Positions 1 through 64,000 of a DNA stretch of 64,000 nt are shown here, one piece after another (the stretch's first letter is position 1; the number at the start of each line of letters is the position of its first letter). Below the pieces are notes generated by a model. The model was given only the letters and a program-made list of their open reading frames with translations. It searched no databases and had not been told where the DNA came from. The position numbers and the translations under genes are program-made. Source of the DNA: Eledone cirrhosa (lineage: Eukaryota); NCBI GenBank assembly GCA_964016885.1, contig OZ024740.1, forward strand, positions 237,894,001-237,958,000, given 5' to 3'.

Positions 1-101
1 AGTGATTTTTGAATGCATCTCTTCTTTTCATGATATCCGGATTACATTGAGTTCTTCATACGGATTGGACACTACCGTAAACTCTTGGTAGATTTATCTA
101 C

Positions 102-143
<42 letters not shown>

Positions 144-433
144 ATACACACAAAATGAGAAAGAGACACATACACCCAGTGATCTGAGTGCTTCAAACAA
201 AACAAAGCCTGAGAATGTAGAAAGGTTTGTTTGTGAAAGAAGTTGTAATGCTACTTCTGAGCTTGACATAAGAAAAATGTACGAGACTTCTTTGACAGCC
301 AGGATTCCAAGCATAAGTGTGGTGAATCATAAAAAAAAAACAGTTCCAAATTTATGTACTGCTGGAGTTTGAGACCTGGTTGATCAAAGAGTGTTAGAAT
401 TCAGTGCTTAGTTGCTTGCATGAGTGTTGTATT

Positions 434-670
434 CATCATCATCATCATCATCATTGTTTAACGTCCATTTTCCATTCTAGCATGGGTTAGACAAGTCATC
501 CCATTTTAGGTAAGTTGGGTCAGGTGACCATGTCTTACTCGTATAGGACTGTTTCTGGCTAGGTTTCTATGGCTGGAGACCCTTCCTAACACCAACCACT
601 TTACAGTGTGTGCTGGGTGCATTTGCCATGACTCCTACACAACCACTTTAAAGTGTGGGCTGACACCTAC
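434..670 (-). mobile_element. RTE-tail-derived short repeat (SINE/RTE 3' end) with (GAT)n tail
   Basis: On the minus strand: GTGTTAGGAAGGGTCTCCAGCC...CCCATGCTAGAATGGAAAATGGACGTTAAAC followed by (GAT)n. The same motifs occur at the RTE 3' ends at 37900-37960, 38170-38350 and 40530-40815. Confidence 0.6.
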
Positions 671-866
671 AGGGCAGTGGATTGGAAGAATCGATAGAGC
701 GTTGGACACCATGCTTTGCAGCATAGAGTTTTGGCCTTTTATGTTCTGAGTTCAAATCCTGCCAAGGTTAGCTTTGCCTTTCATCCTTACGGAGTCGATA
801 AAATAAAGTACCAGTAATGCACTGAATGATTGCTGGTCTTGTGCCAAAAGTAGAAACAATTATTAT
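671..866 (+). mobile_element. tRNA-derived SINE copy 1
   Basis: Pol III A-box-like start (GTGGATTGG), B-box GAGTTCAAATCC, conserved body GCCTTTCATCCTTACGGAGTCGATAAAATAAAGTACCAG, (ATT)n tail. Near-identical copies elsewhere in the window. Confidence 0.85.
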
Positions 867-1299
867 TATCAAATAGGTACTAGTGTGTTATTAGTGCAAT
901 GTCAATAGTACAGTAATTTCTATGATGAAACAATAGTTTGGAAGACATCGTAATAACTCACTCATGCATAATAGAGACTATTATAGAGATTTAACATAAG
1001 ACTGTCTGCTTCATACAAACATCACATCACATACAGATATAACCAGATCCAGATTGATCTAGTACAATATTTATTGACATGTAGTTAGGTAAATCAATTG
1101 AGGGACACTAGTCAAAGACAGAACTACATTGATCTAGTATCTATTCCTTGACAGTTAAGTTCATTGTGGTTGAAGGTTGAATAACATTGTGCTTGTACAT
1201 ATTCCTTGAACATTAAACAGATTGACTAAAGAGTTGTTGTCTGTAACAAAAAATATAAAATGTAAAAAGAGATTCATCCAGTACTGATTCCCGACAAGA

Positions 1300-1620
1300 A
1301 TATCAGCAGAGTCTCATTTTAATTTTGCAGTGTTGAGACTCTTAGGAGATTATTACCAAGTGATTTTCTTTTTGATGATCATGGCAAGTTTGGATATCAC
1401 TAATTTATGATAAGTCAAACATTCTGCTCCATACGTGGCCCTAGTTTCCAGAAAATCTTGTCTACCTGTCTGCCATAAGATGATATAGTCAAACATGTAT
1501 CAGTTTTTAGATCTAGGATGCATCCATGTAGACTTGTTGTGGTCATCTGCAAGGCAGAATATAGTATTCATAATCAAAAGCCCATGTTCACTGCAGGCTT
1601 TGAGGACAGCTGATAGCTTG
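1300..1620 (-). pseudogene. Degraded RTE/BovB-like LINE APE endonuclease fragment
   Basis: Translation LKACSEHGLLIMNTIFCL...KSTWMHPRSKN*YMFDYII matches the C-terminal TWxHPRS/IDYI motifs of RTE endonucleases; contains stops. Confidence 0.7.
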
Positions 1621-2334
1621 GTGAAGTAATTGAAGAACTGTGTCTCAGGTTTAATTAAATTGCTTATGTTTACTATTCCTAACAACCAATCAAACTGATT
1701 GGTGGACTTTGGTCCCCGATTGGATTAGATTTATAAAGCATTTATGACTAATGGTTAGAAACTGTGCCCTGAAACAGCTATAGCAACTGCAGAATTTCAC
1801 AGTGGAGTGTCTTGTCCAGAAATACAAAAAGTACCTATAGCAGATTTAAACTCACAAACCTCTGAGTAGAGAATCCACATCTTTATCCACTTAGCTACCA
1901 TGAAACAGATACAAATATCATTAGTGATAATTACCCAATAACAAACATCTTAATCGATAAATACTTTATTTTGATTTACAACCCAAATTAATTTTTATTT
2001 TTACCTCAATTAAATTTATTTTTATTTTAATACATTTTTAATTCAATTAAATATTTTTGGGGATTATATAGAGATATGTGTAGTATTAGGTTTTATCTCA
2101 AGTATCAGAAACAATAACAGTTGCATCAAGATTAGAATACATATAAAAATTAAAGCAAGATAATGACATACTGTGATATGACAGGAACATAATAATATAA
2201 TTTCATTGACAAATATAAATATATTTCACAATTTCAATAAAATTTGACAGAGTCCATCCCTCTCCAGGACTGAACACAGCCAATTTCTTTCAGAGAGAGG
2301 TGGATGGGGAGGGGGAGGGGGGAGCAGAGAGCGA

Positions 2335-2470
2335 GATAGTATCAACGCCAGTACTGAACTAATACTTTATTTTATTGATTCTGAAAGAATGAAAAGCAAA
2401 GTTGACCATGCCATTATTTGATCTAAGAGCATAAAGAACTGACATGTATACTGCAAGGCATTTTATCCAT
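2335..2470 (-). mobile_element. Older diverged SINE related to the tRNA-SINE family
   Basis: Reverse complement gives ...GTCAACTTTGCTTTTCATTCTTTCAGAATCAATAAAATAAAGTATTAG, a degenerate version of the SINE body. Confidence 0.55.
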
Positions 2471-2699
2471 GGTTCTGGTAGTTCTTAGCTAAATATGGAA
2501 CAAAATATATCACATTCATACTGTCACACTGCAGCCCATATGGTTAACCATTGCATGCTGGAATGTGCAGAATATGATTTATGGTTTTTAGTAAGAGAAA
2601 GATATTATAAGCCTGGAACAACCGATCTATAGATCAGTCAACTGGTTACCTACCTATCTGACTTGCTCAGACCTGACCTGACACATATAAAACATCAAC

Positions 2700-3605
2700 A
2701 ATACTACACTATACTCTACTGAACTACATTACATTATATTCCTCTGCACTATACTACATTATACTACACTGCACTTCACTATATTACACTACTATACTCC
2801 ACTATTATACACAAGGGCGGTGGATTGGCAGTATCGGTGGAGGGTCGGACGCCATGCTTTCCAGCATAGTTACGTCTCTTTACGAACTGAGTTCAAATCC
2901 CGCCGAGGTTGACTTTGCCTTTCATCCTTACGGGGTCGATAAAATAAAGTACCAGTAATGCACTGGGTAATTGCAGGCCTTGTGCCTAAAGTAGAAACAA
3001 CTATTATACACTATGATGACATGATGGCTGCATCCTGCTTTCGAGAATTGCCATCACCTGATAATTTTCTCATGCATGGGTAGCACAAACATGGCGTTTT
3101 AACAGTACTAACAACGTACAGTAAAAGAAAAAAGTCCCCTTTGTCTATGGCCAACCATGCTCATGCAACACATGTGTAAAATGTTTAGATCGAGTGATGC
3201 CTGTGCTTGAACTGCTTTAAGTGAAGCAAGGCTTTGCACTGGACCAATCCCACTCTCTGAACAACAGTGACCAATATCCAAAAAGAAGAACAGGTCAACA
3301 TCATTGGCTGCCATCGAGTCACAGGTTTCCTTCTCCTAGAATGATGTCCTAACACTACACTACACAATATTACACTACACTAAACTATATTATGCTACAC
3401 TACAATATACAATATTGCACAACACTACATTACCCTTCCCTAGATATCATCACACTACACAACACTATGTTACATTACACAACACTATACAACATTACAC
3501 TATATTACACTACACTACACTATATAGCATTATACTATATTACACAAGACTACACTATCACATTACACAACACTATACAATGATACAACACTTCATATTA
3601 CACAC
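2700..3605. repeat. Degenerate (ACACT/ACTAT)n pentamer microsatellite, interrupted by a SINE and a unique block
   Basis: Runs of actacact/acattac at 2700-2812 and 3350-3605. Confidence 0.8.
2814..3005 (+). mobile_element. tRNA-derived SINE copy 2
   Basis: GGGCGGTGGATTGGCAG...GAGTTCAAATCCCGCCGAGG...GGGGTCGATAAAATAAAGTACCAG...GTAGAAACAA. Confidence 0.9.
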
Positions 3606-3639
3606 ATAAAAATTATTAACTCACAATACAGTTAAAACA

Positions 3640-4600
3640 ACAAGAGCACTGCAACAACATGACACCAACAGCAACCATCAACAACATACAACAACAGTAC
3701 ATCAATAACATCAGTTCAACATCAACAATAACACCACACCAATAATAACAACAACACATTAACAACAACACATTAACACCAACAACAACATCAATGCCAT
3801 TAACAAAAACAACAATAACAATAACAGCAACATCAATAATAATGGCAATAACAACAACAACAACAACTCATCAACAACATCACTTCAACAACAACACAAC
3901 ATCAACAACAACATATCAACAATAACAACACATCAACAACATCAGTTCAACAACAACAACAACACCACACTGATAATAACAACACAACAACAACAACAAC
4001 ATATCAACAATAACAACACATCAACAACATCAGTTCAACAACAACAACACCACCACACTGATAATAACAACACAGCATCAACAACATATCAACAATAACA
4101 ACACATCAACAACATCAGTCCAACAACAACAACAACACCACCACACTGATAATAACAACACAACAACAACAACAACATATCAACAATAACAACACATCAA
4201 CAACATCAGTTCAACAACAACAACACCACCACACTGATAATAACAACACAACATCAACAACAACATATCAACAATAACAACACATCAAGAACAATACCAC
4301 ACCAATAACAACAACACAACATCAACAACGTATCAACAATAACAACACAACAACAACAATACCACACCAATAACAACAACACAACATCAACAACAATACC
4401 ACACCAATAACAACAACACAACATCAACAGCAACACATCAACAACACCACAACACCAACAACATCAATGCCATTAACAACAATAACAACAAGAACAACAA
4501 CAGCAACACCAACAATAACCAGCATCAATAATAACGGCAGCAACAACAATTAGCTGCAGTAGCAACAACAACAATAACAATAACAGCAATAACAATAATA
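3640..4600. repeat. (AAC)n-rich compound repeat with a ~70 bp higher-order unit
   Basis: The unit CATCAACAACATCAGTTCAACAACAAC...CACCACACTGATAATAACAACAC repeats several times between ~3870 and 4260. Confidence 0.85.
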
Positions 4601-4712
4601 ATTGTTTCTACTTTAGGCACAAGGCCAGCAATTACCCAGTGCATTACTGGTACTTTATTTTATCGACCCTGTAAGGATGAAAGGCAAAGTCAACCTCGGC
4701 GGGATTTGAACG
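4600..4712 (-). mobile_element. tRNA-derived SINE, 5'-truncated
   Basis: Reverse complement of the SINE from the B-box to the tail. Confidence 0.85.
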
Positions 4713-5067
4713 CAGATCAATAATAATGGCAACAACAACAGCAACAATAACAATTACCTATAACTGTTAGATCTACAAATTAAACAGACACATTGTTTGC
4801 ATAAATTAATGGAGATATTTTATAGATATGAAACTGAATATAAAATGTTGTCAAGATTATGATAAAACATATTTAATTATATTTCATAAATCATTAATTT
4901 CACTTTAATTATATCCTATAAAAATATATGGCTATTTTAAATTGCCAAATACATTAGTCGGTACAACTTAAAATATCATGACTTCAACCAGACTTAAACA
5001 TCATCATCATCATCATCATTGCCTTCATTATCATCATCAGCATTGCCATCATCATTATCATCATCAT

Positions 5068-5253
5068 AAGTGGATTGGCAGTATTGGTAGAGTGTCGGAT
5101 GCCATGCTTTGGCGCATAGAGTTACGGCCCTTGCCATTCTGAGTTCAAATCCAAAGGTTAACTTTGCCTTTCATCCTTACGGGGTCGATAAAATAAAGTA
5201 CCAGTAATACACTGGGTAATTGCTGGCCTTGTGCCTAACGTAGAAACAATTAT
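5068..5253 (+). mobile_element. tRNA-derived SINE copy 3, inserted in (CAT)n
   Basis: Same A/B boxes and body; flanked by (CAT)n. Confidence 0.85.
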
Positions 5254-6417
5254 CATCATCATAATTATCATCATCATTGTAATCATCCTCATCATCATCA
5301 TCATCATCATCACATGTTATCTATATATACACACATATATAGAATATTTGCTTCTTAGCTAAAAAAAGAACAATACATTCCTCATTTTTATGTCAACTCA
5401 GTGGAATTGAGCTAACTAGAGAGCCTACATGTAGTTGCTCAACCTGCTCAAAACAGCAGCAAAATCTCCTTCATAATCTCCATCATCATAAAAGAGGAAG
5501 GAACATTGGTTAATGTAGACCTAAATGTTTTATGTCTGAAAATAAAAGACAAAATGATTACAGCTGCCAGATCTTTCTCAAATTACTGCCCCATCATCTT
5601 AAAAAGGAAAGACACATTGAATAATGGATTCAATGTGTCTTTCAAACATTAGGATAGTAACAGCTGGAATGTCTTTGATCATAGATTTGCTTCATCAGGG
5701 TTGATCTGGGGTTCAATGATAATAAGGACCAGAGTAGCCAAATCTCTCTCAAATTACTCCTAAATATGCTATATCAAAAATAGGAGAAAAAAAGCCAGCA
5801 TGGTCATGACTGAAATGTCTTTGATCATAATTTTGATGAAATTGGATTCAATTGGAACTAATCAACACTGACAAGTTTAGAAGATTGAAATTAAAGACCT
5901 TGGGTAATCCTTTTGATACCATATTGCCTGAAACCACCCTTGTTCTACAATACAAAGTGATTATAAAAAGCATTTGTTGTTGTTCTTCTCAAACCAACTT
6001 AATAATGAATTACATTACTGAATCCAACCAAATTTTTTATTATTGTTTAAAGCACAGGCAGTGTATTTCATTAGAAATATGGTAATGAAAGGGTTAAAAA
6101 ATAAAAGCAGAAGCTGATCACTAAGACAAATTATGCTCTTTACATGTTTCTTAATTTCAATCTAAAAAAGATTGAAATAGTCAGGAACACTTCCATCTAA
6201 TTTCATTTTTTATTTTTATCCGTTTATTGGTTTCAGTCATTGGACTGTGGCCATATTGAGCTTCAGCCAATCACATCAACCTTTGAGAGTTTAGCCAATC
6301 ATATCTACCCCATTTCTTATTTCAGTAGAGTACTTATTTCATCAATCTCTATTTGTCAAACTGCTAGATAACATGATATTAAAGGACACAACATAAACAA
6401 AAACAGCTTTTTTTGTG

Positions 6418-7285
6418 CTGCCACACATACGGCCTACCTGCAGCTACCTGGTCGATCCAGGGCTTTACAACCTCGCTCAGAACGCGGATATAGCCATCGG
6501 TGTTCAGCTTGAGGCCCTCAGGGAAGAAGTGAGGTGGCATGACGTCACCTTCACTGCTGACGACACCTAAGACCAGTGTTGTCACTGGAAACTTTGTCTG
6601 CATGACTCTGGGCACGTCTTTGGATGAGACAGCGAGCCACCTGTTGTTCTGGGAGTTGATCTTCTGGTCTTGGCAGAAGTTTTTCTCGTCGGAGAAAAAC
6701 CACAGCATGTCTGGCTCCAGTGGGTGTTTCAACTTGTTGATCAGCTTCTTTGCGTGCTTCAGTCGCTTTTCTTGCATCGCCTTTGACAGAAATTGTCCTT
6801 TCCTCATCTTGTATGAAACGTAGCGAATGTCTTCATGTACCACCAGCCTAATTAGCTTTTCATCCACGCCTTTCTACCTTGCAATGGCACGCATTGACTT
6901 GCTAGGTTCATTGTTGATGATATCCTGAACTTCAGCGACGAACTCGGGCGTTCTGAAGGCGTCAGATCGTCGATCATGTGATTTCTTCTCTGATGTTGCT
7001 TCGTAGTCGAATCCTGAATCTTCCAATTTTTTTCTGACCTTTTCCACCATTCTCCTGCTGACGCTGAGAAAGTCTGAAATTTGTCCTCCTGGCGCGGATT
7101 CCAAGAAGAATTCCGTGTCTCTTCCACAAATTTGGAGGTTCAAAACTATACATAATCAATTATTCTGAAAATAAATAATGGAAATATAGTCACTGTTTTT
7201 ATGAAGACAAGAGTGGCAACGGAATTAAAAAAATTTGCATAAAATTAGCAGTTGAAAATTGCGAACAAATATCGTCCACACCCTG
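6418..7285 (-). mobile_element. Tc1/mariner (maT/DD37D-like) DNA transposon, 3'-truncated, frameshifted transposase
   Basis: Left end TA|CAGGGTGTGGACG at 7285-7287. HTH region in ORF 6874-7143, then FFSDEKNF...NSQNNRW...VMQTKFP...GVVSSEGDVMPPHFF...VKPWI...PYVWQ in ORF 6379-6867. Breaks off just before the second catalytic Asp. Confidence 0.85.
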
Positions 7286-7385
7286 TATGTACATATATAT
7301 ATATATAACGAAGGGAGTGTGGTAAGGAACCAGGTGGACCATAACGCACCAGAGTACTCAATACTTAGGGCAGTAGAGTGGGTAA

Positions 7386-7517
7386 TAGGAAATGTTCAAG
7401 ACCCCGACGGCAGAGCTCAAGCTGTTTCGACGGCTCTTTCTGGACTCCAGAAATTTCTTGAGTCCAGAAATAGCCGTCGAAACGGCTTAAGCTCCACCAT
7501 CGGAGTCTTGAACATTT
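7386..7517. repeat. ~130 bp near-perfect hairpin made from a PLE-tail terminus
   Basis: AATGTTCAAGACCCCGACGG...TTTCTGGACTC / GAGTCCAGAAA...CCATCGGAGTCTTGAACATT. The arm resembles 25788-25835. Confidence 0.85.
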
Positions 7518-7565
7518 TCTTATATATATATATTACACAAGTATCAAAGTTATGTTCAAATCATT

Positions 7566-7619
7566 TAATCGCTGACAATTGTTTCTTCCAAACTTTAGTT
7601 TGGAGTCATCGGAGCATTA
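7566..7619 (-). ncRNA. Minimal type I hammerhead ribozyme (CCGAUGA variant) in the PLE-A pLTR
   Basis: taatgct-CCGATGA-c-TCCAAAC taaa GTTTGGA-a-GAAAC aatt GTC-agcgatta. Stem III is palindromic. A mutated sense copy lies at ~11730-11783. Confidence 0.7.
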
Positions 7620-8113
7620 TCAATGTTTGTACATATAATTAACCTCCTATTCAACTGAAGAATCATATAGATACATATATATTGATGTTGTGAACAACAG
7701 TTTAGTATATATAGGGTGTAATGGATGCGACATATATTATACGAGAATTGTACAATAATCCAAATTAAGATTAAAATTAAAATTAAAAGCACAGAGTGGA
7801 ATACATGCAACAGATAATACAATAGAATAGTCTAATAATTAAAGAGGCGATAACTCCAAACTAAAGTTTGGAAGAAACAATTGTCAGCGATTAAATGATT
7901 TGAACATAACTTTGATACTTGTGTAATTTATACTTGCTCTGTAAAACACCTGATGTTCTTACATTGAGCTATTTCTCTTACTGGTAATAAGGTAGTAATA
8001 AATTACTGGCCTTTCGTGTTTATAGTTATTTATAGTATAGTATATACATAACTATAAATAGTATCTTTATTATTATTATTAACTGTTGAGCTAACATACA
8101 TTAAATTACCAGT

Positions 8114-10538
8114 ATGCTAATCAAAGACTACCTTCCTATGTCTACTAAGAACATACCAATACCATCTAAAGATACATATGAAAAATTATTGATCAATAGT
8201 GTCAACTCCTTTATCAATAGAGTGAGATGGAGGACATTCCGTTATGATAGAAACAGATCTAACAAAAACAGGGATACTAACCATTTTGACTCTTTCGGCT
8301 TTAAAACTTTTAAAAGCCCTCCTCACAACACCTTATTAAACTCTTTTGAAAATGACCTAATAAAAATAGTTAAGAACATTAAGTACATAAAGCATCGTAA
8401 TAGAAACAACATCTTCTTAAACAACCTTAACTCCACTATTAAAGGATTTAATTTAAAAAAAAAATTATAGTACATGCAGATAAAACTAATAAAATATATA
8501 GTTTGGATTATGATACATCTAGAAAATTTATATATAAAGAACTACATAGGAGCTATAAGAAAACTACTATTAAAAATTTAGAAGATATAAATATAGAAGG
8601 CCGTAGTATAGTGTGTAAATTAGGACTTCAGAGACATACACAGCCATACACCCCTAACCCCCCGAGATTCTCCCTGAAGGACCATAAAGAAGACTTCATT
8701 AGTAACCCTTCGATAAGACTAATCTGCACTTCCAAATCTGACATTGGTATTATCAGCAAGAAAATATTAGATAAAATCATCCCACAATTTAAGCACAAAA
8801 TATACCTTAACCAATGGGGAAATACGGGTGAGGTTATTGAATGGTTTAAGGATATTAAAGAGAATAAAATAAAAAAATTTATACAATTTGATATCAATTC
8901 ATACTATACCTCTATTTCCCCTATCCTATTAAATAAGGCACTAATTATGGCCATGAACAATAGTGACCTGACTAGATCCCAAATTGATGTCATACTTGCG
9001 GCCCGAAAAACCATAATTACATTTGAAGATCAATTATGGACCCGCAAGGATAGGCATAACAACTTTGACATAACTATGGGATCCAGTGACTCGGCGCAGG
9101 TCACTGATTTGGTGGGCCTATATCTACTAAATGAAATTCATAAGAACCTACCCTACCTCAATGTGGTCTATACCGCGATGATGCACTACTTCTTATAGAC
9201 TATAAAACATTTAATATAGAAAAAACTAGGAAACTATTACATAAAATTTTCAAAAACTTCAACTTAAGTATCACCTTAGATAAAAACACTAAAAATGTTA
9301 ACTTCCTTGATGCTACCCTTTACCTAGACTCTAAAATATATACACCCTTTCATAAACCTAACGAAAAACTAATTATGTGGATACCAAGTCTAACCACCCT
9401 AAATCCATATTAAACTCAATTACTAAAGGAATATCTAATAGAATCTCTAATCTATCATATAACGAAACCATATTTAACAATAATTCCCAATACTATAATC
9501 AGGCATTAGCTAAATCAGGCCATAAAAATGGGATTGAATTCCTACCTATAAAATCACATAATTACAGCATTATTTCTCACAATGTGGCCATGAGGAAAAA
9601 TGATAAGAGTACTAGCCGGGTAATATCAAACTTAACTCGCACCAAAGTAAACACCACAATAATATTATAAACAGAAATACTTCAATACAAAAAACAAAAA
9701 TAGAAGAAGAACTAATACATTCTTCAATCCCCCTTTCAATCTAAACGTCTCTACCAACTTACCTAATGCTTTCTTCTCAATCCTAGAAAAAAACTTCCCA
9801 TCTGGCCACAAATACCATAATTTTATAAATAAAAACACCATTAAAATCTCTTACTCTACCACACCTAACATAGCATACCATATAGTTAGTAGTAATAAAA
9901 GGAAGATTAATACTTATTTCCAACTAACTAAAACATAGCAGGAGGTACACTTACAGAACAATATAATAACTTCAAACCCTAGTAGCAATAGTAATAACAC
10001 TAATGAAATCGATAACAATAGGAACGACAACCATCATTACCCTAAAGCTATTCATAGCAACCAGACTTCCTCCCAACATAATAACCGGCAAGATAACATC
10101 CAAAATAATTGTAACTATAGATCAAATAGAACTTGCCCATTAGGTAATAATTGCTTAATCAAAGACATCATTTACTCCTGCACGGTCAACACAAACAACT
10201 CTTCTAAAACATATATTGGCTCTACTTCGAACTGCTTCAAGACGAGATACAACTCGCACCTCGACTCTTTCAAAAAACACAATCTAGCCAACTCCACTTC
10301 ACTATCTAGCTACATACACTCTCTGAAAACTAGGAATAGAACATATACACTTCAATGAGAAGTAGTTGGTAGGGCTACATCGTATAAACCACCGAATAAA
10401 TTGTGTAACCTCTGTCTTCTAGAGACCGATACTATAATCTTTTCGAAACTAAACCTCCTAAATAAAAAGTCAGAGGTGTTTTCCTCATGCCAGCACCACT
10501 ACCGACACTCATTCCATAGCTTTAAACCTAGCCGCTAG
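8114..10538 (+). pseudogene. PLE reverse transcriptase / GIY-YIG endonuclease ORF, frameshifted
   Basis: KDHKEDFISNPSIRLI, FIQFDINSYY, FDITMGSSDSAQVTDLVGLY, YRDD (in the shifted frame), SNHPKSI, C-terminal CPL..C..IYSC..YIGST..CNLCL..LNKKSE..CQH. Confidence 0.9.
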
Positions 10539-11955
10539 TATATAACAATGTCAGATTTGAATTCATCACCACCATTAACACTTCACCTCTAAGACTTTTC
10601 TTCCCCCACAGCATCACACTCTTTGATCTGCTCTTTCCTCTACACAAATCCTATTTATCTATAACATTATACTCTAGAAATAAACATCTAGTCACCACCT
10701 TATAATATAAATACTTTAGAGTACTTATAATATATACAGTAATTGAAATATAATATAATATGTATAGACATTAAATGTAATATGTGACAATGAATTATAT
10801 ATACATTTATATTTAAATGTATAAATTAATAACATTGTATATAAAGGATTAATTTATTAACATAAGGGATTTATCTAATTTAACATGTAAACAGCTATAC
10901 ATTATTCCATATCTTGCCTAATATTGGGTAGATAAAAATCTAATGAGACCTTTAATATGTTATGAGAGAGTAGACTGTATTTAAAATTAAATATAAATAT
11001 ATAACATTTTGTATAAGGGATTCAATTGTGACACTATATAATGTCTATCAGAGCAAAGAATTTAAATATTATAATGAGCTAGTTACCTCCCCTTACGCAT
11101 TAGCTCCCCTTAATTCCATATTCACTTCCGGATATTAAACCGTTAAAAAGTCTCGGTGTAGAACAACTCTAATCCATGAATATGAATACAATAGGACCAA
11201 GTTACAATCCATTACTATAACTAACTAAAATATAACTTAACATATGTAATGGATGGGAAATCAGTAACTTTCATATTCTACACATACAAATTTGAACTAT
11301 ACAGAAACTATCATCGCTTTACATCCTCCATAATACACTAACATATTCACTTAAAGTGCTTGTATTTTATGTAATACCTTGCCATACAGTACTCATATAT
11401 GCCTAATACATTTGCTTGTTTCCTTCCCATATACATGACTAACACATGTACAATCTCTACACGCTTGAATATGTACTTCTTTCTCAATGCCTCTTTAATT
11501 ATTAGACTATTCTATTGTATTATCTGTCGCATGTATTCCACTCTGTGCTTTTAATTTTAATTTTAATTTTAATTTTAATCTTAATTTGGATTATTGTACA
11601 ATTCTCGTATAATATATGTCGCATCCATTACACCCTATATATACTAAAGTGTTGTTCACAACATCAATATATATGTATCTATATGATTCTTCAGTTGAAT
11701 AGGAGGTTAATTATATGTACAAACATTGATAATTCTCCGATGACACCAAACTAAAGTTTGGAAGAAATAATTGTCAGCGATTAAATGATTTGAACATAAC
11801 TTTGATACTTGTGTAATTTATACTTGCTCTGTAAAACACCTGATGTTCTTACATTGAGCTATTTCTCTTACTTGTAATAAGGTAGTAATAAATTACTGAC
11901 CTTTCCTGTTTATAGTTATTTATAGTATAGTATATATATAACTATAAATAGTATC

Positions 11956-12015
11956 TTTATTATATATATTTCAAAGGTACTGTGTTGTTTTTTCAGTACG
12001 TTTTCATCAGATAAA
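11956..12015 (-). ncRNA. Candidate minimal hammerhead ribozyme
   Basis: tttat-CTGATGA-aaacGTACTG..CAGTACcttt-GAAA-tatata-TA-ataaa; related to the 21365-21417 motif. Confidence 0.5.
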
Positions 12016-12030
12016 ATATATAAAATATAT

Positions 12031-12083
<53 letters not shown>

Positions 12084-12087
<4 letters not shown>

Positions 12088-13945
12088 GCAGGGGTTGTCT
12101 CCCTTGTTGTGACACTCACATCACCAATAGATTAACGCTCTCTAGATAGGAAGTAGAACCCTTTCTGTAACTTCCGTTCCAACCCTATAAAGGGAATAAC
12201 TTTAAGCTCCCTATCTCTCATTTGCCCTTTCGGCCAGGCGCGTTCGCCTGGCAACCAAACGGTAAACTAATAACTTTGTTCATTCTCTCATCTATTCATT
12301 GACATGTCAACTATACTGTTCTATATATCCACAAATTGTTAATTAAATATTATACACATAAACCACGTCTCTTGTTATACCTATACAACCCAGTAAAAAT
12401 AAAAAAATAGCAGAATCTGGTGTTGTGTGAGTAACATTACGAATACGCAGCAAATTTTATTGAAAAACTATGAAAATACGCAGACACAGAAACGAACACT
12501 TTAAAAACAAACAAAAAAAAAAGAAATTTGATTTTTTTTTTAAACATTGCAACATGAACATTTATTTTCGATGAATCTCAACTATTGCTTTTTTTCATCG
12601 TTTTCTTCATCGTTCAAGTTTTTTTCATCGTTCACAAAAAAAAAAAAATTGGACTCGCCATATTTGTTATACTAAGTGAAGCCTTTCTTTCTTTTTCATC
12701 ATTGTCACTTTCACACACACATTTTTGCAAAATGGCTGCCAACGACCTGTTGCACTATAATTTTCGCGCCATTTTCTCGCGCAATAGAATTTTTTTTTTT
12801 CAACTTAACCTTGTTTTGGCACGTGTAGGCAGCAGAATTCTCGACTCACGGAGATAACCACACGTCAGAGATAACGTTTCTCGCCAAGGATTCTCCAGCC
12901 TTAAGCTATATTCTCCTATTTGCCGGTTTAAAAATTTACCACGTAAATTTGCCGTTGGAAACTGCGCATTTATTCAGAATGCTTATTTCTTTGGTCGCTG
13001 GCCTCTTGATCCTTCCAGGTGAACGCATTCTCAACATCGACCATCAACTTCCGCTGTTATTTCTAGCACTTTTCACAGCTCATTTTTTCTAAAAAAAATT
13101 TTTTACTGTGAATTTAAACATCGAATACGCTCACTCCGCGAGACAACAACATGAACAGCAACACGGCTTCATCAACAACCAAAACCAACAGAACAAGCCA
13201 GAGAATTTATTTTTGCAGCACTCTTCCTGTGAGAAAATCCATTCGGAGGTTGGAAATTTCACGTTATACCACAGAACAGAAACCACCTGCATTCATTCTC
13301 TGGAACATACTTTCTTTCCTGCTGTCATGTGATTGCACACCTGTGAACTGTATTTTGAACATTTGAACTTTGAGCTCTTCTCTTACTTTGATTACATTGT
13401 ATCTTTGGATAGATGTCCAGTCGTTCTCTGGCCAAGAGCGGTTGGCTACCTTGATATCTATCATTGATTTTTGCATGCATATATTTTGCTGTTTTCCTAT
13501 TATTGCAAACATTATTTTTTTCGTAATTTTCATGCCCGTTACATTCTCGCCAACTTACTACATGCATATTTCATTCGATTTTTATATTTTTAAAATCTGG
13601 CGGGAGATAATGTAGCATGAGTTGCCTCCCTTGTTGTGACACTCACATCACCAATAGATTAACGCTCTCTAGATAGGAAGTAGAACCCTTTCTGTAACTT
13701 CCGTTCCAACCCTATAAAGGGAATAACTTTAAGCTCCCTATCTCTCATTTGCCCTTTCGGCTCCTGACCTTCGGCCAGGCGCGTTCCTGTGTCCTCCAGA
13801 CGGAAACTAGTAACTTTCCTTCATTCTCTCATCTATTCATTGACATGTCAACTATACTGTTCTATATATCCACAAATTGTTAATTAAATATTATACACAC
13901 AAACCACGTCTCTTGTTATACTTATACAACCCAGTAAAATGCTAT
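12084..13945 (+). mobile_element. Non-autonomous LTR retrotransposon (two ~320 bp LTRs, non-coding interior) in (TA)n
   Basis: Direct repeats 12084-~12397 and 13611-13945 both start TGTAGCA. The 3' copy ends TGCTATA (inverted terminus, CA>TA). Purine-rich GGCGGGAGATAA (PPT-like) lies just before the 3' LTR; TATAAA box inside the LTR; no gag/pol. Confidence 0.75.
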
Positions 13946-14006
13946 ATATATACACATACAAATATATATACATATATATATACATATATATACATACATA
14001 TATATC

Positions 14007-14245
14007 TATCTAAGGCGGGTAAAATTCCCGAGATCCATGGACGAGTTCTCTCCAGCGGTCTCTGTCCCTCATTATCGCTGCCATGTCCTGCGTCTCCAAC
14101 AGACCAGTGTCTGTCCTTAGGGCATCAACATACGTTAACCTTGGTCTTCCTCTTCTAGTGTGTCCATGTAGGGGCTCCCACAGGAGCACTGACTGCAATG
14201 TCAACTCTGGATGTCGGTGAGCATGTCCAGCTAACCTCAGTCTCC
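14007..14245 (-). mobile_element. 3' fragment of a different RTE-type LINE
   Basis: [38 protein letters not shown] is the typical RTE ORF C-terminus. Confidence 0.75.
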
Positions 14246-14246
14246 T

Positions 14247-17860
<3,614 letters not shown>

Positions 17861-18112
17861 TGGGCATAAAAAAAGATTTAAAAAAAAAAAAATAAAAAAC
17901 TCACTTATTGACACGCAGACACAGACACACACCAACACTCATGCATACAAACTACAAATACACGCAACTCACACACCAACACTCATGCATACAAACACAC
18001 ACACCACTCACACACACATACATATATATATATATTACCGTCAGTACTGATACAAAATCAAAATCATGTCAACTGTTGACTTTTCCAGTCCAGTTCAGTT
18101 TTTATATAATAA

Positions 18113-18662
18113 CTAGCAGTGGTACCCGGCGTTGCACTAGATAAGGTATTTTGGAACGCGGGCGGCCAACAGACCTGCTGCATGCCTCGATAATATGTAA
18201 AAAAATAAACCGAATACTCTGATGGCTGGATAATCTTTCAAACACAGTTTTTCACCTAATGCGGGCCCTAAGGGATGAAAAAGTTGAATGTAAAGTTTGA
18301 AAAAATCGTTTGGGTACTTCTCGAGTTTTAGGGATTCAAACTAACAAACACATACAGACATCCTCAGGAAAGTGACGTAATGCAGATATCAGACATACAG
18401 ACACATATTATAAGGGCGCGACGTTATATGTATGTATCTATCTAAAAAGAGAAAGACTAAGAATTATAGAGAGAGATCACTAAATCGCCTAATGCCGTCA
18501 CTAGGGCATTGAACATTTTAAATTTTCTTTGTTCAGAACGCTCCCTGAAACATAAGTACTACATGTGTAAAGTTTGAAAACAGTCGGTTGGGTGCTTCTC
18601 GAGTTTTAGGGATTCAAACTCACACACACACAGACAGACATCCTCAGTTTTATATATATAGA
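18113..18662 (-). mobile_element. Non-autonomous Helitron (550 bp)
   Basis: Minus strand starts TC and ends CTAG with a GC-rich subterminal hairpin remnant. Inserted between A and T with no TSD; precise empty site in the right arm at ~53210-53230. Confidence 0.85.
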
Positions 18663-18684
18663 TAATAATAATTGTTTGCTTTAC

Positions 18685-19100
18685 GATGGTGATGGTGGTG
18701 GTGGTGGATGGTGCCAGGATGGTGGTGCTGGTGGTGAATGGTGGTGGTTTTGGATGGTGTCAGTGATGGTGGTGGTGGTGGTGGTGGATGCTGCCAGTGA
18801 TGGTAGTGGTGGTGGATAGTGTCAGTGATGGTGGTGGTAGTGGTAGTGGTGGATGGTGCCAGTGATGGTGGTGGTGGTGGTTGTGGTGGTGGTGAAGGTG
18901 GTGGATGCTGTCAGTATGGTGATGGTGGTGGTGGATAGTGTCAGTGATGGTGGTGGCAGTTGTTGTTGTTGTTGTTGTCGTTGCTGCTGCTGCTGCTGCT
19001 GCTGCCGTTGTTGTTCATTTCACTAACGCTGCTGCTGCAGACAATGGTGCTGTTGCTGTTATTGTTGTTGTTGATGCTGTTGTAGTCGCTGGGTTGAAAT
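18685..19100. repeat. (GGT)n/(GTT)n/(GCT)n compound repeat with a CAGTGATGGTGGTGG higher-order unit
   Basis: Seen directly; mirrored and expanded at 52660-53195. Confidence 0.85.
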
Positions 19101-19747
19101 TTTGAAATTTGTTCGCTTCGTGTGTGTGATATATACACATACATATATATATACATACACATATATATATACATACATACACACACATTCAACACAGACA
19201 ATGGTGTTGTTGATGTCGCTGTTGTTATAGTTGCTGTTGTTGTTGTAGTTGTTGCTGTGTTATATATACATATATACACACACATACATGTATGTATATA
19301 TATACATACATACAACAAAGGAGTTAGCAGTTTGTCAACTGTCAACATGTCAGCCACCTTAGATAGGGTAATGAGTTATGTGGTGGTGATGGTGGGGAGC
19401 GAGTGTAGACGTTATTGTTATTGTGGTGGTGTGGGGGGGGGGGGGGGGGCAGTGACATGTACAAGTTCATTGTTCACTTCTCCCTTTTCTATTTTCCTCT
19501 CTTTTCAAAATTTGAATTTATTGCCTTTTGCAATGGCGGACAAGTAAGCGTAAAATGTAAACTTTTTAAATAGAGATTGCTCTGGAAGAACATATGGAAT
19601 ATTTCTGTAGCTTCCACAGCTTTTGTCAGAACATTTCCGGCTTCCAATGAGCAAAAATGTTTTTGTTGTATTTTGGTCTTTCAGAATACGAAAATTAGTA
19701 AAAACTTGCCCCCACGAAAAACCGTGTGTTGCCCTATCTATCTATGA

Positions 19748-20660
19748 GCTCCCTATATATATATAATATGTAGAAAAGACAACACACGAGAGAGAGAGTG
19801 GTGTTTATCAATGTACAAGGAAAACCACCAGTGTATGGAATCTATGAACTGCGAAAGGTGAGGTAGACGCATAATAATTAAAAATATAAATCAGAATGAA
19901 TTTACCCACCTCTATAACTATATATCACACATGTATAAACCCAAAGAGATTGGTTTCACCAAAAGATTAGTGTTTGGAATGAAACACCCAGGTTCCTCAG
20001 CGTGTGGTAAGTGAATACATTCCAGACAACTGAGAACTTAAGATAACTGCCTTGTAACACGTGCTAGAGTGGGATGAGCTTAGGTGGGATGAGCGGCTAG
20101 AAATCGCAGCCCAAACCCACTCAAATAAGGGAGCCCTAGTAAACAGAGAGAGAGAAGACTGTTATTAGGAGCAATATATCAAAATAAATTAACGGAGTCA
20201 TAAACTCATATTAGTCCCTGGGTTCCGATTTCTAGCCGCTCATCCCACCCAAATGTCTCTTGCACACATTTCTTTCTCTCTAGCACGTGTTACAAGGCAG
20301 TTATCTTAAGTTCTGTTAGAGTTGTCTGGAATGTATTCACTTACCACACGCTGAGGAACCTGGGTGTTTCATTCCAAACACTAATCTTTTGGTGAAACCA
20401 ATCTCTTTGGGTTTATACATGTGTGATATATAGTTAAAGAGGTGGGTAAATTCATTCTGATTTATATTTTTAATTATTATGCGTCTACCTCACCTTTCGT
20501 AGTTCATAGATTCCATACACTGGTGGTTTTCCTTGTACATTGATAAACACTCTCTCTCTCGTGTGTTGTCTTTTCTACATATATTTGAAGTGCCCAGGAT
20601 TCTTTTTCCTTTGAGCTCATAATTTACAGGGACTAACGTGAGTTTATGACTCCGTTATTT

Positions 20661-20665
<5 letters not shown>
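19748..20665. mobile_element. ORF-less fold-back element (~350 bp inverted arms), probable PLE pLTR derivative
   Basis: 19748-~20105 is the reverse complement of ~20230-20582; flanked by (TA)n; mirrored at 51040-51980. Confidence 0.65.
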
Positions 20666-20713
<48 letters not shown>

Positions 20714-20718
<5 letters not shown>

Positions 20719-21160
20719 ATACAGTTTAATACAAATTTCCAGTTGGTTGGTTTAGTAACTGGATCGTTGTTTATTTATTGTCAAAGTTCTTTCATCGCAC
20801 ATTCTGTGACCTCCTCAGTGACTAATTTGTTATTATTTTTCTCTTCTTTGTCCTGTCCTACTCCATCTTACAGAATAAAGGAGAGAGACAAAAATTTAAA
20901 AAATTAGTCACTGAGGAGATCACAGAATGTGTGACAAAAAGAACTTTGACAATAACTAAACAACCATCCAGTTACTAAACCAAACAACTGGACATTTTTA
21001 ATAAACTGAAGTGAAAACCTAGCTGCATGTATTTTTTTATTGGCAGCATGACCCTCCCAAAGTATAACAATATCTGTTTCAGCACACGTAATAAGATAAG
21101 AAATCTTGCAAAACAAATACCGAAACGAAGTATATATATATATGTATGTGTATATATATC

Positions 21161-21229
<69 letters not shown>

Positions 21230-21775
21230 GAGCTAAACAAAATGAGTATATCAAAAAATGAGTTTTACAGTAGATTGGAAGTACTCAACGGTAAAATAAT
21301 TTTCTGGAGTTATTAATATTAGAATATAAATATTAAGAAAATAGATGTTCTTTTGATCAATTACATTTTATTATACATATTTCGGATGTACAACAGTACG
21401 TCCTCATCAGACAAAATATAATGATATATGACATGCCCTGAGATGTTAAATGGTTAAGATTTAATCAAGGTATTGATTAACCTAAGAGAAAATTTAACAT
21501 TTTTCTCTCCTTTGTCCTGTCCTACTCCATCTTACAGAACAAAGGAGAGAGACAAAAATAAAAAATTAGTCAAAGAGGACAAAAGAACTTTGACAATAAC
21601 CAAACAACCATCTAGTTACTAAACCAAAGAACTGGAAATTTTTAATAAACTGAAGTGAAAACCTGGGTGCATGTGTTTTTTTATTGGCAGGATGACCCTC
21701 CCAAAGTATAACAATATCTGTTTCAGCACACGTAATAGGATAAGAAATCTTGCAAAACAAATACCGAAACGAAGT
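20714..21775. mobile_element. Fold-back and tandem fragments of the PLE-C-family pLTR with hammerhead motifs on both strands
   Basis: Similar to 27810-28036. Hammerhead-like motifs at 20779-20823 (-) and 20907-20950 (+, GAAA mutated); partial second copy at 21500-21775; right-arm counterpart at 46385-46805. Confidence 0.75.
21365..21417 (-). ncRNA. Minimal type I hammerhead ribozyme
   Basis: attttgt-CTGATGA-GGACGTAC tgtt GTACATCC-GAAA-TA tg TA-TA-ataaaat. Confidence 0.7.
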
Positions 21776-21787
21776 ATATATATATAT

Positions 21788-21844
<57 letters not shown>

Positions 21845-22269
21845 TATAAATGTTGGTGCAATATCAATTACACACTCATTTATTTATACAGATGCTAGTG
21901 GCCACCCACCCTTCACCCAGGTCTGTACTGTGTTTAAATCTATTCATAAGGCACCTATTGTCATCTGTCATAATGTCCAGTTTCCTTTGAATAAAAGATG
22001 TTAAAAGGTATTTAAATATTGCATAACATAATTTTGAAATTTTATTTAGAATATCTAAATACAGAAAGTAATAAAGAAAAGAATAGAAAAATGTATTCAA
22101 GGAAAATTATAAAAAATATGCAGAACTTCAGTATTTAGAATGATTTTAGTGTCAATAAATGTACAGGTCTGGCTACCTCCAGGGATCATTTGTGAGAGAT
22201 TTTGTTGAGGGCATTTACTGTGATGTTTCTGTGGTCAAGGATTGCTCTTTCACACAAGGATTGCTCTTT

Positions 22270-23680
22270 CCTGGCATTTCTTCCCCCATCCGTCATTGTC
22301 CATGTGCATCACATGTCCATTTAAACACAGTCTTCTCTCCTGCACACCATCTCGGATTCCCTTTAAGCCCAGTTTATCTCTCAGCTTGCCCAAGCTCTAC
22401 CTTTCTCTCACATTTACATTGCACATCCAACGAAACATGATTGCTTCATTTCTCTCCAGTCTACACATGTCCTCTGTGGTCACAGCGAATGTTTCATTAC
22501 CATGTAGCATCACGCACCACATAGCCTTCCTTTTGTACATAGGGAGAAACCTTTTGTTGTCAGCAGTGGAAGTAGTTCTCTGAACTTCTTCTATCCTATC
22601 CTTATTCTAACTATTATACTCTTGGCTCACCCTCCTCCATTTCTAACTAGGTCACCAAGATAGCAGAAGCTATCAACCACGTAAATGAATCCTTCCTGTG
22701 ACTGGAAAAGGATTATATCATTAGCAGTCTTTCTCTCGATTTCTCCTGTGTATCTTCTACAAGCAAAGGCCTCCCTTCCTGTTAGTCTACTGATTATCCC
22801 ACTATATCATTTGTGTACCCAAGATTTACATTGTGTACATTGTATGGAGTTTATGCCTACACCCTTTCTGCATATTTAGCAAGGCCACTTTCTTGAGGGA
22901 ATCTGGGACTTATCTTCTCTCCTACTCACTAGCACTTTAGTTCTCATTAACTTTACTCTTAAACCATTTGATTCCAATTTCAGTTTCCATAATCATAATT
23001 TATTTTCTAGCTCTTTTTTGGTTTCAGCTATAAGGACCAAATCATCTGCATATAGAAGTTCCCATGGGCAACCCATTTTAAACTCTTCTGTTATAGTCTG
23101 AAGAACTATGATCAACAGCATTAGTCTAAGAACTGAACCTTGATGAACTCCTATCTGCACCTTAAATTCCTCACTAAACTCATTTCGTACTCTGACTTTA
23201 TTGACATCTCCTCTATACATAGCTTGCACTGCTCTCACAAGCCATTCTTCTACACCTAATTTCCTTAAGGTCCAGCAGATAGTAGATCAGGGTACTCTGT
23301 CAAAAGCCTTCTCTAGATCAACAAAAGCTAAATATGGTGGTTTATTTTTGGCAAGGAACTTCTCTTGTAGTTGTCTCTCTAAGAAGAGGGCATCTGTAGT
23401 ACTTTTCCCAGGCATGAAACCAAACTGCATCTCATCTATTTTGAATCTTTCCCTAATTAGCTGTGCCATAATTCTTTCTGTCATTTTCATAACTTTGTCC
23501 ATTAGTTTTATTCCTCTATAGTTGCTCCTTTCTAGAGCATCACTTCTGCCCTTTACTGGCTGGATGCCCTTCCGATCACCAACTAGTTTACAGCATGGAT
23601 TGGGCATATTGTTCATGACACCAGCACTAGAGAGGTTGTCTTACCAGACTTAAGAGTCTTCTCCATCCTGTATCAGTTTT
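22270..23680 (-). mobile_element. Internally deleted RTE LINE (5' UTR fused directly to RT)
   Basis: The 5' motif GGAAGGGCATCCAGCC is joined to DALERSNYRGIKL...AFDRVP...LLYADD. Right-arm copy at 44170-45785. Confidence 0.85.
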
Positions 23681-23789
23681 TATTTGGAATGTCTACTCTC
23701 CTAGACTGGTAGCCTTCACTATGGCTCATGGAGCCCACGTCTGCCCAATGTAGTCATTTTTATATCAGAGTCACTGCTCTCCTAGATGG

Positions 23790-24491
23790 GTACCTGAGAC
23801 GAAAAACACAGACCATAGAGGGGATAAATCATCCAAAAAGCCTGGCATGGAATTCCACAAGTTTATGACATTCCACCTGAAGGATATCTCATTGCAATAC
23901 AAGAACAAGAAATCCCTACCAAATATCTGCTACACAAAAGAGGAGGGCCATCAGTTGATAACAAATGTCTGCCTTGTAAAACAAAGATCGAAGATATTAG
24001 CCACATTGTTGCCAACTGCGAAAGAATGTCGTCTCGTTACAACCTCCCTATGAGACGCGATGTGATAGCTAGAACCATCTGGAACACACTTAGGAAAACA
24101 AAATGAGGAGGAATATGTTGAGAAACACGGCACTAAAGAATATTGGTGGAACCTGAAAATAAAAATTGCCACCAAATTAAGATAATTGAGATGTTGTTGT
24201 TTGGAACCAGACAATGTGCTCTGTTGTAGAGATCAGCTGCCCACTTGATGTCAATGTTGTAAGAAAAATAAAAGAGAAGGAAGACATCTATGGAGTTTGC
24301 AGATCCAGTATCCAAGATACACTCTCAGCTTAATATCCATCATTATTGGAGCTACAGGTTATATACCAACCCGCTTGTCTGAACTTGGATTTGTGGACAA
24401 AGAACGCAGGTCCCTAATTCATAGACTACAAATGGTTGCGATAGCTGGCACCTTCAAAATTTGCAAAACATTCTTGCGATTCAAGGAATGA
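23790..24491 (+). mobile_element. 3' fragment of an R4/Dong-like (restriction-like endonuclease) non-LTR retrotransposon
   Basis: EGYLIAIQEQEIPTKY, CLPC...SHIVANC (CCHC), VVEISCPLDVN, IIIGATG motifs across frameshifts. Mirror copy at 43364-44055. Confidence 0.7.
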
Positions 24492-24588
24492 CAATTTCTT
24501 TTCTTTTACAACCTTGCCACCAGGAAGGTGGCCAGTCAAAAATGTACTCGAAATTAAGAGAAAGAGAAACATACATACATTCATACAT

Positions 24589-24643
<55 letters not shown>

Positions 24644-25051
24644 TGGGTTTAAGTTTATCAAATAGAATGGACATAGCTTCGGTCAGTTCCTCGTTTGCTT
24701 AATAATCTAATTAAGTCCGTATTATTAAAATTTGAACCAACCAATTAGTGTGTATACATACACTAATCAGTGAGGAAGACGACTTCATGAGTGTAAGAGA
24801 TTTGAGATACCTGAACCAATGCACCAGTTTCTATGATTCCGATCTACTGATTGTGGTCCGAATGGAACCACCAGTGCAGTAATTAGGTTATGTTAGTATA
24901 CATTATGTAAGTTGGCATGAACTGTGTCATCAGCAGGAGTTACCCTCCCTTGAATGGAAAGTTCTATATGGTGTGGTAGTGTATCACATTGCTGGACACA
25001 AGTGAATGTAGTAGTAGTCCTCAAGTTGTATATATATATGTATATATATAT

Positions 25052-25723
25052 AGGCATAGGTTAAGAATAACGTCCTCGAAAATGAAAGTGAATTTTCTGA
25101 CAAGTGAATGTGTTTGTTTGTTTTTTTTTACAGTGAAATTTACGATACACTCTTTGTTTATTTACAACAGGTCTCTATAGTGATATGGTGTTAATTAGTA
25201 TTGCGTGTGTGATTATTTTCTCTTATATATATATATGTGTGGGTAGGTATATGTGTGTATATATATGTGTGTCTGTATGTATATATATATGTGTTTGTAT
25301 ATATATATGTGTTTGTGTCATCATCATCGTTTAGATGTTTTTACCCAAATCCCTTATCATTCTCTGTCCTTCTTATGACCCGGCCTTAATTTGTTTATAG
25401 TTGGTGCCAACTTTGGCAAGATATTACAAAAACATCTAAACGATGATGATGAGACAAACACATATATATACAAACACATATATATATATACATACAGACA
25501 CACATATATATACAGACATATACACACCCACACATATATATATATAAGAGAAAATAATCACACACGCAATACTAATTAACACCATATCACTATAGAGACC
25601 TGTTGTAAATAAACAAAGAGTGTATCGTAAATTTCACTGTAAAAAAAACAAACAAACACATTCACTTGTCAGAAAATTCACTTTCATTTTCGAGGACGTT
25701 ATTCTTAACCTATGCCTTCTGGA

Positions 25724-25728
<5 letters not shown>
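25052..25728. repeat. ORF-less fold-back element (~290 bp arms, ~90 bp spacer) in (TA)n, left arm only
   Basis: 25052-~25341 is the reverse complement of ~25428-25717; absent at the equivalent right-arm site (42630-42848). Confidence 0.8.
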
Positions 25729-25781
<53 letters not shown>

Positions 25782-26048
25782 AACCAGTAAGACCCCGACG
25801 GCTGAGCTCAAGCCGTTTCGACGGCTAATTCTGGAATATCGTTTCTGAATTTGTTTAGCAAGATTCTTTATCTGAAAACGTGTGTTGAATCCGATATTGT
25901 TATACTTTGGGAGGGTCATGTTGCCAATAAGAAACACACGCACCAGTTGCTTTCACTTCAATTTATTATAAATTTATGAATTTATGAATTTATAAATTTC
26001 CGGTTGGTTGGTTGGTTGGTTCCACAACCAGATGATTGTTTATATATT

Positions 26049-26091
26049 GTCAAAGTTCTTTCGTCACACATTCTGTGACCTCTTCAGTGAC
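26049..26091 (-). ncRNA. Minimal hammerhead ribozyme (inverted pLTR of PLE-C)
   Basis: Reverse complement identical to the motif at 27868-27910. Confidence 0.7.
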
Positions 26092-27867
26092 TGGGGATTC
26101 TTTTCTTTGTTTTTATGCCTCTCCTTTGTTCTGTCCTACGCCATTATGTTTTTGTGTGTGTGTTGTGTTTCCTTAGTTTGCGCATGTGTTACATCCGGGT
26201 GTCTGTGTGTGTTTATATTCGTTTATTTATTTGTTTATTTACATGTTACCGGTTGGTTGTTTGTTCTACGTGTGTGTGTGTTTTCATTTTGTCCTTAATT
26301 GTAAGTTGTGATGTTGCTGTTCCACTCATGTTTTCTATTTAATTTTGGTCGGAGTTCGTTTATGTTTATTGCCTCTGTTCAAATTTAATGGAAAAGCATA
26401 TGCCCAAGAGGAGGGAGCAGCCATTGGTGTTAGCATTGCAGGCGACATAGCTAACCTATTCATGGTATGGTGGGACAGTAGACTTAAAATTAAACTTAAA
26501 GAACAATTAGAAGACCCCTTAACCCTGATAATGTACTCCCGCTACGTTGATGATATAAACATCGTAGTTAAAACACCCCCACTAGAGAACAGTCAGGAAT
26601 TAGAGAAAAACACAATGGAAAGCATCAGCAAATAGCTAACTCCCTCCACCAGAGTATTAGAGTTACTATAGACTACCCAAGCAAACACCCCAACCATCGA
26701 TTACCTGTACTAGACACAGAGCTCTGGTTAGATACCATTAATAACAAAAAACAAATCCTCCATTCCCATTATGCCAAACCCATGACTTCCAAATATCTGA
26801 TCCACCGAAACTCAGCTACTTCGGACCCTACCAAAATCAACATACTGATTGCGGATTTGGTACGGGTGATGAGAAACGTGTCCCGCATGTGCAACAACCG
26901 AAGAACTAGAGAGACACATACAACATTTCATCCACCGTATGCAGTTCTCTGGTTACAATCAGAGAGATAAAATCAGAGTATATAGAGGAGCCAGAACCAA
27001 ATGGAAAAAATGGTAAATAATGACACAAATGGGACCTGCCCCTTATATAGGAGCAAATTTTGGAATAGAATAGAAAGAACTAGGAATAAGGCTAATAGAA
27101 TAAACTCATGGTATGATAGCAATAAATACCAGAGTGTAATGTTCATCGATACAACCCCTAGAGGTGAATTAGCTTACAAATTTAGAAGGGCCCTAGATAA
27201 ACATAAACTCAATATTAAGATAGTAGAAAGACCAGGCACCTCCATAAAAACACTTATTAGCAATACATACCCTTTTCAAAGACCTCCCTGTATAGATAAG
27301 AAATGTATAATCTGTAAATTAAGCCCCCATATTAACTGTAAAACTAGAAATGTAGTATATAGCATAAGATGTACTGAAGGACAATGTAGAGATAAAAATA
27401 TAGTGTACATAGGTGAGACAGCTCGTAGTATAGGGGAACGGATAAATGAACACTGGTGAGACCTTCAAGAATCATCTGTACTCCACCAACATGCTAAAAT
27501 AGAACATAAGGGTAAATTAGAGAACATGGAAATAAAAATAGAATCTACACACAGAAAAGACGCAATGTTTAGACAAATCACAGAGGCAATAAACATAAAC
27601 GAACTCCAACCAAAATTAAATAGAAAACATGAGTGGAACAGCAACAACACAACTTACAATTAAGGACAAAATGAAAACACACACACACATAGAACAAACA
27701 ACCAACCAGTAACATGTAAATAAACAAATAAATAAACGAATATAACATATACACACACAGACACCCGGATGTAACACATGCGCAAACTAAGCACACAACA
27801 CACACAAAAACAAGATGGCGTAGGACAGAACAAAGGAGAGGCACAAACACAAAGAAAAGAATCCCCA

Positions 27868-27910
27868 GTCACTGAAGAGGTCACAGAATGTGTGACGAAA
27901 GAACTTTGAC
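27868..27910 (+). ncRNA. Minimal type I hammerhead ribozyme in the PLE-C pLTR
   Basis: gtca-CTGAAGA-G-GTCACA gaatg TGTGAC-GAAA-G aa C-TT-tgac. Confidence 0.75.
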
Positions 27911-28031
27911 AATATATAAACAATCATCTGGTTGTGGAACCAACCAACGAACCGGAAATTTATAAATTCCTAAATTTATAAATTTATAATAAATTGAAGT
28001 GAAAGCAACTGGTGCGTGTGTTTCTTATTGG

Positions 28032-28105
<74 letters not shown>

Positions 28106-28111
28106 AAGTAT

Positions 28112-28182
<71 letters not shown>

Positions 28183-28239
28183 AAGTATAACAATATATAT
28201 ATATATATATATATATAGATAGATAGATAGATAGATAGA

Positions 28240-28945
28240 TTTCTTTATTTGCAACAAGGGCGCAAAAGATGGGGACAAATACAATTAGGGCGTTTACATA
28301 CGAGGCGTGTAAAAATGTATAATAAAAATGATCAATAAAACAAACAAAATCCCCAATACAGGGGGAGGCGTTACAAATGGGTTGCACACACCCCGAAAAA
28401 AAATGTACAACCCTCATCTCCAGGAGCACAAAGAGCGAGCACTCCTCTCCTCTCTTCCTCTTCCGGGCCCTACAGGCTTATATAAAGAGAAGGCCCAACC
28501 ACTCAGGCCATCCTTGCCTCATTCACCCACCTTTCGTAAAATTTGCTGGGGTACAGCACCTCTCTCTCCACTCTGATTCTTCTTCTAAAATGATATTTGA
28601 AGAAGCGAACCAGCTGTTCGCCGGAGAGAAAGGTATCTGACCTCAGCCCTTTCAGTCTCATCAATCATATAGCCTCTTTCACCATAGCAACTACACAGTG
28701 GAAAACCGCTTCTCCTTCGTTTTTGAAGGAAGGTGGCGGTTTGTTTCGCACTAATGGACTCGGTGGTCAACCGGATTTGTCCCACCCGCGACAGTAGTCG
28801 TTCTGCATAGCTCCACAGGTCGGTAACGCCCGGGCAGTGTACAAATGCGTGCGCGACAGTTTCCTCGTCCCGCACGCATCTCGGACCGATCTTTTTCGAG
28901 GGATCCCTGCCTGGGCGCCCGTGTCTGTAGAGCTTGTCCCGAACT
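28240..28945 (-). mobile_element. 5'-truncated Tx1/L1-type LINE (zf-RVT region and 3' UTR) in (GATA)n
   Basis: VRDKLYRHG..CPRC..ETVAHAFVHCP; ends AATAAAGAAA followed by (TCTA)n. Mirror copy at 41924-42628. Confidence 0.85.
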
Positions 28946-29199
28946 GATAGATAGATAGATAGGTATGTTTCTTTATTAGCCACAGGGGCACAAAAGAAGG
29001 GGACAAATACAAAGGGGGAAGTTTACATACAATAAAAACGTGTAAAATGTTATCACAAATGGAATTTAAAAAGTTAGTCGATTTTCCCCAATAGAGGGAG
29101 ACAGTTTATATGGGTAACACATACCCCCGAAAAAATGTGCAACCCTCATCTCCAGGAGTACGAAGAGTTTGTACTCCCTTCCTCTCCTCCTCCTTTTCC

Positions 29200-32154
29200 T
29201 CAACCTACAGGCTGATATAGAGAGAAGGCCCATTCACTCGGGCCATTCTCGCCACTTTCACCCACCTTTCATAAATCTTGCTGGGGTACAGCACCTCTCT
29301 CTACGCTTAGAGTTTCACCGAGCGCGTCGTCGCACTTGCTGCGGACCAACCCTCTATAGAATGACGAAGTGGAGTCTCCACTGATCGCCGGGTCCGCCTG
29401 CCAGAGGGCTGTGAGCGCCTGAGCACATTCGATGTGCCAGTCGCCCATTTTCCTCGGTCTTTGCTTGACCCAGGACTGCAGCTCGGTCAGCGAGACGAGT
29501 CGTGGGAAGGCTCGCCTCACGAACGGGGCCCACACCGGTTGTCCGGTGAGGAATACGTAGAGATGCCACAGCCTGAGCGCGTGTTTGCGCATCGTCAACC
29601 ACGGCATCCCCAGCCCTCCGTTAGAAGGGTGTTGGCAGCAGATGGATCTTCTCACCAAAGGAGCCCGCCTCTTCCAAAGGAATCGGAAGAGCGCGCGTTC
29701 CATTTTGGCGAGCGTTTTGGCTGGACAAGGCACGACGGTCAAGCGGTAGTAGATGGCGGACGCTATAAAAGTGTTCGCCACCTCCGCTCGACCTTTCAAG
29801 GATAGTTTGCACTCGGCCCACTTCTGGGTGAGTGCAAACACCTTGGCCGTCACTTCGTTCCAGTTCTTCTCCACCTGAAGGTCCGGACCAAACCAGACCC
29901 CGAGCAGCTTTACCGGTCCTTCCGTCCAGCGTCCGACGACGCCATCGGAAGGCATCGGTTTGCCTCTCCACGATCCGAGTTGCAAACCGATGGACTTGTC
30001 CCGGTTCAGCTTCGCTCCTGTGAGACTTTCGTATTCCTTCAGTAAGGTGCTGACTTCCTCGATTTGCGAGGCGCTCGACACCACTACTGTCACGTCGTCG
30101 GCGTAGGCCGACGCCGCTTTCCGCAGTCCCGGTTCCAGAGGGATGCCCTGCAATAGCTCCAACTTCTGCAGTAGTGACTCGAGAGTCAGTACGTACAGAA
30201 GGGAGGAGAGAGGGCATCCCTGTCGAATGGATCGCGTAATATGGAACGGCTCCGAGAAGTAGCCGTTTACCTTGACCCTTGAGCAGATATTGCTGTTGTG
30301 CATTGCAGCAATCCAGCCCCTGAACACGGGTCCGAAGCCTGCCGCCTCGAGCACCGCATCCAGGTAACGATGGTCAACCCTATCGAAAGCCTTAGACTGA
30401 TCCAAGTTGATCAGGGCCCCACCGAAGCCGGGTTTATACCCTACCCTCTCTATGATGTATCGCATGAGGTGGAGGTTGTCGTGTATGGACCTGGTCGGGA
30501 TTGCGCATGTCTGCGCTTCTCCCACCAGGTTCTCGACGACAAGCGCCAGCCTCTTTGCCAACACCTTGGCCAAAATCTGTAACTCTGTGTTTAGCAGAGT
30601 TATGGACCGGAAGTTGCCTATGTCATCCCCCTTATTCTCGTCCTTCCTGATTAGTGTGACCACGCCCCCCGGTTACAGAACTGGGAATTCTCCCGTTCTG
30701 TTGCCAGTTGCAGTAGACCGCTTCCAGGAGACCGGAGAATAAGTCCGGCATTGCTACGTAAGATTCGTAGGGTGGACCGTCGAGACCTGGAGATTTGCGT
30801 TTGCCGCATTGGCTCAGCGCGTCCCCTATCTCAGTGGCTGAAATCGGCTTTTCGCTGTGCGAGAGTCGTGGTAGGCCGTCGAGGTATGGACCGAAATCCA
30901 CAGCCTCTCCAAGCGCCCCCCCCCCCCGAACAGTTGAGCAAAGTGCCGCTGAAAAGCCGCACACATCTGCTTCGGCTCACGTATCACGCATCCGTTTTGG
31001 TCCTTCAAAGACCGAATCGTGGACTTGTTGCCACTTTTTGCCTCCGTCACTCGGGCCCAGCTAACAGCTTTGGCTCCCTCGTTTCCCAGAGCACGTATTT
31101 TGCTTCTGACAACGCAGCCCTCGTGCTTTGCGTCGAAGAACTGGTCCAAGGCCGTTCTCGTTGTTAGCACGCTGGCTACGTTGCCACTTCTAATTGCCTC
31201 TTCTACTTTATCTACCAGTTCCTTCTCGGTTCTATTTCTATCTAACGCTAATTCTTTACTAAAAACCATCGAGTCTAATCTAACTGCCCTCTTGAGAGAG
31301 TACCACCATCTGTTGTTGACAATGGCCCCTGTCAAGTGCTGTTTAACTAAAGTGCTAATTCGTCTGCTGTAGGCTTTGCTTGTCGGTAACGACAAGTTCA
31401 GCTTCCAGTAGCCGGGTCCTTGTCTATGGGTTCTATCAAGGTTGGCCATGCAGGTCACTAGTTTGTGATCTGAATAGGCAACCATGAACATTTGTGGACA
31501 GCTTAACATGTCCCTATCCTTATTTCTAACTAGAACCCTATCTAGGTACGATCTAGATGTTCCGCTACGATTACTCCATGTCCACAGTGGCGCAGTCGGA
31601 AAATCTAGTCGATATCTATCGGCCAGGTCAAATCGGTCGATTAACTGTTTGAGGCTGTTACATCCCCCTTTATCGGGACATTCTCCCACATAGTCCCAAC
31701 GTGCATCTAGGATTCCATTCCAGTCCCCCACTAAAAGCAAGGCGCGGGACGTTCCCAGAAAAGTCTCTAGACGTTTGAAGAAGTCTGGCCGCGGTGTCCC
31801 GGATGGGGCATATGCGGCCACCAGCCTGAAGGCTCCACCTTCACTACCGTCAACGTCTAGGACCACCAGTCGACCCTCCGGGTCCAGATGTACCGTCTGT
31901 GTTACGAGGCCCAGGTGTTCCCGCAGCAAAACGGCAACTCCTCCCCCACCCTACCCACCCCCCGGTTGACAGAGAGATGCGTAGATCTCAAAGTCATTGA
32001 AGATGGGGGCCAGCTGTCGCTCGCTGTGGATCCTGGACTCGCAAATGGCTACCACATCCATACTGTGCGACCTGAGGTCGTTTAAGAGTTTGCCCTGTTT
32101 CCAGGGCATCCCCAGGCCGCGTACGTTCACACATCCAACTCTTATATTGGTCAT
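29200..32154 (-). pseudogene. Tx1-type ORF2 (APE-RT), broken by frameshifts and a C-terminal deletion
   Basis: Pieces 31951-32154, 30826-31929, 30632-30964 and 29269-30663 together give an APE-RT polyprotein; frameshifts fall at G runs. Confidence 0.88.
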
Positions 32155-32187
32155 GTTGGTGCTGAAAAGTTAAAAGAGGAAAAGAGA

Positions 32188-33627
32188 TCACTCACCCTTC
32201 GTCTCCTGGGGACCAGGCCGCACGATTTCCATGGGGGTGTTGGAGGGGTTGTCTGGATGGGTGGTGGTTTCCGACGGCGTGGGGACGGAGATGTTTGGTG
32301 GGGTGGGGTCTGGTGGGATGGGGGTGTCTGGGGTGGGGAGACATTTGAGAAGGACGCGGTTGAGTGGTTTCACGCAGGAATTCCCCACATCCTTCTCAAA
32401 TGTTTCTTTTAGGGACCTATAAGTTTGTATAGGGACCCTAATCAGTTTTAGGTTCAGTTTTTTGCTATTTTTAATAGAGTGGGCGAAAATTTTCCCTTCG
32501 GTTTTTACCGAAGGGTCGTTCGTGATGGTCTCCATTAGTGTTTTGTTTTCAGTGTTTATGTAAGTGTAAGTGTAATTTTCTTGTGTTGTGTTTGTTTTTG
32601 TCTGTAGTTCTTGTGTGTGCTTTCGTTTTGTTGTAGGTATTTTGTTTTCAGGAGGTGGGGGTTTTGTTTGTGATGTTTTTGTTGTTTGTGTTGGTGGTTG
32701 TATGTTTGTGGTAGTGTTTGCTGGTTTTTTGTTTTTGTGATGTCTTTTCTTTCTTTTCGAGCGATGGGGTTCTCCCTCGTCTTCACTGGGTGATGGCGAG
32801 ATAGCCTCATCTGTTGTACCGTCTGTGTGATTGGGGAGTGGTATGTCTTGGGGAGCTGTTGTGTCTGTATGTGATTTTGCAGTGGTTTTAGGTGGAGTGG
32901 GGTTGGGTGGGACTGTGTTTGTTGTGGTTATTTTTGTGTGTTGGTGTTGTTGTTGTTGTGGTGGTGTTGGTGGTTGTGTTGTTTTGATGGGTGTCGGCAG
33001 AAGAGCCTTTTTTTTATTCATTAATTTAGGACAGGAAGCCCTCAGGTGAGCCCTGCTAAAGCAATGGTAACATGAAGGCCGCCTACCCTCAACCGAAAAG
33101 TTTATGTAGGTGAGTCCGTCCAGGAGTACACGTTGTGGGATCGTAGCTATTCGCTCTGGGCTCATTTGCACCAGAACTTCAATGCTAGTCCCATTGAATA
33201 CATCTCTGGGGGACTTTCCTACTGACAGTATTCTGTCTTCATCAAAATTGATGAAGCCGCACAGTATCCACCATATGTTCACCTTTGGTGTGACACTCGT
33301 GATTCTGATCTTTTGTGTCCTTTTTCCCATGTACGTAGGGAAAAAGGTGTACAGGTTGGATACAATTGGCGACACAGAGTAATTTTGGGCCGTCAATTGA
33401 TCCTTCATGAGTACCGAAATACTCCCAAAAAGTTTGCTTCTTTGAATGAATGCAATATCATTCATTGAATTTTTGAAAACCAGTTCAATTTCTTTCTGTG
33501 ACAATTGGACTGGTTTTCGGGTAAAATTAGAAACTGTCCTAAAAACTATTGTTTTGAGAGCAGTTTCCTTGCGAATTCCTACCGGAGAATTGATGCTGAA
33601 AGCACCATTTTTTTTAGAAAGTGACAT
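32188..33627 (-). CDS. Tx1-type ORF1 (gag-like, zinc knuckle CYHCFSRAHLRASC, Pro/Thr-rich C-terminus)
   Basis: 479 aa open frame. The Asn-rich ORF 33654-34016 (ISFAEKVKK) is probably its frameshifted N-terminus. Confidence 0.8.
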   Translation of the reverse strand: MSLSKKNGAFSINSPVGIRKETALKTIVFRTVSNFTRKPVQLSQKEIELVFKNSMNDIAFIQRSKLFGSISVLMKDQLTAQNYSVSPIVSNLYTFFPTYMGKRTQKIRITSVTPKVNIWWILCGFINFDEDRILSVGKSPRDVFNGTSIEVLVQMSPERIATIPQRVLLDGLTYINFSVEGRRPSCYHCFSRAHLRASCPKLMNKKKALLPTPIKTTQPPTPPQQQQHQHTKITTTNTVPPNPTPPKTTAKSHTDTTAPQDIPLPNHTDGTTDEAISPSPSEDEGEPHRSKRKKRHHKNKKPANTTTNIQPPTQTTKTSQTKPPPPENKIPTTKRKHTQELQTKTNTTQENYTYTYINTENKTLMETITNDPSVKTEGKIFAHSIKNSKKLNLKLIRVPIQTYRSLKETFEKDVGNSCVKPLNRVLLKCLPTPDTPIPPDPTPPNISVPTPSETTTHPDNPSNTPMEIVRPGPQETKGE

Positions 33628-34325
33628 ATCTCCTAGCGTCCTTTAAAAGTTGTTCAGCATTTGTTATGTCGAGATATATCAATTCTTCCTTTTTTTTTAA
33701 CTTTCTCTGCAAAGGAGATTTTTGGTTTCTTTGTGGAATTATCCGTGTTGTTGGTGTTGTCATTATTGTTGTTATTGTTGTTGTTATTCTTGTTGTCACC
33801 GATGTTGATATTATTCGTATTTTCCTTGGTGTTGTTGTTGTCTTTGATGCTGGTGTTATTGGTGTTGTCTTTATTTTTTTCGTTGTTGTTGTTATCATTG
33901 CTGCTTTTATCATCATTATTGGTGTTGCTGTTATTTTTGTTGTCATTGAGCTGTTTGGTGTCATTTGTGTTGTTTGGATGTGAATTCGTTTTTACATTTT
34001 CATTTTGTCTTTCCATCTCTATAGTATCTAGTGAAGAAGACGTTGTTGACTGCGAGCTTTGTAGTCTTACCGCCTCTCCACCACCATTATCGTTGGACCA
34101 GCGTTCATAACGTAATCAAAATTTTACAATATTTTTTCCAAGATTCGATGGAGAAAAAATTTTCCAATGGATATTCCGCCCCTGTAGGCGCGAAAATGAG
34201 TTGACCCACCACCTGAAGGTCCAGACGAGGAGTCAAGTTACACAATGATATAAAATTTAACTAAAAACTCACGTTTTTTTCTTACATAAATTAACGGAAA
34301 CTTCTCCGCGAAGTTACACACGTCT

Positions 34326-34525
<200 letters not shown>

Positions 34526-34528
<3 letters not shown>

Positions 34529-34719
34529 GAGAACGGGCTGAATAGTTCATAGGCTGACTATGACGTTAGCGCTGTGAAATCTTGCATACATTAATTTCAA
34601 CTCTTCTTATTAATAATTGCATTGTTTCTTTCCTGAGACTACGTTGAAAAATAATCCTTATTTGATCATTCCATGAGAGTATCTTGGTCAGCCTATGAAC
34701 TTTTCAGCTGACCCCCGTA
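34526..34719. mobile_element. Mariner-type MITE (~190 bp)
   Basis: TIRs GCTGAATAGTTCATAGGCTGAC / GTCAGCCTATGAACTTTTCAGC; one end reads ...CCCCCG|TA. Mirror copy at 40840-41032. Confidence 0.7.
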
Positions 34720-35809
34720 TGTACACACAACCGACTTCTGTACAGTTTCCATGAACAGAATTCTACTCACAAGATATTGATTAATCAGAGGCTATATAGT
34801 AGAAGGTACTTGCCCAAGATACTGCACATTGTGATTTAATCTGGAACCACTTAACTTTTTAACTATTCAGATATGCCTGTATCTATGTTCTACAGATGTT
34901 GTGCAATAACAGGTCAACTTTTGGAGGAGTTTAAATCAAGCTTCAATAGATTTGCCACTATATAAAAATCAGTTTATTACTGAACTTTTTACATTGGCAT
35001 CAAATATGAATGCATCAAATATTAAGTTGATAAGAAGAGATGCAACACTTTGATCTAAGTTAAAATGCTGATAAGTAATTAATCCAACAAAAAAGCCTCC
35101 ATCACGTTTATTTACCCTAAAAGATTTTTTTTCTTTTTTTAGATTTAAACTTAGATTTATTGTAATAGAAAATATACTGCAGTAAAAAGAAAAACTCTAT
35201 TAAATCACAACATATTCTCTTAAAACGATATATTTTAAGACATGTCGGATAGTTCTAGATACACTATGTTTGAAAATGATATTATATGAAGGGCCACAAC
35301 AGGTGGTGAGAAGATATTGTGAGGTCTGTTTTGTTGACAAGTCAACGTACAAAAGAACATTATGGTCGATAAAATAAAGTACCAGTAATGCACTGGGTAA
35401 TTTGCTGGCCTTGTGCCTAAAGTAGAAACAATTATATTGTATAACAGAAAGTTTAGGTTTCGTAGGCAATGTTTCATTGTCTTCACAATCCTTGCTATCT
35501 TTGCTGTCATCAATGAGAACTTCATATGTTATTTCTTTTCCTGTTAACTTTTGGTATCCAGTGTCACTCTACTGATATCATAATCATTGACAAATCTTTC
35601 AACATGAAGCCATTGAATTGAGTATTATAGACTAGAAGTTAAGATTTTTGTTCTCTTTTGTCTTCCTTAGGAATATTCTCTTCCCTCACTAGGAAAAGTT
35701 CATCAAAATATCTTCACCAGTACAAACACTTGTAGGCTGCAATTATACCTTGATACATTGGCTAGATCATGGAGGCAACATTTGCTGGCAAGAACATGCA
35801 CCTTATCAT

Positions 35810-35986
35810 TTGGCAGTATCGGTAGAGGGTTGGACACCATGCTTTCCAGCATAGAGTTTACGATCCGAGTTCAAATCCCGCCGAGGTTAACTTTGCCTTT
35901 CATTTTTACGGGGTCGATAAAATGAAGTACCAGTAATGCACTGAGATAATTGCTGGCTTTGTGCCAAAAGTAGAAACAATTATTAC
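35810..35986 (+). mobile_element. tRNA-derived SINE
   Basis: Same family as 2814-3005. A 3' fragment also lies at 35366-35433; mirrors at 38874-39049 and 39425-39492. Confidence 0.85.
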
Positions 35987-37217
35987 TAACAAGTTGGTGA
36001 CCACCTAGATGAGTACGTGAATTGTTCAAAATAATGTCAGGTCAGGTTTCTGCCTGTTACTGGTACCATGTAACCTAGTACAACCTGCTTCATGGTTGGT
36101 TGACAACTAACTGGCTGCTTCACCAAACCCTGGTCTGGTGAGGAAGATAAGTCGGACCCCAGCAGCACAAAAAACAAGACCTGTCAAAGGACTGATGAAC
36201 TCCTCAGAGTCAACGCTCATCCACCCCAACTGGAGTCCACTTGACAAAGCATGGTGTGTACAGTTAAACCCTGATGACATGACCAAACCCAAAAGTGGTG
36301 GAGGTCAATCAGAGAGGGGTTCCTCCTATAAGAGTGAGAAGGTCTTGGATTGGATTTGCTAATCAAAAGAATGTTTCAGGAAATATTGTTGCCATTTATG
36401 TACTGCAAAAAACCCCACTCAATAAAGGTATCCATGCTGAAATATGATTTCTTGAAATAGTACACTGGTAATTGGTACATTATTTCTTTTAAAACCCACA
36501 GGCATACTGGCTTTCCTGCCACCACTAACTCTAAAATATGTTTATCTTCTGAGTTTATACAATAGAATATTGAAAAATATTCCTTGTTTAATTTAGGGAC
36601 AAATGTGGCAGCTTCATTATTAAAAGCTTGAGTAATCCAGGATAATCACTGCCAATACAACCCAGTAGCATTCTCATTAAACTGCTAAAAAATTAGGAGC
36701 CCTTCACACTTAATTAATTAATTCAATTTCTTCCTGAATAATTTGAATTCCTCAGTTGATGTGCTACTTGCTTCACCCTGAATAATTTCAGAATGTGTTC
36801 CATGGTGATTTCTAAATCACCATAACAACCCATCACTAGCTTCAAAATTTGTTATGCTTAATTAGCTTGAGAGGAAAAGTTTGAATTTCTACACTGTAAA
36901 TGTTGTTATCACAGGATTGTTGTTATCTAAATCACTTCATTACTGCAGCCTCAATATTTGTAACTTTTGCCACTTTGTCATGCTTCTTTGCATTAACAGA
37001 GAATTATTTAAAGGCATCCACATTATATTTCAAATTCAGTGAATTTATCTTTAGCCTTGGGTATATTCAAAATTGTTTGCTTTTTAACTTAACATAACAC
37101 TCTTCACAAATTCTTGCCACCAAAGCACCAGCCTCTAAGTTCCTTATATGTTCCAGTTTTTGGTTCCTCAATAAAATCACATGCCTCCTTTTTAGATTAT
37201 GCGTGTGATCAAATTAA

Positions 37218-37962
37218 AAAGGGAGGAGGACACTCCAAGGCTATAGTATCTAGAATAAGGACAGGATGGAAGAAATTTAAGGAGCTACTTCCTCTGTTGA
37301 CAATGAATAGTTTCTCCCTATGAACGAATGGTCGGTTGTATGATGCCTCTGTGAGATGCACGATGCTGTATAATTGTGAGACATGAGCAGCAACTGTGTA
37401 GGATATGCGAAGGCTGGAGAGAAATTAACCAAGCATGCTCCAATGGATGTGCAATGTCAATGTTCATGAAAGACCAAGCATGGACGAGTTGAGAGAGAAA
37501 CTGTGTATAAAAGGAAGAAACAGTAGTGTGCAAGAAAGAAGACCATGGTATGGCCATGTGATGCACATGGATGATGACTGCTGGGTGAAGAAATGCCAGG
37601 TGATCCCAGTGGAAGGAAGACACAGTAGAGGAAGACTACGGAAGTCATGAGCGGAGGTGGTGAGAGCTGACTTCAGATCGCTGAAGTTCACAGAGGAGAT
37701 GATGAAGGACCGTGACAAATGAAGAGATGCTGTGCTGAAGAGGACCCTTTTTCTTTGTAGCCTACCAAACTCCTCTTTCTCTTTCCTGATGAAGAATTAA
37801 TGTCTGATATGTTGAGACATTGACACTTCCTTTCCAATAAGCATGAAACTAATAACACTTTATTTAATTGCATCGCTCTATTTGTCTTTTTTGTCTAACC
37901 CATGCTAGCATGGAAGATAGACGTTAAACGATGATGATGATGATGATGATGATAATGATGAT
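37218..37962 (+). mobile_element. RTE LINE 3' fragment in the palindrome spacer
   Basis: RIRTGWKKFKELLPLLT...WMCNV...WYGHVMHM...GRLRKS; (GAT)n tail. Confidence 0.8.
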
Positions 37963-38316
37963 GTTTATCTTTTTTAATCTTGAATTATATATATATACAC
38001 ATACATAACTGCAGTCTGGTGACTGAAACCAGTCAAAGACTAAAAGAATATATATATATCATGATTATCATTATCACCATCGTCATTATCATCATTATCA
38101 TCATTATCATTATTATCATCATTATCATCATCACTATTATCATCATCAACATTATCATCATTATTATCATTTAATGTCCATTTTCCGCACTTGCATGGGT
38201 TAGACAGATGGTCATGTTATGAGACAAGTCAAATCCGGATGTAATTAGTCCATATGGATTTATATTTGGGATTGATTTCTACAGCCAGATGTCCTTCCTA
38301 ACACCAATCACATTAC

Positions 38317-38399
38317 AGTATGGATTGGATGCTTTTTATCATGGCTCCAACATCAGGTGGTTGTGTTGGTGCCATGATAAAAAGCATCTAATCCACACT
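38317..38399. repeat. 36-bp fold-back hairpin at the inner junction of the inverted duplication
   Basis: 38317-38352 pairs with 38364-38399 (33/36), 11-nt loop. Confidence 0.9.
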
Positions 38400-40117
38400 A
38401 TTTCAAGAAATCATATTTCAGCATGGATACCTTTATTGAGTGGGGTTTTTTGCAGTACATAAATGGCAACAATATTTCCTGAAACATTCTTTTGATTAGC
38501 AAATCCAATCCAAGACCTTCTCACTCTTATAGGAGGAACCCCTCTCTGATTGACCTCCACCACTTTTGGGTTTGGTCATGTCATCAGGGTTTAACTGTAC
38601 ACACCATGCTTTGTCAAGTGGACTCCAGTTGGGGTGGATGAGCGTTGACTCTGAGGAGTTCATCAGTCCTTTGACAGGTCTTGTTTTTTGTGCTGCTGGG
38701 GTCCGACTTATCTTCCTCACCAGACCAGGGTTTGGTGAAGCAGCCAGTTAGTTGTCAACCAACCATGAAGCAGGTTGTACTAGGTTACATGGTACCAGTA
38801 ACAGGCAGAAACCTGACCTGACATTATTTTGAACAATTCACGTACTCATCTAGGTGGTCACCAACTTGTTAGTAATAATTGTTTCTACTTTTGGCACAAA
38901 GCCAGCAATTATCTCAGTGCATTACTGGTACTTCATTTTATCGACCCCGTAAAAATGAAAGGCAAAGTTAACCTCGGCGGGATTTGAACTCGGATCGTAA
39001 ACTCTATGCTGGAAAGCATGGTGTCCAACCCTCTACCGATACTGCCAAATGATAAGGTGCATGTTCTTGCCAGCAAATGTTGCCTCCATGATCTAGCCAA
39101 TGTATCAAGGTATAATTGCAGCCTACAAGTGTTCGTACTGGTGAAGATATTTTGATGAACTTTTCCTAGTGAGGGAAGAAAATATTCCTAAGGAAGACAA
39201 AAGAGAACAAAAATCTTAACTTCTAGTCTATAATACTCGATTCAATGGCTTCATGTTGAAAGATTTGTCAATGATTATGATATCAGTAGAGTGACACTGG
39301 ATACCAAAAGTTAACAGGAAAAGAAATAACATATGAAGTTCTCATTGATGACAGCAAAGATAGCAAGGATTGTGAAGACAATGAAACATTGCCTACGAAA
39401 CCTAAACTTTCTGTTATACAATATAATTGTTTCTACTTTAGGCACAAGGCCAGCAAATTACCCAGTGCATTATGGTACTTTATTTTATCGACCATAATGT
39501 TCTTTTGTACGTTGACTTGTCAACAAAACAGGCCTCACAATATCTTCTCACCACCTGTTGTGGCCCTTCATATAATATCATTTTCAAACATAGTGTATCT
39601 AGAACTATCCGACATGTCTTAAAATATATCGTTTTAAGAGAATATGTTGGGATTTAATAGAGTTTTTCTTTTTACTGCAGTATATTTTCTATTACAATAA
39701 ATCTAAGTTTAAATCTAAAAAAAGAAAAAAAATCTTTTAGGGTAAATAAACGTGATGGAGGCTTTTTTGTTGGATTAATTACTTATCAACATTTTAACTT
39801 AGATCAAAGTGTTGCATCTCTTCTTATCAACTTAATATTTGATGCATTCATATTTGATGCCAATGTAAAAAGTTCAGTAATAAACTGATTTTTATATAGT
39901 GGCAAATCTATTGAAGCTTGATTTAAACTCCTCCAAAAGTTGACCTGTTATTGCACAACATCTGTAGAACATAGATACAGGCATATCTGAATAGTTAAAA
40001 AGTTAAGTGGTTCCAGATTAAATCACAATGTGCAGTATCTTGAGCAAGTACCTTCTACTATATAGCCTCTGATTAATCAATATCTTGTGAGTAGAATTCT
40101 GTTCATGGAAACTGTAC

Positions 40118-40815
40118 AACTGTATGACAGCTGTATAAAAAAAGTGCAGGGTGATAAATATAGACGGTAGCCACGAAGTAGGCTGACCCAGAAAACCCTG
40201 GGACGACTTGATAAATTCCGACCTCACACACTTACACCTCTCCAAGACAATGTCACTGGACCGAGATCTTTGGTGCTACACAATTATACAGAAGACCCGC
40301 CTTGCCTAAGTACAAAGCGAAACCTACAGTCAGTAGGCACCTCTAACAAAATACACCCCCGTCCCACTACCTCACCACCCCCTTAAATGTGAAGTTATGT
40401 TGGTACCACAACATCCAGTCCAAAACAAATGAGGTCTTTTAGGTGTCACGACAAAAAAAAAACACACAGTCCACGCTGTAATGTGGCCGTGTAGGTAACA
40501 CGGTAAAAGCCTCCCAGTCCACACTGTAAACATGGTTGGTGTTGGGAAGGGCACCCAGCCGTAGAAAACCCGCCAGACGTGTAGGTGTCACAACAACAAA
40601 AACACACAGTCCACGCTGTAATGTGGCCGTGTAAGTAACACGGTAAAAACCTCCCAGTCAACACTGTAAACGTGGTTGGTGTTATTAAGGGCACCCAGCC
40701 GTAGAAAACCCGCCAGACAATCCTATACGAGCAGGACAACCAATCTCAAGTGGGAAAACTCCTGTTCAAACCCATGCAAGCGTGGAATATGGATGTTAAA
40801 CGATGATGATGATGA
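40118..40815 (+). mobile_element. RTE-type 3' fragment with an internal ~138 bp tandem duplication; right arm only
   Basis: G*PRKPWDDLI..DRDLW; repeats at 40440-40578 and 40581-40718; (GAT)n tail; TGTAC(A) at both junctions, single copy at the left-arm empty site ~34739-34744. Confidence 0.75.
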
Positions 40816-41547
40816 TGTACAGAAGTAGTTGTGTGTATATACGGGGGTCAGCTGAAAAGTTCATAGGCTGACCACGATACTCTCATGGAATGATCAAATA
40901 AGGATTATTTTTCAACGTAGTCTCAGGAAAGAAACAATGCAATTATTAATAAGAAGAGTTGAAATTAATGTATGCAAGATTTCACAGCTCTAACGTCATA
41001 GTCAGTCTATGAACTATTCAGCCCGCCCCCATTTATATATATATATATATATATATTGGTAAAAGGAAAAGAAAATGCTGACAAATTGTTCCCAGTGAAA
41101 AATAGTTTAATTAGGAATAAGTAAAAATTAGTAATAGTATTGGTTAGTATTCAGTTTTGGTTTTAAGTTTTACCGGTTGCACATTCCTAATGCTTTTCAA
41201 AAATAATTTGGAGATAGAGCGCCCGTGATGTTTGCTCTAATCTGATTAGTTTTGGAAATTCTACCTGTTTTATGTAAAAAAAGGTGGCTCCAGATGTATG
41301 AAAAAATTTGTGTGGTCAAAACAATTTTGATTGGTCGGTAGAGGTCATGTGAATGTTAAAAATTGATTTTGCGCCAAATGTAGGTTTGTCTCAGCTGATT
41401 GAGAAGTCACTAAAAAATAAGTCTTTCAAAACAAATATGTGTGTGTGTGTGTGTGTGTAGTAGTAAAGAGGTTCGTTGTTGTGATAATGATCAGCAGGGA
41501 TGTTTGTGCGAACTGCAGCCTGTTGACAGTTCAAATGCCTATTAAGA

Positions 41548-41586
<39 letters not shown>

Positions 41587-41923
41587 CAGAGTAATTCGTG
41601 GTAGAGGGATGGTCAGTATGAATGTGTCTGTACGTGTGTGGGGGATATTTTAACATGTTAAAGATATTTTTCAGCTCTTGTCTTATACGGAGAAGTGTGT
41701 GTGTGTGTGTGTGTGTATATGTCTCTTTGTATGTTAATGTACACGTGTGTATGTGTGTGTGTGTATATGTGTGTGATTGTGTGTGTGAGAATGTGTGTGT
41801 GTGGGTGGACCAGTATTTTTGTGATACTGGTAAAAATGGTGTACATTATTCGATATGTATCTATATATATATATGTATCTATATGTATATATATGTATCT
41901 ATCTATCTATCTATCTATCTATC

Positions 41924-42628
41924 CGTTCGGGACAAGCTCTACAGACACGGGCGCCCAGGCAGGGATCCCTCGAAAAAAATCTGTCCGAGATGCGTGCGGG
42001 ACGAGGAAACCGTCGCGCACGCATTTGTACACTGCCCGGGCGTTACCGACCTGTGGAGCTATGCAGAACGACTACTGTCGCGGGTGGGACAAATCCGGTT
42101 GACCACCGAGTCCATTAGTGCGAAACAAACCGCCACCTTCCTTCAAAAACGAAGGAGAAGCGGTTTTCCACTGTGTAGTTGCTATGGTGAAAGAGGCTAT
42201 ATGATTGATGAGACTGAAAGGGCTGAGGTCAGATACCTTTCGCTCCGGCGAACAGCTGGTTCGCTTCTTCAAATATCATTTTAGAAGAAGAATCAGAGTG
42301 GAGAGAGAGGTGCTGTACCCCAGCAAATTTTACGAAAGGTGGGTGAATGAGGCAAGGATGGCCTGAGTGGTTGGGCCTTCTCTTTATATAAGCCTGTAGG
42401 GCCCGGAAGAGGAAGAGAGGAGAGGAGTGCTCGCTCTTTGTGCTCCTGGAGATGAGGGTTGTACATTTTTTTTCGGGGTGTGTGCAACCCATTTGTAACG
42501 CCTCTCCCTGTATTGGGGATTTTGTTTGTTTTATTGATCATTTTTATTATATATTTTTACATCCCTTGTATGTAAACGCCCTAATTGTATTTCCCCCATC
42601 TGTTGCGCCCTTGTTGCAAATAAAGAAA
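41924..42628 (+). mobile_element. Mirror copy of the 5'-truncated Tx1 LINE
   Basis: Preceded by (TATC)n and followed by TATCTATC(TA)n. Confidence 0.85.
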
Positions 42629-42638
42629 TATATCTATC

Positions 42639-42672
<34 letters not shown>

Positions 42673-42707
42673 TATACATATACATATATACATACACACA
42701 CACACAC

Positions 42708-42849
<142 letters not shown>

Positions 42850-43235
42850 CTTGAGGAGTACTACTACATTCACTTGTGTCCAGCAATGTGATACACTACC
42901 ACACCATATAGAACTTTCCATTCAAGGGAGGGTAACTCCTGCTGATGACACAGTTCATGCCAACTTACATAATGTATACTAACATAACCTAATTACTGCA
43001 CTGGTGGTTCCATTCGGACCACAATCAGTAGATCGGAATCATAGAAACTGGTGCATTGGTTCAGGTATCTCAAATCTCTTACACTCATGAAGTCGTCTTC
43101 CTCACTGATTAGTGTATGTATACACACTAATTGGTTGGTTCAAATTTTAATAATACGGACTTAATTAGATTATTAAGTAAACGAGGAACTGACCGAAGCT
43201 ATGTCCATTCTATTTGATAAACTTAAACCCATAAT

Positions 43236-43266
<31 letters not shown>

Positions 43267-43363
43267 ATGTATGAATGTATGTATGTTTCTCTTTCTCTTA
43301 ATTTCGAGTACATTTTTGACTGGCCACCTTCCTGGTGGCAAGGTTGTAAAAGAAAAGAAATTG

Positions 43364-44055
43364 TCATTCCTTGAATCGCAAGAATGTTTTGCGAATTTTG
43401 AAGGTGCCAGCTATCGCAGCCATTTGTAGTCTATGAATTAGGGACCTGCGTTCTTTGTCAACAAATCCAAGTTCAGACAAGTGGGTTGGTATATAACCTG
43501 TAGCTCCAATAATGATGGGTATTAAGCTGATCTTCAAACTCCTCATCAATGGTCCATAGATGTCTTCCTTCTCTTTTATTTTTCTTACAACATTGACATC
43601 AAGTGGGCATCTGATCTCTACAACAGAGCACATTGTCTGGTTCCAAACAACAACATCTCAGTTATCTTAATTTGGTGGCAATTTTTATTTTCAGGTTCCA
43701 CCAATATTCTTTAGTGCCGTCTTGATCAACATATTCCTCCTCATTTTGTTTTCCTAAGTGTGCTCCAGATGGTTCTAGCTATCACATCGCGTCTCATAGG
43801 GAGGTTGTAACGAGACGACATTCTTTCGCAGTTGGCAACAATGTGGCTAATATCTTCGATCTTTGTTTTACAAGGCAGACATTTGTTATCAACTGATGGC
43901 CCTCCTCTTTTGTGTAGCAGATATTTGGTAGGGATTTCTTGTTCTTGTATTGCATAGAGATATCCTTCAGGTGGAATGTCATAAACTTGTGGAATTCCGT
44001 GCCAGGCTTTTTGGATGATGTATCTCCTCTATGGTCTGTGTTTTTCGTCTCAGGT
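43364..44055 (-). mobile_element. Mirror copy of the R4/Dong-like 3' fragment
   Basis: CSVVEIRCPLDVN...IPIIIGATG...FLRFKE. Confidence 0.7.
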
Positions 44056-44169
44056 ACCCATCTAGGAGGGCAGTGACTCTGATATAAAAATGACTACATT
44101 GGGCAGACGTGGGCTCCATAAGCTATAGTGAAGGCTACCAGTCTAGGAGAGTAGACATTCCAAATAAAA

Positions 44170-45785
44170 ACTGATACAGGATGGAGAGGACTCTTAAGTC
44201 TGGTAAGACAATCTCTCTAGTGCTGGTGGCATGAACAATATGCCCAATCCATGCTGTAAACTAGTTGGTGATCGGAAGGGCATCCAGCCAGTAAAGGGCA
44301 GAAGTGATGCTCTAGAAAGGAGCAACTATAGAGGAATAAAACTAATGGACAAAGTTATGAAAATGACAGAAAGAATTATGGCACAGCTAATTAGGGAAAG
44401 ATTCAAAATAGATGAGATGCAGTTTGGTTTCATGCCTGGGAAAAGTACTACAGATGCCCTCTTCTTAGAGAGACAACTACAAGAGAAGTTCCTTGCCAAA
44501 AATAAACCACCATATTTAGCTTTTGTTGATCTAGAGAAGGCTTTTGACAGAGTACCCTGATCTACTATCTGCTGGTCCTTAAGGAAATTAGGTGTAGAAG
44601 AATGGCTTATGAGAGCAGTGCAAGCTATGTATAGAGGAGATGTCAGTAAAATCAGAGTAGGAAATGAGTTTAGTGAAGAATTTAAGGTGCAGATAGGAGT
44701 TCATCAAGGTTCAGTTCTTAGCCTCCTGCTGTTGATCATAGTTTTTCAGACTATAACAGAAGAGTTTAAAATGGGTTGCCCATGGGAACTTCTCTATGCA
44801 GATGATTTGGTCCTTATAGCTGAAACCAAAAATGAGCTAGAAAATAAATTATGATTATGGAAATTGAATTTGGAATCAAATGGTTTAAGAGTAAAGTTAA
44901 CGAGAACTAAAGTGCCAGTGAGTAGGAGAGAAGATAGGTCCCAGATTCCCTCAAGAAAGTGGCCTTGCTCAATATGCAGAAAGGGTGTAGGCATAAACTC
45001 CATACAATGTACACAATGTAAATCTTGGGTACACAAATGATATAGTGGGATAATCAGTAGACTAACAGGAAGGGAGGCCTTTGCTTGTAGAAGATACACA
45101 GTAGAAATCGAGAGGAAGACTGCTAATGATATAATCCTTTTCCAGTCACAGGAAGGATTCATTTACGTGGTTGATAGCTTCTGCTATCTTGGTGACCTAG
45201 TTAGCAATGGAGGAGGGTGAGCCAAGAGTATAATAGTTAGAATAAGGATAGGATAGAAGAAGTTCAGAGAACTACTTCCACTGCTGACAACAAAAGATTT
45301 CTCCCTATGTACAAAAGGAAGGCTGTGTGGTGCGTGATGCTACATGGTAATGAAACATTCGCTGTGACCACAGAGGACATGTGTAGACTGGAGAGAAATG
45401 AAGCAATCATGTTTCGTTGGATGTGCAATGTAAATGTGAGAGAAAGGCAGAGCTTGGGCAAGCTGAGAGATAAACTGGGCTTAAAGGGAATCCGAGATGG
45501 TGTGCAGGAGAGAAGACTGTGTTTAAATGGACATGTGATGCACATGGACAATGACGGATGGGGGAAGAAATGCCAGGAAATCCCAGTGGAAGGAATCCGC
45601 AGTAGAGGATGACCAACAAAGACCTGGGCAGAGGTTGTGAGAGCTGACCTCAAATTGCTAAGACTGGCAGAGGAGATGTCGAAGGAACACCACAAGTAGA
45701 GAGATGCCATGCTGAGAAGGATCCATCCAACCCTTGCAAACATGGAAAGGCAGACATAAAAACGGTGATGTTGATGATGATGTTC
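44170..45785 (+). mobile_element. Mirror copy of the internally deleted RTE, retaining its 3' end
   Basis: RT motifs plus a (GAT)n-like tail at 45765-45782. Confidence 0.85.
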
Positions 45786-46227
45786 CCCAATTTACAAATA
45801 CACCATTTCAATGAAGAGCGGTTGTGTGAAAGAGCAATCCTTGACCACAGAAACATCACAGTAAATGCCCTCAACAAAATCTCTCACAAATGATCCCTGG
45901 AGGTAGCCAGACCTGTAAATTTATTGACACTAAAATCATTCTAAATACTGAAGTTCTGCATATTTTTTATAATTTTCCTTGAATACATTTTTCTATTCTT
46001 TTCTTTATTACTTTCTGTATTTAGATATTCTAAATAAAATTTCAAAATTATGTTATGCAATATTTAAATACCTTTTAACATCTTTTATTCAAAGGAAACT
46101 GGACATTATGACAGATGACAATAGGTGCCTTATGAATAGATTTAAACACAGTACAGACCTGGGTGAAGGGTGGGTGGCCACTAGCATCTGTATAAATAAA
46201 TGAGTGTGTAATTGAGATTGCACCAAC

Positions 46228-46373
<146 letters not shown>

Positions 46374-46854
46374 ACATATATATATATACTTCGTTTCGGT
46401 ATTTGTTATGCAAGATATCTTATCCTATTACGTGTGCTGAAACAAATATTGTTATACTTTGGGAGGGTCATCCTGCCAATAAAAAAACACATGCACCCGT
46501 TGGTTTTCACTTCAGTTTATTAAAAATTTCCAGTTGTTTGGTTTAGTAACTGGATGGTTGTTTAGTTATTGTCAAAGTTCTTTTGTCACACATTCTGTGA
46601 CCTCCTCAGTGACTAATTTTTTTTATTTTTGTCTCTCTCCTTTATTCTGTAAGATGGAGTAGGACAGGACAAAGAAGAGAAAAATAATAACAAATTAGTC
46701 ACTGAGGAGGTCACAGAATGTGCGATGAAAGAACTTTGACAATAAATAAACATCCATCCAGTTACTAAACCAACCAACTGGAAATTTGTATTAAAATGTA
46801 TAACAATATATATATATAATAAATAACAAAGAACGCTTATAGCATATGCATATC

Positions 46855-46910
46855 TTTACTTGCTAACATTGTTTCATCCGCACTATAAGTGGGACTCATC
46901 AGAGCATAAA
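46855..46910 (-). ncRNA. Minimal hammerhead ribozyme (inverted pLTR of PLE-B)
   Basis: Reverse complement of 50785-50840. Confidence 0.7.
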
Positions 46911-47886
46911 GTTTAATTACATACCATACAAGCAATAACAAATCCAAGACATTGAAGAATGAAAGGTAATAATAGACGATAAAGGATAAGAATAAAAATA
47001 AAAGTAAAAATAAAAATAAAAATAAAAATAAAAATAAAAATAAAGGGTGCTATCAGTCACAGTTGGGCGGGGTGCTGTCAACATATAGTTACATACAAGC
47101 ATACACATGGATAAGAGAACAGACAAGAGTAGACACATGGATAAGAGAACAGACAAGAGTAGATAAGATAATGGGATTAGGTAAGAGTAGGTAAAAAATA
47201 GGTAAAAAATAGGTGAAAAACAGACTTATAATATATATAAAAAGAAATACAAAGAAATACATAACAAACTTACATATAAAATATAGGGTAAGGAATGAGA
47301 TAAAATAATATAAAATTAAAAATTAAAAATTATATACATAGAACATAATATAATATAATCGTAAAATAAGATAAAATAAGGTAAACTAAAATCAAATAAC
47401 ATAGACTAAATTAAAATAATATAATATAAGATATAATTAAATGTATAATTAAATGTAATTAGGCTTTAGGGACAAATTGTATTACACCCAGGGAAATAAT
47501 GGTCCTAATAGTAGCTCTACCATTGTTATAACACATAATATGTCCATTGGTAATCGAGGTGTCGCGAATGGGAGGGTTCTAAATGCCGGTGGAATGAAAC
47601 AGCAGGGCACCATTAGTCTAAGTAATAACAATAGAGGTGTCGTGAACGGGAGGTTTCTAGATGCCGGTGGAATGAACCAGCAGGGCACCATTAGTCTAAG
47701 TAATAGCAATGGTAGGCCTCGCAGCTCCCCGCATAGACTAGGTGAGCATAGGAACCGTAGAAATAATAATGCTAATAATACTGATGGAAATAGAAAGAAT
47801 AAAAAGAATAGAAGAAGATTGAATACATACTTCAACCCCCCTTTTAATTCTGAAGTGGCTATAAATATTCCTAGGGCTTCTTCTCT

Positions 47887-48546
47887 GTGCTAGAACGGAA
47901 CTTCCCTCCTGGTAATAGGTACCACTCTATCCTCAATAAGAATGTTGTTAAACTTTCGTATTCTACAACCCAAAATCTGGCCTCTCATCTGGCCATTACT
48001 AATAATAAGAAAATAAAGGAAGGCCTGGACAACCTAAGCCTAGGGGAAAACACGGTAGTGGATAGAGTGGGCAGAAACACTGGTGGTGATCTTTCTGAGA
48101 ATAGCATCACCAGAGGTTGTAACTGTAGAAGGGCTTCAGGCTGCCCCCTGAATGGTTTCTGCCTTGTTAGAAACATAGTTTATGTGTGTGATGTGGTAAC
48201 TACGGCGTCCACTATGACCTATATAGGATCAACTTCCACCCCCTTTAAGACCAGGTTTAACTCTCATCAATGCACTTTTAGACATAATAAACTGAGGAAC
48301 TCCACCTCCTTGGCAGCGTACGTCCATAATTTAAAAAATGCACGAACACCTTACACACTTACTTGGCGGCAGGTTGCTAAATCCCATCCATATACTCCTC
48401 ATAGTAGAGTATGTAACCTGTGCCTTGCCGAATCCCACTCTATTATATTTGCTAAATGCCCTCTACTAAATAGAAAGTCTGAAATTTTTTCCTCTTGCCC
48501 CCACCGAATATTAAGCTCTTTCTTCTACTTTAAACCTGTTAGCTAG
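47887..48546 (+). pseudogene. GIY-YIG endonuclease part of the PLE-B ORF
   Basis: CNCRRASGCPLNGFC..NIVYVC..TYIGST..FKTRFNSH..CNLCLAE..LNRKSE..CPHR. The upstream FNPPFN segment is frameshifted and the RT core is missing. Confidence 0.85.
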
Positions 48547-50137
48547 CACGTCCTTATTCCTCCAGTTGGGCTGTCTTGTGTAACTGTCTCTGACTGTGTG
48601 TAACTGTCTCCTATTGTTGGCCGTCTATGTATACGAGTCTGTGAATGTATACGTATGCCTGTGGGAGGATATTGATCTAGATATTGGGGTGTGCAGGGGA
48701 GTGTATGTTAATAAGCACCCCTGTTTGGCACAGTGGATGTAACCCATCCACGCTGGCCTACCCACCATTAGTGCATTGGTGGACCTATCCTGACGTATAT
48801 CTTGTTGATCTGTACCTCTGTATGCGCATGAGTTGTGATGTAATGTATTTATGTAAAGCGTGTACTGCGATTTAGGCTGCACTAGTAGAAATTTAGCCTG
48901 TAACTGTGGGCGGACCCGTGCCATCCTGCCGTAAGCAGTGGATACGTGGCGCATATACGTGTTGCCCTCATATTCTGTGGTTCAAGATCTACAGGCTGAC
49001 CTCTGGGAGCTCTTACCCGGGGTTGTAGTCTTTCTAGCACGATCGGCCTTCCATATATTGACGGTCGTTTTTATGATCCCGAAAGTAACGTTTTGGCCCC
49101 GATGGCCCTCCGTAGTTACTAACGGTCTGTGTACACTCGAATCGGTCAATGGCACGTGCAGACATGAATATCTCCGTAGGATTTCAACTTTATTTTTCTA
49201 CATCTCATCGTATGTATTTGTTTTGAATATATTACCTGTGGTGGTGGGTCTAGTCTAATGTGGTATTTCGGTGTTTAATATCGTATTTAATATCGACTTT
49301 GACCCGTGTGTCCTACGCTGTGTGTGTGTGCGTGTGTGTCCGTGTATACATTTATATGTGTATGGGTGTAGGTGATTATATGTGTCTGTATATATAAAAA
49401 AAAATATATATATATATATGTATACCGTCTCTGCATGTGCATGTGGTGTGTATACGTGCATATACGTGCTAAACATATTGATGTGTACAATCTTGTGATG
49501 TCCCAATGCGGTGACTTAATGGCTCCTGAAGCTATTTTTTATATATCTTCTGTCTTTTTATATATATTTTGTATGCGCTACAACTGTGTCTGCTTGCTTT
49601 AACCCGCCTCACCTTGCTTACTAATGCACGTGAATTCTTCTACCTCCTTCGATGCACCTCTCTCTGACCATTGGACTCCTGCCCGTGTGTGAACCGGTTT
49701 GTGATTACCCCACCGCTCAACTGTGTGAATGCACACCCATGACTTTCGAGTGAACTTTCGAGACTGCCCAACCTGGGACGCCTCCATTGCCTTGCAATGG
49801 TCAAGTGATACTGGTGACTGTGACACTTAGTGCCTTCGTGGGCCCCTGATGTTTTCAAGAAATATATTTTAAAAAATTGGTCAAGTGATACACATAACTG
49901 TGACAATTAGTGCCTTCGTGGGCCCCTGATATATTCAAGAGATATTTTCTAAAAAAATATATATCTTATCTCAATTTACTTTATTTCATTTTATTTTATT
50001 TCATTTCATGTTATCTAATTTTATTTATTTACTTACTTGACTCCATTTATTTATTTATTTATTTATTTAAATTTAAATTTAAATTTTAATTTTAAAATTT
50101 AAATTTTAATTTTATTTATTTATTTAATTCTTAATTT

Positions 50138-50185
<48 letters not shown>

Positions 50186-50784
50186 TTACATTTAATTACA
50201 TTTAATTATACATTTAATTATATCTTATATTATATTATTTTAATTTAGTCTATGTTATTTGATTTTAGTTTACCTTATTTTATCTTATTTTACGATTATA
50301 TTATATTATGTTCTATGTATATAATTTTTAATTTTTAATTTTATATTATTTTATCTCATTCCTTACCCTATATTTTATATGTAAGTTTGTTATGTATTTC
50401 TTTGTATTTCTTTTTATATATATTATAAGTCTGTTTTTCACCTATTTTTTACCTATTTTTTACCTACTCTTACCTAATCCCATTATCTTATCTACTCTTG
50501 TCTGTTCTCTTACCATGTGTCTACTCTTGTCTGTTCTCTTATCCATGTGTATGCTTGTATGTAACTATATGTTGACAGCACCCCGCCCAACTGTGACTGA
50601 TAGCACCCTTTATTTTTATTTTTATTTTTATTTTTATTTTTATTTTTATTTTTATTTTTATTTTTATTTTTATTTTTATTTTTATTTTTACTTTTATTTT
50701 TATTCTTATCCTTTATCGTCTATTATTACCTTTCATTCTTCAATGTCTTGGATTTGTTATTGCTTGTATGGTATGTAATTAACC

Positions 50785-50840
50785 TTTATGCTCTGATGAG
50801 TCCCACTTATAGTGCGGATGAAACAATGTTAGCAAGTAAA
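50785..50840 (+). ncRNA. Minimal type I hammerhead ribozyme in the PLE-B pLTR
   Basis: tttatgct-CTGATGA-g-TCC CACT tat AGTG c GGA-t-GAAAC aat GTT-agcaagtaaa. Confidence 0.75.
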
Positions 50841-50983
50841 GATATGCATATGCTATAAGCGTTCTTTGTTATTTATTATATTACGGCTCTGTCCTCAGAC
50901 ATTGAGCTAACCTCATACTGCCTGCTGGATAAGTGGAGTGTTATACACCCCTGATCCTTTCCCTAGCATACTAACAATATATA

Positions 50984-51037
<54 letters not shown>

Positions 51038-51039
51038 AG

Positions 51040-51980
51040 TAACGGAGTCATAAACTCACGTTAGTCCCTCTAAATTATGAGCTCAAAGGAAAAAGAATCC
51101 TGGGCACTTCAAATATATGTAGAAAAGACAACACACGAGAGAGAGAGTGTTTATCAATGTACAAGGAAAACCACCAGTGTATGGAATCTATGAACTACGA
51201 AAGGTGAGGTAGACGCATAATAATTAAAAATATAAATCAGAATGAATTTACCCACCTCTTTAACTATATATCACACATGTATAAACCCAAAGAGATTGGT
51301 TTCACCAAAAGATTAGTGTTTGGAATGAAACACCCAGGTTCCTCAGCGTGTGGTAAGTGAATACATTCCAGACAACTCTAACAGAACTTAAGATAACTGC
51401 CTTGTAACACGTGGTAGAGAGAAAGAAATGTGTGCAAAGAGACAGTAAACTAGTGGCTTGGGTGGGATGAGTGGCTAGAAATCGGAGCCCAGGGACTAAT
51501 ATGAGTTTATGACTCCGTTAATTTATTTTGATATATTGCTCCTAATAACAGTCTTCTCTCTCTCTCTCTCTCTCTGTTTACTAGGGCTCCCTTATTTGAG
51601 TGGGTTTTGGCTGCGATTTCTAGCCGCTCATCCCACCCAAGCCACTAGTTTACTGTCTCTTGCACACATTTCTTTCTCTCTACCACGTGTTACAAGGCAG
51701 TTATCTTAAGTTCTGTTAGAGTTGTCTGGAATGTATCCACTTACCACACGCTGAGGAACCTGGGTGTTTCATTCCAAACACTAATCTTTTGGTGAAACCA
51801 ATCTCTTTGGGTTTATACATGTGTGATATATAGTTAAAGAGGTGGGTAAATTCATTCTGATTTATATTTTTAATTATTATGCGTCTACATCACCTTTCGT
51901 AGTTCATAGATTCCATACACTGGTGGTTTTCCTTGTACATTGATAAACACACTCTCTCTCTCGTGTGTTGTCTTTTCTAC
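51040..51980. mobile_element. Mirror copy of the ORF-less fold-back element
   Basis: 51117-~51480 is the reverse complement of ~51616-51980. Confidence 0.65.
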
Positions 51981-52743
51981 TTATTACATATATATAGGGA
52001 GCTCATAGATAGATAGGGCAACACACGGTTTTTCGTGGGGGCAAGTTTTTACTAATTTTCGTATTCTGAAAGACCAAAATATAACAAAAAAATTTTGCTC
52101 ATTGGAAGCCGGAAATGTTCTGACAAAAGCTGTGGAAGCTACAGAAATATTCCATATGTTCTTCCAGAGCAATCTCTATTTAAAAAGTTTACATTTTACG
52201 CTTACTTGTCCGCCATTGCAAAAGGCAATAAATTCAAATTTTGAAAAGAGAGGAAAAGGGAAAAGGGAAAAGTGAACTATGCACTTGTACATGTCACTGC
52301 CCCCCCCCCCCGCACCACCACAATAACAATAACGTCTACACTCGCTCCCCACCATCACCACCACACAACTCATTACCCTATCTAAGGTGGCTGACATGTT
52401 GACAGTTGACAAACTGCTAACTCCTTTGTTGTATGTATGTATATATATACATATATGTATGTGTGTGTATATATGTATATATAACACAGCAACATCTACA
52501 ACAACAACAGCAACTATAAAAACAGCGACAGCAACAACACCATTGTCTGTGTTGAATGTGTGTGTATGTATGTATATATATATGTGTATGTATATATATA
52601 TATGTATGTGTATATATCACACACACGAAGCGAACAAATTTCAAAATTTCAACCCAGCGCTTACAACAACAGCAACAATAACAGCAGCAGCAACAGCACC
52701 ATTGTCTGCAGCAGCAGCGTCAGTGAAATGAACAACAACAACG

Positions 52744-52774
<31 letters not shown>

Positions 52775-53479
52775 CAACAACAACTGCCACCATCACTGCC
52801 ACCACCATCACCATACTGACAGCATCCACCACCTTCACCGCCACCACCACCACCGCCATCACCACCATCACTGACACCATCCAGCACCGTCACTACCACC
52901 ACTACTACCACCACCACCATCACTGGCACTATCCACCACCATCGCCACCATCACTATCGCCACCATCACTGTCACCATCCACCACCATCACTGACACCAT
53001 GCACCACCATCACTGACACCATCCACCACTACCACAACCATCACTGACACCATCCACCACCATCACCACCACCATTCACCACCAGCACCACCATCACTGG
53101 CACCATCCTCAACCACCACCGTAACCATCACTGACCCTATCCACCACCACCACCATCACCATCACTGACACTAACCACCACCACCACCATCACCAGCGTA
53201 AAGCAAACAATTATTATTATTATTATATAAAAACTGAACTGGACTGGCAAAGTCAACAGTTGACATGATTTTGATTTTGTATCAGTACTGCCGGTAATAT
53301 ATATATATATGTGTGTGTTTGTATGCATGAATAAGTGTTGGTGTGTGAGTGGCGTGTGTGTTTGTAGTTTGTATGCATGAGTGTTGGTGTGTGAGTGTGT
53401 GTGTGTCTGCGTGTCGTGTCAATTAAGTGGGTTTTTTATTTTTTTTATTATTTTGTTTTTTTTATGACCATGCTGTAAA

Positions 53480-55853
53480 ATGGAGGGGTAAAGAGGGCCC
53501 TTGAGTCTAGTAAGACATCCTTTCTAGTGCTGGTGGAACAAATAAAAGCACCCAGTCCATGCTGTAAAGTGACGTACAGGGCTGTAAAGGGCATACAACC
53601 AGTGTATCAATGCCAAAACGCTTAGCAGCACAGCAACAAATAGATAGGAACAACAAAAAAATATGAAGATGTCGCATCTCAGAGTTGCAAGACTTAATGT
53701 TGGCACTCTCAGAGGTAGATCTGCTGAAATGGCGGAAATGTTGGAGAGAAGGCATGTGGATGTGTGCTGCGTGCAAGAGGTGAGAAGGAGAGGTGTCTCT
53801 GCGAGACTAGTCGTAGGCAAACATCTTAGCTATAAGCTTTTCTGGGTAGGTAAGGATGATGGGTTAGGGGGAGTAGGCATTTTCCTGGCTGAGAGATGGA
53901 TCAATAAGACAATAGAGGTAGTTCCAGCTAGTAATCGAATAATTAAGCTTAGATTAGTTGTAGGCAGGAGACTACTGACAATCATATCTGCCTATGCTCC
54001 CCAAGCAGGCCTAGGCAAAGAAGAGAAAGACTGCTTTTACGAGCAACTTTTACAAACAACTGCAATGACACAGGACGGAGACATCGTTATGCTAGCAGGC
54101 GACTTCAATGGTGATGTTGTACAGCTCCAGGATGGTTACACTGGGGTACATGGTGGGCACGGTTACAGCTCAAGAAATGAAGAAAGATTGAGACTTCTTG
54201 AATTTTGTGATGCAACACTATTTGCAACACTAACTTCCAGAAACCTGCCAACCACCTAATAACATACAAATCTGGCGAGCACATAAGCCTGGTTGACTTC
54301 TTACTAGTTAGGCAGGGGGACAGGCTTACCCCGGGGAAGAATGTACCCCACAGCATAAGTTAGTCGTTAGTGATATCTCAGTAAGCAAGAGACGGAATGA
54401 GACATACAGGAAGGTGTGGAGAAGAAAGGTCTGGAAGCTAAAAGACCTTTCACTAAAATACAAATTTAGGAAAACCCTTCAAGATGTGTATGACGAAAAA
54501 GAAGACGATTTAGAGACGTATGACAGAAAATAACTGGAATTTCTTACGTGATAACTTACTGCAGGTTACTGAGGAAACTTGTGGCTGGAGCAGAGCTCCA
54601 ACCAGACAGAGAGTGACCTGGTGGTGGAACAGCACAGTAGATAAGGCCATTAGAGACGAAAGACTAGCATGGAAGGCTTGGAAAAATGGTGGGAGTAGGG
54701 AAGGATATACAGCCGCTAAGACAGAAGCTAGACGTCAGGTGTACTTAGTACGCAGGGAGGCTGAGAGCAGGAGGTTTGCCAATGTTCTGCGACGGGAAGA
54801 TCAGAGGCGTGCGGTGTTCCACATTGCAAGGCAGTGTGTCAATGCAAATCAGGATGTTGTTGGAGATAAATGTCTCCGGAATGATGCCGGGGTACTTAGT
54901 GTCACGAATGATCAGAAAAGGGAGGCCTGGAAATGTCATTATGAGAGACTGATGAATGTGGAGAATGAATGGGAGAGAGAGAAATTACCCTCAGTAGATC
55001 CAACCGAGGGACAAGCTATTGAGATTGACGAATATAGGGTCCAAGAGGCGATTGAGGAAATGAAAAATGGTAAGGCTGCTGGACCATCGGGGATAGTTGC
55101 TGAGATGCTGAAGGCATCAGGGGACGTAGGCACTAAACTGGTTGCACGCATCATCAATCAGGCTATATATGGTGGTGTCATACTCAAAGACTGGTGCTAC
55201 AGTATTCTCATAAATTGCTACAAAGGTAAAGGGGATGCTCTGGAGAGGAGCAATTATAGGGGTATAAAACTGATGGATCAGGTTATGAAAGTGGCAGAAA
55301 GGATATTAATGCAACTAATTAGAGAAAGGGTCAAACTAGATGAGATGCAGTTTGGTTTTGTGCCTGGGGAGAGTACAACAGATGCCCTCTTCTTGGTGAG
55401 ACAATTACAAGAGAGATTCTTAGCCTTTGTTGACCTAGAGAAGGCCTTTGATAGGGTACCCCGATCTGTCATCTGGTGGTCCCTAAGGAAACTAGGTGTT
55501 GAGGAATGGCTTGTGAGGACAGTGCAAACTTTGTACAGAGGTACTGTCAGTAAAGTCAGGGTAGGAATGGATTTTAGTGAGGAATTCCAGATACAAGTAG
55601 GAGTACATCAAGGTTCGGTCCTCAGCCCGCTCTTGTTCATTATAGTCCTCCAAGCCATAACAGAGGAGTTTAAGACTGGCTGTCCATAGGAACTTCTCTA
55701 TGCTGACGATCTGGTTCTTATATCAGAATCAGTAGAGGAGCTAGAGAATAAATCCTGGCAGTTGGAAACAAGAGGACTGCGAGTGAACCTAGCTAAGACA
55801 AAAGTGTTGATGAGTAGAAAAGAGGACAAAACTCTGATTCCGTCAGGGAAATG

Positions 55854-55858
<5 letters not shown>
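53480..55858 (+). mobile_element. Mirror copy of the RTE LINE, cut at the outer duplication breakpoint
   Basis: APE ORF 53663-54259 and RT ORF 54520-55689; stops at ...PSGKWP followed by (TA)n. Confidence 0.92.
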
Positions 55859-55909
<51 letters not shown>

Positions 55910-55913
<4 letters not shown>

Positions 55914-56530
55914 TAAATTTAGTCCTTCATCAGTGATCTTCCAACCTTCATTGGTATTTCATCGCTTTAAAGACCATATACCTCCGGTTGGTGCGAGCAA
56001 CGGCTAAAGAAAGTCATTGGGACACGTAAATAAGGTGAACGAGCGAGACTGTAAACAATCAAAGATGGTAATGCAACGAAAAGTGATGAAGAAGGAGTCA
56101 AGTCCCAGAATTCGATGAATATAAGTTCTGTGAAATCGTGGACGAGAGAGAATAAAGACCATCAAACCTAGTCAAAATGTGACCAAGGAAAGAATTTCGC
56201 ACAGGTCAAACGGGAGGAAGAAGGAGTCTATCCCTGAATTCGGTGAACATACTTCTGTGAAATCGTAGACGAGAGAGAAAAAAAGGGAACAACCAACCTG
56301 GTCAAAGTGTGCTAGAGGAAAGAATTTCGCACAGGTCAAACGGGAGGAAGTGGGAGAGGGAGTAGCAGAGAGTGAGTGAGTGAAAGGTGAGGAAGAGGCT
56401 AACAGAGAGAGTGACTGTTAGAGGGGGTAAAGGGAAGTGAGAGATACAGAGAAAGAAGAAGCAGTAAGAATGAAAAAGACGGATCACGGCGGAGGAAAAT
56501 ATATATGTGTGAATATGAAAACAAGACGTG
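55910..56530. repeat. (TA)n-bounded block with a ~120 bp diverged direct repeat
   Basis: ~56105-56220 resembles ~56233-56350 (TTCTGTGAAATCGT...GGAAAGAATTTCGCACAGGTCAAACGGGAGGAAG). Confidence 0.6.
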
Positions 56531-56551
56531 CTGCGTGGTTGCAAATGGGTT

Positions 56552-56625
<74 letters not shown>

Positions 56626-57402
56626 ACAAACACATGGTAATAAATTATATATTAATAGCTAATGCATTAATATGAAAAAAGTATTTGGTGGAATTTATTT
56701 GTAAACAACAATTGAAAAGGAACAAAATATATGAATGAATCCACTGCCTAGAAGATAACCTTATATCTCGTATTTACATTGTAAACATTATAACTATATC
56801 ATAAAGAGGCTTACTCTGTTGAACACTGAAATTAGTAACAAAATAAAAACAAAATAGAAAAATTAACTAAGGCACTTAACAATGGGAAGCTGGAAAATAA
56901 TAAATGTATTCTTCAATATTTCAGCTTTAACAAGCAATTATTTTGAGCTGGGAATTGGAAATGGACATAAATTCTAAACAACATTTCACATTTTATTAAA
57001 AGTTTTCAGTTCAAGATGTATGCTTGTTAAAGTTGAAATATTTAACAATACTTTTATATACAAATATTTTTTTCCAGCTTGCCATTGTTACGTAGCAATT
57101 GTTATTACATTCGTGTTTCTACAGTAAAATGACAATAACTCTAGTAAATTACATACTCTGCGAAGTGTTTTAGCTATAATTTCAAGGAGTTCATTTCAAC
57201 ACTGGCCTTACATGTATTTTTATTAAATCTTATTTAATAGTTTGGAAGTAAAGCTGTTATTTTTTTTATTAGTGATGTTTAATCAACCTATACATACCCT
57301 TCATGCCCTAAAATGGGTTGACATTTGCCTATTGGAAAAGACAAGTCCAACCTCTACAAGTATGGAAAAATGATTGTAAATAGTATGAGTTCAAATACAT
57401 AC

Positions 57403-57460
<58 letters not shown>

Positions 57461-57488
57461 TATATATATTTATTATATATATTTATAT

Positions 57489-57539
<51 letters not shown>

Positions 57540-57565
57540 TATATATATATTATATATATTTATAT

Positions 57566-57596
<31 letters not shown>

Positions 57597-57795
57597 TATA
57601 TATATTTATTATATATATATTATATATATTTATATATATATATTTATATATATTATATATATATATATTTGTGGGAGGGGGGATAGATTATATGAATCAG
57701 CTTTTTTAGGTTTTTTAGGCAACTTCCAGTTATATACACACATACATACATTCATACTTATGATTATAAATATATATGTAAGTATGCACACGTAA

Positions 57796-57865
<70 letters not shown>

Positions 57866-58974
57866 TTATCATGTTTACCCAGTTGTAAAGCCATACTGCT
57901 TTATTGCAGCCTGGGGGGAGGGGGGTTTCTCCTTCAGTAGTTTCAGTAGTTTCAGTAGTTTCTAGAACATTTATAAATTCCTTCGACTGAACCAGAGAAC
58001 TACACACTTTGAGTCTGAATAGCGAGATTTTATTATCAGAAACAAAACATATTATATTCACATGAAAGAAGTTTTTTCCCTTGATGGAATCTTCAATGAT
58101 TCTACATATTAGGTGAGGGAATATTTACTGAAAAAAAAAAAAAATTAACGAACTAGCAAATGAATAATGTGATTTTATTCATGAAATACGATTCTGTAAG
58201 CCTTGTAATGAATGGAAAAATTCCAAAACAAAATAGAAATGCTTATCACTAGCAAAAAATGGCAAACAGTTTCATTGTTCTCGCAAAGGTAATGTTTAAA
58301 TATCATCAAATTTACCTTTGCAAGGAGTCACTTGTGTAGTTGTGACATATGTAATGGTGAACTATTGGGAAATTAATATCTGATTATGCTTAATAATTAT
58401 TTCTTTTTCACTGTTACAATAGTTTTTCCATCAGTACCATTCTTACATTAACTTTGGTGTGATTCAAAGAAAGACAGACAGAGAGACAAGATCAGAGAGA
58501 GCATGTGATCCCATGATAATGATAGAAATGTAGACATTTATTGATATTCTCTATGGAAACAATACAATATAGAATACATTTCATGTCATTCCATATCTAT
58601 ATCTCTTTGTGTGGCATTGTTAGTTATTACTTCTTTTTCACTAAATCACCTGAATAGTTTGCTACAGAAAAAAAAGTATAAACTGTCGCATTACTGATGA
58701 ATGATATACTCAATGGAATTAGTTTGAGGCTACTTAACTATCCTGAATATGGTTTTTAAATTTGCTTTAAATTATTATTCAATGCTCTACTAGCAACCAA
58801 ACACACAGAGTACATCAGTAAAAGAAAACATTATCAGTTTCATATACAAAATTCAAGATATTATATTTACCCATAAAGATTTTGTAGTTTTTCATATACT
58901 TTCATCCTCTTTGTTCTACTATACTGGGAATATCTTTTTGTTACAGTCAATTTTTAAAGAATGTATCAATGGTT

Positions 58975-59345
58975 TTGGACAGCAGTAGGTTAGCAATTAA
59001 TTAACTGTTTTTAAACAGTATTTTGGCAATTTTTTAGCAGCAATTTAGCACTTCTCTAGCAGTTATTTTCCAATATTTTAGTAGTCCTTTCATTGATATT
59101 TTAGTAGTCTTTTAGCTTGCTTTTAGCAGCAATTCAGAAATATTTTAGTAGCAATTTGCACTTCCTTTAACATTTGAACAGTCTTTTAGCAGTCTTATCA
59201 TTGGTTCTTTAGTAGTCTTTTAGTAGTATTGCAGCATCTGTTTAGCAGTCTTTTAACAGTATTTTAACTGTTCTTTTAAAGTACTTTTAATGGTTCTTTA
59301 GCAATGTTATGGTAGTAATTTAGTACTTCTTTATGCACTTCTTTT
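58975..59345. repeat. Degenerate minisatellite (TTTTAGCAGTC-like)
   Basis: Recurrent ttttagcag/ttttagtag motif at short intervals. Confidence 0.6.
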
Positions 59346-60284
59346 ATGTCAGCTAGCGATATAGTGTAGTAACTGTTCTATACAAATATATGTCAGACAA
59401 TGGCACATTGTAGAGACTGTATTGTAGGTCCAGTGTGCCTTCTACACACTGTGCTGCATGTACTGTATGTACTATGTTGTATATTTTGAATGTATAGTAT
59501 GTACTGTATGTACCATTTGTACTGTACATCCTATATGTGGTACTTCATGAATGTTTAACCAAAACTATATATCTAAATGTCCAGCAGTAAAAGTGTTAAA
59601 CATGTATAGATCAAGTAGATTAAACAAAACTTCTCTTCCACCTTTATTTTATTCCTATATTTAGTTTCTCTTTATCTATTTATCACTTTATCTACTTCCT
59701 TGTTCATTGAGTCATATCTTGTCAACTAAATTTGCCATGGAAATCTCCATAAATACAATTTCTTGTCTTGTGCTTGAGAAAACCTATATAATAATTTCTG
59801 TATTTCTCTAAAATTTAGCTAGGGGCTGCCACTAACAGATGGAGAAACAAATCTTATTGACTCCACAAACTACAAGAAATCTCTCAAAGTAGATTCCAGA
59901 ATGATCCATCTATAAAACTTCCTGAATTATTTATCTTTCTTTTATGTTTTCTCGTTAGAACCAGCTTTGTGTGTATATATATATAGCTGTACAGCAATAG
60001 ATTTACATAGAATATATGCTTTTGTTTGTTTATTTGCCAGTATAGATTTTCATTGACAACAGATGGAATTGAACATGTGTATGTGTGTGTGTGTATGCGT
60101 GTGAATATGTGTGTGAGTGTACATGTATATATTTACACACACACATATATAGATGCACACACACATGCACATACACATATATATATACACATATATGTAT
60201 GTTTAGAAACAAATAAATACACACGCACATACACACACACACATACACCCCCACACCCTCATACACACACACACACACACACAC

Positions 60285-60348
<64 letters not shown>

Positions 60349-60638
60349 TTGTTTCCAAACAGGCATATACAAGAATTACGTTTATACACAGACATACACA
60401 AACTGCCATACACATAGACAAAACCCAGTCAGAGTTACACACACTTATACACACATACAAACACGCCTGCATACTCACAAATATGTATTTATATTGAGGG
60501 AGAGAAAGTAAGATGAAATCTTTTGCATTATAAAGGCAGAAATATTGATAATAAATTCTGCTGTAAGGGGTGTTTATTGAATTGAAGTATAGTGTTAATG
60601 ATGGTAATAATAATAGTAATAATTATTATTATTTATTG

Positions 60639-60678
<40 letters not shown>

Positions 60679-63183
60679 TTTCTTTATTAACCACAAGGGT
60701 TTACATAAAGTAGACATTAAGGACAGTACAGGACAATACAGGACGGTACAAATGGGTATTTCTACGTGTAAAAAAAAACAGAGGATGTAATAAAAAATAA
60801 CAATGAAAAATTCCCCAATAGGGGGGGAGACTTCCGAGGGACATTTGTGGAGAAAGCTCATTAAAAGGCCACAGTGACCCTGACCACCAGGGCAAGTGCC
60901 CTCTCCCAGTTTTCCACCTTTAATTTACAGACACATACTCAGAGTAGGCCCATTCACTCGAGCCATACTTGCTTCTCTCACCCATCTTTCAACAAAATGC
61001 TGGGAAGAGAGCACTTCCCTCTCTACCCTGATTTTCCTTTTCAAATGAAATTTGAAAAAGTTAATCAGTGCATCACCGAAGAGGTAAGTGCTCGTCTTCA
61101 GCCCTTTCAAACGTGCCCACCATACTATCTCTTTCGCCATGGCCACCAGACAGATAAAAACTGCCTGCCCTTCCCAGCTAAAGGAAGAGGGCGGGTCAAT
61201 CCTCATGATGGACTCAGCTGATAGCTGGATCCGTCCTACACGTGACAGCAGGTGTTCGACATAAACCCACAAGTCAGCAATGCTCGGACACTGGACGAGT
61301 GAGTGCAGGATGGTTTCGTCGCCCTGCGCGCATCTCGGACATGCCTGGCTAACGGCACCTCCATGCCTGTAGAGTTTATCCCGAACTGGCAAAGCTCCTC
61401 GGTAGCACTGCCAGGCCAGGGATTTCTGGAAGTTGTCAATAGGCCCCGGCCCGAAAGTCCTTCCGAAGAGATTGGCTAGTTGATTTTCGTCGACGCCTAG
61501 AGTTTCCGCAAGTACGTCGTCGCTCTTCCCCTCCACTAATCCCCTATAGAACGCCAAGGTGGAGTTTCCACCGATCACATTGCCCGATTGGTCGAGGGCT
61601 GTGAGCGCCTGAAGACATTCCAGTCTCCAAGCGCTCCATCTCGGTCTTCGCTTGACCCAGGACTGCAGCTCCGTCAAGAAGACGAGCTGGGGAAAGACGT
61701 GTCTAGCAAACGGCGACCACACCTGATCACCGTCGAGGAATAGGTGGAGATGTCGTAGCCTGAGCGCGTGTCTGCGCATCATCAGCCACAGCATGCCCAG
61801 CCCTCCAAAGTAGCGGGTGTTGACAACAGATGGACCGCCTGACCATCGGAGCGCGTCTCTTCCACAAAAAGCGAAAGAGCAAACGCTCCAGCGCAGTCAG
61901 GCGGGGCTTAGGACAAGGTACGACGGTCAGGCGGTAGTAGATGACGGACGCGATGTACGCGTTAGCCACCTCCGCTCGACCTTTCAGGAATAGCTTCCTC
62001 TCCTCCCATTTCTGGGTGAGAGAAGCCACCCTGCTCGTCACCTCGTCCCAGTTTTTGTCCGTCTGGAGGTCCGGACCGAACCAGACCCCTAGCAATTTAA
62101 CCGGTCCGTCCGTCCAGTGCTCGACGACGCTGTTGGACGGCATGGGCCTGCCTCTCCAGGTGCCGAGCTGCAGGCCCACCGACTTTTCCTGGTTGATTAT
62201 TGCTCCTGTCACCGCTTCGTATTCTCTTAGTGTAGTGCCGATCGCCTCGATGTGTTTGGCGTTCGACACCACTACGGTGACATCGTCCGCATATGCTGAC
62301 ACGGATCTTCCACAACCTAGTTTGCGCGGGAACCCCCTCAACATCTCCAGTTTGTGCAGTAATGGCTCGAGAGTCACTACGTACAAGAGGGATGAGAGGG
62401 GACATCCTTGGCGCACCGAGCGCATGATGTTGAACGGTTCTGAAAGGTGACCGTTCACTCTCACTACAGAGCAGATGTCGCTGTGCATGGCAGCGATCCA
62501 GCCACTGAAGACGGGCCCAAAGCCAGCCACCCTCAGGACTGCTGCTAGATAATGATGGTCAACCCTATCGAAAGCTTTCGACTGATCTAAATTGATCAAG
62601 GACCCACCCGTGCCAGGTTCCCTAGCTACCCTCTCCATGATGTATAGCATGAGGTGGAGGTTGTCGTAGATGGATCTGCCTGGAATGGCGCCTGTCTGCA
62701 CCTCTCCCACCAGACCACTAACGACAAACGCCAACTTCTTTGCTAGCACCTTGGCCAAAATATTGAACTCTGTGTTTAGCAGAGTTATGGGCCTGAAATT
62801 ATCTATGTTATCCCCCTTGTTCGGATCCTTTCTCAGCAACGCCACCGCTCCTTGGCTCACAGAGCTGGGAATTCTCCCGTTCTGTTACCAGTTGCAGTAG
62901 ATGTCCGCCAAGAGGCCTCCAAACAAGTCTGGCATCTGTACGTAAAGTTCATAGGACAGACCATCCAAACTAGGCGATTTTCCCCTTGTGCAACCAGTCA
63001 TTGCCTCCCGTATTTCAGCTGCTGTTATCAACTTTTCGCAACACTCCACCTCAGTGGCCGAGAGCCACGGCAGTCCGTTGAGGTAGGCACTAAAGTCCAT
63101 CCCTCGATCCGGCCCGCCGCTGCCCCCAAACAGCTGAGCGAAGTGTTGCTGATAAGCTTCACACATTTGCCCGGGATCGAGTA
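60679..63183 (-). mobile_element. 5'-truncated Tx1/L1-type LINE (related subfamily), RT + zf-RVT
   Basis: ORFs 61727-62860 (DQSKAFDRV, AYADD) and 60925-61794 (CPRC..HSLVQC); 3' AATAAAGAAA followed by (TTA)n. Confidence 0.9.
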
Positions 63184-63232
63184 GCATGCAATAACAGCAA
63201 CAACAACACAGAAGCAGTGGTGGTGTTGGTGT

Positions 63233-63270
<38 letters not shown>

Positions 63271-64000
63271 GTAGTAGTAGTAGTAGTTGCTGCAACATCA
63301 GCACCAGTAGCAGTAGCAACAGTAGTAATAGTAGTAGTAGCAATAGTTTTTTTCCTTCCTGGTCCCAAGAACCCATAAATGCAATACAAAACATGTTTAT
63401 AAATGAGTTACACAATGTGTAGGCAGTGTAGATATATATAATATACAAGATGTAGGGAAAAAATGTAATACAATAAATTGAAACAAGCTAAACATTTAAG
63501 ATAAATCCAACAAGGGTAACCTACCCACACAAAGGTGAGAAGCAGACATTTAGCCTTAGTAAATCTCAGTTTCATAGTCCCTTAGCTGTCAGTAGACTGC
63601 TGACATTGTCTTCTCCAACTGTCCATCCTCTTGAAGCTCCTGGTTTATATATCTCAACCCCATCTTGTTCTCAATCAAAGATTGAAAGAATGGTCCTCCA
63701 TCTGTTTCGATAATTAGTGTTCCAGTTGTTTGATAAATAGAACAGTCTGTTCATGTAATTAACATGTAAATAGCTGAGCATTCCATAATACTCTGGGGGA
63801 TTCGGTGTGACCCTGTGTGATATGGCTGGCCCTTTGAATTACAAGTATATTCCATCCAAGGAGCTTCCATGCATTTTTCATCTTCCCACTTTCACTCATA
63901 AGGCTTGGGTCAACCTGGAGTTATGGTAAACGACACTTGCATAAGATGCCATAATGTAGGATTGAATTCAGGACTTAATAATTGCAAAGTTAACTTCTTA

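What the first reader, a model, noticed from the sequence alone, without database searches (positions are those of the whole stretch)
38317..38410. Template-switch scar exactly at the palindrome's inner breakpoint
Seen: a 36-bp fold-back (38317-38352 vs 38364-38399, 33/36 paired). Its last 3 nt (ACT, 38397-38399) are also the first 3 nt of the right arm, matching the left-arm end at 36459-36461. Established: a short fold-back followed by a microhomology jump is the signature of FoSTeS/MMBIR-type inverted duplications. Inference: synthesis turned back, copied 36 nt, jumped ~1.9 kb and copied the left arm backwards. This favours a real event over an assembly error, and the 3 mismatches suggest it is old.
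Basis: partly seen in the sequence, partly recalled or inferred. Interest (0 to 1): 0.75.

Follow-up and report, generated by a model that had tools for sequence, protein, structure and literature searches.

The report
Fold-back scar at palindrome junction
A 45-base inverted copy of one retroposon repeat unit sits exactly where the copied arm of a roughly 20-kb palindrome begins, and it likely records repair synthesis turning back briefly before jumping 1.9 kb to copy the other arm: a known kind of breakpoint scar, here unusually legible.

Summary
38317-38352 pairs with 38364-38399 at 33 of 36 bases, and ACT (38397-38399) is shared with the right arm.

- The inverted piece is 45 nt (38355-38399). 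It is one 48-nt tandem unit of an RTE-tailed retroposon on the minus strand, so the hairpin lies at that copy's 5' side, not its tail.
- Nine of its bases are absent from the adjacent direct copy.
- The palindrome is about ten times larger than assumed: 15454-36461 against 38397-55858.
- It is old. Each arm carries its own transposon insertions. Mismatch is 0.41% in the innermost 1.7 kb and 3.3% elsewhere, which implies homogenisation near the centre.

The outer end of homology cuts a LINE reading frame.

Such hairpins are rare in this repeat family, though a few other copies carry short inverted 5' pieces without any palindrome beside them.

Best reading (0.6): serial template switching at a broken end or fork. 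The main rival is a pre-existing twin-priming hairpin.

Public short-read contigs confirm the left junction and the hairpin turn. They neither show nor exclude the right junction.

This is a new member of a known kind.

The parts
15454..36461 (+). Left (ancestral) arm of the palindrome, 21,008 nt. Includes left-only blocks 18113-18685, 25053-28036 and 28966-34502.
   Evidence: Colinear inverted BLAST chain. Two test stretches have the partner arm as their only full-length match in the genome. The LINE ORF runs on past 15454.
36462..38354 (.). Single-copy spacer up to the break. Contents: unique DNA 36462-37190; RTE-like LINE 3' fragment with (GAT)n on the + strand, about 37190-37965; AT/ATC-rich tail 38060-38169; retroposon 3' part.
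   Evidence: A contig of 965-967 nt in each of 3 runs (one sample) covers 36299-37263/37265 without any difference and bridges 36461|36462.
38170..38354 (-). Direct 3' part of the RTE-tailed retroposon copy, ending in its first 48-nt unit. This is the left hairpin arm (38317-38352).
   Evidence: At least 2,941 candidate copies in the genome. The 40 scored matches end at query 168-184, which is window 38337-38353. Alignment with 29 copies. 29 of 183 sites differ from the majority.
38355..38399 (+). 45-nt inverted copy of one 48-nt unit, i.e. the templated insertion. This is the right hairpin arm (38364-38399). Its first 9 nt have no direct counterpart at the locus.
   Evidence: Both arms carry the rare GGATT[R]GAT variant: 106 exact 17-mers in the genome against 25,847 of the majority form.
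38397..38399 (.). ACT shared by the inverted unit and the right arm (microhomology with AGT 36459-36461).
   Evidence: The chance of 3 nt or more is 6.2%.
38397..55858 (-). Right (derived) arm, 17,462 nt. Includes right-only blocks 40119-40815 (697-nt retroposon with TGTACA target duplication), 41057-41903 (contains a full-length 796-nt element) and 46826-50971.
55859..55911 (.). Outer junction. The right-arm LINE ORF (APE + RVT_1) stops after ...IPSGKWP and meets a (TA)n tract, then unrelated DNA.
   Evidence: No homology to the left arm resumes beyond it.

Best explanation
The 45-nt inverted unit is most likely a templated insertion left by serial template switching when the right arm of the palindrome was made. 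The steps below are inferred.

1. A 3' end (broken end or stalled nascent strand) stopped at 38354, inside an old retroposon copy.
2. It turned onto the opposite strand a few bases ahead and copied one 48-nt unit backwards (38355-38399).
3. It came loose again and re-primed through ACT/AGT on sequence 1.9 kb upstream.
4. It then copied the left arm backwards for about 12 kb, stopping inside a LINE ORF.
5. The new strand was joined to downstream DNA at a (TA)n tract.

Shown directly: the hairpin, the 3-nt overlap, the family origin and 45-nt extent of the inverted piece, its rarity in the family, the size and age of the palindrome, and that the right arm is the derived copy.

Inferred: that both switches belong to one event, and that a DNA polymerase made them rather than a reverse transcriptase. 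Whether it was fork-based (FoSTeS/MMBIR) or break-based fold-back repair cannot be told from the sequence.

Later, gene conversion between the arms likely kept the innermost 1.7 kb nearly identical, while the short hairpin and the rest of the arms drifted.
For: Anatomy.

The inverted piece is a family unit:
- Eight other copies match 38355-38399 in reverse at 83-91%.
- Ordinary copies carry direct tandem units at this point (29 of 29).

Rarity:
- Exact inverted pattern at 3 loci including this one, reverse-order control at 1 locus, direct tandem pattern 6,778 matches.
- 0 of 29 copies have an inverted unit.

Local origin: both arms share the GGATT[R]GAT variant, which makes up 0.4% of such 17-mers (106 against 25,847).

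Polarity:
- Homology ends at 15454/55858 inside a LINE ORF (RVT_1 E = 2.6e-17, Exo_endo_phos E = 2.4e-5).
- In the left arm the frame stays open for 87 more codons.
- In the right arm it is replaced by (TA)n. Both novel junctions therefore lie on the right arm.

Real and old:
- Arm-private elements have 3.0-3.1% private differences.
- One of them has a target duplication against the empty site in the other arm.
- The arms are each other's only full-length matches in the genome.

Timing fits one event:
- Hairpin mismatch is 3/36. This is compatible with the bulk of the arms at 3.26% (P of 3 or more = 0.11) and with 6-10%.
- It fits poorly with the age of the retroposon copy (15.8% from the family majority; expected arm-to-arm 22-30%; P of 3 or fewer = 0.03-0.002).

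Precedent (PMC3907307, passages read): 21 of 21 sequenced human fold-back junctions had a spacer (766-70,466 bp, median 3,428). 13 had 2-8 bp inverted microhomology. 5 had inserted sequence, some of it short, local and inverted.

Precedent (PMC11724301, abstract read): templated fold-back inversions of mostly 5-34 bp form at yeast breaks.
Against: - The 3-nt overlap alone is weak (6.2% by chance).
- No microhomology can be shown at the first switch, because its template is gone. The two bases TC (38353-38354) fit neither side cleanly.
- If those two positions are counted as divergence (5 of 38), the timing argument no longer separates the models.
- The layout is exactly that of a twin-priming 5' inversion.
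- Short inverted 5' pieces followed by unrelated flank occur in at least 4 other copies with no palindrome beside them (L073, L079, L080, L081, my classification by eye).
- The hairpin's 3/36 is far above the 0.41% of the adjoining inner arm (Fisher 9e-4). That needs gene conversion, error-prone synthesis or a non-identical template to explain it.
- The retroposon's expected continuation (unit 2 onward) is nowhere in the window to the right of 55858, so an unknown stretch was lost.
Confidence: 0.6

Rival explanations
1. The hairpin existed before the palindrome. The retroposon inserted with a 5' inversion (twin priming, or snap-back of its cDNA). Much later a break or stalled fork at the outer base of that hairpin started the fold-back that copied the left arm. 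The hairpin would then be a cause or a bystander, not a scar.
For: - The layout is inverted 5' piece, then direct 3' part, then simple-repeat tail on the element's sense strand. This matches the twin-priming layout (PMC2837659 and PMC11702581, passages read).
- If the piece came from the next unit upstream, the gap in element coordinates is about 10 nt. In PMC11702581, 32 of 32 inverted insertions had short (1-10 bp) deletions or duplications.
- Other copies have short inverted 5' pieces without palindromes (L073; L079-L081).
- Counting 5/38 differences makes an old hairpin as likely as a young one.
Against: - It needs the palindrome's breakpoint to fall within 0-3 nt of the end of a rare structure. 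At most about 1 in 41 family-bearing loci not chosen for hairpins shows one.
- No target duplication was found (score no better than shuffles, p = 0.34).
- This polarity is not enriched in the family: 13 loci against 13 in the reverse order, and 3 against 1 with longer words.
- 3/36 is low for arms as old as the retroposon (P of 3 or fewer = 0.03-0.002).
Confidence: 0.13
2. Retrotransposition itself made the junction. cDNA primed at about 38059 on one end and on the 3' end ...AGT (36461) of a sister strand bridged two ends 1.6-1.9 kb apart, giving a fold-back junction with a reverse-transcribed insert.
For: - Fold-back junctions holding reverse-transcribed inserts, with the two breakpoints kilobases apart, are described in L1-expressing cells (PMC11702581, passages read).
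- Here the whole retroposon copy, tail included, sits against the junction, and the ACT overlap would be the internal priming site.
Against: - The retroposon copy is 15.8% from its family majority, and the family mean is 10.9%. The arms differ by only 0.4-5.6%. The copy therefore looks several times older than the palindrome.
- The roughly 12 kb of copied arm needs DNA-templated synthesis anyway.
- There is no sign that twin priming is common in this family.
Confidence: 0.05
3. The right inner junction is an assembly error. The right arm is a real diverged copy that lies elsewhere or is joined differently.
For: In all 3 short-read contig sets (one sample), the contig that holds the arm's inner 163 nt runs unbranched into the left side of the spacer.
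Against: - The join is between non-homologous sequences with only 3 shared bases, which is not the kind of place where assemblers mis-join.
- The arms form one colinear chain around this centre over 17-21 kb.
- The arm contig 38536-38789 has about 1.5-2 times the depth of spacer contigs (19.6/13.4/12 against 9.65/8.69/6.55).
- The hairpin turn itself is in a read contig (X3, 38295-38384, no differences). It is missing from the other two runs of the same sample, so short paths here drop out easily.
Confidence: 0.04

Closest known systems
Fold-back inverted duplications with a single-copy spacer (Hermetz et al. 2014, PMC3907307; passages read)
   Same: - Direct segment, short single-copy spacer, inverted copy. 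The spacer is 1.9 kb here; theirs were 766-70,466 bp, median 3,428.
- Inverted microhomology at the spacer/inversion junction: 3 nt here, 2-8 bp in 13 of their junctions.
- Short local, sometimes inverted, insertions at some junctions (5 of their 21).
   Different: - Those are terminal events capped by a telomere or a translocation. This one is interstitial, closed by a second junction at a (TA)n tract.
- This one is fixed in an assembly of a non-human animal and is old, with later transposon insertions and homogenised inner arms.
- The insertion here is 45 nt, longer than their 4-22 bp local ones.
FoSTeS / MMBIR serial template switching (Lee et al. 2007; Hastings et al. 2009; recalled, not read here)
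   Same: Two successive switches, a short templated piece from nearby sequence in inverted orientation, microhomology at the second switch, and long-tract copying afterwards.
   Different: Neither a fork-based origin nor a single-event origin can be tested from one assembled sequence. Microhomology at the first switch cannot be checked.
Short templated fold-back inversions at double-strand breaks in yeast (PMC11724301; abstract read)
   Same: An inverted copy of sequence right next to the break, made by a fold-back that uses microhomology.
   Different: Those are mostly 5-34 bp and seal the same break. Here the piece is 45 nt and is followed by a second jump and kilobases of copying.
Twin priming 5' inversions of non-LTR retrotransposons (PMC2837659 and PMC11702581; passages read)
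   Same: An inverted 5' fragment next to a direct 3' fragment of the same element with its tail, microhomology at the 5' junction, and breakpoints close together in element coordinates.
   Different: No target duplication was found, this polarity is not enriched in the family, and the flank is the start of a 17-kb inverted copy rather than ordinary target DNA.
Large palindromes kept alike by arm-to-arm gene conversion (primate sex-chromosome palindromes, Rozen et al. 2003; recalled)
   Same: Kilobase arms around a unique spacer, with identity higher than the age of arm-private insertions allows.
   Different: Homogenisation here is confined to the innermost 1.7 kb. The rest has drifted to 1.5-5.6% mismatch.

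Membership tests
Fold-back inverted duplication | Inverted copy separated from its template by a short single-copy spacer | tested here: met
   Arms 15454-36461 and 38397-55858, with 1,935 nt between them. The spacer's unique part has no other copy in the genome.
Fold-back inverted duplication | Short inverted microhomology, or an insertion, at the spacer/inversion junction | tested here: met
   ACT/AGT (3 nt) plus a 45-nt inverted local insertion. The 3 nt alone are expected by chance in 6.2% of junctions.
Fold-back inverted duplication | One arm identifiable as the derived copy | tested here: met
   A LINE ORF is cut at the outer end of homology. It continues only in the left arm.
Fold-back inverted duplication | Junction present in raw reads | tested here: inconclusive
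   The left junction and the hairpin turn are covered by contigs. No contig covers 38387-38396 in 3 of 3 runs of one sample.
FoSTeS/MMBIR | Two or more template switches in a single event, each with microhomology | not testable with these tools
   The second switch has 3 nt. The template of the first switch is lost. Showing a single event needs an ancestral allele.
FoSTeS/MMBIR | Templated insertion drawn from nearby sequence | tested here: met
   The inverted unit shares the rare GGATT[R]GAT variant with the adjacent direct unit (106 against 25,847 17-mers).
Twin priming 5' inversion | Inverted 5' fragment plus direct 3' fragment of one element with its tail | tested here: met
   Element on the minus strand: tail 38060-38169, direct part 38170-38354, inverted unit 38355-38399.
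Twin priming 5' inversion | Target-site duplication bracketing the whole insertion | tested here: not met
   The best local alignment of the two flanks scores 8. 34% of 2,000 shuffles and 15% of 26 control windows score as high. A short, decayed duplication could escape this test.
Twin priming 5' inversion | This polarity more common in the family than the opposite one | tested here: not met
   13 loci against 13 loci with 10-nt words (at least 3 of the controls belong to another repeat). 3 against 1 with 13-nt words. 0 of 29 sampled copies.

The most novel reading that the evidence does not exclude
The 48-nt unit arrays of this very abundant RTE-tailed retroposon are fold-back hotspots that seed large palindromes. 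The same unit shows small inversions of both polarities at two dozen or more loci. Here one such turn sits at the birth junction of a 17-21-kb palindrome whose centre is still being homogenised. If so, transposon unit arrays would be a recurrent source of palindrome formation in this 3-Gb genome.
Probability: 0.08. Interest if true: 0.6.

Novelty: new member of a known kind. Interest (0 to 1): 0.35.

Why it matters
Breakpoint scars of this kind are well documented in human patients, tumours and yeast. They are rarely readable at old, fixed rearrangements in wild animal genomes.

Here the junction, the polarity of copying, the later transposon insertions and the pattern of arm divergence can all be read from one locus. 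That makes it a dated example of fold-back duplication followed by gene conversion near the centre.

It does not point to a new mechanism. It also warns that in retroposon-rich genomes the same hairpin layout can come from retrotransposition, so junction hairpins inside repeats need an ancestral allele before they are called template-switch scars.

Tried and rejected
- **Raw reads.** Only Logan contigs of 3 runs of one sample (X2-X4) and one run of another organism (X1) could be laid, and both read-laying runs are used.
  - No contig covers 38387-38396 in X2-X4. This says nothing either way: the hairpin-turn path, which is certainly present in X3, is also missing from X2 and X4.
  - X1 holds only repeats at 95% likeness, so no orthologous locus was obtained.
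- **Target duplication** for the retroposon: none found.
- **Eye search for target duplications** around other hairpin-bearing copies (L079-L081): nothing clear.
- **Subfamily test.** I asked whether the left arm's private states are shared with copy L021. L021 shares 6 of 29 derived sites, no more than other copies (up to 7). The argument was dropped.
- **BLAST scan of 29 copies for inverted units**. It has low sensitivity, since it missed the inverted unit later seen in L073.
- **Two inverted transposon copies as the 'arms'.** Rejected. The inner 230 nt of the arm and two outer test stretches have only the partner arm as a full-length match.
- **Outer end of the palindrome at the (GATA)n/(TA)n tract near 34330-34500.** Rejected. 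That tract is the tail of a young element inserted in the left arm (7 of 7 other copies carry the same tail), and homology resumes beyond it.
- **The 45-nt piece as an independent retroposon insertion.** Rejected. It is an internal unit without the element's 3' end or tail.
- **Spacer as a later insertion into a spacerless palindrome.** Rejected. It is a mosaic of unique DNA and several old repeats, and it has no internal symmetry apart from simple repeats.
- **Earlier findings of this scan.** None near this place.

Full report
**1. The observation**

The hairpin is there. 38317-38352 pairs with 38364-38399 at 33 of 36 positions around the 11-nt loop TCAGGTGGTTG. As single-stranded DNA it folds at -33 kcal/mol, against -9.95 +/- 2.32 for 200 shuffles.

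The large inverted repeat starts at 38397 and its partner ends at 36461. ACT (38397-38399) therefore belongs both to the hairpin and to the right arm. A 3-nt ambiguity is expected at 6.2% of random junctions made from this window, so on its own it is weak evidence.

**2. What the hairpin is made of**

- The stretch 38170-38353 belongs to a very abundant repeat, with at least 2,941 candidate copies of which 40 were scored.
- Its low-coordinate end matches, in reverse, the 3' end of an RTE-like LINE fragment that lies at about 37190-37965 on the + strand and ends in (GAT)n. A 697-nt relative at 40119-40815 has the same 3' end on the + strand.
- The copy at the finding is therefore on the minus strand. 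Its simple-repeat tail is 38060-38169. The hairpin lies toward its 5' side, not in its tail.
- In 29 of 29 aligned copies, the part corresponding to 38311-38354 is the first of several direct tandem units of about 48 nt. The same unit also builds kilobase satellite arrays.
- In the window, the first unit is instead followed by one unit in the opposite orientation. 38355-38399 matches eight other copies on the opposite strand at 83-91%.
- The inverted piece is thus 45 nt. Its first 9 nt (CAACCACCT in the family's orientation) are the end of a unit that the adjacent direct copy lacks.
- The turn therefore did not simply copy the 36 nt that are there now. It began about 7-11 nt ahead of the stop at 38354, or it used a neighbouring unit that has since been lost.
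- Both arms carry the variant GGATT[R]GAT. The genome holds 106 exact 17-mers of it against 25,847 of the majority form. The arms are therefore each other's close kin, not chance neighbours.

**3. Is it an ordinary feature of the repeat?**

No.
- With 13-nt words, the inverted arrangement occurs at 3 loci including this one. The opposite order occurs at 1 locus. The direct tandem arrangement gives 6,778 matches.
- With 10-nt words there are 13 loci against 13. At least 3 of the latter belong to another repeat.
- None of 29 sampled copies has an inverted unit by BLAST. That scan is insensitive, because it missed one that was seen later.

The kind of structure does recur, however. I looked at 10 of the 13 loci, classifying by eye:
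- 5 are head-to-head dimers or arrays.
- 2 are internal inversions.
- 3 (L079, L080, L081) have a short inverted piece at the 5' end followed by unrelated flank.

L073 is a fourth case of that last type. None of these four has a large palindrome of unique sequence beside it within the 1.2-3 kb held for each locus.

**4. The palindrome is much larger and older than assumed**

Inverted homology continues outward as one colinear chain:

| Left | Right | Identity |
|---|---|---|
| 34739-36461 | 40118-38397 | 99.5% |
| 34503-34744 | 41056-40816 | 96.3% |
| 28037-28965 | 42839-41904 | 95.5% |
| 22267-25052 | 45580-42823 | 96.8% |
| 21775-22257 | 46304-45822 | 98.6% |
| 20694-21225 | 46825-46292 | 93.3% |
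| 18686-20719 | 53075-50972 | 91.6% |
| 15454-18112 | 55858-53220 | 89.9% |

- Two test stretches (23900-24900 and 19000-20000) have the partner arm as their only full-length match in the genome, at 95-96%. Other hits cover only their transposon parts, at 88% or less.
- Each arm has private blocks:
  - Right arm: 40119-40815 (retroposon with a TGTACA target duplication against the empty site in the left arm), 41057-41903 (contains a full-length 796-nt element) and 46826-50971.
  - Left arm: 18113-18685, 25053-28036 and 28966-34502. The last ends in a young element whose (GATA)n tail is present in 7 of 7 other copies.
- The two right-arm elements each differ from the majority of their closest relatives at 3.0-3.1% of sites.
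- Mismatch is 0.41% in the innermost 1,723 nt and 3.26% (321 of 9,838) in the rest (Fisher 4e-15).

The structure is therefore real and old. The innermost part has most likely been homogenised by arm-to-arm gene conversion. This is an inference. Homogenisation by assembly polishing cannot be excluded from the sequence alone.

**5. Which arm is the copy**

- Homology ends at 15454/55858 inside a LINE reading frame (Exo_endo_phos and RVT_1).
- In the left arm the frame runs on for 87 more codons, through a cysteine-rich motif, and then into further LINE-like sequence.
- In the right arm it stops after ...IPSGKWP and is followed by (TA)n and unrelated DNA.
- The right arm is therefore the derived copy. 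Both novel junctions, 38354-38399 and 55858|55859, lie on it.
It excludes models in which the left arm was copied from the right.
- At the time of the event the copy was about 11.8 kb, i.e. 17,462 nt minus 5,690 nt of later insertions.
- The retroposon's expected continuation is not found anywhere to the right of 55858 in the window, so some sequence was lost in the event.

**6. Reads**

- Three runs of one sample hold the locus as Logan contigs.
- In each run, a contig of 965-967 nt covers 36299-37263/37265 without a difference. The left junction is therefore in reads.
- In X3, a 90-nt contig covers 38295-38384, i.e. the left arm, the loop and 21 nt of the right arm. The same path is absent from X2 and X4.
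- Nothing covers 38387-38396 in any run, so the right junction is neither confirmed nor refuted.
- The arm contig 38536-38789 has 1.5-2 times the depth of spacer contigs, as expected for two copies.

**7. Mechanism**

A 3' end inside an old retroposon copy made a short U-turn (45 nt). It then re-primed through ACT/AGT 1.9 kb upstream and copied about 12 kb of the left arm backwards. It was finally captured at a (TA)n tract.

The pattern matches sequenced human fold-back inverted duplications (PMC3907307, passages read):
- A spacer was found in 21 of 21 junctions, median 3.4 kb.
- 2-8 bp inverted microhomology was found in 13.
- Insertions were found in 5, some of them short, local and inverted.

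It also matches short templated fold-back inversions at yeast breaks (PMC11724301, abstract read).

The timing is compatible with one event:
- 3/36 fits the bulk arm divergence (P of 3 or more = 0.11 at 3.26%), and fits 6-10% better still.
- Arms as old as the retroposon copy (15.8% from its family majority) should differ by 22-30% (P of 3 or fewer = 0.03-0.002).
- This argument weakens if the two unpaired bases next to the loop are counted as divergence (5/38).

**8. Rivals**

- **(a) A pre-existing twin-priming hairpin.** The layout is exactly that of a 5' inversion (PMC2837659 and PMC11702581, passages read), and a few other copies have it. But it needs the palindrome's breakpoint to coincide with the end of a rare structure. 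No target duplication is found, and the polarity is not enriched.
- **(b) A retrotransposition-made fold-back junction** (precedent in PMC11702581). The retroposon copy looks several times older than the palindrome.
- **(c) Assembly error at the right junction.** This is unlikely at a join with only 3 shared bases in the middle of a 17-21-kb colinear palindrome. It has not been excluded by reads.

**9. Verdict**

Its detail (36 nt, tail) is corrected. Its key claim, one event, remains an inference.
- It is a clean, datable member of a known class of breakpoint scar, not a new mechanism.

Noticed in passing
window 15454-36461 and 38397-55858: The palindrome has arms of 21.0 and 17.5 kb, not about 2 kb. 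Mismatch is 0.41% in the innermost 1,723 nt and 1.5-5.6% in the seven outer blocks (Fisher 4e-15). This suggests gene conversion confined to the centre.
   Followed up: partly
window 28966-34502 (left arm only): A young element ending in a (GATA)n tail. 40 scored copies are 96-98% identical over its last 266 nt, and 7 of 7 fetched copies carry the same tail. It inserted at a microsatellite in the left arm after the duplication.
   Followed up: partly
window 41057-41852 and 40119-40815 (right arm only): A full-length 796-nt element (at least 2,980 candidate copies) sits inside a (TA)n tract. A 697-nt RTE-tailed retroposon has a TGTACA target duplication. Each differs from the majority of its closest relatives at about 3% of sites.
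   Followed up: yes
G000:C1:6454787-6461569 and other places: The retroposon's 48-nt internal unit also forms kilobase-long satellite arrays.
   Followed up: no
L042, L077, L078, L084 (own genome): Head-to-head dimers of the retroposon, joined 5' to 5' within the unit arrays with both tails outward. This is what 'dual priming' would give, but they could also be nested insertions.
   Followed up: no
window 36462-36466 and 38395-38399: The spacer begins and ends with the same five bases (ACACT). This may be chance. No mechanism was found that needs it.
   Followed up: no
window 35810-35990: A repeat of about 185 nt inside the arm has thousands of copies at about 90% identity. In places it stands in tandem (for example G000:C15:20519463-20520625).
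   Followed up: no
window 38327-38348 in runs X2 and X4: Contigs of two of three runs of one sample lack the hairpin turn that the third run holds. Short paths between repeat words drop out of these contig sets, which limits what absence can show.
   Followed up: yes
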